Below are positions 1-64,000 of a stretch of 64,000 bases of DNA, piece after piece (position 1 is the first letter of the stretch; each line of letters begins with the position of its first letter). A program made the translations under genes and the position numbers. This stretch comes from Clostridiaceae bacterium (GTDB lineage Bacteria; Bacillota; Clostridia; Acetivibrionales; DULL01). The stretch lies in assembly GCA_012840395.1 (NCBI GenBank), contig DULL01000083.1, positions 9,316 to 73,315 on the forward strand. The letters run 5' to 3'. The notes below the pieces were generated by a model, which worked only from the letters and a program-made list of their open reading frames with translations, was not told where the DNA came from and made no database searches.

Positions 1-1
1 A

Positions 2-178
2 TTCCAGGAAGAAAAAAGAAGACTGGAAGAACTTAATGAAATAGAAAGAGAAAAAATAGTAGATATGAAAGAAAAGGTTAAATATTTGAGAAATGAAGTA
101 ATTAAAGTATTAAAGGCTTTTGAAGAAGACCTCTCAGCTCTTGCTGAGGATGGAGATACAGTTCAGTCCAAGGAATAA
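2..178 (+). CDS. Partial CDS: C-terminal end of an unidentified charged, coiled-coil-like protein (5' end lies outside the window)
   Basis: Frame 2 is open from the window edge to TAA 176-178 (FQEEKRRLEELNEIEREKIVDMKEKVKYLRNEV...). No family recognised. Confidence 0.35.
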   Translation, partial: FQEEKRRLEELNEIEREKIVDMKEKVKYLRNEVIKVLKAFEEDLSALAEDGDTVQSKE

Positions 179-504
179 GGAAATTAGTTTGAAAACCATG
201 TAAGAATAATTGAAAAGATATAGCAAAAACAATATTTAACCAAGCATCAGGAAGCCTCCCGCTTCTATATGCGGGATCTGAATTGATTCAAATTACAAAT
301 TACAATAACAACCTTGTTCAGTGGGGGATTACAAGACCCCCGCTGAATCCCCGAGCGAAACGAGTTTGCTGTACAAAAGTATGCATAAAAATATTCGTAA
401 AAATATACACATAATAATATATTAGCGTTTCAATGTACCTTTCAACAAAGAAAGCCGGTGGTGAGTAAATTCAAAAAATAAAAATTACATAGGGAGGTTA
501 AAAA

Positions 505-1878
505 ATTATTAAAAGGGCAATCTCGGTTTTACTCGTAGCTTTATTGGTTATGGGATTATTTATCGGTTGCGATAAGAGTACATCTGCCGATAACCCAAAC
601 CCTGCAAAGCCAGACGCAAAATATGACTTCAATGGCCGCATTCTTGATGTACTTTTCATGGTAGGCGGACAAGGACAAATGGCGGACCCCATTGTTGCGA
701 AGTTAAAAGAAGTATATCCGGGACTTAATGTAAACGTAGTTTACGACCACAATGCCCACGAGATTATGAGAAACAGAGTAATGGCTGGAAATCCTCCCGA
801 CATATTTGACCTGAACCAAGGCTTTTATGACTATTATGGAGCCATATCCGAAGGGATATGCAAACCTCTCGACTTCTTATACCCGCTGAAAACTATTGAT
901 GGTACAAAAACTTTAAAAGATGTTATGGATTTTAATGCAATCCAGAAAGGTTATTTAAATGGGAAATACTACCTTATGGCTGATTCCATCTATACCAGCG
1001 GTCTATGGTATGATGCAAAGCTTTTAAGGGACAATAATTTAAACCCGCCCACAACATGGAATGAGTTTGTGGAAGTTTGTGAAAAACTCAAACAAAAAGG
1101 TATATATGGCCTTTCCTGGTCTGGAAGATGGGCTGGTGAGTACGCGATGAATTATTTCTTCTATCCGATGGTAGCTTCCCTGGATTATGACACATTTATA
1201 GCAATCGAGAATCTTGAGGATGATGCCTGGGACAGACCTGCCGTAAGAGAAGTTATGAATCGTTTAAAGATGATGGTTGACAAAGGTTATTTTGATGTTA
1301 AAGCATCAGGGATGGATGCTTCTGAAATTCAAATGGAATTTATCAAGAGGACTTTTGCATTCTATCCCTGCGGTTCCTGGCTGGAAGCAGAAATGGCCGG
1401 AAACTGGCCTGCTGATTTTGAGCTTACCTATCTGCCATTTTCAGGTGTTTCGGACAAAAACGGAACAAACTATACTCTTCTTGCTTCTGTTGTAAGCGGT
1501 ATTTCTTCCAAGACAAAAAATGAAGACATTGTCGGTGAATACTACAGGTACTTTTTATCTGACTATGATACTACTGCCAAAGTGGTAAGCACGTCTCTTA
1601 ACGGGCTCCCGCTAAAGGGATTCTCCGAACAGTTTGGACACCTGCTTCCCAAATCAGTCCAGGGAACATGGGAGGCAATATCTGCAGGCAATATGCCGTT
1701 GATTCAAATGGCAAGCTCCTGGTATCCGGAACATCTGATCCTGTCAGGTGATTCCATAACTGCCTTTGTAAACGGCGATATCACCGCTGATGAATTCGCG
1801 AAGAGAATGAATGAATTCAATAAAGCAACCAAAGCTGATTCTTCAATTGTAAAATACACGAGAGAGAAAAAAAGCTGA
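505..1878 (+). CDS. ABC transporter extracellular solute-binding lipoprotein (family 1, carbohydrate type)
   Basis: ORF track 544..1878. The sequence is SBP-like and is followed by two permease genes. The frame is open back to TAA 499-501. Only a start at ATT 505/508 gives a full lipoprotein signal peptide (IIKRAISVLLVALLVMGLFIGC). AGGGAGG lies at 491-497. Confidence 0.85.
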   Translation: MIKRAISVLLVALLVMGLFIGCDKSTSADNPNPAKPDAKYDFNGRILDVLFMVGGQGQMADPIVAKLKEVYPGLNVNVVYDHNAHEIMRNRVMAGNPPDIFDLNQGFYDYYGAISEGICKPLDFLYPLKTIDGTKTLKDVMDFNAIQKGYLNGKYYLMADSIYTSGLWYDAKLLRDNNLNPPTTWNEFVEVCEKLKQKGIYGLSWSGRWAGEYAMNYFFYPMVASLDYDTFIAIENLEDDAWDRPAVREVMNRLKMMVDKGYFDVKASGMDASEIQMEFIKRTFAFYPCGSWLEAEMAGNWPADFELTYLPFSGVSDKNGTNYTLLASVVSGISSKTKNEDIVGEYYRYFLSDYDTTAKVVSTSLNGLPLKGFSEQFGHLLPKSVQGTWEAISAGNMPLIQMASSWYPEHLILSGDSITAFVNGDITADEFAKRMNEFNKATKADSSIVKYTREKKS

Positions 1879-2043
1879 AGTATTGCCTGCCATGGGATTG
1901 AAGGTATGTCTGAGTATTTAAAAGGGGTAGATTAATACTGCCCCTTTTAACCAATTCTGCAACTCTGTAGCTCAATAACTTTACAATTCTACAACTCTTG
2001 TACAACCTGCTCAGCTGTGATTGCATGAAAGGGGGAGATTAAC

Positions 2044-2991
2044 ATGGATATGAAAAGTTTACCTAAGGCTAATGCTGTGCTCAAAGCCAAAATTTCATCA
2101 AGAAAAAGATCTATTTCAAAAGAAAGGTCATTATTTATTTCGGCTTTTACTATTCCACCTCTGTTCATGTATACTTTTTTTCTGATAGTACCTTGTATTT
2201 TAGGCTTGTTTATGAGTTTTTTTGATTTTAGGGGACTATCATTGAAAATGAATTTTGTTGGCTTTAATAATTACGTCAAGATGTTTAATGACCCGATTTT
2301 TTTTAAGACATTAGGAAATCATATGTATGTATTTATATTGAATACCATAGTAGTATTTACACTTTCTATAGCCCTGGCAGTGGTGCTTTCCAGAAATGTA
2401 TTGAGAGAGAAGAATTTTTACCGTGTTCTGTACTTTTTTCCCTCAGCGGTACCGATGGTTATAATCAGCGTAATGTGGAGAAGTATATTTAATCCCAGCA
2501 TAGGTGTGCTGAACGGATTACTTGAACTGGTAGGGATACCCGGCAAGGTATGGCTGGGAGACAGCAGCCTGGTTAAAAATTGTGTTGTAACAGTAATGGT
2601 ATGGAAATCATTAGGTTTTTACCTGGTATTATTTATGGCAGCTGTATTAAATATACCTTCTTCCCTTTATGAAGCTGCGCGTATTGATGGTGCCGGTGAA
2701 ATAAAGCAAACATTTAAAATAACCATTCCACTTATATGGGAAGTAGTAAGGACCGCCCTTGTATTTTTTATAATTACTTCATGCGGCGTAGGCTTTCAGG
2801 TGGTTTACATACTTACCGAGGGTGGGCCTGACAGGGCTTCAGAACTCCTTACCACATATATGTACCAGCAGGCCTTTAAACTTTACAAGTATGGTTATGG
2901 AGCAGCTATCAGTGGGGCAATACTTGTGGTAACCATGGTATTGGCACTTATTATACTGAAGTTTACTGAACGGGAAGTCTATGAATATTAG
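2044..2991 (+). CDS. ABC transporter permease (MalF/UgpA-like binding-protein-dependent inner membrane component)
   Basis: 315 aa polytopic protein with the EAA-loop region (LYEAARIDGAGEIKQTFKITIPL). GGGGAG RBS precedes ATG 2044. Confidence 0.9.
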   Translation: MDMKSLPKANAVLKAKISSRKRSISKERSLFISAFTIPPLFMYTFFLIVPCILGLFMSFFDFRGLSLKMNFVGFNNYVKMFNDPIFFKTLGNHMYVFILNTIVVFTLSIALAVVLSRNVLREKNFYRVLYFFPSAVPMVIISVMWRSIFNPSIGVLNGLLELVGIPGKVWLGDSSLVKNCVVTVMVWKSLGFYLVLFMAAVLNIPSSLYEAARIDGAGEIKQTFKITIPLIWEVVRTALVFFIITSCGVGFQVVYILTEGGPDRASELLTTYMYQQAFKLYKYGYGAAISGAILVVTMVLALIILKFTEREVYEY

Positions 2992-3008
2992 GGAGGAGGC
3001 TGACAATT

Positions 3009-3851
3009 TTGGATAATGCCGTAAAAACATTTATAACAAAAACATTGTTAAGAATAATTCTGGGCATACTGTCACTAATCATTGTGGTTCCTTTTATATA
3101 TATAGTGATGAATAGTTTTAAGACACCGGCAGAATTTTATGCAGATATTTGGGCTCTTCCCAGTAAAGTAGATTTGAAAAATTATATTTTGGCTTTGGAA
3201 AAAACCAAGCTGCACATTTATGCCATAAATACCGTATTTATTGTAGTAACTTCGGTATTGCTGAATCTTGTACTGGCTTCAATGGTTTCATATATCATAA
3301 CCAGAATGGGGTTTAAGTGGAGCGGAAAAATATATAAATATTTCCTGGTAGGTCTGCTTATACCTCACATTATTGCTGTCTTGCCGCTGTTTATGCTTTC
3401 ACGTGTAATTGGACTCTACAATACCAGAACAATACTTATTATTGCTTATTCTGTATTTTCTTTACCCTTTGCAGTATTTGTGCTGACTGCATTTTTCAAA
3501 ACTTTGCCCAGTGAGTTGGAACAATCGGCCAAGATTGACGGCGCCGGTTATTTTGCAACATTCGCGAAGATAATAATACCTCTTGCAAAACCTGGGCTTA
3601 TTACTGTAGGAGTATTTAATTTTCTTGATTTTTGGAATGAATATATACTTCCTCTTACTCTTATTGTAGATGAACCCAAAAAGACTGTGTCTATGGCAAT
3701 TTTGCAGCTGCAGGTTGCACAATCTGTCAGACAGGAATGGGGAGCCTTATTTGCTGCGTGTATAATGGTTATAATGCCTGTATTGATTATATATGCGATT
3801 TTCCAGCGCAATTTGACGGAAGGCCTTACTGCAGGCAGTCTGAAGGGATAA
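3009..3851 (+). CDS. ABC transporter permease (MalG/UgpE-like)
   Basis: 280 aa polytopic protein with the EAA loop (LEQSAKIDGAGYFATFAKIIIPL). TTG start follows GGAGGAGG. No cognate ATPase gene is present in the locus. Confidence 0.9.
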   Translation: MDNAVKTFITKTLLRIILGILSLIIVVPFIYIVMNSFKTPAEFYADIWALPSKVDLKNYILALEKTKLHIYAINTVFIVVTSVLLNLVLASMVSYIITRMGFKWSGKIYKYFLVGLLIPHIIAVLPLFMLSRVIGLYNTRTILIIAYSVFSLPFAVFVLTAFFKTLPSELEQSAKIDGAGYFATFAKIIIPLAKPGLITVGVFNFLDFWNEYILPLTLIVDEPKKTVSMAILQLQVAQSVRQEWGALFAACIMVIMPVLIIYAIFQRNLTEGLTAGSLKG

Positions 3852-3862
3852 CTTTGAGAATA

Positions 3863-3926
3863 GGGGACAGTCCCCAAAAGTAGAGGACTGTCCCCATACC
3901 TCTAGAGGACTGTCCCCATACCTCTA
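3863..3926. repeat. GGGAC-core palindromic repeat: an 11-bp hairpin plus a 22-nt unit repeated twice in tandem. Probable bidirectional terminator.
   Basis: GGGGACAGTCC (3863-3873) pairs with GGACTGTCCCC (3885-3895). The unit GAGGACTGTCCCCATACCTCTA occurs at 3883-3904 and again at 3905-3926. It sits between convergent genes and overlaps the stop codon of the minus-strand gene. Confidence 0.75.
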
Positions 3927-4244
3927 TACAGGTATTTCAACATCCAGCAGGGGCGCATACTGTTGACAGCCGAAAACATCCGATTCTCCAGGACTACCGC
4001 TGGGCTTTTTCCTGTAAATAGTAAATTTGATGGCATAAGCCGGATCGAACTCAACGAAATCAGCAATATCTTTTTCCTCCAGGTTATAGAGGCTGCAGAC
4101 TAGTTGCTTGTTTAAAACGCCGCTTTTTTTCACTAACTCATAATTTTCTTTTTCTCGAAAAATAATATCAAAAGTAATTTTGTCTGTTCCTGCATTTTTG
4201 CTTCTGATGGTTTTAGCCAGTTCAACCAGTTTTTTGGTGTTCAT
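3924..4244 (-). CDS. DUF4387-like small protein (usual partner of AtuA/DUF1446 proteins)
   Basis: 106 aa, GGGAGGA RBS, C-terminal ...ESDVFGCQQYAPLLDVEIPV. Lies directly downstream of the AtuA-like gene. Family assignment is from memory of the family, not a search. Confidence 0.55.
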   Translation of the reverse strand: MNTKKLVELAKTIRSKNAGTDKITFDIIFREKENYELVKKSGVLNKQLVCSLYNLEEKDIADFVEFDPAYAIKFTIYRKKPSGSPGESDVFGCQQYAPLLDVEIPV

Positions 4245-4343
4245 TTCCTATCCTCCCAATCTATTTAAATCACAAAAGTTTTATTTATATAAGGTTTGAC
4301 TTATGGGGACTCTGATCTATTCAGACCTTTAACCTGTATAGGT

Positions 4344-5705
4344 TTAACCTACTTCTATAATATTTACTTTAAATAGTTCCATGGGATCTTCCACTGCCAC
4401 AACATGGTTCATGGTCCACATATATGCCGGTTTGGCAGGGAGAACTTCATCTACTATGAAAGCTGCGCCTCCTGCTGTTCCTTTCACTTCAGGCAGGCGG
4501 GCATAAAAAATCTGACGGGTACCGATCATAGTTAATTCCTCAGCCATTTCCTTTGTTGGAGCGATACCTTCCACTACTATACCTAATTCATGGGATTTAA
4601 TTTCTTTTATAGGCTCCATATCTCCCATTACCCCATTTTTGCCGAAAATGTGATAATAGATTTCGTAACCGGTATGGCCGAAACGCTCTACAATTTGTTT
4701 TCGGCACCATTCAATAACTTTGTCAATGTTCTTTATTGTATAAGGATCTCTTATTCCGGCGATGCCGATAAACCGCTCACCTACTTTGCCTGAACCTTCA
4801 AGTTTCACTTTGATTTTACCTTCAGTTGGAATAAATCTGGGACCTGTAATTCTGCAGGTTTTCTCATCATATTGTTCATATTTGCACTTGGTCATATCCA
4901 GCATACCGCCTGCAACATATTCATAGAAAGGATTGCTTCTTTCATACATGGCATGACCGGCAACTGAAGCAACTGTGCATCTCTGTTCAGGAGCCATTGC
5001 TTTAACTTTTACATCATTTTCTGAAATGATCCCTAAAACAGATTCTTTTCCCCCATAGGGCTCGGCACAGAATGAGGCGCATTCCAGAACTTTTCCAAGG
5101 TAGTAGGAAAGGTCTTCAGGGAAACCGTGGTAAATGGCAGGAGCTGCAAAAATTACGCAGTCACTTGACCGTCCTCCAATAATAACGTCGGCTCCCATTT
5201 CCAGGAGTTTTACATAAGGGTGAATTCCGGCTACTGCCACTATCCGGTCTGTTTTATCCAGTGTTTCTTCATCAAGAGGCTTGCGGCCGTCCAATCCTTC
5301 AATTACTTCTCCTTTTTTCATTTTTTCTCTAAGATATTCCTTGTCTACCCCAGAATAAAAATATCCTAGTTTAAATTTAGGAATATTATGTTTTTTTGCA
5401 AGCTCTTTTATTATATCCACATATAGGTCAACTCTGCTGTTGGTTCCGGTATCTCCGGCAGAACCTACTAACATTGGTACTCCAAGTTTTCGTGCTTCAA
5501 CCAGCATTAGTTCCAGGTCATGGGTCTGCCAGACCTTTGGACTGGTAGAAATATCTTCTCCCAGGGGACCCGGTCCTATATCATCACTACCGGAATCACA
5601 GAGAATATAGTCAGGCTTTTCCTTTACTCCTAGATAGAAACTTCCTTCTTTTGTCGGGGCAAAGCCTAAATGGCCATTAGGGCAGAGAAATTTTAATTCT
5701 TTCAT
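4344..5705 (-). CDS. AtuA-like (DUF1446, acyclic terpene utilisation family) protein of unknown biochemical function
   Basis: The motif region GADVIIGGRSSDCVIFAAPAIYHGFPEDLSYYLGKVLECASFCAEPYGG resembles the DUF1446 core. Likely start is ATG 5705 (MKELKFLCPNG) after AAAGGAG, rather than TTG 5726. Confidence 0.6.
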   Translation of the reverse strand: MKELKFLCPNGHLGFAPTKEGSFYLGVKEKPDYILCDSGSDDIGPGPLGEDISTSPKVWQTHDLELMLVEARKLGVPMLVGSAGDTGTNSRVDLYVDIIKELAKKHNIPKFKLGYFYSGVDKEYLREKMKKGEVIEGLDGRKPLDEETLDKTDRIVAVAGIHPYVKLLEMGADVIIGGRSSDCVIFAAPAIYHGFPEDLSYYLGKVLECASFCAEPYGGKESVLGIISENDVKVKAMAPEQRCTVASVAGHAMYERSNPFYEYVAGGMLDMTKCKYEQYDEKTCRITGPRFIPTEGKIKVKLEGSGKVGERFIGIAGIRDPYTIKNIDKVIEWCRKQIVERFGHTGYEIYYHIFGKNGVMGDMEPIKEIKSHELGIVVEGIAPTKEMAEELTMIGTRQIFYARLPEVKGTAGGAAFIVDEVLPAKPAYMWTMNHVVAVEDPMELFKVNIIEVG

Positions 5706-5960
5706 CAGTAATATAGCTCCTTTCAATAAAGTGGTTATAACATGTTATTACATGTATATATATTCTTTATATTTTTCAAAATTCCTTCTTGATGATATCA
5801 TAACATGTTATAATAACCTAAATAGTCTTTGTTCATGTATAAGGCAAATATGGAAGTAATAGTAGGTTTTCCAAAAAGAATGGTTGGAATTATGAAATAG
5901 TATTATATATGGATTAAGCCCAAGAATATATCAAACAGGAAAGGATAGAATTAGAACGGT

Positions 5961-6749
5961 ATGGATTTTCTGCATCAGAATAGAAATGATGTAACGTATA
6001 ATGAAATAAAGGAAAATAAAGGAATTCCCCTTTATAAGCAGATAAAAAATATACTTGTCGAGCAGGTTAATAACGGTATTATAGGTAAAGGTGAAAAGTT
6101 ACCATCTGAAAGAGAACTCTGCCAGAAATACAAAGTAAGCCGTATTACCGTCAGACAGGCTCTGAATGAACTTGAAAAAGAAGGCCTGGTATACCGTTCC
6201 CACGGCAAAGGAACCTTCGTATCGCAAAATAGAGTGGAACAGCCTCTTTTTACTTTCACCACTTTTGAAAATTCCCTATTAAACAAAGGTATTAAACCGG
6301 GAACACGATTTATAGATATCAACTTTGTGGAGAACTCCTATCAGTTGAGCAGGATTTTGGAGGTGCCGCTTTCTCAAAATCTTGCGAAAATAACTTTACT
6401 GGGCCTGGGAGATAATATGCCCATGGCATTTTATTCCAGTTATTTTGAAAGAGAACTGGGGATAAAAATGAAGGAACTGGCAGTTTCATATATAGAAAAA
6501 GGATATTCAGTAACTACATTTGATCTGTATAAGTATATACCCGGAATAACCTCGGTGGTGGCAGATCAGACTTTTGAAGCATCTATTGCTGACTCATACA
6601 TAGCGAAGATGCTTGAAATTAAGAAAGGAAGTCCTGTATTGATTGTGGAATCAAAAGTATATTCCAGGGATGGTAAACCTCTTGAATATAAAACAGCTGT
6701 TTATAGAGGTGATAAATACAGGTTTTCTGTTGTCAGAAATGTTTTCTAG
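5961..6749 (+). CDS. GntR-family transcriptional regulator, HutC/UTRA subfamily
   Basis: N-terminal winged HTH (LPSERELCQKYKVSRITVRQALNELEKEGLVYRSHGKGTFV) plus a C-terminal UTRA-like effector domain. Confidence 0.9.
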   Translation: MDFLHQNRNDVTYNEIKENKGIPLYKQIKNILVEQVNNGIIGKGEKLPSERELCQKYKVSRITVRQALNELEKEGLVYRSHGKGTFVSQNRVEQPLFTFTTFENSLLNKGIKPGTRFIDINFVENSYQLSRILEVPLSQNLAKITLLGLGDNMPMAFYSSYFERELGIKMKELAVSYIEKGYSVTTFDLYKYIPGITSVVADQTFEASIADSYIAKMLEIKKGSPVLIVESKVYSRDGKPLEYKTAVYRGDKYRFSVVRNVF

Positions 6750-6816
6750 TTTTTGATGTTGGAGATATGTTACCAGAAAGATATTAATTTTAATGATGAT
6801 TTTGGAAGGAGTTAGT

Positions 6817-7926
6817 ATGAAAATAATAAATGCCCGTGTGGTTAAACCAGGCTGTATCATAGAGAATGGAACCATCATTACAGAAAACGGCAGGATAGTA
6901 TATGCAGGAGAAGAGAAAAATGCTCCGCCATCTCAGGCTCCTGTATATGATGCTAAAGGACTCATAGCAGGACCAGGATTTGTAGACATACATTGCCATG
7001 GAGGAGGTGAATGGTGGTCTTATGAAAATCCTGCAGGTGTAGGGCTCTATCATTTAAAAGGAGGTACTACTTCCTTATTGTGCTCCTTTTGGAGAAATGC
7101 TGTGAAAGATGGAATCCAAAAGGCAATTGACCGTGTAAAGGATGCAATTGAGAATAATAATCCCGGAAATATAAGAGGAATACACATGGAGGGGCCTTAC
7201 CTGAATCCCCGGTACGGAACTGAGGGAGGCAAGGAATATCCTGTAGACCCCTGTCAGTACCTTGACTGGATGGACAGAGGTAAGGATATAATTAAATACT
7301 GGACCTTTGATCCGGAACAGGAGGGGACAGAAGAATTTGCCAGAGAATGCCAGCAAAGGGGAATAGCATTAGGTATATGCTACTCGGATGCTTCTGTTTC
7401 CACAATAGAATATTACCGTTCTTATGGGCTTAATATAGGGACCCATATTATGTGCGCCACCGGCAGGCCTTTTAATCCTATAAAGGGAACCAGGGAGCCT
7501 GGTTCTGACGAATATGTGCTTGTTTCTGATGACATGTATGCTGAAGTGATCGCTGATTCACCAGGAGCTCATATCAGGCCCTGGAATATCAAACTTATAT
7601 ATAAATTAAAGGGAGCAGAAAAAATAATAATTATTACTGACTGCTGCACAGGAGGAGATACTCAGGGTTCTGATGTTAATATAATTGACGGAAAACTGTA
7701 TGGAAGCAGGCTTACTATGAATGTAGCCTGCAGGAATATGAAAAAATTTACCAGTGCCGGGATAGAGGATATTTTCAAAATGGCTTCAGAAAATCCTGCA
7801 AAAGCTGTTGGTATATTCGATAAATATGGTTCTCTCGAAGAGGGAAAAGCAGCTGACATTATCTTTATTGATGAGGATTTTAATGTACGAGATGTAATTC
7901 TTGGCGGAAAACTGATAAAGATGTGA
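6817..7926 (+). CDS. nagA: N-acetylglucosamine-6-phosphate deacetylase-like amidohydrolase
   Basis: GFVDIHCHGGG and HMEGPYLNP motifs are typical of NagA. Start at ATG 6817 (MKIINARVV) follows GGAAGGAG. Confidence 0.7.
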   Translation: MKIINARVVKPGCIIENGTIITENGRIVYAGEEKNAPPSQAPVYDAKGLIAGPGFVDIHCHGGGEWWSYENPAGVGLYHLKGGTTSLLCSFWRNAVKDGIQKAIDRVKDAIENNNPGNIRGIHMEGPYLNPRYGTEGGKEYPVDPCQYLDWMDRGKDIIKYWTFDPEQEGTEEFARECQQRGIALGICYSDASVSTIEYYRSYGLNIGTHIMCATGRPFNPIKGTREPGSDEYVLVSDDMYAEVIADSPGAHIRPWNIKLIYKLKGAEKIIIITDCCTGGDTQGSDVNIIDGKLYGSRLTMNVACRNMKKFTSAGIEDIFKMASENPAKAVGIFDKYGSLEEGKAADIIFIDEDFNVRDVILGGKLIKM

Positions 7927-8157
7927 TCCGGGATTAAGAAAATACCAGTTGAAATAGTTATTGTATTTTTGTATAATTTATTCTAAATATTTTGTACCCA
8001 TTTTTAAAAATATTTATATAATATATATGTTATTATATATGCTATTGGCTGGTTAATGAGAATATTGTATTTAGTAAAGCCGGATAATTATTGATACCAG
8101 ATATATAATGATACAAAATATTGATAATACTATAATGAAATTTTAATAATAAATATA

Positions 8158-8430
8158 AAAGCGATGAAGAGGAAGAGTAATTGCAGCTACCTTTCCCAGC
8201 GAGCCGGAGGATGGTGAAAGTCCGGAAAAGGTACGCAATGAAGGCAGCCTATGAGCTTCTCCTTGAGAAATGAGAGTTTAGCTCTCACATTAGAGGAAGA
8301 CGTTTACCTGGCGTTAAATAGGTAATAAAGCTGAGCACATTACAAGTTTTTTGTGCTAAGTAGGGTGGTACCGCGGATTACTTCTTCGTCCCTTAAATTT
8401 AAATTTGGGCGAAGAAGTTTTTATTTTTTA
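8158..8430 (+). promoter_or_regulatory. T-box riboswitch leader (tRNA-sensing attenuator). Specifier is probably GCA (Ala); the alternative reading is GGC (Gly).
   Basis: Stem I has a GA/K-turn (AGCGATGA...ATGAGCT), an AGAGTA box and a distal GGTGAAAG loop. The specifier loop is GAAGGCAG at 8240-8247. The T-box sequence TAGGGTGGTACCGCGG is at 8361-8376. The terminator is CTTCTTCGTCCC/GGGCGAAGAAG (8381-8417) followed by TTTTTATTTTTT. Confidence 0.9.
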
Positions 8431-8559
8431 TAAAAAGATTTTCTCACAGCATCTTTCCAATGCTGCTTGGAAATTACCAAAAAAGGTAAGTTTTCCGAAT
8501 TCTATAGTTTTACTAAATAAAGTTTTATGGAAATAAAAGTATAAGGAGGTCGTTCAATC

Positions 8560-9039
8560 GTGGAAGAAATTTTGGAAATTATAGAAAAGAATAATAAGCT
8601 TACCCCTGAACAAATTGCTCTTATGCTTGGAAAGAGTGTGGAAGAGGTAAAAGAAGCAATAAAAAAGATGGAAGAGGAAAATGTTATATTAGGGTACAAT
8701 ACTTTAATTAACTGGGAAAAAACCAATAAGGAAACAGTTACCGCATTAATTGAAGTAAAGGTAACTCCCCAGAGAGGAGAAGGCTTTGATAAAATAGCAG
8801 AAAGAATATACAGGTATCCCCAGGTAAAGTCCTGCTATCTAATGTCTGGAGGGTTTGACCTAACTGTTGTCATAGAAGGCAAAAACATGAAAGAAGTGGC
8901 TCTATTTGTAGCTGAAAAACTAGCTACTATTGAATCTGTATTAAGTACCTCCACTCATTTTGTATTAAAGAAATACAAAGAGAACAATATTATTTTCGAG
9001 GAAGGAGAGAGGGATCAAAGGGAGGCTGTTGTATTATGA
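8560..9039 (+). CDS. Lrp/AsnC-family transcriptional regulator
   Basis: 159 aa with an HTH plus an AsnC-type ligand-binding domain (TALIEVKVTPQ...SCYLMSGGFDLTVVIEG). GTG start follows AAGGAGG. Overlaps the aminotransferase gene by 4 nt. Confidence 0.85.
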   Translation: MEEILEIIEKNNKLTPEQIALMLGKSVEEVKEAIKKMEEENVILGYNTLINWEKTNKETVTALIEVKVTPQRGEGFDKIAERIYRYPQVKSCYLMSGGFDLTVVIEGKNMKEVALFVAEKLATIESVLSTSTHFVLKKYKENNIIFEEGERDQREAVVL

Positions 9040-10214
9040 ATATAGCAAAAATGATTTCTCCTGCAGTAAGAAATATCCCTCCATCTGGAATAAGAAAGTT
9101 TTTTGATCTTGTAAATGAAATGAAAGATGCAATATCTTTAAGCATTGGGGAACCAGACTTCATAACTCCCTGGAGCATAAGGGAAGCAGGGATATATTCT
9201 CTTGAGAAAGGTCGTACCCACTATTCTCCTAATGCAGGATTTAAAGAGCTTAGAGAAGAAATATCAAAATATGTGGAAAGAAAATATAATGTAAGCTACA
9301 GTCCAAAGGATCAGATAATTGTTACTGTAGGAGGAAGTGAAGCTATTGACATAGCTTTAAGATCCCTTGTAGGTGCCGGAGACGAAGTCATTATTCCGGA
9401 GCCCAGCTTTGTTGCATATAAGCCTTGTACCATGTTTACAGGAGCAACACCGGTAATTGTTAATCTTAGGATGGAAGATAATTTTAAACTGACTCCAGAG
9501 CTTCTGGAAAATGCCATTACGAGCAGAACTAAGGTACTTATATTACCATTTCCCAATAACCCTACAGGTGCAATAATGAACAGGGATGATCTTGCAAAAA
9601 TAGTGGAAGTGCTAAAAAACAGGGATATTATAGTACTTTCTGATGAAATATATTCTGAGTTGACATATGAAGGAAGGCATGTTTCAATTGCAAACTTTCC
9701 TGAGATGAAAGAGAAAACTCTCTTAATCAATGGTTTCTCAAAAGCTTTTGCCATGACTGGATGGAGGCTTGGATATGCCTGCGGTCATCCTGATCTTATA
9801 GCAGCCATGTATAAAGTACACCAGTATGCCATAATGTGCTCACCAACAACTGCCCAATATGCAGCCATAGAAGCTCTCCGGGGCAGTGATGGCGATGTGG
9901 ATTATATGGTAAGGGAATACAACAGAAGAAGACGGGTAATGGTAGACGGCTTTAGAAAAGCAGGTTTGGAGTGCTTTGAACCTTTGGGTGCTTTTTATGT
10001 ATTCCCATGTATTACTTCAACAGGTTTAACCTCCAATGAGTTTGCAGAAAGATTGCTGAAAGAGGAGAAAGTTGCAGTAATTCCGGGCAATGCTTTCGGA
10101 GATTCGGGAGAAGGGTATATAAGGGCTTGTTACGCATATTCCATAGAAAATATTTTTGAGGCTATGAAGAGAATACAGAATTTTGTAGGAAGGTTAAAAG
10201 AAGAACGTAAATAA
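9036..10214 (+). CDS. Class I/II PLP-dependent aminotransferase (AlaT/AspC/PatA-like)
   Basis: 392 aa with SGIRKFFDL, SIGEPDF, NPTG and the SKAFAMTGWRLGY lysine motif. The pairing with an Lrp-type regulator resembles B. subtilis alaR-alaT. Confidence 0.85.
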   Translation: MNIAKMISPAVRNIPPSGIRKFFDLVNEMKDAISLSIGEPDFITPWSIREAGIYSLEKGRTHYSPNAGFKELREEISKYVERKYNVSYSPKDQIIVTVGGSEAIDIALRSLVGAGDEVIIPEPSFVAYKPCTMFTGATPVIVNLRMEDNFKLTPELLENAITSRTKVLILPFPNNPTGAIMNRDDLAKIVEVLKNRDIIVLSDEIYSELTYEGRHVSIANFPEMKEKTLLINGFSKAFAMTGWRLGYACGHPDLIAAMYKVHQYAIMCSPTTAQYAAIEALRGSDGDVDYMVREYNRRRRVMVDGFRKAGLECFEPLGAFYVFPCITSTGLTSNEFAERLLKEEKVAVIPGNAFGDSGEGYIRACYAYSIENIFEAMKRIQNFVGRLKEERK

Positions 10215-10298
10215 TATTAACTGGCACATGGAATTAAATTATTATATAATATCTCATACATCAATATGTGATACTTGTTTTAATTGGGAGATGATAAT

Positions 10299-11403
10299 AT
10301 GCTGGAACTTGAGCAATTCAGATTGGAAATTGAAGGGTTGAAAGATGATATATACAAATTGAGGGATTCTCTTTGACATCCCAAAACTGGAAAAACAGAT
10401 TGAAGAGCTCGAACATAAAGCAGGAGAGCCCGACTTTTGGAATGATATTGAAAATTCACAGAAAATTCTGCAAAAAATGAAAAACCTGAAAACCAAAGTT
10501 GAGAGATATCAGAAGCTTGTAACTGAATGGGAAGATTTGAAGGTATTGAATGAATTGGGGATAGAAGAGCAGGATTCTTCTATGATAGCTGAAGTAGGAG
10601 ATGCTCTTGCAAAGTTAAAAAAGAATATTGAAGATTTAAAGTTGGAAACTCTCCTGAATGGGCAATATGATAAAAATAATGCCATATTGACCCTTCATGC
10701 AGGGGCAGGAGGCACTGAAGCCTGTGACTGGGTTCAAATGCTCCTTAGGATGTATACTCGTTGGGCAGAGTCTAAAAATTATACCGTAAAAACCCTGGAT
10801 ATTCTTCCTGGCGAGGAGGCTGGAATAAAAAGTGTAACAATTCATGTTATAGGGGAGAATGCCTATGGATATCTTAAAAGCGAGAAAGGGGTCCACAGGC
10901 TGGTAAGAATATCACCCTTTGACGCATCGGGAAGGAGGCATACTTCTTTTGCATCCCTTGATGTAATGCCGGAGCTTGATGAAACTATAGAAGTTGAGAT
11001 AAATCCTGACGATTTGCGTATTGATACTTACCGCTCAAGCGGTGCAGGAGGTCAGCATGTAAACAAGACTGACTCTGCCGTCAGGATAACTCATATACCA
11101 ACTGGTATAGTGGTGTCTTGTCAGACTGAAAGATCCCAGCATCAAAACAGGGAAACTGCAATGAAGATGTTGAAAAGCAAGTTGTATGAACTTAAAGAAA
11201 GAGAACAAAAAGAAAAAATTGAAGATCTTAAAGGAATTCAAATGGACATTGCCTGGGGCAGCCAGATAAGATCATATGTATTCTGCCCATATACACTTGT
11301 GAAGGACCATCGAACCAATTACGAAGAAGGTAACATAAATGCGGTAATGGATGGAGAAATTGATGGTTTTATAAATGCCTACCTGTCAAGTTTCAAGGAG
11401 TAG
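10299..11403 (+). CDS. prfB: Peptide chain release factor 2, expressed through a programmed +1 frameshift
   Basis: Frame 0 runs from ATG 10299 to CTT TGA C at 10371-10377. The +1 frame continues (DIPKLEKQIEELE...) into ORF 10477..11403, which carries SPF and GGQHVNK motifs. The SD-like GAGGGA lies upstream of the slip site. Confidence 0.95.
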
Positions 11404-11410
11404 AAGATTC

Positions 11411-11464
11411 AGAGGGACGGTTCTTCTGCTTCCGGCAAAACGGAAGCAGAAGAACCGTCCCTCT
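11411..11464. terminator. Perfect 24-bp hairpin (bidirectional terminator) built from the GGGAC-core repeat
   Basis: AGAGGGACGGTTCTTCTGCTTCCG (11411-11434), loop GCAAAA, then its exact reverse complement (11441-11464). It sits between the convergent prfB and the 763-aa gene. Confidence 0.8.
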
Positions 11465-11472
11465 GCTTTCTG

Positions 11473-13764
11473 TCACACCCTCATAGACCACAGATTGATA
11501 AGGTCCACGTTTTTTTCTGAAAAATTATATTTTAGTTTTACTTTGACTATTTTAAAAGAGCCGTCTAGTTTTGAAGTCAGAAATACCAATATTTCAAATT
11601 GATTTGAATCGCTGATATAATAATTTAATAAATCATAGGTTCCATTATCTGAATAGATTTTCTTAATGTTTTCAATAATCTGATCTTTTGGGTGAATAGA
11701 AGTTATTTTTATATTACCATTCAACAAGTTGACTTCAATTCCAAAATAAGCTGTGATATTTTCAAATCTGGCATTAATAATTGTATAATACTTTGTATCA
11801 CTGCTGTTGGAAGGATTCGGACCCTCCAGGTATTCTTCCGAAGGGAGGCTTACTTCCACCTTGGTGTTAAAAAGCCGTTCAAGAAGTTTCTGACACTCTT
11901 CTTTAAGCATCAGGGAATAATTCTTTATATCACTTTCCAGAAGAGAATTGGCAGTCAGGTTCACCAGAGCGCTCATTACCTTATCTTCCAGTTTGCCTTC
12001 GTAAGACACATAATCGCTTGCTATAACAAATAATGAATATATTTTACCCTCTCTGACTAAATCTACTGCATAGCATAGTTTATTACGATTGGAGGAAACA
12101 TCAAGATAATTTACCAGTTTTATTAAATAAATCGTTTCATCTTTAGTATAATAATAGCTTGATAATAATTCACTTGGCATGTTCTGGTAAGGTGATTTGT
12201 AATTAATTACATTTTCACTTTTACCCACCTGCCTTATTCCCGCCAGGTACTGAAGAACCTGGAATTTATCAATATCCGAAGTAAAATCTCCTTCTGCGAT
12301 TATTATGCTTAAAGGTCCTGAAGACAAGGGATTTTCCAGTGTTAAAACTTCTTCGTTATCACCGTCTTTAAGAATTCTTTCTGAAAAATCCCTGGAGATG
12401 CTCCAGCTTTCAGGATATGAAATATAATATTTACCTTCCATATTAATATATTTGGACAGGTTGGTGCTTACATCAGCTTTTACAAAATCTCCAGGTGTAA
12501 TTTTCAGGGATGAAATTACTTTAATAAATTCATCCTTTATTTGGTCAGAGGGTTTTATGTATTTACTTTTTAATTCAAGAATAAATGTGCGGTTGCCTCT
12601 AACCGTATAGTAATCGTGTACATAAAAGACACCATCTTTTGTATCCAGTTCGTACCTGAAATAAAAATATTTGTTATCAGATATTTCCGCTCTGCCTTTT
12701 TCTATTATTCTTATTTTATCGCCATATAACTTTTGAATGGAATCTATTATTTCCTCCCCGGAAGAGTAATTTTCAATTGCATTACGGACTGTTATGGAAA
12801 AATAGTGGTTACTGCCCATTTTAAAACTTCTGTAATCATATAAATCTATAATTGCATTTTTCATGTATGGCATAAACCATGAAGGGTAACTAATGGAATA
12901 TCCTGCTTGTTCATTTTTCAGAGTGTTAAGGGGTACCTCTGTTCCGAAAGTATTTGGGTATATACCAGTATTGGCAAGACTTACGGCATTTATATCTTTA
13001 AAAACCGTTAAGGGTTTTTTCTGAGGGGAAAGTCCACGTATATATAAAGAGCATAATAAGTCTGACATATTTGTAAGAGTTTTCATATTAAGGTTGCCTT
13101 TACTTAAAGTAAAATTAACTGAATATATGGTTTTATTTGAGGGAGCGGGAATGGTGATGTCAATATGTGTTTCTTCCCATTCCTGAGTTTTGTTTGACCG
13201 TAGTGTATTATACAGTTTAATATTCCCATTCTGACCAAAGACTTTCTCTTTATATTCGGCAAAAACTTTCATGGCTAAATCGCAGCCGGTGTCCCTTTCT
13301 CCATATAAAAATCCTATGTTGTAATATTCCTTCATAGAGGTGAAAAGATTATTTTTTAAATCTATAAATTTATTGAATATGTCATCTTCTGTAGTAAGCT
13401 TATTTCCATAATAATCTTTTATGCTTTTGCTTAAGGTGCTATCTAGTCTATCTTGAATTATATTTGCAGTAAAGGTGTTTTCCTTATCCCGTATATATAA
13501 CATGCCATCTTTTTCGGATATTTCGAGATTAATAATCATATAGGGCATAAGAACTATCTCATCGTAAATGTAGATTTCTCCCTGGCCAATCATGGTTGGT
13601 TTCCCTGAGGAATAAACTATGGAAGATGTCAGAAGCAGAGTAAGTGAAAAAACAGTAAGAAGGGTATACTTAATTGCATTTTTGAACCTTCTGCCATTCA
13701 TGATTTTAAAGTTATTGATATTATTTTTATACGATACCTTTCTAAACCCAAAAATATTTCTCAT
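11473..13764 (-). CDS. Large secreted or membrane-anchored hypothetical protein with tandem internal modules
   Basis: 763 aa ORF. It has an N-terminal signal/anchor (KNAIKYTLLTVFSLTLLLTSSIVYS; ATG 13701 is an alternative start). Two modules open with YSISYPSW and YYISYPESW. No enzymatic motif recognised. Confidence 0.7.
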   Translation of the reverse strand: MRNIFGFRKVSYKNNINNFKIMNGRRFKNAIKYTLLTVFSLTLLLTSSIVYSSGKPTMIGQGEIYIYDEIVLMPYMIINLEISEKDGMLYIRDKENTFTANIIQDRLDSTLSKSIKDYYGNKLTTEDDIFNKFIDLKNNLFTSMKEYYNIGFLYGERDTGCDLAMKVFAEYKEKVFGQNGNIKLYNTLRSNKTQEWEETHIDITIPAPSNKTIYSVNFTLSKGNLNMKTLTNMSDLLCSLYIRGLSPQKKPLTVFKDINAVSLANTGIYPNTFGTEVPLNTLKNEQAGYSISYPSWFMPYMKNAIIDLYDYRSFKMGSNHYFSITVRNAIENYSSGEEIIDSIQKLYGDKIRIIEKGRAEISDNKYFYFRYELDTKDGVFYVHDYYTVRGNRTFILELKSKYIKPSDQIKDEFIKVISSLKITPGDFVKADVSTNLSKYINMEGKYYISYPESWSISRDFSERILKDGDNEEVLTLENPLSSGPLSIIIAEGDFTSDIDKFQVLQYLAGIRQVGKSENVINYKSPYQNMPSELLSSYYYTKDETIYLIKLVNYLDVSSNRNKLCYAVDLVREGKIYSLFVIASDYVSYEGKLEDKVMSALVNLTANSLLESDIKNYSLMLKEECQKLLERLFNTKVEVSLPSEEYLEGPNPSNSSDTKYYTIINARFENITAYFGIEVNLLNGNIKITSIHPKDQIIENIKKIYSDNGTYDLLNYYISDSNQFEILVFLTSKLDGSFKIVKVKLKYNFSEKNVDLINLWSMRV

Positions 13765-14071
13765 TTTTCTAAACTTTATTATCCTGTAAAATAAATATTG
13801 TTAAAAATAAAAATAACAACCCCGTTCGGTGGCATATTGCAGCAGTTTTAGTATATTTAACGAAGCGAGTTTGTTAGTATTAAGCATAAGTATTATAAGT
13901 ATTATGTAAGTAATTCAGTATTGCTTAAGAAATATGATAACAGAAGTATGGCCTGGTAACAATATTTGATACAGAGTTGTAAAAAAAGTGAAACATCTGC
14001 TTCACAATTATGATAATATTATTAGTATTATCAGGTTAAAGTTAATGAAAAAATATATAGTGAATTAGATT

Positions 14072-15019
14072 ATGATGAGACTGTACTATAAGTTTTCTGA
14101 CTTTTTAAAAAATAGATATGGAGCAAAGGTGTACAAGCTGCCGGTGAATATTCCGGTTTCCTGTCCCAACAGGGATGGAAAGCTGGGAAGAGGTGGATGT
14201 ATTTTTTGCGGAGAAGAAGGAGCAGGGTTTGAAAACCTGTCTTGCAACCTAAGTGTAACCAGGCAGCTTGAAATTAATTCTGAATATATAGGTAAAAGAT
14301 ATGGGAGCGGAAAGTATATTGCGTACTTTCAGAATTACTCCAATACATATCTTCCCTACCAACAATTTAAAAAATATATAATGGAAGCATGTATAGAAGG
14401 AATAGCAGCCATATACATATCTACCAGGCCTGATTGTGTTAATGAAACCTATATTGAGTTCCTTGAGGAGTTATCCGGAGACAAGGGCATTGATATAGTT
14501 CTTGAAATAGGACTCCAAACAGTCAATTACCATACTCTGGAAAAACTCAACAGGAAGCATGGGCTTGCTGAGTTCATAGATGCGGCAATTCGGATAAAGA
14601 AACATAATTTGGGTGTATGTGCCCATTATATTATCGATTTACCCATGGATGATATGGATGATGTAATAGAAGGTGCAAAAATACTTTCAGCCCTGGGGGT
14701 GGATCAGGTTAAATGCCATTCCATGTATATTCTTGAAGGGACTCCAATGGGAGAAATGTATAAAACAGGTGAAATACAGCCGGTTACCCTTGAGGAGTAT
14801 CTGGAAAGAATTATACTATTTATGGAATATCTTGATCCTGGCATTGTTATTCAAAGATTGGTTGGACGTGCGCCTGCTGACAGAACTCTTTTCTGCAACT
14901 GGGGACTGAGCTGGTGGAGAATAGTTGATTTAATTGAAGAAAAAATGAAAAAAGAAATGAGATTTCAAGGTAAAAAATTTAATTATCTGAATGGAGGTAG
15001 AGTTACTATTGAAGAATGA
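14072..15019 (+). CDS. Radical SAM protein, TIGR01212 (YhcC-like) family
   Basis: N-terminal [31 protein letters not shown] is characteristic of this family. Confidence 0.85.
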
Positions 15020-16292
15020 AAAAATAATAGTTTTAAATTTTGGAGTAAATTATTCACAATTATTAGGAAGAAGAATACGTGAAGCTAATGTTTATTGTGA
15101 AATACTGCCATACAGTACACCGGTGGAAAAAATACTGTCGCAGGAGCCTAAAGGTTTAGTATTGGCATGTCCTCCGGAGTCAGAACTTGGAGAAAAAGCC
15201 ACTGAACAGAAGAAAAAAGTTCTTGCCCTTAATATACCTGTATTAGATGATGCAAGACTTAATAAAGATACCTTTGATATACAGGAAGGAAGGGAAATAA
15301 TAAAGGATTTTCTGTTCAATAAATGCAATTGCACCGGCGACTGGGAAATGTCCTCCTTTGTTGAAGAGTCTGTTAAAAAGATTAAAGAAAAGGCAGAAGG
15401 CAAAAAGGTTTTATGCGCACTATCCGGAGGCGTGGATTCATCGGTGTCGGCAGTCATGGTACATAAAGCCATTGGGAAAAACCTTACCTGTATCTTTGTT
15501 GATCACGGACTTCTCAGGAAAAACGAGGCAGATCAGGTAGAAAGGATATTCAGGGAAAAATTTGATTTGAATATTATCAGGATTGATGCTCAGGACAGGT
15601 TTCTTGCAAAGCTTGCCGGCGTTACTGATCCGGAAAAGAAGAGAAAAATAATAGGTGAGGAATTCATAAGAGTTTTTGAAGAGGAGGCAAAAAAGATCGG
15701 GGCGGTAGATTTTCTTGTACAGGGTACAATATATCCTGATGTCCTGGAGAGTGCCGATGCAGAAGGGAAAATGGTTAAAAGTCACCATAACGTGGGTGGA
15801 TTGCCGGAAAATATTGAATTTAAAGAAATATTGGAGCCTTTAAGACTACTATTTAAGGATGAAGTACGTAAAGCAGGATTGGTACTCGGACTGCCTGAAG
15901 AATTAGTATGGCGTCAGCCTTTCCCGGGCCCCGGCCTTGCTGTCAGAGTGATTGGAGAAGTGAATAAGGAAAAGCTTGATATACTTAGAGATGCAGACTA
16001 TATTTTCAGAGAGGAAATTGCCCGGGTGGGGCTTGATAAAGAGTACAGCCAGTACTTTGCCATATTGACCGGTATGAAAAGCACAGGGGTGAGGGATGAA
16101 TCCAGAACCTATGAGTATACCGTAGCTCTACGGGCTGTAATAACCAAGGATTTTATGACTGCAGAGTGGGCTAGAATACCCTACGACGTACTGGACAATG
16201 TTTCAAGACGCATAGTTAAGGAAGTGGGACAGGTCAACAGGGTGGTATATGATGTAACAAGCAAGCCGCCTGCAACAATTGAGTGGGAGTAA
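14991..16292 (+). CDS. guaA: GMP synthase-like protein: intact ATP-pyrophosphatase and dimerisation domains, vestigial glutamine amidotransferase domain
   Basis: SGGVDSS P-loop, [10 protein letters not shown], and C-terminal [16 protein letters not shown]. The N-terminal part is only about 110 aa and reads IPVLDDARL where GuaA has IPVLGICYGMQ. It overlaps the upstream gene by 29 nt. Confidence 0.85.
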
Positions 16293-16465
16293 GGAAGGTC
16301 ATCTAGAGTAACAGGGTTTTCAAGTGCTAAGGAGATATATCATTATCCGTAAATATATTTATCATACAGTATTTGAAACAGAAAAACAGGCTGCTGAATT
16401 AATCAGGTGCCAATACTAAAAACAGGTAGAGGCTAAGGAATACAGTGTGAAAATCTGGAAGATTT

Positions 16466-17484
16466 ATGATTACACTCTCCAACATCAATAAGACTTTCCG
16501 GGTGGCCAGACGGCGAGCAGGGTTCGGACGAGCGGTAAAGGCTTTATTTTCGCGTGAATATGAGCTTGTTCATGCCTTAAATGATGTCAGCTTTACAATA
16601 AATGACGGAGAAATGGTTGGATATATTGGTCCCAATGGTGCGGGGAAAAGTACTACTATCAAAATTATGTGTGGAATCTTAACACCGGATAGCGGCGTGT
16701 GCAATATTAATGGGCGCGTCCCCTGGCGGGATCGCATTGCCCATGTCCGGGAAATCGGTGTTGTTTTCGGCCAACGCAGTCAGCTTTGGTGGGATGTTCC
16801 CGTTATCGACAGCTTTGAACTAATACGCGATATATATAGATCTGATGAAAAAACTTATAAAAAAAGTCTTGATGAATTAACTATGCTTCTTGACTTAAGT
16901 GAGTTGCTTAAGATACCGGCTCGGAGCCTAAGTCTGGGACAGCGTATGCGTTGTGAAATTGCTGCATCACTCCTGCATAACCCCAAAATTTTATTTTTGG
17001 ATGAACCTACATATTTCAGATCCTTGTGTCAAAGTTGGATCTCACACGGTTTGGCAGGTTATTTCAGGCTATCCTTGTATTCTGCTATGCAATTCCGAAT
17101 AGTGGAATTATATGGACCTGGGATAAAATTTTAACGCTTTTCTTAATGGTTAGCTGCGGCAGCTTGATTTTTTTCGGGCTGTTTCTCATATATGCGGCGT
17201 TCTCGTTCTTTACAACCGAGGGCCTGGAATTTATGAATATCTTTATAGACGGCGGCCGGGAGTTTGGGCGTTATCCGTTTTCAATATATGGGGAAAAAAT
17301 CCTTATGTTTCTTACTTATATAATTCCTTTGGCACTATTTCAGTATTATCCGCTTCTGTATTTGATAGATAGGGAACAAAGCATAATATTCATGTTTACT
17401 CCATTAATCGGCCTGCTGTTTTTAATACCAAGCTATGCCTTCTTCCGCTTTGGGCTGAGGCGGTATAAATCAACGGGATCATGA
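16466..17484 (+). pseudogene. Decayed ABC transporter: the ATPase is truncated after Walker B and fused or abutted to the C-terminal half of an ABC-2 (DUF990-like) permease
   Basis: Walker A GPNGAGKST, signature LSLGQRMR and Walker B ILFLDEPT are present. Recognisable ATPase sequence then stops at about 17010. A second frame (17026..17484) encodes only the distal permease half (GRYPFSIYGEKILMFLTYIIPLALFQYYPLLYL). The region is visibly GC-richer than its flanks. Confidence 0.75.
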
Positions 17485-17648
17485 TTGACGCCTCTGATTG
17501 TTGATATGGTTTCCGCTGCGATTACACCCATGATAAACAGCATCGCAGTCCCCAAAAGTATTGTGTTTCCCAAAAACGATATTTTTTTAAAGGCATCTTG
17601 ATATTGATATGGATAAATGTTAAAATATGAACGAAAAATTTAATAGTT

Positions 17649-17717
17649 ACCAATATAATTTTGGCAATATGGGCCGGAAGTTTCTACCGAACAACCGTAA
17701 ATTGTTCGACTATTGGT
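17649..17717 (+). promoter_or_regulatory. Purine riboswitch aptamer, guanine/hypoxanthine class
   Basis: ACCAATATAATTTTGGCAATATGGGCCGGAAGTTTCTACCGAACAACCGTAAATTGTTCGACTATTGGT. The P1 stem is ACCAATA/TATTGGT. The conserved TATAAT..ATATGG..GTTTCTACC..CCGTAAA..GACTA blocks are present. C in GACTAT is the guanine-type discriminator. Confidence 0.95.
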
Positions 17718-17798
17718 TATGCCTGTATGTATTCTGCGGTATGAGAGTTATTAAGGCAAAATACACTCAAGTACCTTTAAAATTACAGGGATAATTAG

Positions 17799-17825
17799 CG
17801 ATTGGTGGAAACCCAATCGTTTTTT
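17799..17825 (+). terminator. Riboswitch expression-platform terminator
   Basis: CGATTGG (17799-17805), loop TGGAAAC, CCAATCG (17813-17819), then TTTTTT. Confidence 0.7.
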
Positions 17826-17993
17826 ACATTTTACAAGACTGTTTTTCATGGAAAATATTTGGTAGAGGTTTTCAATCCACTGATGGATAAGATGGAAATT
17901 ACTACGGTAAAGGTGGTCAAAGCCGGTGAAAACTTTTACATTTCAAGTAAAAGTGAGTAATCTGCTAAAAAATATTAAATGGAGGTTAAAATA

Positions 17994-19415
17994 ATGGAGA
18001 GTTTCTTTAAGCTTAAGGAAAATGGTACAAATGTATCAACAGAAATTATTGCAGGTCTTACAACATTTTTCACCATGGCTTACATTATCTTTGTTAACCC
18101 TGCAATGTTGTCGCAAGTTCCGGGCATGCCATGGGGCGGAGTATTTCTTGCAACAATAATTGCAGCTACAGTAGGAACACTTGTTATGGGCCTGTTTGCA
18201 AATGTACCTTATGCACAAGCACCTGGTATGGGTTTAAATGCTTTCTTTACCTATACAGTATGCTTTGGCCTTGGTTTTACCTGGCAGCAGGCACTGGCTA
18301 TGGTATTTATTTGTGGTGTGGTAAATATACTTATTACAGTTACAAAAATTCGTAAATCAATAATCAAGTCAATTCCTGTCAGCTTGCAAAATGCAATCGG
18401 TGGAGGTATTGGAATATTTATAGGTTATATTGGAATTAAGAGCGCAGGATTCCTCAATTTTACTTCTGATCCAGGCAAAAACATTATTTTAGAGGGCGGT
18501 ACAGTAATCGCTGATTCAAGTGCAGTTCCTGCTCTGGTGGCCTTTAATACTCCAGAAGTTCTTCTGGCTTTGATCGGACTAATTATAACCATAGTTTTAC
18601 TGGTATTTAAAGTAAAAGGAGCAATTTTAATAGGAATTATTGCAACAACTATTATTGGTATCCCTATGGGAGTTGTTGATATTTCAGCTGCAGGTACTAC
18701 TGCTAATATCGGATCAGTATTTTCTGAGCTTGGAATAACTTTCGGGGCAGTTTTCAGCAAGGAAGGAATAGGCTCACTGTTTAGTGATGCATCTAAATTA
18801 CCACTCGTATTATTAACTATTTTTGCTTTCAGCTTATCCGATACTTTTGATACCATTGGTACTTTTATTGGAACAGGACGTAAAACCGGCATTTTCAGTG
18901 AAGAAGATGAAAAGGCAATGGAGTCCAGTTCAGGCTTCAAATCCAAAATGGACAAAGCTTTGTTTGCAGATGCAATAGCAACTTCAATTGGTGCTATATT
19001 CGGAACTTCCAATACTACAACTTATGTTGAGAGTGCAGCAGGTATAAGTGCTGGCGGACGTACAGGTCTTACAAGTGTTACCACAGCAGTATTGTTCATA
19101 GCATGTATATTCCTTGCACCTATTGCAGGGCTTGTTCCGGCAGCTGCAACTGCACCTGCTTTAATAGCAGTAGGTATTATGATGATGACAGCTTTCAAAG
19201 AAATTAAGTGGGAAGATTTTGAAGAAGCAACCATTGGTTTCTTTGCAGGTGTGTTTATGGCTCTTGTATACAGCATTTCTTACGGAATAGCAGCAGGATT
19301 TATCTTCTACTGCTTAATAAAGATATGCAAAGGTAAAGCCAAAGAAATCCATCCGATACTTGCTGTAGCTACAATACTCTTTATTCTGAATTTTATATTG
19401 CTGGCAATTATTTAA
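17994..19415 (+). CDS. NCS2-family guanine/hypoxanthine/adenine permease (AzgA/PbuG type)
   Basis: Polytopic protein (MESFFKLKENGTNVSTEIIAGLTTFFTMAYIIFVNP...) downstream of the guanine riboswitch. ATG 17994 follows GGAGG. Confidence 0.9.
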   Translation: MESFFKLKENGTNVSTEIIAGLTTFFTMAYIIFVNPAMLSQVPGMPWGGVFLATIIAATVGTLVMGLFANVPYAQAPGMGLNAFFTYTVCFGLGFTWQQALAMVFICGVVNILITVTKIRKSIIKSIPVSLQNAIGGGIGIFIGYIGIKSAGFLNFTSDPGKNIILEGGTVIADSSAVPALVAFNTPEVLLALIGLIITIVLLVFKVKGAILIGIIATTIIGIPMGVVDISAAGTTANIGSVFSELGITFGAVFSKEGIGSLFSDASKLPLVLLTIFAFSLSDTFDTIGTFIGTGRKTGIFSEEDEKAMESSSGFKSKMDKALFADAIATSIGAIFGTSNTTTYVESAAGISAGGRTGLTSVTTAVLFIACIFLAPIAGLVPAAATAPALIAVGIMMMTAFKEIKWEDFEEATIGFFAGVFMALVYSISYGIAAGFIFYCLIKICKGKAKEIHPILAVATILFILNFILLAII

Positions 19416-19499
19416 GGTTTTTATAATAAAGCAGCAAGAAAACAGTAAGGGGTATGAAACAAGAATCTCCACTTTTATAAGATGGAAAGGTACAAATAT

Positions 19500-19533
19500 A
19501 AAGGGGCTGGCAACAAACTGACAGCTCCTTTTA
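19500..19533 (+). terminator. Putative rho-independent terminator of the permease gene
   Basis: AAAGGGGCTG (19500-19509) pairs with CAGCTCCTTT (19522-19531) with one G-U pair, followed by TT. Confidence 0.5.
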
Positions 19534-19628
19534 AGTTAATGCAAAAAGTGGCTGGATGTGGCAGCCGAATGGTTGTTAGGACACTCAGGATGAACAAAGG
19601 CGGAAGTTATATGTTTCCTTGTATCCGT

Positions 19629-19697
19629 GGAAGCAGAAGAACCGTCCCTGCGCTTCACCCTCCTGGAAGCAGAAGAACCGTCCCTGCGCTTCACCCT
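19629..19697. repeat. Tandem duplication (36-nt period) of a 33-nt GGGAC-family unit
   Basis: GGAAGCAGAAGAACCGTCCCTGCGCTTCACCCT occurs at 19629-19661 and again at 19665-19697. Its first 21-22 nt equal the arm of the 11441-11464 hairpin. Confidence 0.9.
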
Positions 19698-19791
19698 GCG
19701 CTTCCCTGACAGGATACCCTCCAGCCATAATTGACAAAGTATAACTTGGTTTGATAAGATTACTCTGTAGTTATAGTAAAATAAATGCAGC

Positions 19792-19817
19792 CGGGTTGGT
19801 CAAGCCAGCCCGTTTTT
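19792..19817 (+). promoter_or_regulatory. Terminator-like hairpin plus T-run in the purE leader (possible attenuator; sensor unknown)
   Basis: CGGGTTGG (19792-19799), loop TCAAG, CCAGCCCG (19805-19812), then TTTTT. It lies 30 nt upstream of the purE start. TTGACA occurs at about 19731. Confidence 0.35.
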
Positions 19818-19847
19818 AGATTATAGATGGAGGTAATATTCATTAAA

Positions 19848-20360
19848 ATGAAAAAGGAACCAAAGGTTTTATTAGTAATGGGAAGTGATTCGGATTTTCC
19901 CGTACTTGAAGGATGTATAAAATTATTGAAGCAATTTGGCGTTTTTGTTCAGGTGTTGGTTTGTTCGGCGCACCGTACTCCGGATAAAGCGGCAGAATAT
20001 GCCAAAACAGCAGAGGAGAACGGCTTTGACGTTATTATTGCTGCTGCTGGAAAGGCAGCTCATCTGCCAGGTGTTTTAGCGGCGTATACACCTCTGCCTG
20101 TGATAGGTGTACCTATTAAATCTTCCACAATGGACGGCCTTGACTCACTTCTTTCCATAGTGCAGATGCCAAGCGGAATTCCTGTTGCCACAGTTGCCAT
20201 AGACGGAGGGGATAATGCCGCACTTCTGGCTATCCAGATATTATCGGTGGGATACAGTGAACTTAGAGAAAAAATGAAAGAATATAAAATCCAGTTAGCC
20301 AGAAAGGTTGAAGAAAAAAACAAGGCTTTACAGGAAAAGCTGCTTGGAGGGATACTATGA
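19848..20360 (+). CDS. purE: N5-carboxyaminoimidazole ribonucleotide mutase
   Basis: VLLVMGSDSDFPV...AAGKAAHLPGVLAAYTPLPVIGVP. ATG 19848 follows GGAGG. Confidence 0.95.
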   Translation: MKKEPKVLLVMGSDSDFPVLEGCIKLLKQFGVFVQVLVCSAHRTPDKAAEYAKTAEENGFDVIIAAAGKAAHLPGVLAAYTPLPVIGVPIKSSTMDGLDSLLSIVQMPSGIPVATVAIDGGDNAALLAIQILSVGYSELREKMKEYKIQLARKVEEKNKALQEKLLGGIL

Positions 20361-21799
20361 TTTATGATCCTGTAAAAGATAAATTCAGAGATGAATGCGG
20401 AGTTTTCGGGATATACAGTAATGACAATTTAGATGTGGCACGTCTTGCATTTTATGCCATGTATGCTTTGCAGCACAGAGGCGAAGAAAGCTCAGGAATT
20501 GCTGTAAATGATTCAGGAACCATACTTAATCATAAAAATACAGGATTAATTTCCGAGATTTTTAATGATGTTATCCTGAACCATTTAAAGGGTCAATCTG
20601 CCATAGGCCATGTCAGGTCTTCCTACGAAGGCAGCAATACCATAGAAAATGCACAGCCCATGTTAATAAAGTATAGAAGCGGCCAGCTGGCTCTGGCTCA
20701 TAACGGAAGTCTTACTAATTCCTTAGAACTAAGAGAAAGTCTGGAAGAAAAGGGAGCCATGTTCCAGACATCAAGCGATACAGAAATTGTAGCTAATCTT
20801 ATATCCAGATACAGTGTATTCAACAGCAGTATTGAAGATATTTTAACTAAAGTTATGAAGGATATTAAAGGATCCTATGCCATGACTATTTTAACACCCG
20901 AGCATCTTATAGGCTTAAGGGATCCTTTGGGCATCAGGCCTTTATGCATAGGAGCTATTGGCAATTCATATGTAATTGCCTCTGAATCCAGCGGCCTTGA
21001 TGCTGTAGGAGCAAGCTTTTTAAGGGATGTAAAACCTGGAGAAATAGTGATAATTGACAAGAATGGACTAAGATCTGTCCAGGCTGTAGAAAGTAAAGAA
21101 TCCCGCCTTTGTATATTTGAATTTGTATATTTTGCAAGACCTGACAGTTATATAGACGGAGCAAGTGTCCATCATGCAAGGGTAGAAGCCGGAAGAATCC
21201 TTGCCAGGGAACATCCTGCCGATGCAGATCTTGTCATAGGAGCTCCTGACAGTGGTATCAATGCAGCATTGGGATTTTCAAGAGAATCAGGCATACCGTA
21301 CGGACAGGGACTCCTGAAAAACAAGTATGTTGGAAGAACTTTTATTCTTCCCGAGCAGGCACAAAGAGAAATAGGGGTAAGAATAAAGTTTAATGTTTTG
21401 CGGGACGAGATTGAGGGAAAACGTATAGTAATGGTAGATGATTCAATTGTCAGAGGCACAACAACCATGCGAATTGTACAGCTTTTAAAAAATGCAGGGG
21501 CTAAAGAAGTTCATATGAGAGTAAGCTCTCCTCCCTGCAAATTTCCCTGCTACTACGGTATAGATATTTCATCCAGTAAGCAATTGGTGGCCTCAAATTA
21601 TTCTGAAGAAGAAATCAGAAAGATGATAGGCGCAGACAGTATAGGGTACCTGAGCCTTGAAGGACTGCTTAAATCTCCAATAGGTTCAAAATGCGGATTC
21701 TGTACTGCCTGCTTCAATGGAGATTATCCTATTGATATATCCCAAAGTGCATGTAAAAATATATGTGGGAACAGTACCAAGAAACAGGAGGAGATTTGA
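20357..21799 (+). CDS. purF: Amidophosphoribosyltransferase
   Basis: N-terminal CGVFGI nucleophile, a PRTase motif ([12 protein letters not shown]) and C-terminal Cys residues. 4-nt overlap with purE. Confidence 0.95.
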
Positions 21800-22821
21800 T
21801 GATTAGTTATAAGGATGCAGGGGTTAATGTGGAAGCCGGCTATGAAGCTGTAAGACTGATGCGCGAACATGTAAAAAGAACTTTCCGTCCTGAAGTATTG
21901 ACTGATATAGGAGGCTTCGGAGGTCTTTTCTCACTTGATAAAAATAAATATACCGAACCTGTTCTGGTTTCAGGAACCGATGGCGTTGGTACAAAACTTA
22001 AAATTGCCTTCCTTCTGGAAAAGCATGACACAATAGGGATAGATTGTGTTGCTATGTGTGTTAATGATATTATATGCAGTGGTGCTGAACCTTTGTTCTT
22101 TTTGGATTATATTGCAGTAGGCAAGAACTACCCCGAAAAAATAGCACAAATTGTAAAAGGTGTGTCCCAAGGATGTATAATGGCAGGATGCGCACTGATC
22201 GGGGGAGAAACTGCTGAAATGCCGGGCTTTTATTCAGAAGATGAATATGATATTGCCGGTTTTGCTGTTGGTGTAGTTGAAAAGAGCAAAATAATAGACG
22301 GAAGCAAGATTAAAGAGGGAGACAAACTGATTGGCCTTGCATCTTCGGGTATCCACAGCAATGGTTATTCTTTGGTAAGGAAACTTCTAAACCCTAATAA
22401 GGAAAAACTTAATGAATATGTAAGTTCACTTGGCTCAAACCTTGGTGAACAATTACTGAAGCCTACCAGAATTTATGTTAAAACCATATTAGACTTAATT
22501 GAAAAATATGAAGTAAAAGGAATATCCCATATTACCGGCGGAGGATTTATTGAAAACATTCCAAGAATGATACCCGAAGGTTTAAGAGCTGAGGTTGAAT
22601 TAGGTTCCTGGCCTGTCCTTCCGATTTTTAAGTTATTGCAAAAAACAGGAGATATAAAAGATAGAGAAATGTATAATACATTCAATATGGGTATAGGAAT
22701 GGTGCTGGCTGTGGATGCTGAGCTTTCTGGTGAGATTGTAAATTATCTGAATAAGGATTCAGAACAAGCATATATTATCGGTGAAATTAAAAAAGGGGAG
22801 TCAGGATTGGATTTATGCTGA
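21799..22821 (+). CDS. purM: Phosphoribosylformylglycinamidine cyclo-ligase (AIR synthetase)
   Basis: [14 protein letters not shown]...DGVGTKL. ATG 21799 overlaps the purF TGA (TGATG). Confidence 0.95.
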
Positions 22822-23447
22822 AAATTGGTGTGTTGGTTTCCGGAGGAGGGAGCAATCTACAATCAATTATAGATAAGATTGAAACCGGCTATTTAAAGAA
22901 CTGTTCTATACAAATTGTCATATCCAGCAGAAAAGACGCCTATGCCTTGGAGAGAGCCAAAAAGCATGGTATACCTGCTGTTTTTATAGGAAGAAAGAGC
23001 TTTGCAACTCCGGAAGAATATGATAAAGCTATGGTCGAAAAGCTTTCAGAATATAACATTGACCTTGTAGTGCTGGCAGGTTTTTTTGCACAATTGGGAG
23101 AGATGATGCTAAAGACCTATAAGAACAGAATTATTAATATACATCCTTCCCTCATACCTTCTTTTTGCGGTAAAGGATATTATGGAATAATACCTCATCA
23201 GAAGGCGCTCGAATACGGAGTAAAGGTAACCGGAGCTACAGTGCATTTTGTTGAGGCTGAATATGATTCGGGACCAATAATAATACAAAAACCTGTGTAT
23301 GTTAAAGATGATGATACACCGGAGACTTTACAGAGAAGAGTTATGGAAGAAGCTGAATGGATAATTTTACCTGAAGCAATTAAACTCTTTTCTGAAAAGA
23401 GGTTGATTTTGGAGGGGAGAAAAGTAAGAATTCTTTCTCCCCGTTAG
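22815..23447 (+). CDS. purN: Phosphoribosylglycinamide formyltransferase
   Basis: [37 protein letters not shown]. Confidence 0.95.
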
Positions 23448-23471
23448 AATTCTATGAAAGGAGTATCCTAA

Positions 23472-25013
23472 ATGGAAAGAGCATTAATCAGCGTATCTGA
23501 CAAGACAGGAATAGTACAATTCGCACAGGAATTGCACAAACTTGGAATAGAGATTATATCTACAGGAGGTACTGCTAATACTCTCAGGAATGCCGGCGTA
23601 AAAGTAACAAACATTTCTGAAATTACAGGATTTCCTGAATGTTTGGATGGCAGGGTAAAAACATTACATCCCAAGATACATGGTGGACTTCTTGCAGTAA
23701 GGTCAAATCCGCAGCATATGAGGGAATTGGAAGAATTGGGTATAGAGACAATTGATATTGTGGTAATAAATTTATATCCATTTAAACAGACTATATTAAA
23801 GGATAATGTCCAGTTGGAAGAAGCTATAGAGAATATTGATATTGGCGGGCCAACTATGTTAAGAGCTGCAGCCAAGAATTACCAGGATGTAGTGGTGATT
23901 GTTGATCCTGCGGATTACCAGCCAATACTTGATGAATTAAAGTATACCGGCGGTGTATCTATTGAAACAAAATTCAGGTTAGCATATAAAGTATTCGAAC
24001 ATACCAGCCATTATGACACATTAATATCCGGATATTTAAGAAAAAAAATAGGAGACAATTCCTTCCCGGAAACTTTTACAATGACTTTTGAAAAGGCTCA
24101 GGATATGAGATATGGAGAAAATCCCCATCAGCAGGCTGTATTCTATAAAGAAGTTGGAGCTGCTCCAGGTACTCTGGTAAACGCCGTGCAATTACATGGT
24201 AAAGAGCTTTCCTATAACAATATTAATGACGCAAACGGCGCTCTTGAACTTCTTAAAGAATTTGAAGAACCTACTGTGGTTGCTGTAAAACATGCCAATC
24301 CCTGTGGAGTTGCAAGTGCTGACAATATCTATGAGGCATACAAGAAAGCTTATGAAGCTGACCCGGTTTCAATATTTGGCGGGATAATAGCTGCTAACAG
24401 AGAAATTGATGAGGCAACAGCAACTGAAATAAATAAAATATTTATTGAGATAGTAATTGCTCCTTCATACACTCAGAAAGCTTTTGAAATTCTCTCCAGC
24501 AAAAAGAATATCAGGATTCTTAAACTGCCTGACATTACAGAGGCTCTTCCGAAAGACACCTATGATATGAAGAAGGTTCCCGGAGGACTACTGGTTCAGA
24601 GCATTAACCTGGACCTCTTTGATATGGATTCCCTGCAATATGTAACTGAAAATAAACCTACTCCTGCTCAGTTGGAAGATATGATCTTTGCTATGAAGGT
24701 AGTTAAGCATACTAAATCTAACGCTATTGTTTTGGCTAAAGATAAACAAACAATTGGCGTGGGACCTGGACAGACAAACAGGATAATGGCTGCAAAAATT
24801 GCCATTGAGTATGGAGGAAACAGAACAGATGGCGCTGTAATGGCTTCTGACGCTTTCTTCCCCTTCCCGGATTGTGTGGAAGCGGCTGCAAAAGCCGGAG
24901 TAAAAGCCATTATACAACCAGGAGGTTCTGTAAAGGACCAGGAATCTATTGATGCATGCAATAAATATGGAATTGCAATGGTATTTACAGGAAAGAGGCA
25001 TTTTAAGCATTAA
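23472..25013 (+). CDS. purH: Bifunctional AICAR transformylase / IMP cyclohydrolase
   Basis: [13 protein letters not shown]...[13 protein letters not shown]...ends GKRHFKH. Confidence 0.95.
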
Positions 25014-25020
25014 AAGGAAA

Positions 25021-25143
25021 AGGGACACTCCTCTCTCGAGCAAAGAAGTATTCCATATAAGTTGAGGAGTGTCCCTCAAAAAGATAGAGGAACACTCCTT
25101 TCCCGAGCAAGATGTATTCCTTTTATGTTGAGGAGTGTCCCTC
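25021..25143. repeat. Two tandem copies (about 66-nt period) of a palindromic GGGAC-core element inside the pur operon
   Basis: Copy 1: AGGGACACTCCTC (25021-25033) pairs with GAGGAGTGTCCCT (25064-25076), a perfect 13 bp. Copy 2: GAGGAACACTCCT (25087-25099) pairs with AGGAGTGTCCCTC (25131-25143), with 1 mismatch. The roughly 30-nt loops are also similar (..CGAGCAA.GA.GTATTCC.T.TA.GTT). Confidence 0.9.
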
Positions 25144-25182
25144 ACACAATTGTTTATTAATCATAAAAGAAGGATGGGAAGC

Positions 25183-26442
25183 ATGAAAGTATTGGTAGTT
25201 GGAAGCGGAGGCAGGGAGCATGCAATCGCATGGAAGATTGCACAAAGCCCGCTGGTTGATAAAATTTATTGCGCACCAGGCAATGGAGGAATATCTTTCA
25301 TTGCAGAGTGTGTGCCTATAAAAGCGACAGATATTGAAGGGATAGTATCATTTTCAGTTGATAATAATATTGATCTGGTAGTAGTTGCACCGGATGATCC
25401 GCTGGCAGCAGGCATGGTGGATGCTTTGGAGGCAGCAGGTATACGTGCTTTCGGACCTGTTAAAAAAGCTGCTGAAATAGAATCCAGCAAGGTTTTCGCA
25501 AAAAGCCTCATGAAAAAGTATGGAATTCCAACAGCAAAGTATGAGGTATTTGAAGAATATGCACCTGCTCTGGATTATTTAAGGAATCAGGAGTACCCTG
25601 TTGTTATTAAGGCAGATGGTCTTGCACTAGGAAAAGGAGTTATAATTGCCCATGATTTTTTAGAGGCGGAAAAAGCCCTTAACCTTATGATGAAAGACAA
25701 GATTTTTGGAAAAGCAGGGGATAAAGTTATCATTGAAGAGTTTCTTACAGGCCAGGAGGTATCAATACTGGCATTTACAGATGGTAAGACAATTTTACCG
25801 ATGGTAAGTTCTCAGGACCATAAAAGGGCTCTTGATAATGATAAAGGCCTTAATACTGGAGGAATGGGAACATTTTCACCCAGTAGGATCTATACTCCTG
25901 AACTGGCTCAATGCTGTATGAATGAAATTTTTATTCCTACTGTGGAGGCTATGAATAAGGAAGGCCGGAAATTTAAGGGAGTACTGTACTTTGGTCTTAT
26001 GGTTACAAAACATGGCCCCAAAGTGCTTGAATATAATTCCAGGTTTGGTGATCCTGAAACCCAGGTTGTTCTTCCAAGGCTGGAAAGTGATATAGTTGAG
26101 ATATTTAATGCAGTTATTGATGAGAAATTAGACACTATAGATATTAAATGGAATGATAAGGCTGCCGTATGTGTTATACTGGCATCCGGAGGATATCCTG
26201 AGAAGTATAAGACCGGATATGAAATCAGTGGTTTGGAGGATGCGAAAGCCGATAGCAGAATTATACTGTTCCATGCATCAACAAAATATGCTAACGGAAA
26301 ATTCTTTACAAGTGGAGGAAGAGTGCTGGGGGTTACCGCGCTGGGTGATACACTGGATAAGGCAATAAAAACTGCATATGAGGCTGTAGCGAAAATCAGT
26401 TTTCAGGATATGCACTACAGGACAGATATAGGGAAGAAATAG
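25183..26442 (+). CDS. purD: Phosphoribosylamine-glycine ligase
   Basis: MKVLVVGSGGREHAIAWK... with an ATP-grasp core. ATG 25183 is preferred over 25135, which lies inside the repeat. Confidence 0.95.
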   Translation: MKVLVVGSGGREHAIAWKIAQSPLVDKIYCAPGNGGISFIAECVPIKATDIEGIVSFSVDNNIDLVVVAPDDPLAAGMVDALEAAGIRAFGPVKKAAEIESSKVFAKSLMKKYGIPTAKYEVFEEYAPALDYLRNQEYPVVIKADGLALGKGVIIAHDFLEAEKALNLMMKDKIFGKAGDKVIIEEFLTGQEVSILAFTDGKTILPMVSSQDHKRALDNDKGLNTGGMGTFSPSRIYTPELAQCCMNEIFIPTVEAMNKEGRKFKGVLYFGLMVTKHGPKVLEYNSRFGDPETQVVLPRLESDIVEIFNAVIDEKLDTIDIKWNDKAAVCVILASGGYPEKYKTGYEISGLEDAKADSRIILFHASTKYANGKFFTSGGRVLGVTALGDTLDKAIKTAYEAVAKISFQDMHYRTDIGKK

Positions 26443-26583
26443 ATAAGTAATGTTATATTTTCAAAACATTACAAGTGACTAACATTACATATGACTTAAG
26501 ATTAAGAATAATGGGTTTGAGGCATTTGTATTGTATTTTGTGTAAAGAATATTAAAGAACGGTGCCTCAAATAAAAGGTGTAT

Positions 26584-27207
26584 ATGATAAAAAAGATACG
26601 AAAATTAGGCATATCAGGCGGCACTTTTGATCCTATTCACTATGGCCATCTGATAATTGCAGAGGATATAAGGGAAAGTTTTAAACTGGATAAAGTAATA
26701 TTTATACCATCAGGGATGCCCCCTCATAAAGATATAACAAAAGTTACAGATGCAAGGCACCGTTATAATATGGTGCGCATTGCTATAGATAATAATCCTT
26801 ATTTCGAGGCATCCTCTATAGAGTTGGACAGGCCTGGATATACTTATACTGTTGATACCCTGATACAGCTTAAGGAGATCTATGGTGAAGATACAAAACT
26901 CTACTTTATTACTGGTGCAGACGTGGTACCAGAGCTATTAACCTGGAAAAACTATCAGAAAATATTTAAATTATGTGAATTTATTACTGTGCTCAGACCT
27001 GGATATAAAAAATCCACCTTTATTGAAGCAGTGGAAAAGATGAGGGTGGAACATGGAGCGATAATTCATCTTACAGAAGCTCCTCTTATTGGTATTTCCT
27101 CAACCATAATAAGAACCAGGATGAATGAAAATAAATCAATAAAATATTTGGTACCGGAAAAAGTGGAAAAGTATATATTTGATAATATGCTTTATGTTTT
27201 TAAATAG
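26584..27207 (+). CDS. nadD: Nicotinate-nucleotide adenylyltransferase
   Basis: GISGGTFDPIHYGHL and ISSTIIR motifs. Confidence 0.9.
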   Translation: MIKKIRKLGISGGTFDPIHYGHLIIAEDIRESFKLDKVIFIPSGMPPHKDITKVTDARHRYNMVRIAIDNNPYFEASSIELDRPGYTYTVDTLIQLKEIYGEDTKLYFITGADVVPELLTWKNYQKIFKLCEFITVLRPGYKKSTFIEAVEKMRVEHGAIIHLTEAPLIGISSTIIRTRMNENKSIKYLVPEKVEKYIFDNMLYVFK

Positions 27208-27288
27208 AATACTGAGGTATAATCGCTTTTGAATATAATCACTTTATTTTTTATTATTTTATTAAGTAATGGAGAGTAATAGACAATT

Positions 27289-27894
27289 ATGACACTGGAA
27301 GAAATGCAAAAGAAACTGCAGGAAACACTTCCTAAGGGAAGATTCCAACATTCGGTAAATGTAATGCATGAAGCTGTTAAATTGGCTGAAATATATGGAG
27401 AAGATAAAAATAAAGCTGCAATAGCAGGACTTTTACATGATTGTGCTAAAGGAATAAAAGGGGAAGAAGCCCTTGAAATATGCAAAAAACACAATATAAT
27501 AATTGATGAGGTAATGCAGTTACAGACCGGGTTGCTTCATGGGCCTATCGGGTCGCATATAGCTGATTGTGAATACGGTGTAAAAGATCCATATATTCTG
27601 AACGCCATATATTACCACACTACAGGCTGTGAAAATATGGATCGGCTGACTAAGATTATTTATATTGCAGATTATATAGAACCAAATAGAAGTTTTTATG
27701 GAGTTGAAAAAATTAGAAGAAAGGTTATTAGTGACCTGGATGAGGCAATAATTATAGCATTGAACACAACAATTAAGCATGTGATTACTAAAGGACACCT
27801 TTTACACATAAACACAATTAACGCAAGAAACTATTTAATAAAGGAAAGGGGACATATTTCTGTCACAAAAAACATCAGACATAATGAAGGATAA
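27289..27894 (+). CDS. yqeK: HD-domain bis(5'-nucleosyl)-tetraphosphatase, YqeK family
   Basis: HSVNV...GLLHDCAK...YYHTTG. The nadD-yqeK-rsfS order is conserved. Confidence 0.85.
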   Translation: MTLEEMQKKLQETLPKGRFQHSVNVMHEAVKLAEIYGEDKNKAAIAGLLHDCAKGIKGEEALEICKKHNIIIDEVMQLQTGLLHGPIGSHIADCEYGVKDPYILNAIYYHTTGCENMDRLTKIIYIADYIEPNRSFYGVEKIRRKVISDLDEAIIIALNTTIKHVITKGHLLHINTINARNYLIKERGHISVTKNIRHNEG

Positions 27895-28252
27895 AATCAT
27901 AGAGATACTAGAGGATAAGAAAGCAAAGGAAATAAATATTATTAACATTCGGAAGATATCCACTTTGGCAGATTACTTTATAATATGCAGTGGTACTTCC
28001 ACTACGCACATCAGAACACTGGCTGATGAAGTGGAACAAAAGATGCATATTTACGGCTATAAACTGTTAGGCAAAGAGGGTTATAGCAGTTCAAGATGGA
28101 TTCTTCTTGATTATGGTGACGTTGTTGTGCATATATTCAACCAAGACGAAAGAAAATTTTATAATTTAGAGAGACTCTGGTATGATGGAGAACAAACTAG
28201 TATAATAAATGGTAATAGTTTTAAACAAGATACATTGAATAAGGATGTGTAG
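27884..28252 (+). CDS. rsfS: Ribosome silencing factor
   Basis: 122 aa with [22 protein letters not shown]...[14 protein letters not shown]. Confidence 0.9.
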
Positions 28253-28257
28253 TAAAT

Positions 28258-30666
28258 ATGAATGCTTATAATCCAAAACTAATAGAAAAGAAGTGGCAGG
28301 AAATCTGGGAGAAGGAAGGCACATTTTATGCTTCCGAGGATAAGACAAAACCAAAGTTTTATGCATTAATAGAATTTCCATATCCTTCAGGCCAGGGATT
28401 GCATGTAGGACATCCCAGACCTTATACAGCTTTGGATATTATATCCAGGAAAAAAAGGATGCAGGGATATAATGTTCTTTTTCCCATAGGTTGGGATGCT
28501 TTTGGACTACCTACAGAAAATTACGCAATACAGAATAAAATTCATCCTAAAATTGTAACAGAGAAAAATATAAATAGATTCAGAGAACAGTTAAAGTCTC
28601 TGGGATTTTCCTTTGACTGGTCCAGAGAAATAAATACTACCGATCCTGAGTACTATAAATGGACTCAGTGGATATTCCTGAAGTTGTTTGAAAAAGGACT
28701 TGCATATAAGAGCGAGGCTTCAATAAACTGGTGTACACAGTGTAAAGTCGGACTTGCAAATGAAGAAGTAGTAGGCGGTGTCTGTGAACGCTGTGGCGGA
28801 GAAGTTGTCAGAAAGGTTAAAAACCAATGGATGCTCAGAATAACAAAATATGCAGACAGATTAATAAATGATCTGGATCTCGTTGATTACATAGAGAGGG
28901 TAAAAATCCAGCAAATAAATTGGATAGGCCGTTCTTATGGTATGGAAGTGAACTTTGAAACAACTGCGGGTTATACTCTAAAAGTTTTTACAACACGTCC
29001 GGATACTCTTTTTGGAGCTACATACATGGTTATTTCACCGGAGCATCCAATGATTGATGAATTAAAGGATAAAATTACAAACTTGGATGAATTAATGAAG
29101 TATAGAGAATTGGCATCTAAAAAATCCGATTTCGAGAGGACAGAGCTTTCAAAAGAAAAAACAGGAGTACAAATAGAAGGCATCAAAGCAATTAATCCGG
29201 TAAATGGAAAAGAAATACCTATATGGATTTCTGATTATGTTTTAATTTCTTACGGTACAGGCGCAATTATGGCTGTGCCCGGGCATGATACCAGGGACTG
29301 GGAGTTTGCCAAAAAGTTCAATTTGCCAATTATTGAAGTGGTTTCCGGAGGAGATGTTGAAAAGGAAGCTTATACGGATATAGAAAATGGCATAATGGTT
29401 AACTCCGAATTCCTAAATGGCTTACAGGTAAGCGAGGCCAAGGAAAAAATAAGCGATTGGCTGGAAGAAAGGGGTATTGGAAAAAGAAAGGTCAACTATA
29501 AACTGAGAGATTGGGTATTCTCAAGACAAAGATACTGGGGAGAACCGATACCTTTGGTTTATTGTGAAAAATGCGGTTGGGTACCTGTTCCTGAAGACCA
29601 GCTTCCTGTCCTGCTTCCTGAAGTGGAAAGCTATGAGCCCACAGATACTGGTGAATCACCATTAGCCAATATAGAAGAATGGGTAAATACAACTTGCCCG
29701 AAGTGCGGAGGACCAGGGAAGAGGGAAACTGATACAATGCCCCAATGGGCAGGATCATCCTGGTACTTCTTAAGATATACTGATCCTCACAATAAAAAGG
29801 AACTGGCAAGCAGGGAAAATCTGGAGTATTGGACACCTATAGACTGGTATAATGGCGGAATGGAGCATACAACACTTCATTTGTTGTATTCAAGGTTTTG
29901 GCATAAGTTCCTTTATGACTGTGGAATAGTACCAACTCCCGAACCTTACAAGAAAAGGACATCCCATGGAATGATACTGGGTGAGAATAATGAAAAGATG
30001 TCCAAATCAAGAGGTAATGTTGTAAACCCGGATGAAATGATAGACGAATTTGGAGCAGATACACTGAGAACTTATGAAATGTTTATCGGTGATTTTGAAA
30101 AAGCAGTTCCCTGGTCATATAATGCTATAAAGGGCTGCAGAAGGTTTCTTGATAGGGTATGGAAACTGCAGGAGATTTTGACTGAGGGTGACGAATATTC
30201 TAAAGATATAGAAGTTAGCATGAATAAAACAATCAAAAAAGTAAGTGAGGACTATGAGACTTTAAAATTCAATACTGCTATTGCTGCTCTCATGTCCCTA
30301 TTAAATGAATTTTACAGCCGCGGAAAAATCAACAGGGCGGAATTTAAGACTTTCCTTATCCTTCTAAACCCTGTCGCTCCCCATATAACTGAAGAATTAT
30401 GGGTTCTAAACGGATATGAAGGAATGCTCCACGCCCAGTCCTGGCCTACCTGGGATGAAAGTAAGACCGTTGAGGACATGATTGAAATTGCCATACAGAT
30501 AAATGGAAAAGTAAAAGAAAGGATAATGATTCCTTCTGGTCTGGATAAAAAGCAGACAGAAGAAAAAGCTCTGGAAGATGAAAAAGTAAAAGCCTTGCTT
30601 GAGAATAAGAATGTAATCAAAGTTATTGGTGTACCGGGCAAGTTGGTAAACATAGTTGTGAAATAA
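28258..30666 (+). CDS. leuS: Leucyl-tRNA synthetase
   Basis: 802 aa with HVGHPRPY (HIGH) and KMSKSRGN (KMSKS) motifs. Confidence 0.97.
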
Positions 30667-30720
30667 ATATAGTTTTTGAAATAATATAATTTGTTAAAAA
30701 ACATGATCTTAAAAACATAA

Positions 30721-30757
30721 TTTTGGTGCAAAAGCCATAATAAGCTTTTGTACCAAA
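30721..30757 (+). terminator. Rho-independent terminator after leuS
   Basis: TTTTGGTGCAAAAGC (30721-30735), loop CATAATA, GCTTTTGTACCAAAA (30743-30757). The stem is 15 bp with one G-U pair, followed by TTTATATTT. Confidence 0.8.
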
Positions 30758-30889
30758 ATTTATATTTATACTTATTTTTATATTTGTATTTATTTTTGTT
30801 TTTGTATTAGATTATACTTATATAAATTTTTACTTACTAATATTAAATTTCCATTGGTACATTTCAAAAGAGTTATCGGAGGAATAAGT

Positions 30890-31909
30890 TTGAAGAATAT
30901 ACTGTTGCTGTCTACGGGCGGGACAATTGCTTCAGTTAATGAAGGAGCAGGCCTTGTTCCCAGAATTACAGGTGAGTACATGGCCAGGCTTATTCCGGAA
31001 CTGGAAGGCCTGTGCCATATTGAGTATAAAAGCGTTTTTTGCAAGGATAGTTCAAATATTCAGCCGGAAGACTGGAAGGTAATTGCTCATGAAGCTTGTT
31101 CCGGAGTAAAAAACTATGATGGAGTTGTTATTACTCACGGGACTGATACTATGGCATATACGGCATCCATGCTTTCATTTATGCTAAGGAATTTGCATAA
31201 ACCTGTTATTTTAACAGGTTCTCAGTTGCCAATAGATGCTCCCGGAACTGATGGAAAAAAGAATTTACTTGATGCATTTCAGGCAGCTGTTAAAGGCATT
31301 CAGGGTGTATATGTGGTTTTTAACGGGAAAATAATTTTTGGAACGAGGGCTGTTAAAACCCATACTGAAGCACTGGATGCTTTTGAGAGCATTAATTATC
31401 CCCCTGCCGGTTTTATAAAAGGAAATCAAGTGATTGTAAATACCTCTGATAATAAACTTAATTCTCACATAAAATTTACCTCTGATATAAATTCAACTGA
31501 TACCACATCCTGCACAGAAGAAGTTTATGTTGATGATAATATTGACAGCAGAGTATTTTTGATTAAACTTTATCCTGGAATTGACCCTGGTATTATCCCT
31601 ATATTAATTGAAAGAGGCTATAAAGGTATCGTTATAGAAGCATTTGGCTCAGGGGGGCTGCCCACAGATGAAAGATCTTTTATTCCTGAAATAAAAAAAG
31701 CACTTGACTTGGGAGTAGCTGTGGTAATAAATACCCAATGTGTTTATGGAAAATCAGACCTCAGCATCTATCAGGTAGGATTAAAAGCTGCTGAAGCAGG
31801 AGTTATACCCGGTTATGACATGACTACTGAGGCCGCTGTAACAAAGCTTATGTGGGCATTAGGCAAAACAAAGGACTTAAATGAGATAAGAAGGCTAATG
31901 GAATCTTAA
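30890..31909 (+). CDS. ansA: Type I L-asparaginase
   Basis: ILLLSTGGTIAS and ITHGTDTMAYTAS motifs. TTG 30890 follows GGAGGA. Confidence 0.85.
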   Translation: MKNILLLSTGGTIASVNEGAGLVPRITGEYMARLIPELEGLCHIEYKSVFCKDSSNIQPEDWKVIAHEACSGVKNYDGVVITHGTDTMAYTASMLSFMLRNLHKPVILTGSQLPIDAPGTDGKKNLLDAFQAAVKGIQGVYVVFNGKIIFGTRAVKTHTEALDAFESINYPPAGFIKGNQVIVNTSDNKLNSHIKFTSDINSTDTTSCTEEVYVDDNIDSRVFLIKLYPGIDPGIIPILIERGYKGIVIEAFGSGGLPTDERSFIPEIKKALDLGVAVVINTQCVYGKSDLSIYQVGLKAAEAGVIPGYDMTTEAAVTKLMWALGKTKDLNEIRRLMES

Positions 31910-31918
31910 CCGAAGCAC

Positions 31919-31957
31919 GGGGACTCCTCAAGCATGTGGACAGTTCTTATGCTTCCG
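31919..31957. repeat. Degenerate GGGAC-family repeat between convergent genes
   Basis: GGGGACTCCTC (31919-31929) resembles the 25021 element. GGACAGTTCTTATGCTTCCG (31938-31957) resembles GGACGGTTCTTCTGCTTCCG at 11415-11434. Confidence 0.6.
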
Positions 31958-33259
31958 TCAATAATACCTTCTTCGAACTCTCCTGCGATATCTTCTTGAG
32001 ATCCTTCTTAACGTGAACCTTAGAAGTGCGAAACCAATTATAACACAGGTTGATATTTTAGCTACCTTTAAAAAGACAGGATTAGTGAAAACCTCTTTTA
32101 TCTTTTCGGTAGAAGTTTTTTCCAAGATGACTTTTTCAATTGTTTTGGATGCAACAAGATTTACACGGCCAAGGGTTATACCATTATTCTCATACTCTAA
32201 ATAGCCTAAAATATCACCCTTATATACAGGAACTTCAATTCGTGGTTTTATATATTCCTTTGTGTTTAGAGATGCATTGTAATTTTCTACAGGCAGTACG
32301 GCACTTATACTATTATCTGCGACAATATTCAGGTCTTCAGCCGTTCCTGTTCCAGGATCAACCTGGACAGTTTTTATTACCTGACCCTTTCTCACAAGGG
32401 ATTGGATTGAATAATTTTCAAAACCGTATTCCAGTAGCTGCCTGGAGTATTTATAAACACTGTCTTTATTGTCTGAAGCACTTACTCCCAATATAACTGA
32501 GAGCAACTCCATTCCTTCATTGTTTTTACCGGAAGAAACCAGGTTAAATCCGGCAGGGCCTGTATACCCTGTTTTTATTCCTGTAACTTCAAAAAGTTCG
32601 CTATCATTATAGAATCTAAGTAACTTATTGGAAGAATACAATGTCGGCCAGGAAGGATGTTTATTGGTTGCTATAGGGGTATATTCAGTTTTGCTGACTA
32701 TTTCTCTGAACTCTGGTATATTCATGGCATGTTTTGCGATAAGCGCCATATCTTTTGCCGTAGTGTAGTGGTTATTATCATGCATTCCGTTTGCATTTAC
32801 GAAATGGGTATTTTTTGCGCCCAGTTCCTGGGCTCTTTTATTCATCAGATCAATAAATTCTTGCCTGGTATCGCACACATTTTCAGCAATAATATTTGCA
32901 GCTTCGTTGGCAGACACTATTAGAAGTGCATGCAACAACTGTTCCAGGCTCAATACTTCTCCAGGCATAATACCAATATTCATGCCATCTTTACCTATAT
33001 CGTAAACTGCTGCCTGGCTTGCTGTCATCATGGTATCCAGAGTGCTGTTTTCAAGTGCTACTATGGCTGTCATTATTTTTGTTGTACTGGCAGGATAAAG
33101 CTTCTTGTTTTCTGAATCCTTCTCACAAAGTACCTGGCCAGATTTAATATCCATTAAAATATATGCTTCAGCTTCAATATTCAAGGGTGCCGCACAACAT
33201 AAGGGAAAATTTAGCAAAAAGACCAATAATATTAACGCCATAGCAAGAAGTCTTTTCAT
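31958..33259 (-). CDS. Serine-type D-alanyl-D-alanine carboxypeptidase (PBP5/DacF-like) with a C-terminal anchor
   Basis: Signal peptide, SxxK (ASTTKIMTA), SxN (SANEAA), KTG (IKTGYTG), a C-terminal TM segment and the Arg-rich tail RRISRRYRRRVRRRYY. Confidence 0.9.
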   Translation of the reverse strand: MKRLLAMALILLVFLLNFPLCCAAPLNIEAEAYILMDIKSGQVLCEKDSENKKLYPASTTKIMTAIVALENSTLDTMMTASQAAVYDIGKDGMNIGIMPGEVLSLEQLLHALLIVSANEAANIIAENVCDTRQEFIDLMNKRAQELGAKNTHFVNANGMHDNNHYTTAKDMALIAKHAMNIPEFREIVSKTEYTPIATNKHPSWPTLYSSNKLLRFYNDSELFEVTGIKTGYTGPAGFNLVSSGKNNEGMELLSVILGVSASDNKDSVYKYSRQLLEYGFENYSIQSLVRKGQVIKTVQVDPGTGTAEDLNIVADNSISAVLPVENYNASLNTKEYIKPRIEVPVYKGDILGYLEYENNGITLGRVNLVASKTIEKVILEKTSTEKIKEVFTNPVFLKVAKISTCVIIGFALLRFTLRRISRRYRRRVRRRYY

Positions 33260-33507
33260 AGTTCTTTACTAATTCCTCCAACCATTTCATTTGTAAATAG
33301 CATTTATTTTATATGTTATACGAGTTTAATATTCTATATGCTCCTGCGTTGTTTGTGTCTACAAATATAATAAGATGTTGACGGTACACAGGCACATTAA
33401 AAAGTATACCAGAAAATAATTAAAAAATGTATCAGTCCATGGAATTTTACAAAAATAAAGGAATTTAAATTCCAATGGAGAATATATAATATGCTGGAGG
33501 TGAAATT

Positions 33508-34326
33508 ATGGAAATAAAGTTATTTAATAGAATATATTACATAAATAAGGAGATTATTGCAATTACAATATCGTTTTTTGTAATAATATCTGTTACAGCT
33601 GGATATTTATTGCTAAAGGAATATAGGGACACAATGGTTCTTGAAAGACAGGAAGATAAGAGTCTGACCAATAATGAAGGCAAGGCAGGCCAATCTACGC
33701 AGGATAACAATTCTTCAGGAACAGAATCTTATGGGGAAGAGCCTGAAGCTGATGAAAAAATTGAAGACGGGGAGAAAATTCATGTCTATGTAACAGGATG
33801 TGTGAACAATCCTGGCATTGTAACGCTAAAGAAGGGACAGATAATTAACGATGCAATAATTGCAGCGGGAGGAGCAACCAATGATGCAGATATAGAGAAT
33901 ATTAACCTGGTATACAGGCTGGAAGGTAATGCAATGCTTTATATCAGGTCAAAAGCAGAAATCGCAAATTACGGTGAGCAGGCAGATCCGGAACATAAAC
34001 AGGAAGAAAAACAAACAGCCCAGGGGAAAATAATAGAACCAGGACAAGGAGAAGCAGGTCCAGGGGTAAAGATTATCTATGACAGCGGGGGAGCCGTTGT
34101 GTATGAGGAAAAAACTAATACAGACAACAAGGGAAAGGTTAATATAAATACGGCGGATATCAGCCAGCTTACAACTCTTCCGGGAATAGGAGAAGCCACT
34201 GCAAAGGACATTATTGAATACAGGGAGAAGAATGGAAAATTCAAAACAATTGAAGATATAATGAAGGTTCCCAGGATAAAGGAAGGTAGGTTTAACAACA
34301 TAAAGGATTTAATTGTGGTGGATTAA
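33508..34326 (+). CDS. comEA: ComEA-family DNA-binding competence protein (SLBB domain plus helix-hairpin-helix)
   Basis: N-terminal TM segment and C-terminal VNINTADISQLTTLPGIGEATAKDIIEYREKNGKFKTIEDIMKVPRI. Confidence 0.85.
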   Translation: MEIKLFNRIYYINKEIIAITISFFVIISVTAGYLLLKEYRDTMVLERQEDKSLTNNEGKAGQSTQDNNSSGTESYGEEPEADEKIEDGEKIHVYVTGCVNNPGIVTLKKGQIINDAIIAAGGATNDADIENINLVYRLEGNAMLYIRSKAEIANYGEQADPEHKQEEKQTAQGKIIEPGQGEAGPGVKIIYDSGGAVVYEEKTNTDNKGKVNINTADISQLTTLPGIGEATAKDIIEYREKNGKFKTIEDIMKVPRIKEGRFNNIKDLIVVD

Positions 34327-34430
34327 AAGAATAGACTATTCTCGTATCTCTGTTTTATTAACGATCCATGTACCTTATGCCTTTCGTAAAAAATTACCTG
34401 GAAACATCAAAATGAATAATCTTTTAGTGG

Positions 34431-34953
34431 ATGAATTTTATAGGGCTCATAGGAGCTGGGAAAATTGCCAGAAACCTTATGAAAATCATGAAGGACTTTT
34501 CAACCAAGAAGATAATATGTTATCATTCTTATGTAATCAAGGACATTGAAAGGCAATTCAACATAAAAATGGTAGATACCATAGAAGAAATACTTTCATC
34601 TTTGGAAATTATAAGTGCTTATGTTTCTTTGACCAAGGAAACAGAAGGCCCAGTAAATAAAAACTTATTTTTACTCATGAAGCCAGATGCGATTTTTATG
34701 AATACTAGTAGAGGAGGAGTGGTTAATGAAGATTATCTTTATGAAGGATTAAAGAATGGTAAATCTGCAACGGCTGGACTTGATGTTGTAGTGGATGATT
34801 CAGTAAAGAGAAATAACCGTTTGTTTGAATAAAAAAGTGCGGATAACTCCTCATTATACTGCTGACACGATACAGTCTGAGTTTAGGGCTCAGGATACTA
34901 TGGCAAATTCAATAATTGCCTTTTTAAAGCACGAAATATGGAAACTTAGTTAG
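34431..34953 (+). pseudogene. Remnant of a D-isomer-specific 2-hydroxyacid dehydrogenase (N-terminally truncated, stop plus frameshift)
   Basis: NAD-binding part (IGLIGAGKIARN...MNTSRGGVVNEDYLYEGLKNGK..AGLDVV) ends at TAA 34830-34832 inside an A-run. The expected continuation (ITPHYTADTIQSEF...AFLKHE) is in the +1 frame, 34837-34953. The catalytic N-domain is absent. Confidence 0.75.
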
Positions 34954-35049
34954 CTAGTCCGGAATATCAAAAAACACTAATGAAAAGTCAACTTTTACTG
35001 GTTTCTAATAACTTTTCTCATTTCTTACAAATTAAATGGAGGTACATGT

Positions 35050-35949
35050 ATGAATAATATTAAATTTACAGGAATTATTCCAGCAATTGTAAGTCCATTA
35101 AATGAGGATGGGACAATAAAGGAAAAAGAACTTAGAAAACTTGTAAGATGGCATTTAAGTGAGGGTTGTACAGGGTTTTATATCTGCGGTGCTAATGGTG
35201 AAGGTGTAGTTATGAAGCCTGAATCAAGAAAGCATCTCGCAGAAATTATGGTTGATGAAGTAAAAGGCAAGGGGTACATAATTGATCATGTTTGTGCTGT
35301 TGATTTACGGACAGCTATGGATTTAGCAAGGCATGCTTCTGATATTGGAGTAGATGCTGTGGCATCACTGCCACCATTCTTCTATCATTATGGGGATGAA
35401 CAGATTTATCAATATTATAAGGCAATATCAGATTCATGTGATGTTCCTGTAATGATGTACGCTGCAAGTTATATTTCAGGGACAAACATGCCACCTAAAA
35501 CAGTAGAGAAAATGATGGGTATAGAAAGAATGATTGGTTTAAAATGGACTAGCAGTAATTATTTTGAAATGAGAAGGTTGAAAGAGCTAAATAATGGAAA
35601 TATTAATGTGTTAAACGGGTCCGATGAAACCTTAATATGTGGATTGGTAATGGGAGCTGATGGTGGAATTGGTGCAACATACAATATAATGCCTAAAATG
35701 TTTGTTAAACTATATAATGCTTTTGTTTCAGGAAACATTAAAGAAGCCCAGGAAATACAGTACAAAGTTAATAAAGTAATTGATGTTTTGCTTAGATGGG
35801 GAGTAGGTTGTGGAGTTAAGGACACATTGGAAATGATAGGATATGAAGTTGGTAAATGTACTTATCCATTAAAAAGATTTACTGATGAGGAACAGAAATT
35901 ATTTAGAGCAGAACTGAAAGCATTGAACTTCGAACAAGAGTATCTATAA
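35050..35949 (+). CDS. DapA/NanA-family class I aldolase (N-acetylneuraminate lyase / dihydrodipicolinate synthase-like)
   Basis: GIIPAIVSPLNEDGTIKEKELRKLVRWHL..GFYICGANGEG. Schiff-base Lys context is IGLKWTS. Confidence 0.8.
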   Translation: MNNIKFTGIIPAIVSPLNEDGTIKEKELRKLVRWHLSEGCTGFYICGANGEGVVMKPESRKHLAEIMVDEVKGKGYIIDHVCAVDLRTAMDLARHASDIGVDAVASLPPFFYHYGDEQIYQYYKAISDSCDVPVMMYAASYISGTNMPPKTVEKMMGIERMIGLKWTSSNYFEMRRLKELNNGNINVLNGSDETLICGLVMGADGGIGATYNIMPKMFVKLYNAFVSGNIKEAQEIQYKVNKVIDVLLRWGVGCGVKDTLEMIGYEVGKCTYPLKRFTDEEQKLFRAELKALNFEQEYL

Positions 35950-36085
35950 AAATATTAAATAATTTATATAGTATCATACTAGTATTCTAACTACTTGGTC
36001 TTTTCTAATATAATTAATATATTATTATCATTAAATTTTTGATATGCGATGATGATATAAATATGAGATTTTAAATGGGATAATT

Positions 36086-36127
36086 AATAATTATGGGAAG
36101 ATATTAATAATTCTTCCCATAATTATT
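36086..36127 (+). terminator. Strong hairpin (perfect 15 bp) downstream of the aldolase gene
   Basis: AATAATTATGGGAAG (36086-36100), 12-nt loop, CTTCCCATAATTATT (36113-36127). Confidence 0.55.
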
Positions 36128-36268
36128 TGTGATTCAAAAGTTTCAACAACCAGAGGTTTATTGCTTGGATACATATGTCTCATTTTTTATGATGAAAAAT
36201 CTTTAGAATTTAATAAGGAATGTGCTATAATGTTTTTTATAATTGTTTAAAATCTGATTCATTAAATT

Positions 36269-37765
36269 ATGAAGAATTCAAATAAAGTGGTAATTATAAT
36301 GCAGAAAAAATATAGCACATTAAGAGAAACAACATCACAAAATACGGGGCATGGCGATACTGAAGTAGACTATAGTGTATCAAATAATGGTTTATCATAC
36401 AGGACTGTACAATCTAGTAAAAACATTTTTGACAGAATTCCTGGAAGGTTCTGCAATATTCATACAGAACAATTAGCCATATTCCTTACAGTTGCCATTA
36501 CGCTGCTTGGGGACTCCAGTCTTTATGTTCTCCTGCCTACTTATGTATTTGACCTGGGAATACCTGTGGCAGCTGTAGGAGTTATTCTTAGCCTCAACAG
36601 GTTTGTAAGAATAATTACGAATTATTATGCCAAATACTTGTATTCATATTTCGGGCGAAGAAGATTATTTATATATAGCGTAATATTATCTGCCATTACA
36701 ACGCTTTTTTATGGCCTGCCGGTTGGTGTTGTTATTTTAGGATTTTCAAGATTGATCTGGGGTGGCTGCTGGTCGGCAATGAGACTTGTAAGCTTTGAAA
36801 GTATTGCTGAAAACAGCAACGATAATAACAGAGGAACATTGACGGGTTTATTTCATTCTATTGCAAGAATAGGGAGCCTTCTGGCAATATTTCTGGGAGG
36901 AATATTATCTAATTATCTGGGATACAGGAACACATATTATATTTTTGCATTTATGACTTTTATAATAGGTGTACCTCTTTCCTTTTATGGAATGAGTATA
37001 AAAAGATCCTCTGGTAACATGCAAATATCAGAACAGACAGATGAACGGGCTACAGAACAAACACAAGAACAGATGACAGAACAAACCCCAGTGCAGACAA
37101 CGGAACAAACAACTGTACGAGAAACCGGCGTTAGCGTTGGTAATAATGAAAATACTTATAATCATGTAAAAAGTAAAGTCAATATAAGTTTAAAGCTGAC
37201 ATATTTTATGACTTTCCTAAATTCTTGGGTAGGTAACGGATTACTTGTCTCCACCATTGGATATATATTGCTGCTGATATTCGGAAAAGAAGTGACTCTT
37301 TTCAATATAACCATAGGAGTATCCATTGCAGCAAGTTTTCTGGTTTCGGTAAGATGGTTTTATGATATATTTCTATCAGTTATATTTGGTAAATTGGCTG
37401 ACCGGTTTGGATATTTTAAGATAATTATAATGAACTGTATTCTTCAAATAATTTCTTTATTAATAATTGCCTATACCCAATCATTTATTCTTATATTCCT
37501 GGCCGCAATAGTAGGTTTTGGTGGTGTAACTGCTCTCACAAGCACTTTGGATGCATCTGCAATTGGCTATCAGTCTTTAAATAAAGACAAAAATATACTT
37601 GGACATTTTACAACCTGGCAGGACCTGGGAGCTGCTTTTGGCTCTATGGCAGGATATTCACTTGTAATTGCGGTAGGATATAGCAGAGCATATATGATAA
37701 CTGCACTTATGATTGTATTGGCAATTGCCTTTGCAATAATAAATAGAAAGAGAAATAGTGAATAG
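36269..37765 (+). CDS. MFS transporter with a low-complexity Q/T/E-rich central loop
   Basis: 498 aa with about 12 TM segments. The central loop is SEQTDERATEQTQEQMTEQTPVQTTEQTTVRETG. ATG 36299 is an alternative start. Confidence 0.8.
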   Translation: MKNSNKVVIIMQKKYSTLRETTSQNTGHGDTEVDYSVSNNGLSYRTVQSSKNIFDRIPGRFCNIHTEQLAIFLTVAITLLGDSSLYVLLPTYVFDLGIPVAAVGVILSLNRFVRIITNYYAKYLYSYFGRRRLFIYSVILSAITTLFYGLPVGVVILGFSRLIWGGCWSAMRLVSFESIAENSNDNNRGTLTGLFHSIARIGSLLAIFLGGILSNYLGYRNTYYIFAFMTFIIGVPLSFYGMSIKRSSGNMQISEQTDERATEQTQEQMTEQTPVQTTEQTTVRETGVSVGNNENTYNHVKSKVNISLKLTYFMTFLNSWVGNGLLVSTIGYILLLIFGKEVTLFNITIGVSIAASFLVSVRWFYDIFLSVIFGKLADRFGYFKIIIMNCILQIISLLIIAYTQSFILIFLAAIVGFGGVTALTSTLDASAIGYQSLNKDKNILGHFTTWQDLGAAFGSMAGYSLVIAVGYSRAYMITALMIVLAIAFAIINRKRNSE

Positions 37766-37960
37766 TTACAGTTACATTTATAATTCCAAAAAAGCTGGCA
37801 AGCAATTTGCTTACCAGCTTTATTATATATTAAAAAGGAGGAAACCTCTAAATTCATTAATTACATTGTACTATGTAAATGAAAATAATGTAATGTAATT
37901 AATAAACGACTTTTTATACTGGTATAAAGTTTTTTTTATGCAATGTGACTAAAGAAATTT

Positions 37961-38110
37961 TCATTTAGACATAGCCGGCAAAATAATAACGGCTGTTATT
38001 AAATAACCTGTAGCAATTGATACCGCAGGTATAACCACAGTATAAAAGATAAGCATTCTGAATTTTTTATGCCTGGCTTTTCTGAATTTTTCCACGCGGC
38101 TTACTCTCAT
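37961..38110 (-). CDS. Small (49 aa) membrane protein, below the ORF-track cutoff
   Basis: MRVSRVEKFRKARHKKFRMLIFYTVVIPAVSIATGYLITAVIILPAMSK: a basic N-terminus plus one TM segment. GGGAGG lies 8 nt upstream of ATG 38110. I translated this by hand. Confidence 0.55.
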   Translation of the reverse strand: MRVSRVEKFRKARHKKFRMLIFYTVVIPAVSIATGYLITAVIILPAMSK

Positions 38111-38485
38111 ATTATAGACCTCCCTAAGATATTGTGCAAGATATACTTAAAAGTCCCTTTATAAGTTATTATCATCAGTAAAACTCATAGTATTATACTG
38201 AATAGGTGTACTCTTCTGGAAAATGTTCCAACATATTAATTTTTCCGGAGAGACCTAATTTACTTATTTAGGATTAAAAGTAATATTATACCATAATACT
38301 TGTCCGATATATAAATATTCTTGCCCTATGATTAACATTACTAACATTTTTATACAATTCCATTTACAATAAGCTATTTAATGCACTCCATTGAATTATA
38401 CTTATCGAATTTTGTGGTACTTTGACTTGTAGATAAAATTTTAGAGTGGTATACTTTAGAATATCCATACTTTTTGAGGTGAAAT

Positions 38486-39247
38486 ATGAAATATTTAAGG
38501 TTTAAGTATAATGGAACAACCAGATATGGAATACTTGAAGGAGATATTATTAAAGAAATTTCCGGAAATTTTTTTGAAGAATTCGGCTATACCGGCAGGG
38601 AATTTGAACTTGATGAAGTAAAGCTCCTTGCTCCCTGTATTCCTTCAAAGGTGGTGGCAGTTGGCCTTAATTATATATCTCATATAAAAGAGTTTGGTGA
38701 CCGGAAAATTCCCTCAAACCCGACTCTGTTTATTAAATTGCCTCATACAATAATTGGACCGGGAGATGATATTATACGGCCCAAGGGTGCTGAAAGAGTT
38801 GATTTCGAAGCAGAGCTGGCTGTTGTTATCAGCAAGCCCTGTAAAAATATCAGCGCGGATAAGGCAGATGATTATATTCTTGGAGCAACGTGCTTAAATG
38901 ATGTTACAGAAAGAAGTATTCAGGCAATGGATGGACAATGGACAAGAGCCAAAAATTTTGAAACATTTTGTCCCATAGGTCCTTACATTGTTAATGATAT
39001 TGACTATAATGCTCTGGATATTAAATCTTATCTCAATGGAGAAATAAAGCAGTCTTCAAATACAAATAATTTAATCTGGAAAGTACAGGAGTTAGTAAGC
39101 TTTATTTCACGTGTAATTCCGTTGAAACCAGGGGATATTGTTTCTACAGGCACCCCTTCAGGGGTGGGTGCCATGAAAAACGGTGATATTATAGAGATTG
39201 ATATAGAAGGTATTGGCAGACTAAGAAATCAAGTTCGGGAGGAATAA
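38486..39247 (+). CDS. Fumarylacetoacetate hydrolase (FAH) family protein
   Basis: 253 aa with VVAVGLNYISH...VDFEAELAVVI...GDIVSTGTPSGVG. Confidence 0.85.
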   Translation: MKYLRFKYNGTTRYGILEGDIIKEISGNFFEEFGYTGREFELDEVKLLAPCIPSKVVAVGLNYISHIKEFGDRKIPSNPTLFIKLPHTIIGPGDDIIRPKGAERVDFEAELAVVISKPCKNISADKADDYILGATCLNDVTERSIQAMDGQWTRAKNFETFCPIGPYIVNDIDYNALDIKSYLNGEIKQSSNTNNLIWKVQELVSFISRVIPLKPGDIVSTGTPSGVGAMKNGDIIEIDIEGIGRLRNQVREE

Positions 39248-39249
39248 GT

Positions 39250-41154
39250 ATGATTAAAGTAACACTAAAAGATGGGAGTATTAAAGAATATAGCAAAGGA
39301 ACAACTCTTTTAGAGGTAGCCCAAAGTATAAGCGCCGGCCTGGTTAGAATGGCTCTTGCCGGTGAGGTTGATGGTGAAGTGAAAGATTTAAAATACAGGC
39401 TTGAAAAGGATTGCACTATAAAATTCCTTACTTTCGATGATGAAGGTGGAAGAGATGCTTACAGGCATACTACTTCCCATATTATGGCCCAGGCAGTAAA
39501 AAGACTGTATCCTGATGCCAAACTTGCCATAGGTCCGGCAATTGAAAATGGTTTTTACTATGATTTCGATATGGAAAAGACTTTGTCAATTGATGACCTT
39601 GCAGAAATAGAAAAAGAAATGGAAAAAATAATAAAAGAAGATTATGAGATTGAAAGATTTACTTTGCCGAGAGACGAAGCTATTAAGTTCATGCAGGAAA
39701 GAGGAGAACCCTATAAAGAAGAATTGATTACCGAATTGCCTGAAGGAGAAGAAATTTCTTTCTACAGACAAGGTGATTTTATTGACTTATGCGCAGGACC
39801 TCATTTGACTTCCACCGGTCATGTAAAGGCTGTTAAACTGCTGTCTGTTGCAGGAGCCTATTGGCGTGGAAATGAGAAAAATAAAATGTTGCAGAGAATT
39901 TACGGTACATCTTTTCCCAAAAAGAGTCTATTGGATGAGTATGTATTCAGAATGGAAGAGGCAAAAAAGAGAGATCACAGAAAACTTGGAAAAGAGCTTG
40001 ACTTGTTCACTATAATGGAGGAAGGTCCTGGATTCCCATTCTTCCTGCCTAAAGGTATGATTATAAGGAATATTCTGGAGGATTATTGGCGCCAGGAGCA
40101 TAAAAAGAGAGGTTACCAGGAAATCAAAACTCCCATTATACTTAGCGAAGAATTATGGCATCGTTCCGGCCACTGGGACCATTATAAGGAAAACATGTAC
40201 TTTACCAAGATAGATGAGGGAGACTATGCAATTAAGCCAATGAACTGCCCTGGTGGAATACTTGTTTACAAGAGAAAGCTCCATTCCTACAGAGACCTGC
40301 CTCAAAGAATGGGAGAACTTGGCTTGGTTCACAGGCATGAACTTTCAGGTGCATTACATGGATTAATGCGTGTAAGATGCTTTACTCAGGATGATGCTCA
40401 TATATTTATGACACCTGAGCAGATAGAAGATGAGGTTGTAGGTGTAATCGAACTTATTGATGAGTTCTATAAGGTCTTTGGATTCAAATATCATATTGAG
40501 CTGTCAACAAGACCTGAAAATTCAATGGGTACCGAAGAGCAGTGGGAAGTTGCAACAAACGCCTTAAAAAATGCACTTGTTGCAAGAAACCTGGAATTCA
40601 AAATTAATGAGGGTGACGGAGCTTTCTACGGACCAAAGATTGATTTCCATCTTGAAGATTCAATTGGGCGTACCTGGCAGTGCGGCACAATACAGCTGGA
40701 TTTCCAGATGCCTGAACGCTTTGACCTGACCTATATAGGTGCTGATGGAGAAAAACACAGGCCTGTCATGATTCACAGGGTTGTTTTCGGAAGTATAGAA
40801 AGATTTATCGCCATATTGGTAGAACATTATGCAGGCGCTTTCCCTGCCTGGCTGGCTCCGGTGCAGGTAAAAATATTGCCTTTGGTTGACAAGCATCATG
40901 ACTATGCTTTTGAAGTAAAGAAAAAACTGGAGGATATGGATATAAGGGTTGAAATAGACCTGAGAAATGAGAAAATAGGCTATAAAATCAGGGAAGCACA
41001 GCTTGAAAAGGTGCCCTATATGTTAGTTATAGGAGACAAAGAAGTAGAAAACAGCCAGGTTGCAGTAAGATCAAGAGCTGAGGGAGATCTTGGCGCTATG
41101 GATGTAGAAAAGTTTATTGATAAAATTACCAAAGAAATAAAGGAAAAAAGATAA
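39250..41154 (+). CDS. thrS: Threonyl-tRNA synthetase
   Basis: 634 aa with a TGS domain (MIKVTLKDGSIKEY), an editing domain (HTTSHIMAQAV), a class II core and an anticodon-binding domain. It starts 3 nt after the FAH-family stop codon. Confidence 0.97.
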   Translation: MIKVTLKDGSIKEYSKGTTLLEVAQSISAGLVRMALAGEVDGEVKDLKYRLEKDCTIKFLTFDDEGGRDAYRHTTSHIMAQAVKRLYPDAKLAIGPAIENGFYYDFDMEKTLSIDDLAEIEKEMEKIIKEDYEIERFTLPRDEAIKFMQERGEPYKEELITELPEGEEISFYRQGDFIDLCAGPHLTSTGHVKAVKLLSVAGAYWRGNEKNKMLQRIYGTSFPKKSLLDEYVFRMEEAKKRDHRKLGKELDLFTIMEEGPGFPFFLPKGMIIRNILEDYWRQEHKKRGYQEIKTPIILSEELWHRSGHWDHYKENMYFTKIDEGDYAIKPMNCPGGILVYKRKLHSYRDLPQRMGELGLVHRHELSGALHGLMRVRCFTQDDAHIFMTPEQIEDEVVGVIELIDEFYKVFGFKYHIELSTRPENSMGTEEQWEVATNALKNALVARNLEFKINEGDGAFYGPKIDFHLEDSIGRTWQCGTIQLDFQMPERFDLTYIGADGEKHRPVMIHRVVFGSIERFIAILVEHYAGAFPAWLAPVQVKILPLVDKHHDYAFEVKKKLEDMDIRVEIDLRNEKIGYKIREAQLEKVPYMLVIGDKEVENSQVAVRSRAEGDLGAMDVEKFIDKITKEIKEKR

Positions 41155-41205
41155 TGGAGTCAAATGGGAGAAAGGTCAATAAACCAAAAAATTTTTATTG
41201 ACAAC

Positions 41206-41235
41206 TTGACATTTACTCGCATATTCTGATATTAT
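41206..41235 (+). promoter_or_regulatory. Sigma-A-type promoter of the infC operon
   Basis: TTGACA (41206-41211), 18-nt spacer, TATTAT (41230-41235). A second TTGACA lies at 41198-41203. Confidence 0.55.
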
Positions 41236-41385
41236 GTAATAGCTAAAACAAAGAAGAAGTCATCCACTTCTCACCCTATGGCAATTGCCTCCAGGGTTAA
41301 TATTGTAAGCATGAGTGTTATACTCGTATTTGCATTGGTGTATTTAAGAGTGGATTGATTTTCTTTCAATCCACTTTAGTTTTAT
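41236..41385 (+). promoter_or_regulatory. infC-rpmI-rplT leader with attenuator (L20-leader-like)
   Basis: Terminator AGTGGATTGA (41349-41358), loop TTTTCTT, TCAATCCACT (41366-41375), then a T-rich tract. An upstream copy of ATCCACT (41262-41268) could pair with the left arm as an alternative structure. Confidence 0.6.
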
Positions 41386-41450
41386 ATTAAGCATTTTATT
41401 GAGATGCATGAAGCAAAAGCTTCTTGCCAAAATATATTTGGAGGTGTTTT

Positions 41451-41966
41451 ATTATCAGTAAAAACGAATTAATGATTAATGAGGAAATCAGGGATAAGGA
41501 AGTAAGATTAATTGACACTGACGGTACCATGTTAGGTATAATGTCTGCAAAGGAAGCTCAAAAGCTGGCAAATTCCAAAAACCTGGATCTTGTAAAAATT
41601 GCCCCTAATGCAACGCCACCTGTTTGTAAGATTATGGACTATGGCAAATACATGTTTGAGCTGTCTAAGAAAGAAAAGGAAGCCAGAAAGAATCAAAAGG
41701 TTATTTCAGTTAAGGAAGTATGGCTCAAACCTACAATTGAAGAACATGATTTTCAATTTAAGGCAAGAAATGCCTGCAAATTCCTTAAAGATGGTGACAA
41801 GGTAAAGGTAGGTGTAAGATTTAGGGGACGGGAAATGCAATACACCTCATTAGGGCAGGAAGTACTCGATAAATTTGCGGAATACACCAAAGAAGTGGGT
41901 GTTGTTGAAAAGAAACCCAGACTTGAAGGAAGAAATATGATTATGATATTGAATCCGAAGAATTAA
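41451..41966 (+). CDS. infC: Translation initiation factor IF-3, with a non-canonical start codon
   Basis: The IF-3 sequence ([23 protein letters not shown]...) begins right after GGAGGTG (41440-41446). The only plausible starts are ATT 41451 or ATC 41454. The TTG 41424 given by the ORF track lies upstream of the RBS. Confidence 0.9.
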
Positions 41967-42041
41967 CAAGTCTAAAGTGCATTGCTTTTGACAACGGTTT
42001 TATGACAACGAATATTTAACTTTCAGGAAGGAAGGATGTTT

Positions 42042-42239
42042 ATGCCTAAGATTAAGACACACAGTTCTTCAAAAAAGAGGTTTAAGCTTACGGGAACAGG
42101 CAAGGTAAAAAGGGCAAAGGCTTATAAGAGCCATATACTTACAAAGAAAACTTCTAAAAGAAAGAGAAACTTGAGGAAAGCAACAGTTGCATCGGAGGCT
42201 AATGCTGCCACCGTACGAAAGATGATTCCATACAAGTAA
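42042..42239 (+). CDS. rpmI: 50S ribosomal protein L35
   Basis: [24 protein letters not shown]... Confidence 0.95.
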
Positions 42240-42256
42240 GAAGGAGGAGAATAGCT

Positions 42257-42607
42257 ATGGCAAGAGTAAAAGGTGGGGTTAGAACCCGTGCAAGACATAA
42301 AAAGATATTGAAGCTTGCAAAAGGATATTTCGGAGGCAAGAGCACCAAGTTCAGAGTTGCCAACCAGGCTGTTATGAAATCCCTTTCCTATGCATACAGG
42401 GATAGAAGAGCAAAGAAAAGAGATTTCAGAAAATTATGGATTACAAGAATTAATGCCGCAGCAAGAATGAATGGCATGTCATATAGCAGATTCATGAATG
42501 CCTTGAAAAAATCAGGTATTAATTTGAACAGAAAAGTACTGGCCGACATGGCTGTTAATGATGCTCAGGCTTTTGCTCAGTTAGTAGGCCAAATAAAAAA
42601 TGTTTAA
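42257..42607 (+). CDS. rplT: 50S ribosomal protein L20
   Basis: [26 protein letters not shown]... Confidence 0.97.
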
Positions 42608-42634
42608 TTGAATGCTTACCAAACATCATACATT

Positions 42635-42668
42635 AACAAATAAAGGGGCGCTAAGCCCTTTATTTGTT
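42635..42668 (+). terminator. Rho-independent terminator after rplT
   Basis: AACAAATAAAGGG (42635-42647), 8-nt loop, CCCTTTATTTGTT (42656-42668). Perfect 13 bp. Confidence 0.8.
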
Positions 42669-42728
42669 ATGGGCGTGAAAATGTCTAATATTTTGCCATG
42701 CAGTGGTTTTACGGGAGGTTTTTTCAGG

Positions 42729-43529
42729 ATGAAAAAAATAACCAGCAGTCAAAATCCCCTTGTGAGAGAGGCAAAAGCCCTAAAAAACAGAAAATACAGG
42801 GATGAAAAAGGGCTTTTCTTAATTGAAGGGGAAAAACTGTTGAAAGAAGCGGTACAAGAGAAGGCAGAAATAATAAAGGTTTTTCTCTCAGAAGAATATA
42901 TAAAGGAAAAATCATATGATTTGTTTTCATCAGAATTACTGAAACATGATACTATAATTCTAAGTGACAGATTGTTTAAAGAAATAAGCGATACCGAAAC
43001 CCCCCAGGGAATAATTGCGGTGGTTAAACAGAGTAAGCACACTTTGAGTGATATTATGGCTAATAACAGAAACATTATTATCCTTGAAGAAATCCAGGAT
43101 CCGGGCAATATGGGTACAATAATCAGAACAGCCGATGCTGCAGGATTTTCAGGAGTGATAACAACAAAGGGCTGTGTTGATGTCTATAGTCCAAAAGTTA
43201 TACGGTCTACCATGGGATCTATATTCCGTATTCCTGTATGTACCGGGGCCGGCATATCAGAAATAATCAGCAGGCTTAAGGCTGAAGGTATAAAGGTATA
43301 TGCCTCTCATCTTGAAGGTAAAGCCAGTCTGTATGATATTGATTTGAGATCTGACATGGCAATAATAATTGGAAATGAATCAAGAGGTTTAAGTAAGGAA
43401 GCATCTGCAAGTGCAGATGCCCTGGTGCAAATACCTATGCTTGGAGGAGCTGAATCTTTAAATGCCTCGGTTGCAGCAGCAATTCTCATGTATGAATGTG
43501 TACGACAAAGACTGACAAAAGACACTTGA
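42729..43529 (+). CDS. TrmH/SpoU-family RNA 2'-O-methyltransferase
   Basis: NMGTIIRTADAAGF, IIIGNESRGLS, IPMLGGAESLNASVAAAILMYE. ATG 42729 follows GGGAGG. The upstream part of the track ORF spans the rplT terminator. Confidence 0.85.
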   Translation: MKKITSSQNPLVREAKALKNRKYRDEKGLFLIEGEKLLKEAVQEKAEIIKVFLSEEYIKEKSYDLFSSELLKHDTIILSDRLFKEISDTETPQGIIAVVKQSKHTLSDIMANNRNIIILEEIQDPGNMGTIIRTADAAGFSGVITTKGCVDVYSPKVIRSTMGSIFRIPVCTGAGISEIISRLKAEGIKVYASHLEGKASLYDIDLRSDMAIIIGNESRGLSKEASASADALVQIPMLGGAESLNASVAAAILMYECVRQRLTKDT

Positions 43530-43539
43530 AGTGAATATG

Positions 43540-43932
43540 TCAAAATATATTATCAAGTGTGGGTAACTCTTTATCCGGTACATGAGTAATAAGATCTTTT
43601 AATACTGATATTTCAGCCAAAGCAAGAGGTAAGTCTTTTTCCTCAATATATATTCTGGCTCTGGCCAGGGAAATGGTAATGCTGTCAATTTCCCCATGGT
43701 CTGTAAGAGTAGCCCAGACTTTTTTTACTTTATTCCACTTTTCTTCCATTACAGATAATTCTTCTTTCGCAAGTTCCCATTTATTAGTGTTTGCATATTC
43801 TTCTACCTTTTCCAGATACAAATATAGCTCTTTGGCAGATCTATCCAGATAAAGTGATGTAATTATACCAGAGATAATAATTAATGCGAATAAAGAGATA
43901 ATATAAATAATTATCATAATAGAATGTTTCAT
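43540..43932 (-). CDS. DUF4363-like small membrane-anchored protein
   Basis: 130 aa with an N-terminal TM segment and a helical rest. Lies downstream of a DUF421 gene, a recurrent pairing in Clostridia (recalled from memory). Confidence 0.5.
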   Translation of the reverse strand: MKHSIMIIIYIISLFALIIISGIITSLYLDRSAKELYLYLEKVEEYANTNKWELAKEELSVMEEKWNKVKKVWATLTDHGEIDSITISLARARIYIEEKDLPLALAEISVLKDLITHVPDKELPTLDNIF

Positions 43933-43935
43933 AAA

Positions 43936-44622
43936 TCAGCTCACCTTGTTACAAGACTTTTTTTGACAATAAAGATTACCGCTGGAGTCCAGGCTTGCAT
44001 AAAAAACATCTTTGGCGCTTCGGATTCCTAATTTTTCTAACTCAGCCTGAAGCCAATTGATATCAAGTTTTGCTTTGGCAAGGTTTTTGTAGTTAATGTC
44101 ACCATCCATAATAATATCCAGGGATATTCCTTCGTATTCAGTGGGAATGTTCAAATCTTTAGGGGTTACAGGCCTTTTCTGGGATTTAGGTATAATACTT
44201 ACCTGGCCGTTGGTTTCAAGAATTGCATACTCCACATCTGAAATGTTGGGATAGTTATTTATTCTCAGTTGTTCCAGAAGGTCGTTAATTGTATACATCT
44301 CTTTTTTAAGCTGTTCTTCCAGAATTCTTCCATTTTCAATGAGAATGGTTGGCCTGCCGCATATTATTGTTCTGCCTCTATTGCTCTTTATACTAATAAA
44401 AGAAATGGTTATCTGTGCAGCTAATAAAGTTATTATTGGTATAATACCATAAACAAGCGGAATACCTGTATTTTGCATTGGTACTGAAGCAAGTTCTGAG
44501 ATCATTATAGCAATTACCAGTTCAAAAGGCTGGAGCTGACCAATCTGTCTTTTACCCATAAGTCTCATTACAAGAACTACCAGAACATACAAAATCAATG
44601 TACGGACAAAAACTACAAGCAC
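43936..44622 (-). CDS. DUF421 (YetF-like) membrane protein
   Basis: 228 aa: N-terminal TM helices (MRLMGKRQIGQLQPFELVIAIMI) plus a C-terminal soluble domain. Confidence 0.7.
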   Translation of the reverse strand: MLVVFVRTLILYVLVVLVMRLMGKRQIGQLQPFELVIAIMISELASVPMQNTGIPLVYGIIPIITLLAAQITISFISIKSNRGRTIICGRPTILIENGRILEEQLKKEMYTINDLLEQLRINNYPNISDVEYAILETNGQVSIIPKSQKRPVTPKDLNIPTEYEGISLDIIMDGDINYKNLAKAKLDINWLQAELEKLGIRSAKDVFYASLDSSGNLYCQKKSCNKVS

Positions 44623-44828
44623 ATAATCATCCTCCTGTTATTTCCTGGTTCACTAACTAATTAATTCTTCAAATAGCAGAATTATATGACAGTAAAATAT
44701 AAAAAACCCTATTTTTCGGTTATTGTATTTATATTTATTTCGAAGTATAATAAATTTATACATAAAATGAGCATTTTCTTTTTATTTCAACCAATATATT
44801 AAAAAAACTTGGTTTTTAAGAGGTTGTT

Positions 44829-45893
44829 ATGTATACGTATACGGATTTTTTAAACCTAATAAAATATGCCAGAGAAGCAAATGCTACAAATATACATCTT
44901 GTAGCAGGAGCTGTTCCGGCTATACGCGTTGAAGGAAGGCTTTTATATACTCCTTTTGAGACTGTACTTCCAAAGGATACCGAGATGTTTGCAAATGAGA
45001 TACTTAACGAAGAACAAAAAAGCATACTGAATAAAAACTTTTATATCAGTGTCCCAATTTCACCGAAAAATATCGGAAGACTAAGAGTAAATATATTCAA
45101 ACAAAGGAATTCCTATTCTATTAATATTAAATTACTGGATAAGGTTTTAAAAAATCCTGAAGAACTGGGCATACCTCAATCAGTAATAAACTTATGCAAT
45201 GAGAAAAGCGGGCTTATTCTTGTCTGTGGAAACACCGACAGCGGAAGATCAACAACTATGGCATCCTTGATTAAAAAGATTAGTTCAACCAGAGAATGCC
45301 ATATTATTACTATTGAAGATCCAATTGAGTACTTATTTAAACATGATAAGGCAATTGTAAATCAAAAAGAAGTAGGAATAGACGTGAATAGTTTTGAAGA
45401 AGGCATTTATTCAGCAATAACTCAGGATGCAGATGTAATAATGGTAAGCTCAGCTATAGATCCAGCCACATTTTCTGCAGTGCTTACTGCTGCAGAGGAC
45501 GGGCATCTTGTCATTACATCTCTTCATACAGATGATTCAATTTCAACCATAGAATATATAATCGGTATGTATCCTGCAGAAAAAAGCAATTATATAAAAA
45601 TACAGCTTAGCCATTTACTATTGGCAATAGTATCTCAATGTCTTATACCTGGTGTTGATAATGTGGGAAATAAGCTTGCTGTTGAAGTGATGATTGCAAA
45701 CCAGGCAATGCAAAACCTCATTCTGGAAAATAAAATTCACCAGATACCTACGTTAATAAGGGCAAGCAAATCCATTGGAATGATAACTATGGAGGATTCA
45801 ATAAATGAACTGTATACATCAGGCTTGATATCTAAGGAAAGCGCTTTGAGCTATCTGTCTAATAGAAAATATTCTTTAGGAAGATCAAACTGA
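44829..45893 (+). CDS. PilT-like type IV pilus retraction ATPase homolog with degenerate catalytic motifs
   Basis: Collinear with PilT (NIHLVAGAVPAIRVEG, RLRVNIFKQ, TIEDPIEY, GHLVITSLHT). Walker A reads GNTDSGRST (Arg AGA at 45246-45248 where Lys is expected). Walker B reads DVIMVSSAID (Ser-Ser at 45447-45452 where PilT has Gly-Glu). Confidence 0.8.
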   Translation: MYTYTDFLNLIKYAREANATNIHLVAGAVPAIRVEGRLLYTPFETVLPKDTEMFANEILNEEQKSILNKNFYISVPISPKNIGRLRVNIFKQRNSYSINIKLLDKVLKNPEELGIPQSVINLCNEKSGLILVCGNTDSGRSTTMASLIKKISSTRECHIITIEDPIEYLFKHDKAIVNQKEVGIDVNSFEEGIYSAITQDADVIMVSSAIDPATFSAVLTAAEDGHLVITSLHTDDSISTIEYIIGMYPAEKSNYIKIQLSHLLLAIVSQCLIPGVDNVGNKLAVEVMIANQAMQNLILENKIHQIPTLIRASKSIGMITMEDSINELYTSGLISKESALSYLSNRKYSLGRSN

Positions 45894-45931
45894 AAAATAA
45901 AAAAGCACTGCAATAAGGAGTAAAATGTGCG

Positions 45932-47635
45932 TTGTTTAAAAGGACAAGCAGCAGTATAAAAAATTTAATGGAATTATACAGATATATATCGATTTTCCTA
46001 ACATTGTTCATATATGTAGTTCATGGTATATTCCAGAACTACAATATATCTGTAATGCTTATTCTGGTTTTTTGTGTAATTATATATGCTTTCCTTTTTG
46101 GATATCTTTATAATATAAGCTTCGGTGACAAACAACGGATGGTTATTCTGCTTTTACTGGATATTGCAGGCATATCCTTCCTGATACTGCTGACAGGGGG
46201 GCTGGATAGTTCATTTATATGGTGTTTCCTTAATCCGTTGCTTGTTATATCCTATTATGCACCTCTGCGACCAAAGGTTTTATCCCTTGCAGCCAGCATA
46301 ATGTTACTATGCATTATCGGCTATATTGTTGAAGGAAAGCCGGGCATTAGGCTTTATTTATTATCCAGGTCCAATATTATTTTGAGTTTTACTTTGTTAT
46401 TGATTCTTGTTAATATACTTTTCTATTATAGCAGCCTTTTAGTAAAGAAGCAGAAGGAGCTAAGCCTTGCAAATGAAACTCTTGAAAGCTACAACAGGAG
46501 AATTAAGGGGATGACACAGGATATTTTGCATTTGTATGAGGCTGTTCAGACCATTTCAGGTTTATCGGTCCAGCAGGATGTGGCTTCTATTTTACTTGAG
46601 TTTGCAGGGAAGGTTTTCCCTGAAGCTAATGCTTTTTATTATCTTGATGACAATGGAAATACCGACAAACTTATGACCTTAAATCCGATAGATGATAATA
46701 TTTGGGATAATCTGGTGGATGATGTTAAGAGTTTGAGTGTATATAATAATACTGGTGCTGTTTCTGGTATCAGCAGGAAATTAGTAATAAATTTAGTTGA
46801 CCAAAATTTTGTTGCAGTAATAACAAGAATAACGGAAATAAAAAACTACGGAGTAATCGGCCTCCTGGTTCCTAGAGAAAAATACGGAGAGAATAAGGAT
46901 GAATATGAATCAAACCTGCTGCTCATATCACAACTGGCAACAACATTTTTTGAAAAAATAGAAGACGAAGCAGTGGGCTGTGAACTTGCTGTAGCTGACG
47001 AACAGAACAGAATAGCTGAAGATATTCATGACAGCGTAGTACAAAGGCTTTTTGCCGCTTCCTGCTTTATATATGACACACTGAAGAAATGGAATAATTT
47101 AACTGATGAACAGAAAAAGGAACAACTAAATCTTATAATGGAAACTATACGGAGTTCACTGGAGGACCTCCGTTCCACAATATATAATTTAAGCAGCAAA
47201 AAGCAGAATATCGTGCTTTTCAGGGAGAGTTTAGCTTCCTATCTTGACCAGATGGAACGGCTCAGCGGTATAAACATACACCTGGATGCCCGGGGAGACC
47301 TGGACAGCCTTTCTCTCAATGCAAGAAAGGCTATTTACAGGATAATAACTGAGTGTACGGGGAATGCCGTAAAACATGCAAAGTGCAAGAATATATGGGT
47401 TCATTTGCTGATGGATGAGAAAAATACAAAATTAACCATAAAGGATGATGGAATTGGTTTTGATTTGAGAAATAATGGAAATCGCAGTAATAACGGCCTT
47501 GGATTATACAACATAAAAAGCCTTGTAAGAATTTACAAGGGCAATTTGGAAGTTTTATCGGGAAAAGGCTCTGGCTCAACGTTTAACATAGAATTTAATA
47601 ATGACAATATTCTGAAGAAACCGGAGGCATTATAA
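45932..47635 (+). CDS. Sensor histidine kinase, NarL/DegS class (HisKA_3), with a polytopic N-terminal sensor
   Basis: About 5-6 N-terminal TM helices, a central sensor-like region, an H-box (EQNRIAEDIHDSVVQRLF) and an HATPase_c domain (NAVKHA...DDGIGF...NGLGLYNI...GSGSTF). The start is uncertain (TTG 45932 or ATG 45968). Confidence 0.85.
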   Translation: MFKRTSSSIKNLMELYRYISIFLTLFIYVVHGIFQNYNISVMLILVFCVIIYAFLFGYLYNISFGDKQRMVILLLLDIAGISFLILLTGGLDSSFIWCFLNPLLVISYYAPLRPKVLSLAASIMLLCIIGYIVEGKPGIRLYLLSRSNIILSFTLLLILVNILFYYSSLLVKKQKELSLANETLESYNRRIKGMTQDILHLYEAVQTISGLSVQQDVASILLEFAGKVFPEANAFYYLDDNGNTDKLMTLNPIDDNIWDNLVDDVKSLSVYNNTGAVSGISRKLVINLVDQNFVAVITRITEIKNYGVIGLLVPREKYGENKDEYESNLLLISQLATTFFEKIEDEAVGCELAVADEQNRIAEDIHDSVVQRLFAASCFIYDTLKKWNNLTDEQKKEQLNLIMETIRSSLEDLRSTIYNLSSKKQNIVLFRESLASYLDQMERLSGINIHLDARGDLDSLSLNARKAIYRIITECTGNAVKHAKCKNIWVHLLMDEKNTKLTIKDDGIGFDLRNNGNRSNNGLGLYNIKSLVRIYKGNLEVLSGKGSGSTFNIEFNNDNILKKPEAL

Positions 47636-47733
47636 CGAGGATGTAAGAAATTTTTCAACAATCGAAATTTTTCTTATGAATCTGGACGTTATAAGAAATA
47701 AGAAGTGTGTGGTCTGAAGGACAAAGGGTGCAA

Positions 47734-48909
47734 ATGATAATGGGCAAAAGAGAATATGAAGCGCTAATTATACTGGCTGTTATACTGTTATCGGCTATAC
47801 TTGGTATTAGGATTTTGCCGTCTTTTATAGGAACAACCGCATATCAGAATATCTTCAAGCCCTTATTCTGGTTTGCCCTTTCAGTTTATATATGGAAACA
47901 GCCTAGAGTAAGATTTAAAGGAAAGTTGAAACTCCATAAGTATATACTTATCTGGTCTGCAATATGTGGAATTGTATACATGGCTATTTTTTTTGCAGGA
48001 GGATTTATGGATGGAATAGGGGCAAGCCCATATTCAAGGAGCATAACCGGTATGCTTGTGAATGTTTTAAGTTTCGGAAGCGTAATAGTTATGATGGAAT
48101 GGGTAAGGAATTACATCATAAACAAAGTCAAGAAAAAATATCTAATTCAATTCAGTATTTTGGTGGTAATAATATTTACATTTTACAGGCTGAATCTGAG
48201 GATTTTAATGAGCGTGGAAAACTGGCAGCAGGTTATACGGTATGTAGGTGAATATGCGGGACCGGAAATAGCGTTAAATATTTTGATGGCATACATGGTA
48301 TATATTGGGGGAGAACGGCCGGCAATAATATATATGGCGCTTACAAACCTCCCCATTTGGATATCGCCTTTGCTTCCAAACCTCAGGTGGATTACCAAGG
48401 CTTTCATTGGAATTATGTCACCCGTAATATTTTTTATCATGCTGCGCCAGATTTATAAAAAGCAGGCAAAAGAGGTTAAAATAAGAGAGCAAAAAAGTGA
48501 AAAACCAACTTCCTGGATAGCTGTAAGTGTATTTTCAATTGCCCTTATATGGTTTGCTGTGGGAGTCTTTCCTATATACCCCGTAGTAATTCTTACAGGT
48601 AGCATGCAGCCTGCAATTGATCCAGGGGATATTGTTCTTTTGCAGAGGACCGATGGGCAAAACCTCAAAGTAGGAGAGATTATACAATACTGGACCGGTG
48701 AAATATTTATAGTTCACAGGATTATTTCAATAGACCAGGCCACCGGAAGGTACCAGACCAAAGGAGACAGTAACAGTGCACCAGACTCTGTGCTGGTTGG
48801 ACCCGAACAGATAAAAGGCAAGTTGATATCAGTAATACCTAAAGTTGGAAAACTAAGCATATGGCTTAGGAGAGACTATGAGTATCCGGAGGAACAAGTA
48901 GAGTTTTGA
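47734..48909 (+). CDS. Fusion protein: polytopic membrane domain of about 260 aa (unknown family) plus a SipW/ER-type signal peptidase I
   Basis: The C-terminal catalytic domain has LTGSMQPAIDPGDIV (Ser codon at 48601-48603), IVHRII (His) and KGDSNSAPD. The N-terminal region has about 6 TM helices not found in ordinary SipW. The track ORF starts at GTG 47707. Confidence 0.8.
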   Translation: MIMGKREYEALIILAVILLSAILGIRILPSFIGTTAYQNIFKPLFWFALSVYIWKQPRVRFKGKLKLHKYILIWSAICGIVYMAIFFAGGFMDGIGASPYSRSITGMLVNVLSFGSVIVMMEWVRNYIINKVKKKYLIQFSILVVIIFTFYRLNLRILMSVENWQQVIRYVGEYAGPEIALNILMAYMVYIGGERPAIIYMALTNLPIWISPLLPNLRWITKAFIGIMSPVIFFIMLRQIYKKQAKEVKIREQKSEKPTSWIAVSVFSIALIWFAVGVFPIYPVVILTGSMQPAIDPGDIVLLQRTDGQNLKVGEIIQYWTGEIFIVHRIISIDQATGRYQTKGDSNSAPDSVLVGPEQIKGKLISVIPKVGKLSIWLRRDYEYPEEQVEF

Positions 48910-48959
48910 CAAGCTGCTTTTAACCAATCTCGACAAGTCTGTGCACAGGAGGGAAACAG

Positions 48960-50030
48960 ATGAATTTAAGCCTGACATTAAATAAAAAGAGAATAGTTAT
49001 TGCGGTTGAAATACTACTGGTACTTTTCTTCTGTATTAATACCTTATTGGAGATATTAGTTCCGAAATATACGGATGCAGAGAGAGTAAAGTTTGCATAT
49101 ACCAGCAAGGCCAATATAGACTACAGGGTATACCTGAGGCCGAATATCATATACCGTGAGAGTTTTCTGGAAAAGGGAAGATATTATATATTAAAATATA
49201 TCGATCATGTAAACTTGAATATGAAATACGATTTTATCTCATCGGATGAAGCTGACTTAACTGCAGTTTACAGTGTTACTGCATATCTTCAGGGACTTCA
49301 TGGAGAAGAAAATGAGGTGCTTTGGAGCAGGGAATATATTTTGATCCCAGAAAAAACTATACATAGGAATTCTTCCGATTTATCAATTGAACTGAGCGAA
49401 AATGTTTCCCTCAGTGAATTTCTGCAGGTCAGGGAATCTTTCTACCTTGAGTCGGAAGTAAATTCTCCTGCAGTACTTAATGTGGTTTTTTCAGTACATA
49501 CAAAAGCAGATTCCAAGGAAGGGACCCTGGAAGACAATTTAAAAACAAATTTAATTATACCGATAGGAAACAACGTGTTTAAAATAGAAGGTACCCCGGA
49601 AGCAAGGGGTGAAAACAGAATTCCAGAAACTATAAGAAACCGTATTCCTGTTAATTACTTGAAAGTTGCAATATTCCTTGTAATTTCACTGCTGCTGGTT
49701 GTACTGGTGATTCTTACCATACGTTACGTCAAAACCGCAGAGCCTCCGGATCCATTTAATAAGGCCATTGCAGATATATTCAAGGAATACTCTGAGAGAC
49801 TTGCAGGTATGACCCATAGTATATCCTACCATTTTTCTGATGTGATAACAGTTAATTCAATTGAAGATATGATTAAAATAGCAGATGAAATAGGACAGCC
49901 TGTCTTCTACTACAAGGTTGACAACAAGGTTGAAAGGAAAATAGAGTTTTTTGTATTTGACAGCGGCAGAGTCTATTATATGGCAATATTTGGTGAGATT
50001 AAACCGGAAAGTGAAGAAAGTTCCATATAA
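48960..50030 (+). CDS. Bitopic membrane protein (DUF5305-like; assignment tentative)
   Basis: 356 aa: TM1 (IVIAVEILLVLFFCINTLLEIL), an extracytoplasmic beta-rich domain of about 195 aa, TM2 (VAIFLVISLLLVVLVILTI) and a cytoplasmic tail of about 100 aa. Lies adjacent to the signal peptidase gene. Confidence 0.55.
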   Translation: MNLSLTLNKKRIVIAVEILLVLFFCINTLLEILVPKYTDAERVKFAYTSKANIDYRVYLRPNIIYRESFLEKGRYYILKYIDHVNLNMKYDFISSDEADLTAVYSVTAYLQGLHGEENEVLWSREYILIPEKTIHRNSSDLSIELSENVSLSEFLQVRESFYLESEVNSPAVLNVVFSVHTKADSKEGTLEDNLKTNLIIPIGNNVFKIEGTPEARGENRIPETIRNRIPVNYLKVAIFLVISLLLVVLVILTIRYVKTAEPPDPFNKAIADIFKEYSERLAGMTHSISYHFSDVITVNSIEDMIKIADEIGQPVFYYKVDNKVERKIEFFVFDSGRVYYMAIFGEIKPESEESSI

Positions 50031-50227
50031 ACTGTTTATCATAAATATACTACCTTGGTACCATATCATATGCCACTATGGTATTATTGTAATTATTCCT
50101 GGAGTTCTGAAGAATTATCAAATCGTGTGATTTACTTCAAATGATAAGCTTGTATAATTAAATTAAGAATTAATTAACGGTTAAGAATGTTAATGTCAAA
50201 ATGATGATATGAAAATAGAGGGGAGAA

Positions 50228-50800
50228 ATGAATATGAAGAGGACAAGATTTGTTTTGTGGGTTATTGTAGCAGCAATGGTTCTTATGGGCGCCGGATACG
50301 CAGCATGGTCACAGACATTTACGATAAACAGCACTGTACAGACTGGACACTTATATGTAAAAGTTCAAAAGGCTATTGAGGACCCAAGTATCGATATTGA
50401 TGAAGGTGTAAATTCTACAACAGTAAACTTTACTATTACTGATATGTATCCTGGAAAAAGTGTTCAACATGTGTTGAGATTCACCAATCAGGGAACAATG
50501 CCGGTAAGATTAAAATTTAATAGTGGTACTTATCCAGAAAATGATCCTCTTTGGAGAGATCTTGTAATTGAGGTTAACGAAGAAGAAGTTAAATCAGCAG
50601 GTGACACTGATATAGAGGATGTAGGAAACAAAATAGCAGAAATACTGACAAATCCGGTACTTGCTGTAGGTATTACAAGAGATATTACAATTACACAGAC
50701 ATTGGATATAAGCAGCACGGATGAAACTGAAAGTTCATCAATAAGTTGGAGCCTGGGTTTTGTATTTGAACAGTATAATGCTCCTGTCATTAATCCATAA
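50228..50800 (+). CDS. TasA/CalY (camelysin)-like secreted protein, paralog 1 (putative major fibre subunit)
   Basis: Signal peptide ends ..VLMGAGYAAWSQTF, followed by QTGHLYV, MYPGKSVQHVLRFTNQGTMPVRL and the C-terminal SWSLGFVFEQY. Strong RBS GAGGGGAG. Confidence 0.7.
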   Translation: MNMKRTRFVLWVIVAAMVLMGAGYAAWSQTFTINSTVQTGHLYVKVQKAIEDPSIDIDEGVNSTTVNFTITDMYPGKSVQHVLRFTNQGTMPVRLKFNSGTYPENDPLWRDLVIEVNEEEVKSAGDTDIEDVGNKIAEILTNPVLAVGITRDITITQTLDISSTDETESSSISWSLGFVFEQYNAPVINP

Positions 50801-50884
50801 TCTTAAACCAGGAATAAATAATTACTAATAGTAAAAAAGGAAAAAAACAAACCCGAAAGTTAATCAACGATAAAACGATAATTT

Positions 50885-50918
50885 GAATGGCACAGGCAGA
50901 CATAGGCTTGTGCCATTC
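50885..50918 (+). other. 10-bp hairpin immediately after paralog 1 (possible partial terminator or mRNA stabiliser)
   Basis: GAATGGCACA (50885-50894), 14-nt loop, TGTGCCATTC (50909-50918). It is followed by CTTAAAAAAAA, with no U-tract. Confidence 0.4.
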
Positions 50919-50996
50919 TTAAAAAAAAGCAAAAGCTGAAGAATAAGCAGGGATACAAGTAGTGCCAAGTACGGGCGGAATTTGGGGGATATTTAA

Positions 50997-51686
50997 ATGT
51001 TGGGTAGTTCTAAACGCCTTTTATCAATAACAGTTATAGCACTGGTACTAATTGGACTAAGCTATACTTTATCCTTTCAGGAGGGATTTGTTGAAGCAGC
51101 GCTTACCAATGCCACCCTGATTGAATTAGTACCTGATGAATGTAAAGTAATAAATACCAGCAAGAATTTGGAAGCCGGCGTGTCTTTTATAAAGGATGAA
51201 TTTGGTAACATTGTGGATAAAACATATATCATGCTTTCAACCAAAAACGTTTATGCAGGCGCCAGTGCTACCTTTTGCATAACTGCACGGAACATTAGCG
51301 ATATTCCCTTATCTGTTGATCAGTTTACTCTCCATGTTGATAGCAGGAAGGACTCCATATCTGATCTTATGTATTTTTCCGGAAAAGTAAAAATATACAG
51401 GAATGATGGAGTATATTACGATGAACTTGGCACCTTCAGCAACATCAACCTGGCTGCACTTGCAGACAACTTGACATCATTGACGAAATATAGGAAAATT
51501 GATTCCGGAGAAAAACTGGTACTTGAATTACAGCAAAAGTTTTCTGTGGATTCTGAAAAATTTGTTGGGAAAGTTGGCTTGTCATACAGACTGGAACCGG
51601 TTTTTGTCCAGTATTTTCCCAAAGAAGAAGAATTAGAAGAAGAATTATTGGTCGGGAACAATAGTAGGGATGAAAATGTTTCTTAA
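50997..51686 (+). CDS. TasA/CalY-like secreted protein, paralog 2
   Basis: Signal peptide ..LVLIGLSYTLSFQEGF, then NATLIEL, VYAGASATFCITARNISDIPLSV and LSYRLEPVFVQY, with an acidic C-terminal tail (EEELEEELL). Confidence 0.65.
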   Translation: MLGSSKRLLSITVIALVLIGLSYTLSFQEGFVEAALTNATLIELVPDECKVINTSKNLEAGVSFIKDEFGNIVDKTYIMLSTKNVYAGASATFCITARNISDIPLSVDQFTLHVDSRKDSISDLMYFSGKVKIYRNDGVYYDELGTFSNINLAALADNLTSLTKYRKIDSGEKLVLELQQKFSVDSEKFVGKVGLSYRLEPVFVQYFPKEEELEEELLVGNNSRDENVS

Positions 51687-52191
51687 GAGATACAAGAATA
51701 AGAAAAAGTGCAAATTTGGAAATCTTCTTCATGTAGGAACAATGTGCGTTGTCCTTATTGGAGCATTGAGCCTTCTTGGAATATCTTATTCTTCCTGGAG
51801 CCAGTCTTTTAGCATTTTTGGCTCCATATCCACAGGAGAAATTAACCTTGTTGTAAAAGATGTAGTATTGGATAGCTCCGATAGTTATGATTCTCTTAAC
51901 TTTAATGTCAACAAGACAGGAAATATTGTAGATTCAGTTAATATGGAAGTAGTGTCTGGTTCAAATCCTTTTAATACCGTACTGGTATTTACTGTTGAAA
52001 ATAGTGGAACAATACCTGTGGCATGTGAAGGTATTGACACAGATGCGCCCGGAAGTGTTGATGTACAGTTGCTTGAATCTCCTGAAAGGATATATCCGGG
52101 AGAGAGTGCTCAAATTAAAATTAAGATTGCAAAAGGTTATGTTAACAACTTTGAATTCAGTACTTTTCTTAGATTTGCACAGAAAATTTAG
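51670..52191 (+). CDS. TasA/CalY-like secreted protein, paralog 3
   Basis: Signal peptide ..LSLLGISYSSWSQSF, then STGEINLVV, VLVFTVENSGTIPV, IYPGESAQIKIKI and FSTFLRFAQ. Overlaps paralog 2 by 17 nt. Confidence 0.65.
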   Translation: MKMFLKRYKNKKKCKFGNLLHVGTMCVVLIGALSLLGISYSSWSQSFSIFGSISTGEINLVVKDVVLDSSDSYDSLNFNVNKTGNIVDSVNMEVVSGSNPFNTVLVFTVENSGTIPVACEGIDTDAPGSVDVQLLESPERIYPGESAQIKIKIAKGYVNNFEFSTFLRFAQKI

Positions 52192-52197
52192 GCAAAC

Positions 52198-52806
52198 TTG
52201 ATTCACTTTATTGAGGTGATTTATATAAAAAAACTGGTTTTAATAGTATTTATTATAATAATATCTATACTTTGTACAACAGTAAGCTTCGGATTATGGA
52301 GGTATAATTCCGAGGTCAGGTTTACAATAACCATTAAACAGCCTGAACAAGACTACGGTTGCTGTATTTGTGGTAAATATAGCACAATACGGGAAGGTAT
52401 AGATCTTTTAAGAGATGTACAATATCCGAAAATATATAACAAGATGGAGCAGTATAAAAATATGTTGTATGCACGGATAGACGAGCTTAATAATCTTCCC
52501 TTTGGAGGCATCACATATGAAGAGCTGGATGCAGAAGTAAATAAATATAGAAATGTTGATATAGAAGGATTTGGTAATTGTATTGAGACATATGGAAATT
52601 GTATAGTTACCCTGGGTGAATTTTATGAGAATTCAACACCAGAAGAAAAGAAGCAGGTCCCTAATTTCTGGACTGAGTCGTCTGGTCTTTGGATTTTGCA
52701 TTCTCAGCTTTGGACAAAACGCTCTGAGCTTTATATTGTAGTAAGTGAACTCTGGACCGCCGGACAAAGCAAAATAAACTGGGAGAATGAAGACGGCGAA
52801 GGGTAA
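52198..52806 (+). CDS. N-terminally anchored protein with a Cys cluster and C-terminal aromatic heptad repeats
   Basis: TM segment/signal LVLIVFIIIISILCTTVSFGLWRYNSE, a QDYGCCICGKY cluster, GFGNCIETYGNCIV, and five heptads (PNFWTES SGLWILH SQLWTKR SELYIVV SELWTAG). The start codon is uncertain (TTG 52198, or later after GAGGTG at 52213-52218). Confidence 0.55.
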   Translation: MIHFIEVIYIKKLVLIVFIIIISILCTTVSFGLWRYNSEVRFTITIKQPEQDYGCCICGKYSTIREGIDLLRDVQYPKIYNKMEQYKNMLYARIDELNNLPFGGITYEELDAEVNKYRNVDIEGFGNCIETYGNCIVTLGEFYENSTPEEKKQVPNFWTESSGLWILHSQLWTKRSELYIVVSELWTAGQSKINWENEDGEG

Positions 52807-52864
52807 GGTAAGGGAGGTAAAGAAGGCAATAATTAGTAATGAGAATGATACATTATTATAACAA

Positions 52865-53524
52865 TTATTCAGTCATATTCCCATTGCTATTTTTGCCTTT
52901 GTTTACATAAATTGCTGCCTGTAATCTGTTACTTAAATTAAGTTTTGCAAGAATGCTGCTAACATGTTTTTTTACAGTATTTTCGCTTATATAAAGTTTT
53001 TCTGCAATACTCTTGTTAGACATTCCTTTCCCAAGACAGTCTAGAATTTCAGCTTCTCTGGGAGTCAGCAATTCATCTTCACCTTCAGATTGTTGCACAG
53101 TCTGGCTCTGTACAGGAGTATTTATTCTTTCCAAAAAAACAGGGTCGAAATATTTTCTACCTCTAATAACAGACTTTACGGCATATACAATATCTTCAGT
53201 AAATGCATCTTTTAAAATATATCCGTCAATATTCAATTTCATAGCCCTGTCAAAATCCTCGGTAGATGAAGAAGATGAAAGTATAACATATTTGCAGTTA
53301 GGAAATTTTTCCTTTGCCATACGTATGAAATCGATTCCACTTTGATCTTTTAGCCTTATATCTACCAGAGCCAGATTATAGTCATTATTTGACATCAGTT
53401 CCAATGCTGACTTTACATCGTGAGCAAAATTAACATTATTTATATCTTGTTCAGAGATAAGTATATTCCTAATGCCGATGCAAACCAGGGGATGGTCGTC
53501 AACAATTAAAATATTCATATACAT
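52865..53524 (-). CDS. NarL/LuxR-family response regulator (REC domain plus LuxR HTH)
   Basis: MNILIVDDHPLV...LVDIRL (receiver domain) and LTPREAEILDCLGKGMSNKSIAEKLYISENTVKKHVSSILAKL. ATG 53524 lies 6 nt after AAGGAA. Confidence 0.9.
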   Translation of the reverse strand: MYMNILIVDDHPLVCIGIRNILISEQDINNVNFAHDVKSALELMSNNDYNLALVDIRLKDQSGIDFIRMAKEKFPNCKYVILSSSSSTEDFDRAMKLNIDGYILKDAFTEDIVYAVKSVIRGRKYFDPVFLERINTPVQSQTVQQSEGEDELLTPREAEILDCLGKGMSNKSIAEKLYISENTVKKHVSSILAKLNLSNRLQAAIYVNKGKNSNGNMTE

Positions 53525-53710
53525 CAGCTCTTCCTTAACTATACTGTATTTTAGTACAATAATATTTACCATAAAATATTTATGTATATTTATATAATAT
53601 TTTATATATTTTTTTGAATAAAATCTATGCTTTTTATAGTATAATTTTTGACAACTTATGAAAAAGAAAGTGAGCCAGAAGAAATACCTTTCTGGCTCAC
53701 TGCAGATTCG

Positions 53711-54358
53711 TTAATCAGGAAGCTGTTTCTTATAATATTGATTGGATATTTGATCCATTTTATCTACAATTCCCTGTTCATCAATTCTATTTGTATAGTA
53801 TTCCTCATAATCATTATATCCTCCCATATCCTGTGGAGAGTCGGAAGAACCATATTTTACTAAGTCAAAGAATTGATCCATACCTTCATGTTCGTCATCT
53901 TCCTGACTATTTAGATATTTTCTTCCCAGAGGCGCGTCCATAACCAATTCTTCATTTGGCCTGTCCATATTAGCTTTCATGGGAGTTTCATTGCCAGCTC
54001 TGTTTTTTTCACAGTATAAACATGTTGTGGCATGTGGCACAGCTTCAAGTCTTTCTTTTTCTATCTCCTTACCACACACTTCGCAATTTCCAAAGACACC
54101 TTGGTTGATTCTCTCCAATGCATCATTGGTTTCTCTTAATTGATGTTCCTGATGGGTTATCAGCGAATTATTAAATTCTGCCTGAAAAAGTTCCGAAGCT
54201 ATTTCTGCAGGGTGGTTATCATAGTTTGATAACTCCGCGGGAGAATATTTATCCTGGTTTGACATACCATGTTTTTTCATTTTTCTTAATGTTTCTTCAA
54301 AATTATTTTTTCTATTTACAAGTATTTCCTTAAATTTATTAAGCTCATTTATTTCCAT
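53711..54358 (-). CDS. YteA-like DksA/TraR C4 zinc-finger protein
   Basis: CEVCGKEIEKERLEAVPHATTCLYC zinc finger preceded by a coiled-coil. 215 aa, the YteA family length. Confidence 0.75.
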   Translation of the reverse strand: MEINELNKFKEILVNRKNNFEETLRKMKKHGMSNQDKYSPAELSNYDNHPAEIASELFQAEFNNSLITHQEHQLRETNDALERINQGVFGNCEVCGKEIEKERLEAVPHATTCLYCEKNRAGNETPMKANMDRPNEELVMDAPLGRKYLNSQEDDEHEGMDQFFDLVKYGSSDSPQDMGGYNDYEEYYTNRIDEQGIVDKMDQISNQYYKKQLPD

Positions 54359-54569
54359 TAAGTTTTCCTCCCTATAGAATATTGTAAAATAACAAATTGC
54401 ATATTATTGGCAAAGGTTTTTTGAACACCATTACATCCTGGATATAGTATGAGACTTATTTTTGAATCTATAGCTCCCTTAATTAAGCAATTAATTGAAT
54501 AGTTTTCACGAATAATATTCTTAATACTGTAGAAAATAATAAGGAAAATAAATATAAAGGAGGGATTAT

Positions 54570-54770
54570 ATGCCGCCTTTGACAACAAAGGAACTTCTTC
54601 TTATTCAGGACAATATTAAAATGACTCAAAACACTATAAGCTTTATGAACAGCTGCGCGCAAATAGCGACAGATCCGCAGGTTAAAAGCTTATGCCAGCA
54701 AATGGTAAGAGATCATCAAAATGATTTGCAGGTTTTAATGAAACATATTAAGTCAACAACAGTTCAATAG
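54570..54770 (+). CDS. Small spore-coat-associated protein (CotF-related)
   Basis: 66 aa (TTKELLLIQDNIKMTQNTISFMNSCAQIATDPQVKSLCQQMVRDHQNDLQVL). Paired with the following Coat F-like gene. Confidence 0.55.
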   Translation: MPPLTTKELLLIQDNIKMTQNTISFMNSCAQIATDPQVKSLCQQMVRDHQNDLQVLMKHIKSTTVQ

Positions 54771-54781
54771 GAGGTGGAACA

Positions 54782-55033
54782 ATGGCTAATATTACAGATA
54801 AAGATATTATGGAGGTGTTGCTTACTCAGCACAAATTAGGAGCTATTTCATTAACTAATCTGGTTCTTGAAAGCAGCTGTCAGAATGTAAGAACTGATGC
54901 AACAAATCTTCTCACAAAAACTTTCGAGCATCAGAAACAAATTTATGATATCATGTCCCAAAAAGGGTGGTATCAAACTATGACAGCAAGTCCGCAGGAA
55001 ATTAGTAATGTACAAACCAGTTTAAATATGTGA
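54782..55033 (+). CDS. Spore coat protein F (Coat_F domain)-like
   Basis: 83 aa (DIMEVLLTQHKLGAISLTNLVLESSCQNVRTDATNLLTKTFEHQKQIYDIMSQKGWY). Confidence 0.65.
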   Translation: MANITDKDIMEVLLTQHKLGAISLTNLVLESSCQNVRTDATNLLTKTFEHQKQIYDIMSQKGWYQTMTASPQEISNVQTSLNM

Positions 55034-55162
55034 TATTTAACAATTTTTTTTATAAAAACATAATGACAGGCAGTTTATCTAAGAACAAGGTGGCAGGTTA
55101 AAAGAAAAAGGCAGGATTTAATTCCCGCCTTTTCACTTATTTTTATTATTTATATAATACTA

Positions 55163-55342
55163 CTATTTGCTGTAATTGTTTCCAGTATATGCTTCAAACA
55201 CTTTCTTAACTATATTACCACCAATTTTACCTGCGTCTCTGGCAAGTAAGTCACCATTGTAACCTTGCTTTAAGTTAACTCCAACCTGGGAAGCTATTTC
55301 ATATTTCATGTTTTCAAACTGAGACTTGCTTTTCTTAGCCAT
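55163..55342 (-). CDS. Alpha/beta-type small acid-soluble spore protein (59 aa), below the ORF-track cutoff
   Basis: Hand translation: MAKKSKSQFENMKYEIASQVGVNLKQGYNGDLLARDAGKIGGNIVKKVFEAYTGNNYSK. It matches the SASP pattern (KYEIA..GV.L.......R..G..GG.....). GGAGGTG RBS precedes ATG 55342. Confidence 0.85.
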   Translation of the reverse strand: MAKKSKSQFENMKYEIASQVGVNLKQGYNGDLLARDAGKIGGNIVKKVFEAYTGNNYSK

Positions 55343-55617
55343 AATATCACCTCCTTACTAGATATTGTTTCAAAAAACTAACGATTTATAAGTAGAAAGA
55401 TTTGGATATTATTATTACTTTTTCTGTAGACGAATTTTTCAAAGTTCAATTACCTTCACTTCTTGTTTTAATAAGATTTTCAATATTATTATTCCTGTTA
55501 AGAGGTGAAAAAATTCAAAAAATAGATTTTCATAAATTTGTACAAATACTTTATTTTGCGTATGCTAAAGGTAATTTCCATAAAAAGATTAATATAACTT
55601 GGCGTGCTAGCTTATAA

Positions 55618-55683
55618 GTCATATGCGTTATTAGGGCAATAACATGGGTTTCTTTAAGTCCGTGTTAAGATAACGCATATGGC
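55618..55683 (+). other. Long imperfect hairpin about 130 nt upstream of the DD-carboxypeptidase gene
   Basis: CATATGCGTTAT (55620-55631) pairs with ATAACGCATATG (55670-55681), a perfect 12 bp that extends with T-G and G-C pairs. An inner stem is ACATGG/CCGTGT. Confidence 0.5.
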
Positions 55684-55813
55684 CTGCCATGGAATGAAAG
55701 GTTAACTTAGTTCTCAATAACATTTTATCGTTTCCTCGTACATATATTTATTTTATGAGACTGCTACACAAAAACAAGAATAAACAAACAAGCTTATTAA
55801 GAGAGGGATTACT

Positions 55814-57010
55814 TTGAGGAGAATAAAGTTTTCTTTTGCATTAATTTTAATTGTTGCAATGTTTTTTTCCTGGAACCCTGTAATAGCAGATGATATTTAC
55901 GAAGACCAGTTTTTTATAGAAACTTTCAGCAGCCCGGAGTATGTTAATCAAGTTCCTGTAATTAATGCCCAGGCGGCAGTTGTCATGGATATGGACTCAG
56001 GAAGAGTTTTGTTTGAGAAAAATGCTTATTCCAGGCGAGCTATGGCCAGTACAACTAAAATAATGACTGCCATTCTGGCAGTGGAAAACGGTAACTTAAA
56101 TGATGAGGTTACCATAAGTAAGAGGGCAGCAAGTATCCGGGGTTCTACCATTGGACTCCAAGAGGGGGATAAATTGACTTTGAAGGAACTGCTCTATGGA
56201 CTTATGCTGTCGTCAGGAAACGATGCCGCCATAGCAATTGCAGAGCACATAGGCTCATCAGTGGAAGAGTTTGCGAAAATGATGACAAAGAAGGCTTATC
56301 AAATCGGAGCAAGAAATACCTGTTTTATAAATCCTCATGGCCTTGATACTGACGGGCATTACACTACTGCTTATGATATGGCTCTAATTGCCAGGTATGC
56401 TTTAAATAATCCTATAATAAATGAAATAGTCAAAACTCAAAAAATACAATCATCCTTTGGAACGCTGTACAATACAAATGAGCTGTTAGGTGTTTATCCA
56501 GGTGCCGACGGAGTTAAGACAGGTTATACAGGAAAAGCGGGGAGATGCCTAGTTGCATCTGCAACGAGGAATGGCCACAGGTTGATTTCTGTAGTACTGG
56601 GAAGTCCAACCAGAGGAGCAAGAGCCCAGAGCAGCAAAGATATACTGGACTATGCTTTTAGTACATACAAATATTACACTATTCTGGAAGAAGGCACCTG
56701 TATAAAAAAGCTGCCTGTAAAAAGAGGCATTACAGAAATGGTTGAAGTAAAAACCATAGAGACTATTACTTTGCCTCTTAAGGAGGAAGAGTATAAATCA
56801 TTACAGAAAAAGATTTATATGCCTGATGAACTGGATGCTCCTGTAATTGCAGGCACTGATGCAGGATTCATACAGTTTGTACTGAATGGCGAGGTCATTG
56901 TCCAATCAAATCTAAAAATATGCCAGGATGTAAGACGTAAGGTATTTACAGATTATCTGGGGGATGTAATCAAAGAATGGTGCAGGATAATGAGGTGGAA
57001 AGCACAATAG
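55814..57010 (+). CDS. Serine-type D-alanyl-D-alanine carboxypeptidase (DacB/PBP5*-like)
   Basis: Signal peptide, SxxK (ASTTKIMTA), SxN (SSGNDAA) and KTG (VKTGYTG). Confidence 0.9.
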   Translation: MRRIKFSFALILIVAMFFSWNPVIADDIYEDQFFIETFSSPEYVNQVPVINAQAAVVMDMDSGRVLFEKNAYSRRAMASTTKIMTAILAVENGNLNDEVTISKRAASIRGSTIGLQEGDKLTLKELLYGLMLSSGNDAAIAIAEHIGSSVEEFAKMMTKKAYQIGARNTCFINPHGLDTDGHYTTAYDMALIARYALNNPIINEIVKTQKIQSSFGTLYNTNELLGVYPGADGVKTGYTGKAGRCLVASATRNGHRLISVVLGSPTRGARAQSSKDILDYAFSTYKYYTILEEGTCIKKLPVKRGITEMVEVKTIETITLPLKEEEYKSLQKKIYMPDELDAPVIAGTDAGFIQFVLNGEVIVQSNLKICQDVRRKVFTDYLGDVIKEWCRIMRWKAQ

Positions 57011-57135
57011 GCCTTAGGACACCTCATTTTAGGTTTATTACCTTGATTCAATGAAACAGATTATATATAATTTCTCCATAAAGGGCGTATTTTCTAATGA
57101 AAATGCGATTCACTTAAAAGAAATGGAGAACTAAA

Positions 57136-58971
57136 ATGAAAACTCTACTGGTGGCACTGAACTCAAAATATATTCATTCATCCCTGGCAGTCTGGTATTT
57201 AAAAGCATATTGCAGTAATGAAGATGAACAGGCATACAACGGGGTGGAGATAGCTGAGTACACAATAAATGATAATATTGAGAGCATATTAGGTTCTATT
57301 TGCTTAAAGAAACCCGAAATAATATGTTTTTCATGCTATATATGGAATATAGAGTATGTTCTTAAACTTACAAGAAATATTAAAAAGCTTATGCCTGAAT
57401 GTATCATTATTCTCGGCGGACCGGAAGTTTCTTACGATGCCGAAAAAATTATGGAAGCAGAACCTTCAGTTGATTTTATCATTTCAGGAGAGGGAGAAAC
57501 AGCCCTAAAAAATCTATTACAGCATATCCGGCAGGGACAGGTATCACATTTTACGCATATAAAACAAATCAGGGGATTGACTTACAGAGAAAAAGGTGAA
57601 ATAAAAAGCACCGAGCCCTGTACCCTTATTGAAAATTTAGATGAAATCCCTTCTCCATATACTGATGAATTTTTTATTTTACTCAAAAACAGGATAGTTT
57701 ACTATGAGTCTTCAAGAGGATGTCCTTTTAATTGTTCCTATTGCCTTTCTTCTACCATAGCCGGTGTAAGGTATTTTTCTCTGGACAGGGTAAAAAAGGA
57801 TATTTCCATACTCATTAGCCGTAATGTAAGGCAAGTCAAGTTTGTAGACAGGACTTTTAACGCAAATAAAAAGAGGGCCAAAGAAATATTTAAGTATATC
57901 ATTGAAGAATCTGCTAAAACAAGGTCGGATATTAACTTCCATTTTGAAATGGGAGGAGACCTTTTTGATGAAGAAATGTTGGATATACTGAGTACAGCGC
58001 CTCCCGGACTTATACAATTCGAAATAGGTGTTCAGACTACCAATCAGGATGCATTAAAAGAAATAGACAGAATAACAGACTACGAAAAACTAAAAAACAA
58101 TATTCAAAGATTAATAAGCAATGGAAATATTCACATCCACCTGGATTTGATAGCAGGCCTTCCCTATGAGGATTATGAATCATTTATTAAATCCTTTAAT
58201 GATGTTTATAGTTTAAATCCCCATCATCTTCAGCTTGGTTTTCTGAAATTGCTGAAAGGTTCAAAAATAAGGAGACAGTCCGGACTGCATGGCTATATAT
58301 TCAGGGATTATCCTCCTTATGAAGTTTTAAGCAACAAATATATTTCATATAATAGGATTCTGACTCTGAAAGCTGTAGAGGAATTAGTGGAAAGGTACTA
58401 TAATTCAGGCAGATTTACCATTTCACTGAGATATATAACTAAAAAGATTTTTCACAAACCCTTTGACTTTTATTATAGTTTCAGCAAATATTATGAGACT
58501 TGTGGATACTATGAAAAATCCTTAGGAGCAAAGGAATTATACAGGGTACTTTATGAATTTATTGAGGCAGTAGCAGACCAAAGCAGCCTGAACCTAATTA
58601 AAGATCTGTTAAGACTGGATTTTCTGAAATGCGACAGTTCCGGAAGCCTTCCCGATATATTAAAAAGTGATACTCCCAAAGAATTTAAAGATGAATGTTT
58701 TCAATTTTTAAGAGAAGAAGATAACATAAAGAAATACCTTCCCGGCTTTAACGGCATGACAGCAAAAGACATGTACAAAAAAGTACATTTTCAAATATTT
58801 GATTATAATATCTTCTCATGGAAAGATGATATCCCAAAGGAGAAGGTTATTCCTGAAAAGACAGTGGTCCTGTTTGATTATACAAAAAAAGACAGGGTTA
58901 CCGGGTGGTTTACCTTCACCAAGCTGGATACTTCGTATTTCCCGTCTTTAAGCTCACAAAATAAGCCCTGA
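57136..58971 (+). CDS. B12-binding-domain radical SAM protein with a DUF4080-like C-terminal extension
   Basis: N-terminal cobalamin-binding-like domain, a radical SAM core (YESSRGCPFNCSYC) and a long C-terminal region. Confidence 0.8.
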   Translation: MKTLLVALNSKYIHSSLAVWYLKAYCSNEDEQAYNGVEIAEYTINDNIESILGSICLKKPEIICFSCYIWNIEYVLKLTRNIKKLMPECIIILGGPEVSYDAEKIMEAEPSVDFIISGEGETALKNLLQHIRQGQVSHFTHIKQIRGLTYREKGEIKSTEPCTLIENLDEIPSPYTDEFFILLKNRIVYYESSRGCPFNCSYCLSSTIAGVRYFSLDRVKKDISILISRNVRQVKFVDRTFNANKKRAKEIFKYIIEESAKTRSDINFHFEMGGDLFDEEMLDILSTAPPGLIQFEIGVQTTNQDALKEIDRITDYEKLKNNIQRLISNGNIHIHLDLIAGLPYEDYESFIKSFNDVYSLNPHHLQLGFLKLLKGSKIRRQSGLHGYIFRDYPPYEVLSNKYISYNRILTLKAVEELVERYYNSGRFTISLRYITKKIFHKPFDFYYSFSKYYETCGYYEKSLGAKELYRVLYEFIEAVADQSSLNLIKDLLRLDFLKCDSSGSLPDILKSDTPKEFKDECFQFLREEDNIKKYLPGFNGMTAKDMYKKVHFQIFDYNIFSWKDDIPKEKVIPEKTVVLFDYTKKDRVTGWFTFTKLDTSYFPSLSSQNKP

Positions 58972-59057
58972 AAGATAAATAAAAAGTAAAAATGATATTT
59001 TGTTAAAAATAATGAACACAAATAAATTAAAAATACAAATTGTAAACAAAATAAATA

Positions 59058-59086
59058 TTGTAAAATATGGTAATATTATGTATAAT
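59058..59086 (+). promoter_or_regulatory. Candidate sigma-A-type promoter for the TadE/TadG-like operon
   Basis: TTGTAA (59058-59063), 17-nt spacer, TATAAT (59081-59086). The background is AT-rich, so a chance match is possible. Confidence 0.35.
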
Positions 59087-59178
59087 ATTTAAAAATATAC
59101 AATATTTATGTTGTTTTTTGTTAATTATTTAATCCCTGAGTGAAGTAAGTTTTATTAGCTTAGGCAGTGGAGTGGGCA

Positions 59179-59850
59179 ATGAGAATTAATTTATACAGTT
59201 CAAAAGGAAGTATGACCATTGAAGCTTCTATTATTATGCCTGTTATTATTTTATGTGTTATTGCATTATTGTTTATACCTGTCTATCTGTATAAACAGAC
59301 TTCTCTCCACAGCATGACAAATAAAGCTGCTGAAAGGGCATATGTTGTATGGAGAAATGTTAACGGAGATATGGAGACAGGCAAAGTCCTGAAAGAAGAA
59401 TTAAACAGTGACAGCCTTTATAGAAGAATGTATGATCCTTTCAAAGATATCCGGCTGGAAACTGTAAGAAGCTTTATAGAATCCAAACTGTCAAAAAAAG
59501 TTGTTTTTCCCGGGAATAAAGCCAATGAGGGTCCGGAAGCGGAAATTACTCTAAAAGATAATTTAATTTTAAAAAATTTGGATCTAACTGTCAAAGATAC
59601 TGTGGGAATTTTTACAGAAAATTATCTTGGGCTTTTTGATCCAGGAAAAAACTATTCTTTTAATTCATCCTCAACTGCTTTTATTTATGATCCTGCGGAA
59701 TTTATAAGAAATGTTGATTTTCTTGTAGAAATAAAGAAAGAGCTGGAAAAAGAATACCCGGAGCTTCAAGATACCAGCGGTAAATTAAAGGAAAGATTGA
59801 AGGACATCAGTAAATGGATTGAGAAAGCAGCTAATAAACAAGTTGATTAG
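59179..59850 (+). CDS. TadE-like pseudopilin-type protein
   Basis: The N-terminus SSKGSMTIEASIIMPVIILCVIALLFI fits the Flp/TadE prepilin pattern: G, then Glu at +5, then a hydrophobic helix. ATG 59179 follows GGAG. Confidence 0.7.
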   Translation: MRINLYSSKGSMTIEASIIMPVIILCVIALLFIPVYLYKQTSLHSMTNKAAERAYVVWRNVNGDMETGKVLKEELNSDSLYRRMYDPFKDIRLETVRSFIESKLSKKVVFPGNKANEGPEAEITLKDNLILKNLDLTVKDTVGIFTENYLGLFDPGKNYSFNSSSTAFIYDPAEFIRNVDFLVEIKKELEKEYPELQDTSGKLKERLKDISKWIEKAANKQVD

Positions 59851-59865
59851 AAAGGAAGATCGGCA

Positions 59866-62229
59866 TTGGGGGGCAATAAAGGTCAAGTATCGGTATTCTT
59901 ATGTATAATTTTTATGGCAGTATTTATTGTAGTAGGAGTTTTAGTGGATGCTTCAAGAATTATATCCGGCAAATCCCAGGTAGAGAGATCAGTTGCAAAT
60001 GCAGCCCGCTCTCTTCTGGCAGATTATAGTACAAGTATAAAAGAGTATTACGGAATTTTTGCCATAGATAATAACAGGGAGAAAGATTTAACCAATGTAG
60101 CAAGAGATTATCTTGAAAAAAACCTGGCTATTGGGATTGAAGAACTGCAAAATATTAATTTTTATAACTTCAAGGTAGAGAATATATCTGTAACACCCCT
60201 ATTCAGCCTGACAGGAGACCAGACGGTAAAAAATCAGATACTTGAATATATGAAATATAGTGCTCCTAAACAAGTGATAGAAAATTTGTGGCATAAGATC
60301 TTAATGGTAAAGGAAGCAGGCAAGGTTGCAGATACCTATAACAGGAAACTGAATGTGGAAAAGCTTTCCGCCCAGATAGGAGAGCTGCAGCAAAAACTTA
60401 AAGAAAAAATAAGCGGAACTATAGGAAACGGAATTTTTCAGGAATTCTTCATAAATAAATTTAATAAAGATGGAATTAGAAGTTCAGCCATTGAAAGCTA
60501 TGCAGAAATAACTATCAGGCAAAGTACCCTCTATAGGGAATTGAATGCAGCATATGAACTTATGAGACAGATAGAGGGTAAGCTTCATGAAAATGACAGC
60601 AATGAAGAAGCAGGGGGGCTAAAAGAAAAACTGGATATGCTCCTGGGCAGGATTAAAATGATGGAGGATGAGCTGGATATTCTGAAGAATGAAAGAGATT
60701 CCATGGAAAAAAGACTTAAGGGTGAGCTGACCGGTAGATATCTGGAAATTAATAAAGAAGCAAGGCAGATAATAGAAGATATCAGAGAGGTTAAAGAAAA
60801 GATAGAGGCTGCTATAGCGGATTTTGAGAATTATATGGATAACAGTCCTGCTGATGCCCATTCTCCATATCATAGTGTTCTGGAATCCATCAAAGAAGAT
60901 GTGGATTATATAAAAGATAATGTACTGAATGGTGAAACAACAGAAGAATTAATTAAGATTATTGAAAATAACATAACTTATCTTGAAAATGCCATGGAAA
61001 GACTTAACCGGGCATCCAGCCTGAACTGGCAGGAAATTGACCAGGATTCGGGAAAAGAGTGGATAATCAGTCTGCTTAAAGAAGGATTCGGAGATTATAT
61101 CAATATTATTGAATATGACTATAAGAAAGCGGGAGAGCCTGTCACAGCACCGGATCCCAGAGAAGGAATGAAAAAGGAAACAGAAGAAATTCTAAAAAAA
61201 GACAGAGAGGATGAAGACATAAAGAATGTTAGAATGGAAGAGGCAGGAATTAATATTAGTGAGCTTCCCTCAAAGAATAAATATTATGACGAGGATTTAC
61301 CGGCCTTTGAGGGCGGACTGGAAGATTTGCCCGGAGAAATAGACATTAACCAAAATGACAGCAGATTTGTCCATAATGTCTTCAATTACATGGGGAACAT
61401 AGGTAATATTTGCGGGGATTTTGAAGAATTCAGGGATGATCTTTACATTAATGAATATATAATGAAGGTATTTAATAACCAGGTTTCGGTGCAGGGAAAA
61501 AATAAAGCGGAAGGCAGTTCCTCTGTAAATAAAAATAGGGACTCTTTTTTCAATAGTGAAGTGGAATATATACTTCATGGAGATTCCTCAGAAAAAATCA
61601 ATAAAATGAAAACAAAAGCGCAAATACTGCTAATAAGATTTTCCATGAACACCCTGCACGCCTATTCCGACAGCAATAAGAGAGAGCTTGCAAAAGGTAT
61701 TGCCGCAGCAGTATCGGGATGGTGGACTGCAGGGGCTGGTATACCAATAATATCAAACATGGTTTTGTGCGGCTGGGGCTTAGGGGAGGCCATAATTGAT
61801 CTTGAAGATTTACTGGAAGGAAAAGCCGTTCCTTTCTATAAACTTAAAGGGGACTGGAAACTTGATCTGGGGCCCAATATCCGGCAAAACCCCAGTAGTA
61901 AAGGGAATAACCCAAGTCATGAAAGCGAAAGAGATATTTCAAGCCCTAAGAGTAACCCTGGACTGATGTTTGACTATAATGACTATCTGAGGATATTCCT
62001 GATGCTTGTGAATACAGAGAAAAAAATAGGCAGAATTGAAGATTTGATTGAATTAAACGGAAGGAAAGCCAATAGTGCTTTCAGAGCCACCAATTGCAGT
62101 ACCTGGATAAAAGTAGAAGCAGAGGTTTCACTGAATTATCTTTTTTTAACCTCTGCGTTTATGCCGGGAAGTAAAAAAACCGGGGAAGGTAGGCATATCT
62201 TCAGGGTGGTATGGTATGAAGGATATTAG
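59866..62229 (+). CDS. TadG-like (Tad N-terminal domain) protein, 787 aa, with a long coiled-coil region and a hydrophobic C-terminal segment
   Basis: The N-terminus GNKGQVSVFLCIIFMAVFIVVGVLVDASRIISGKSQVERSVANAARS fits the TadG-like N-terminal domain. Residues about 150-400 are heptad-rich and charged. The C-terminal part includes EVEYILHGD... and AAAVSGWWTAGAGIPIISNMVLCGWGLGEAII. Confidence 0.7.
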   Translation: MGGNKGQVSVFLCIIFMAVFIVVGVLVDASRIISGKSQVERSVANAARSLLADYSTSIKEYYGIFAIDNNREKDLTNVARDYLEKNLAIGIEELQNINFYNFKVENISVTPLFSLTGDQTVKNQILEYMKYSAPKQVIENLWHKILMVKEAGKVADTYNRKLNVEKLSAQIGELQQKLKEKISGTIGNGIFQEFFINKFNKDGIRSSAIESYAEITIRQSTLYRELNAAYELMRQIEGKLHENDSNEEAGGLKEKLDMLLGRIKMMEDELDILKNERDSMEKRLKGELTGRYLEINKEARQIIEDIREVKEKIEAAIADFENYMDNSPADAHSPYHSVLESIKEDVDYIKDNVLNGETTEELIKIIENNITYLENAMERLNRASSLNWQEIDQDSGKEWIISLLKEGFGDYINIIEYDYKKAGEPVTAPDPREGMKKETEEILKKDREDEDIKNVRMEEAGINISELPSKNKYYDEDLPAFEGGLEDLPGEIDINQNDSRFVHNVFNYMGNIGNICGDFEEFRDDLYINEYIMKVFNNQVSVQGKNKAEGSSSVNKNRDSFFNSEVEYILHGDSSEKINKMKTKAQILLIRFSMNTLHAYSDSNKRELAKGIAAAVSGWWTAGAGIPIISNMVLCGWGLGEAIIDLEDLLEGKAVPFYKLKGDWKLDLGPNIRQNPSSKGNNPSHESERDISSPKSNPGLMFDYNDYLRIFLMLVNTEKKIGRIEDLIELNGRKANSAFRATNCSTWIKVEAEVSLNYLFLTSAFMPGSKKTGEGRHIFRVVWYEGY

Positions 62230-63280
62230 GAACAGTATGGGAGATGCCAGGTTTTACATGAAGGATACCAGAGGGTCTGTAACTTTAGAGGCCGCCATTG
62301 CACTTCCGGTTTTTATATGTGTAATTATATCCGTCACATTTCTGATAAGAGTGGTACATATTAATGAATCCATAAATTATGCCTTAAACGGGGCAGCTAA
62401 TGAATTGGCAGCTTCCAGTTATCTATATCATGTAAGCAGAATTGAGGAACTTGAAAAATTACCTGAAGATGCCATTGAAAATATGGTAGATGGAATGGCG
62501 GAAGGAATCCTGGGAAGCACGGATGATCTTCCTGAAGAACTTAAAACCCTTGTAAAAAACATTATAAAAGGGAACTTCGAGGACCTGAAGACAGAAATCT
62601 GTATTCCCATTGTAAAATTATATTTCAAGAAGTATTTACCGGACTTCCCTTTGGGAAACCTGGATTTTTCCCATTCCAGTTTTTTTGAAGAAGATACCGG
62701 AGATATTGATATAATTGTAAGGTACAATGTTAATATCCCGCTTCCTGTGAAAATTCCCCAGATAATTTTTACTCAGAGGGCTTCTGTGAAAGCATGGCTT
62801 GGAGGCGATGAAAAGGAAAATAGCCCTGTGACAGGAGAAATCGATAATATTTGGTCTTTAAGCAATTTTGAAAGAGGAAGGAAAATAAGAGAGATTTTTG
62901 GAGCCAATCTTCCATATAATTTTCCAGTGCTATCAAAATTCGAAGGAGGAAAGGCCACAGTAATTAAAAGTATGGATTTAACTGCAGACACTTATAAAAC
63001 CCCTGAAATGGTGATTAAGAAAATAAGTGAATATATGGATAATCTTGCACAATACAAAGGGCAGGAAATACCCTGGGGAAGCAGCAAGATACTTATCATG
63101 GAAAAAGACATAATAATTAGAGAACTGTTGCTGGTAATCCCTTCAAATGAAATATCTCAGGAAATAAAGGAAGCTCTTGATTTTTGCGTAATACAAGGAG
63201 TAAATAAAGATGTTATATTAAGAATTGAAAAGTATGGTTATAGTTATAGGTATGATAAGCCTTCTAAAGAAAGTGTATAA
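62216..63280 (+). CDS. TadE-like protein with an uncharacterised C-terminal globular domain of about 150 aa
   Basis: The N-terminus TRGSVTLEAAIALPVFICVIISVTFLI shows the G/+5 Glu pattern. The C-terminal domain includes IWSLSNFERGRKIREIFGANLPYNFPVLSKFEGGKATVIKSMDL. Overlaps the upstream gene by 14 nt. Confidence 0.7.
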   Translation: MKDIRNSMGDARFYMKDTRGSVTLEAAIALPVFICVIISVTFLIRVVHINESINYALNGAANELAASSYLYHVSRIEELEKLPEDAIENMVDGMAEGILGSTDDLPEELKTLVKNIIKGNFEDLKTEICIPIVKLYFKKYLPDFPLGNLDFSHSSFFEEDTGDIDIIVRYNVNIPLPVKIPQIIFTQRASVKAWLGGDEKENSPVTGEIDNIWSLSNFERGRKIREIFGANLPYNFPVLSKFEGGKATVIKSMDLTADTYKTPEMVIKKISEYMDNLAQYKGQEIPWGSSKILIMEKDIIIRELLLVIPSNEISQEIKEALDFCVIQGVNKDVILRIEKYGYSYRYDKPSKESV

Positions 63281-63356
63281 GTGATATACTTTACTATAGA
63301 GCAATAAATAAAAAATTGCCATAAATATAATGAATGGGAACGGGAGAGGTGATATC

Positions 63357-63872
63357 ATGAGCCAAAAGAACCAATTTTCTATCCTGAAGCCTGAAGAAAT
63401 CACTGAGAATACTTTCAAACTTATTGGAAAAGACTGGATGTTAATTACAGCTGGGACTTATGATAAATTCAACATGATGACAGCCAGCTGGGGCGGACTG
63501 GGAGTATTATGGAGCAAAAATGTTTGTTTTTGCTTTATAAGACCTCAAAGATATACATATGATTTTGTTGAAAAGTCCGACACCTTTACGCTTTCCTTTT
63601 TTGGAAATGAATATCGTGAAGCACTGAATATATGTGGAACAAAATCCGGAAGAGAAATAGATAAAGTACAGGCTACCGGTCTTACACCTTTTGAGGATTT
63701 GCCCGGAATGATTTCCTTCAGGGAAGCGTCACTTATTGTGGAATGTAAGAAGATTTATTATCAGGACATAAAACCAGAAAACTTTTTGCAGCCGGATATA
63801 CAGGAATTTTACAAATTAAAGGATTATCACCGTATGTATATTGGTGAAATAATAAGATGCCTGAAGAGATAG
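63357..63872 (+). CDS. Flavin reductase-like (FMN-binding split-barrel) protein
   Basis: NMMTASWGGLGVLWSKNVCFCFIRPQRYTYDFV. ATG 63357 follows GGGAGAGGTG. Confidence 0.8.
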   Translation: MSQKNQFSILKPEEITENTFKLIGKDWMLITAGTYDKFNMMTASWGGLGVLWSKNVCFCFIRPQRYTYDFVEKSDTFTLSFFGNEYREALNICGTKSGREIDKVQATGLTPFEDLPGMISFREASLIVECKKIYYQDIKPENFLQPDIQEFYKLKDYHRMYIGEIIRCLKR

Positions 63873-63890
63873 CAGATATAAAAATAATAG

Positions 63891-63934
63891 TAATAAAGGA
63901 GGATGGGATGGTAAAATCTCATACTCCTTTATTA
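63891..63934 (+). terminator. Hairpin after the flavin reductase gene
   Basis: TAATAAAGGAG (63891-63901) pairs with CTCCTTTATTA (63924-63934) over 11 bp with a 22-nt loop. Confidence 0.45.
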
Positions 63935-64000
63935 TATGATGCGCATTTTATGTCCTGCTGTACATTTTATGGGTTATGTGCTACAGATTTGGATTTATAT

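Follow-up and report, generated by a model that had tools for sequence, protein, structure and literature searches.

An isolated clostridial operon of TadE/TadG-like proteins, one of them carrying a degenerate EC869-type nuclease fold

Three consecutive genes, designated g1, g2 and g3, lie in the window, as we call the whole 64-kb stretch of clostridial DNA analysed. Their products begin like Tad-type (type IVc) minor pilins. What do such proteins do apart from a pilus locus? The original prediction left two options, dependence of the trio on distant machinery or an autonomous envelope structure, and the evidence leans towards the former. We give a slightly better than even chance to the trio being a Tad-type minor-pilin set which would act as a priming or tip complex on a filament built elsewhere.

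Gene layout and promoter

The list of open reading frames and the public annotation of the contig agree on three real genes on the plus strand, at window positions 59179-63280 (Table 1). They had been described as overlapping, which is true of g2 and g3 only (14 nt); between g1 and g2 there is a 15-nt gap. A sigma-A-type promoter candidate, with a 10/12 match in a consensus scan, is located about 95 nt 5' of the g1 start codon. Upstream of g1, a TTcACA-like -35 element followed by TGGTGTATAAT or TGGTGTATTAT recurs, by inspection, in about 25 of 35 orthologous loci, and promoter k-mers upstream of the g1 orthologues are enriched in comparison with shuffles. No Rfam element was found in the leader of the trio. 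The trio is thus predicted to be an operon in its own right, transcribed from a vegetative-type promoter of its own.

Table 1. Coordinates of the trio, its modules and two other genes in the window
Feature	Position	Strand	Remarks
Sigma-A-type promoter of the trio	59058-59086	+	TTGTAA, 17-nt spacer, TG then TATAAT
g1, TadE-like pseudopilin	59167/59179-59850	+	223 aa; two possible starts, pseudopilin placed at 59179-59850; TadE 22.6 bits
g2, TadG-type large subunit	59866-62229	+	787 aa; DUF5702 and Tad N-terminal domain matches
g3	62216-63280	+	354 aa
g3, pilin module	62216-62839	+	TadE 21.3 bits; AF2 model
g3, C-terminal module	62840-63280	+	EC869-type PD-(D/E)xK nuclease fold; residues ~209-345
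ComEA-like DNA receptor gene	33508-34326		SLBB and HHH_3
PilT-family (type IVa) ATPase gene	44829-45893		337 bits, cut-off 319

Pilin-like subunits

The three N-termini had been said to fit Tad signatures, two of them with Gly-1 and Glu+5 and one of TadG type, and this description holds: the first two are those of g1 and g3, and the TadG-type one, which lacks Glu+5, is that of g2. The g1 leader MRINLYSSKG/SMTIE has Gly10 at -1 and Glu15 at +5, with predicted cleavage after Gly10, and is followed by a single N-terminal hydrophobic helix (residues 17-35, Kyte-Doolittle peak of 2.95); its orthologues, from about 40 loci, retain (K/R)GS-x-T-V-E-A. The g3 leader, ...KDTRG/SVTLE, has Gly20 and Glu25 at the same positions, and in 49 homologues E25 is invariant, T23 nearly so, and G20 is kept in at least 90%. 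Gly-1 and Glu+5 can be recognized in nearly every orthologue of g1 and g3 from about 40 loci, and their conservation is far beyond chance. The g2 N-terminus, MGGNKG/QVSVF, has Phe at +5 instead of Glu, its anchor G/QVSVF spans residues 6-30, and in g2 G-Q/A-I-S/T-V-F/Y always takes the place of the Glu+5 motif.

The TadE/TadG homology stood up to profile searches, with window copies borderline and orthologues above threshold. The TadE matches of g1 and g3 are slightly below the Pfam gathering score of 22.9, and g2 matches the Tad N-terminal domain (PF13400) with 20.4 bits, short of the cut-off of 22.3. In orthologues TadE reaches 24.6 and 23.6 bits, and many homologues of g3 carry a precomputed PF07811 match. 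The g1 protein and the N-module of g3 are homologous with 95.7% probability in hhalign. In the Saccharofermentanales-type version of the trio, the first gene starts with M-(A/G/S)-F-S-L-E and has neither leader nor Gly-1; processing by a peptidase is therefore not family-wide.

The size of g2, earlier thought unusual, is ordinary among DUF5702 proteins, which measure 640 to 1121 aa; with all relatives counted, total length extends from about 455 to 1121 aa. DUF5702 was recognized by Pfam at residues 521-755 (164 bits) and includes a Gly/Trp-rich helix-loop-helix at about 603-650. The AF2 model (mean pLDDT 75, pTM 0.65) is mostly helical, with long antiparallel helices at residues ~135-405, termed the coiled-coil stalk, and beta strands at 102-111, 748-756, and 777-786. 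It had no significant match in a PDB fold search. The AF2 model of g3 consists of a pilin module, a flexible linker of low confidence (residues ~199-208, pLDDT <50), and a confident C-terminal domain (pLDDT mostly >90). The pilin module (residues 24-192) has a long N-terminal helix at 24-73, then a small helix/sheet domain with strands 163-172 and 183-192.

Nuclease-fold module of g3

An extra domain of about 150 aa had been noticed on g3; the domain is real, but its identity as a catalytically degenerate CDI-toxin nuclease fold was missed. CDI_toxin_EC869_like (PF21111) matches with 39.6 bits against a cut-off of 27. In Foldseek the module aligned with 4g6u_A (E 1.9e-8, rmsd 2.2 Å) with 23% identity across 141 columns, and 4zqu_A was matched too; the profile of the module family recognizes the latter with E 1.7e-6. 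The module thus shares the PD-(D/E)xK fold of the CdiA-CT DNases of E. coli EC869/TA271 (4G6U) and Y. pseudotuberculosis YPIII (4ZQU), together with the conserved core NFPxI...IKSMDLTA..YQ.

The catalytic residues of the toxins, an acidic residue, Asp198, Ser209, and Lys211 (PMC9086364), correspond to R225, S240, V249, and K251 of g3. When 77 pilin-fused members were tallied against six CdiA or Rhs toxin termini, the acid-Asp-Ser-Lys set was intact in 6/6 of the toxins and in 0/77 of the pilin-fused members. In the latter, the first acidic position is R in 65/77 and Q in 9/77, the Asp position is A in 62/77, S in 11/77, and D in 3/77 (substituted in 73/77 altogether), and Ser209 is often replaced by Met or Val. 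Lys251, equivalent to Lys211, is retained in 73/77, and the basic RGRK motif is kept too. The g3 protein carries an EC869-type fold without its catalytic acidic residues; since these are gone, the module is now probably put on display for binding or as a structural element.

It is extremely improbable that g3 is a pilus-delivered toxin, whose EC869-like DNase would be active and would ride out on its pilin carrier to kill cells nearby. The PF21111 score and the strong fold match would suit it, and genuine CdiA-like and Rhs toxins end in the same domain (loci L085 and L087), but the substitutions listed above speak against activity. Moreover, g3 is not polymorphic and is vertically inherited, its module is not terminal to CdiA, Rhs or any other polymorphic-toxin carrier, and no conserved gene, CdiI-type immunity genes included, was found downstream of g3 across the three neighbourhoods described below. 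The 50 nt between the end of g3 and the flavin reductase gene leave no room for an immunity gene.

In its build, a pilin module followed by a short flexible linker and an independently folding functional module, g3 resembles the modular type IV pilins S. sanguinis PilB (vWA) and PilC (lectin) and T. thermophilus ComZ (Raynaud et al. 2021, PMC8179133). Its carrier is a TadE-type pilin, whereas theirs is of the IPR012902 type. Tad pilins fell outside the scope of the modular pilin survey, in which 'Tad' occurs 0 times (PMC8179133), and no earlier description of a TadE-type pilin joined to a nuclease-toxin fold with lost active site was found in the literature.

Isolation of the trio and its relation to complete Tad loci

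With profile HMMs derived from three Tad loci of Clostridia, no frame of the window gave a match to TadZ, TadA, TadB, TadC, Flp or A24 peptidase. No such Tad gene was found in the contig flanks outside it (1359-9315 and 73316-80727), so that the readable remainder of the 80.7-kb contig holds no adjacent tad locus. The trio had been called orphan with regard to at least 4 kb on each side. This is right for the Tad machinery, but the window nonetheless encodes a PilT-family ATPase 13 kb upstream. In none of about 75 loci did the 10 kb around the trio contain a gene for an assembly ATPase, a platform protein or a major pilin; with none of them near the trio or on the contig, the partner machine is therefore purely postulated. 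At locus L013 a 144-aa Peptidase_A24 gene (48 bits) overlaps the stop codon of g3, and at L061 an A24 gene (44 bits) is 1.3 kb from the trio. Acetivibrio clariflavus carries the trio, and C. thermocellum is placed in the same group. C. thermocellum has two pil operons and one tad operon, and pilin genes outside of biosynthesis operons are common (PMC3244431).

That the trio could be an isolated block conserved in Clostridia, as the original prediction had raised, was borne out: it is an isolated operon in about 70 species-level genomes of two clostridial groups. It follows dacB and a B12-radical SAM gene in the first neighbourhood, lexA and a LysM gene in the second, and PBP, MGS-like, and MBL genes in the third, where SecA comes after it. 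These three differing conserved neighbourhoods show that the trio travels as one unit.

Three independent distant DUF5702 proteins are encoded in complete Tad loci (L005, L091, and L092) of the order TadZ-TadA-TadB-TadC-Flp1_like-(TadE)-DUF5702-(~235 aa)-Peptidase_A24. Homologues of g1, g2, and the g3 N-module sit there between flp and tadV, all of them detected by phmmer. The g1 protein is similar over its full length to a 234-aa gene product encoded between flp and DUF5702, and the N-terminal 55 aa of g3 match the 232-aa product of the gene preceding tadV (31% identical, E 6e-6), beyond which the similarity is weaker and scattered; the 232-aa product lacks the extra domain of g3. As the trio is isolated in about 70 genomes and its DUF5702 relatives lie inside complete Tad loci, it is, by sequence comparison, a dispersed paralogue of their TadE-DUF5702-TadE block. 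The block (TadZ-TadA-TadB-TadC-Flp1_like-TadE-DUF5702-TadE-Peptidase_A24-FHA) has direct distant homologues of the trio in the same order, but it is embedded among machinery genes, while the trio of the window stands apart from them under a promoter of its own. Its third gene (~232-294 aa) has no EC869-like module, and one such block has an extra lipoprotein-like gene.

Proposed role

Compared with TadE/TadF and TadG of Aggregatibacter and CpaJ/K of Caulobacter (Tomich et al. 2006, cited in PMC3244431), the trio similarly has two small G/xxxxE subunits matching the TadE HMM, one large subunit with a TadG-type N-domain (PF13400) and no Glu+5, and predicted co-transcription of all three genes. 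It differs in its location outside a tad locus, in gene order (E-G-E instead of E-F-G), in its large subunit being a DUF5702 coiled-coil protein, and in the nuclease-fold module on one small subunit. Like GspI-GspJ-GspK or the type IVa minor-pilin priming complex, it would be a set of low-abundance pilin-like proteins. GspK is the largest member, lacks Glu5, and has a big inserted helical domain (PMC8179133); g2 is likewise the largest member, without Glu5 and with a big helical domain. Filament priming and capping, as by GspI-GspJ-GspK, is proposed by analogy only, as there is no sequence relationship or detected fold match and the signal of the trio is Tad-type, not of the N-methyl-Phe type.

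All three proteins would be inserted in the membrane via their N-terminal helices, and an A24 prepilin peptidase from another locus of the genome would trim g1 and g3. Candidates are TadV and, as the PilT gene implies a type IVa system, the PilD of that system. They may then form a heterotrimeric priming or tip complex in which the large Glu5-less member caps the tip, as in GspI-J-K or the type IVa minor-pilin complex. An ATPase and a platform protein from a distant locus would polymerise the filament on which the complex is raised. The dead nuclease of g3 and the g2 coiled-coil stalk would then be exposed outside the wall, as a head with a binding or structural role. DNA is merely one candidate ligand of this head.

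As a sub-case, g3 could be a DNA receptor at the filament tip, its inactivated nuclease binding without cutting and capturing eDNA for uptake or biofilm anchoring. We consider this improbable. The DNase fold keeps Lys251 and the basic RGRK while the metal-binding acidic residues are lost, and ComEA-like and PilT genes are in the window; ComEA is near-ubiquitous in Firmicutes, and its presence therefore says little. Precedents are Flp/Tad-dependent transformation in Micrococcus luteus (PMC4322843) and ComZ as a DNA-binding modular pilin (PMC8179133). Against such a role, the module is not basic throughout the family: the median pI is 9.0, but 22/76 are acidic and the window copy has a pI of 6.6.

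More probable than this sub-case, though still rather unlikely, is an autonomous envelope complex, fixed, wall-spanning, and anchored in the membrane by pilin-like helices with or without trimming. It would need no filament, ATPase or platform and would serve, for example, wall or surface organisation or ligand capture, with the g2 coiled coil as stalk and the DUF5702 and dead-nuclease domains as head. The constant separation of the trio from assembly genes, its core-like synteny by dacB, a PBP, and SecA, its own conserved sigma-A-like promoter, and the leaderless first subunit of one clade agree with it. The varying length of g2 can be read as a variable coiled-coil stalk acting as wall-spanning spacer, and its moderately hydrophobic Gly/Trp-rich hairpin (Kyte-Doolittle 1.53) could be a second membrane contact. 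However, strict Gly-1/Glu+5 on two subunits combined with a third that lacks it is the hallmark of pseudopilins built into filaments, and a mere anchor would need no such conservation. The paralogous block inside complete Tad loci and the acquisition of a TadV-type peptidase at L013 and L061 likewise favour a filament built by distant machinery. We know of no pseudopilin complex described as working without an ATPase.

Several observations go against the distant filament. The TadE scores in the window are just sub-threshold and the Saccharofermentanales-type first gene is leaderless. Furthermore, core-like vertical synteny by dacB, PBP, and SecA is unusual for accessory pilus parts, and this position beside envelope housekeeping genes fits a constitutive envelope role at least equally well.

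Gene Organization and Promoter

The contig with the window is 80,727 bp long and comes from a biogas-fermenter metagenome; the window corresponds to its positions 9316-73315. NCBI labels the genome a MAG of Clostridiaceae; its locus tags include GXX20_09670 and GXX20_09675. Our own ORF calls for the three genes of the trio, designated g1, g2, and g3, were identical to the public gene calls. The genes had been described as three overlapping ones, which holds for g2 and g3, sharing 14 nt, but not for g1 and g2, which are 15 nt apart. Coordinates of these and other features are listed in the table below.

Table. Positions of the trio and of other features in the window and in loci fetched from other genomes (L-numbers)
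Feature	Sequence	Position	Strand	Remarks
g1	window	59179-59850	+	223 aa
g2	window	59866-62229	+	787 aa
g3	window	62216-63280	+	354 aa
Sigma-A-like promoter	window	59058-59086		TTGTAA, 17 nt, TG then TATAAT
B12-binding radical SAM gene with DUF4080	window	57136-58971	+	directly upstream of the trio
PilT/PilU-family type IVa retraction ATPase gene	window	44829-45893	+	TIGR01420, 337 bits, cut-off 319
HisKA_3 histidine kinase gene	window	45932-47635	+	directly 3' of the PilT gene
Apparent SipW-dependent fiber or matrix operon	window	47707-53572
ORF with Trp-rich repeated tail	window	52198-52806	+	202 aa, end of the SipW cluster; no family match
Sporulation-linked cluster	window	53711-55342
Small ORF of the sporulation cluster	window	54570-54770		66 aa
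Alpha/beta-type SASP gene	window	55163-55342	-
ComEA-like DNA receptor gene	window	33508-34326	+	SLBB and HHH_3
T-box leader	window	8155-8396	+	129 bits
AsnC-type regulator and aminotransferase genes	window	8560-10214		downstream of the T-box
Purine riboswitch	window	17631-17732	+	87 bits
ORF without convincing family	window	11473-13764	-	763 aa
TadV-type Peptidase_A24 gene	L013	5158-5592	+	144 aa, 48 bits; start codon overlaps g3 stop codon
TadV-type Peptidase_A24 gene	L061	6552-7034	-	161 aa, 44 bits; 1.3 kb from the trio
Saccharofermentanales-type first gene	L054	8286-8573		example from L048-L088
Saccharofermentanales-type first gene	L050	4264-4551		example from L048-L088
CdiA-like haemagglutinin-repeat protein	L085 (Phascolarctobacterium)	1910-5761		terminal PF21111, catalytic residues intact
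Rhs/DUF6443 protein	L087 (Flavobacterium)	6230-10384		terminal PF21111, catalytic residues intact
Large protein	L090 (Clostridium sp. KNHs205)	3420-8738
Orphan toxin module	L090 (Clostridium sp. KNHs205)	9998-10402		near-identical module, residues intact

By our own reading of the comparison, 35 orthologous loci include about 25 in which a closely similar promoter element is present 5' of g1, with a TTcACA-like -35 box followed by TGGTGTATAAT or TGGTGTATTAT. Since the element recurs across orthologous loci, the trio has its own conserved, vegetative-type promoter, and this promoter is distinct from the upstream radical SAM gene. The g1 leader was compared with Rfam in search of a riboswitch such as that for c-di-GMP, and no element was found there at E of 1 or better. 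A sporulation role, prompted by the SASP, CotF, dacB, and YetF neighbors, lacks support, as the element conserved upstream of g1 has a sigma-A-like -35 and an extended -10. The cultured relatives of the Saccharofermentanales-type carriers of the trio are not known to form spores.

The source organism itself is a spore former. Its sporulation-linked cluster in the window encodes a DksA/TraR-type zinc-finger protein of 215 aa on the - strand, a small ORF whose orthologues in L001 and L009 match DUF2383 weakly, a Coat_F protein, and an alpha/beta-type SASP.

N-Terminal Signals and Relationship to Tad Loci

The N-termini of g1 (MRINLYSSKG/SMTIE) and g3 (...KDTRG/SVTLE) have Gly at -1 and Glu at +5, as in class III, or prepilin-type, signals. 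The N-terminus of g2 is MGGNKG/QVSVF, with Phe and not Glu at +5. When read from the sequence, all three agree with the Tad-type termini described in the original prediction. A single, strongly hydrophobic helix is found near the N-terminus of all three proteins, with Kyte-Doolittle peaks of 2.95 in g1 and 2.79 in g3. Glu25 of g3 is invariant and Gly20 nearly so (n = 49 g3 homologues), and the motifs (K/R)G-S-x-T-V-E-A in g1, G-Q-I-S/T-V-F in g2, and (K/R)G-A/S-x-T-V-E-A-A in g3 recur in about 40 loci. The class III motif is strongly constrained.

The Pfam TadE profile (PF07811) is borderline on the window copies, with 22.6 bits for g1 and 21.3 bits for g3 against the gathering score of 22.9. 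Orthologues exceed this threshold, with 24.6 and 23.6 bits, and many g3 homologues carry PF07811 as a precomputed annotation. The Tad N-domain PF13400 gave 20.4 bits on g2 against a cut-off of 22.3, and it is precomputed on the homologous protein P0013. The profiles do not speak against the predicted TadE/TadG homology: the window copies are borderline, just below the thresholds, and for TadE the orthologues exceed them. Also, g1 is homologous to the N-terminal module of g3 (hhalign 95.7%, E 9e-9).

The domain DUF5702 (PF18960) was recognized on g2 with 164.4 bits against the threshold of 26; no mention of it was found in the literature searched. Three distant DUF5702 proteins, P0013, P0014, and P0015, are all coded within complete clostridial Tad loci, in the order TadZ-like, TadA (T2SSE), TadB, TadC, Flp1_like, TadE-like, DUF5702, a gene of about 235 aa, Peptidase_A24, and an FHA protein. 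The g1 protein aligns in full length with the product of the gene preceding DUF5702 in a Tad locus of this kind. The first 55 aa of g3 have their best match in a 232-aa gene before tadV (31% identity, E 6e-6), beyond which the similarity is weaker and scattered; the 232-aa gene has no extra C-terminal domain. By the homology of g1, g2, and g3 to these genes, the trio and the minor-pilin block of clostridial Tad loci are paralogues. In clostridial Tad systems, DUF5702 emerges as the large subunit equivalent to TadG. As in the Tad pseudopilins TadE and TadF, the Gly-1/Glu+5 signal and the hydrophobic helix are present in g1 and g3, but the trio is not encoded in a tad locus with flp, tadV, tadA, and tadB/C, and Tad loci hold only distant paralogues of its genes.

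Distribution and Genomic Neighborhoods

When a 31-sequence subset of the g3 alignment was used to scan a single genome from each species, 80 loci were obtained, the neighborhoods of which were then searched at the ORF level. The trio was found as an isolated operon in about 70 species genomes, and its conservation as an isolated block in Clostridia, raised in the original prediction, was in this way confirmed. In an exhaustive profile search, 418 cluster representatives matched with E of at most 1e-30; with E of at most 1e-10 there were 2272, a larger set in which toxin domains are included. The carriers found are largely biogas and anaerobic-digester metagenome assemblies. Complete or high-quality genomes among the carriers are, for example, A. 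clariflavus DSM 19732, OW818679.1, OY776634.1, and JBMNJZ010000001.1.

In about 40 genomes of the Acetivibrionales/Hungateiclostridiaceae type, the order is dacB, B12-radical SAM/DUF4080, g1, g2, and g3. The radical SAM gene is immediately 5' of g1 in about 32 of these about 40 loci, lies 1-4 kb off in L017, L026, and L053, is lacking in some further loci, and is missing from the other two neighborhoods. Its adjacency was treated as synteny and is probably not a functional link to the trio. Acetivibrio clariflavus has the order lexA, LysM gene, g1, g2 of 1055 aa, and g3. About 32 genomes labeled as Mageeibacillus, Fastidiosipila, or Saccharofermentans have the order PBP, MGS-like, MBL hydrolase, trio, and SecA, where SecA is a large gene identified by reading its N-terminal sequence and not by family search. 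The trio of this Saccharofermentanales type consists of a g1-like gene of about 95 aa, a g2-like gene of about 455 aa (DUF5702, 28.7 bits), and a g3-like gene. In 15 of 15 inspected copies of its first gene, an invariant Met stands directly before the pilin-like N-terminus, giving M-(A/G/S/N)-F-(S/T)-(L/I)-(E/D). If this Met is the true start, the product is a leaderless pseudopilin without Gly-1 and with the acidic +5 counted from residue 2, and it might mature via Met aminopeptidase rather than prepilin peptidase.

Isolation from Pilus Machinery

HMMs for TadZ, TadA, TadB, TadC, Flp, and A24, built from the three Tad loci, gave no match in any frame of the window, and contig positions 1359-9315 and 73316-80727 carry ordinary housekeeping genes and no Tad genes. 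The trio is thus without Tad machinery beside it, as had been described for at least 4 kb on either side. No hidden Flp pilin was detected with the Flp HMM in the 195-nt gap upstream of g1, among the small ORFs of the window, or in the 80 loci. Within 10 kb of the trio in about 75 orthologous loci, there was no match to TadA, TadB/C, Flp, or PilT, and a Peptidase_A24 gene was near the trio in L013 and L061 only. Of type IV filament genes, the window contains only that of the PilT-family ATPase, with no pilB, pilC, or pilD near it; its presence implies a type IVa pilus system elsewhere in the genome. A histidine kinase gene follows it. We place Clostridium thermocellum in one group with A. clariflavus, a carrier of the trio. 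Two pil operons and one tad operon are reported from C. thermocellum, and pilin genes outside biosynthesis operons are common (PMC3244431).

What the data establish is the homology to the Tad minor-pilin block, the class III pattern, the isolation from machinery genes, the dead nuclease fold on g3 described below, the occasional linkage to a TadV-type peptidase, and PilT in the genome. With moderate confidence, we consider the trio to be a tip or priming complex on a filament built by distant machinery. An A24 peptidase from another locus would cleave g1 and g3 behind the Gly, for which the TadV-like genes beside the trio in L013 and L061 are indirect evidence, and together with g2 the two may make up a heterotrimer that primes a filament or sits at its tip. 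A filament from a distant Tad or type IVa machine would carry this complex, with the g2 stalk and the g3 module displayed as its head.

The main alternative is a filament-independent, wall-spanning complex of the three proteins. It is favored by the absence of machinery nearby in every locus, by the core-like synteny beside dacB, PBP, and SecA, and by the leaderless first subunit M-A/G/S-F-S-L-E of the Saccharofermentanales-type version; overall it seems rather unlikely. A particular form of it, in which the processed pseudopilins make a fixed wall-spanning stalk and the domesticated, dead toxin nuclease at its head is a receptor that takes extracellular DNA or some other polymer, is in our judgment unlikely. 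If true, Acetivibrionales- and Saccharofermentanales-type Clostridia would share a conserved, motor-independent device in which pseudopilins operate apart from type IV filament machines of any kind.

Nuclease-Fold Module of g3

The AF2 model of g3 has a mean pLDDT of 81. Its pilin-like module spans residues 24-192 and has a first helix at 24-73, several more helices, and two strands (163-172, 183-192). Residues 199-208, where pLDDT falls below 50, are a linker to the C-terminal module (about 209-345), in which pLDDT is mostly above 90. The extra domain of about 150 aa noticed earlier on the third protein is in this model a confident, separate C-terminal module. It matches PF21111 with 39.6 bits against 27. 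In Foldseek against the PDB, the g3 model had two significant matches, both CDI DNase toxins: 4G6U_A (CdiA-CT EC869/TA271; E 1.9e-8, rmsd 2.2 Å over 141 columns) and 4ZQU_A (YPIII; E 2.3e-7). A profile search of PDB sequences agrees with the EC869-like fold (E 1.7e-6).

The active site of the EC869-type toxin consists of Glu177, Asp198, Ser209, and Lys211 (PMC9086364). Columns of the last three were fixed by the 4G6U alignment, with a numbering offset of +5. Six genuine toxin termini from the same scan, including a CdiA-like haemagglutinin-repeat protein and an Rhs protein, were compared with 77 pilin-fused members.

Table. Residues at active-site positions of toxin termini and pilin-fused members
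Position	Toxins (n = 6)	Pilin-fused members (n = 77)	Window g3
Conserved helix acidic residue (match to Glu177 column not fixed by sequence)	E or D 6	R 65, Q 9	R225
Asp198	D 6	A 62, S 11, D 3	S240
Ser209	S 6	M 37, S 26	V249
Lys211	K 6	K 73	K251

The Asp is absent in 73 of 77 family members, and none of the 77 keeps the full catalytic set. A flavin reductase gene begins 50 nt downstream of g3, and no conserved downstream gene was found across the neighborhoods; an immunity gene is therefore absent. The module shares its fold and the PF21111 match with the CDI EC869-like toxins, but it differs from them in lacking the catalytic set and an adjacent cognate immunity gene, and its carrier is a TadE-type pilin module, not CdiA or Rhs. 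An active toxin, for which the fold would speak, was rejected on the loss of the active site and the absence of an immunity gene and is highly improbable. The module is a domesticated toxin fold and almost certainly no longer a nuclease. Its pI ranges from 4.4 to 10 across the family and is 6.6 for the window copy according to charge analysis, which speaks neither for nor against DNA binding. That g3 is a DNA receptor is a speculative sub-case of the tip-complex reading and unlikely.

Modular pilins are an established design (PMC8179133). As in the modular type IV pilins of Raynaud et al. 2021 (PMC8179133), g3 consists of a pilin module, a short linker, and a functional module, but its signal is of the TadE type and not IPR012902.

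Genuine CdiA and Rhs carriers were confined to the unrelated loci L085 and L087. In L090, a large protein is followed by a second, near-identical toxin module that stands as an orphan.

Structure of g2

The AF2 model of g2 (pLDDT 75, pTM 0.65) starts with a helix, which is followed by a short beta strand (102-111) and by antiparallel helices of great length (about 135-405); two strands close the protein. The helical region of DUF5702 includes a Gly/Trp-rich helix-loop-helix at about 603-650, which is moderately hydrophobic (Kyte-Doolittle 1.53). No solved structure matched the model beyond generic coiled coils. The g2 relatives have total lengths from about 455 to 1121 aa; we attribute most of this variation to the length of the stalk, in keeping with a spacer role. 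A further homology search with the g2 alignment gave only the 13 proteins already known, probably because words from the coiled coil dominated the search. In its layout g2 is like GspK, a pilin fold that lacks Glu5 and has a large insertion of helices; the resemblance is one of analogy.

Anti-phage defense by a coiled coil and a nuclease, e.g., Lamassu or Wadjet, was also considered and rejected, as PADLOC gave only JetC on the coiled coil (E 0.066, 9 bits) and no match on g1 and g3. A phage reading was dropped as well, with nothing found in PHROGs.

Novelty and Significance

Every component of the trio is of a known kind, namely, Tad pseudopilins, DUF5702, and the PF21111 fold, and orphan pilin operons are not rare. 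As far as could be found, three points are new: the recognition of a detached, widely conserved TadE-DUF5702-TadE operon, DUF5702 as the clostridial TadG equivalent, and a Tad-type modular pilin with an inactivated polymorphic-toxin DNase. A complete minor-pilin set can split from its machine and persist for long as its own operon, which raises the testable question of which filament, if any, it serves. The capture of a polymorphic-toxin DNase domain by a pilin, with its inactivation, widens the range of modular pilins by a toxin module and a Tad-type carrier. In digesters, a surface device conserved in such organisms could be of importance for their attachment to substrate or to other cells.

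Other Features of the Window

The apparent SipW-dependent operon encodes a protein of 400 aa, whose C-terminal third is an archaeal/SipW-type signal peptidase I (TIGR02228, 70 bits) behind a long N-terminal extension, a DUF5305 protein, and a divergent LuxR-type response regulator. Four small proteins without family (190, 229, 173, and 202 aa) are also coded there, one of which matches archaeal UpsA weakly (E 0.001); the repeated tail of the 202-aa ORF is SGLWILHSQLWTKRSELYIVVSELWTAG. The sole match of the 763-aa ORF is a sub-threshold one to PsbP (E 4.5e-4). The ComEA-like receptor gene stands alone, with comEC not adjacent. The purine riboswitch is located upstream of a xanthine/uracil permease gene and the pur operon.
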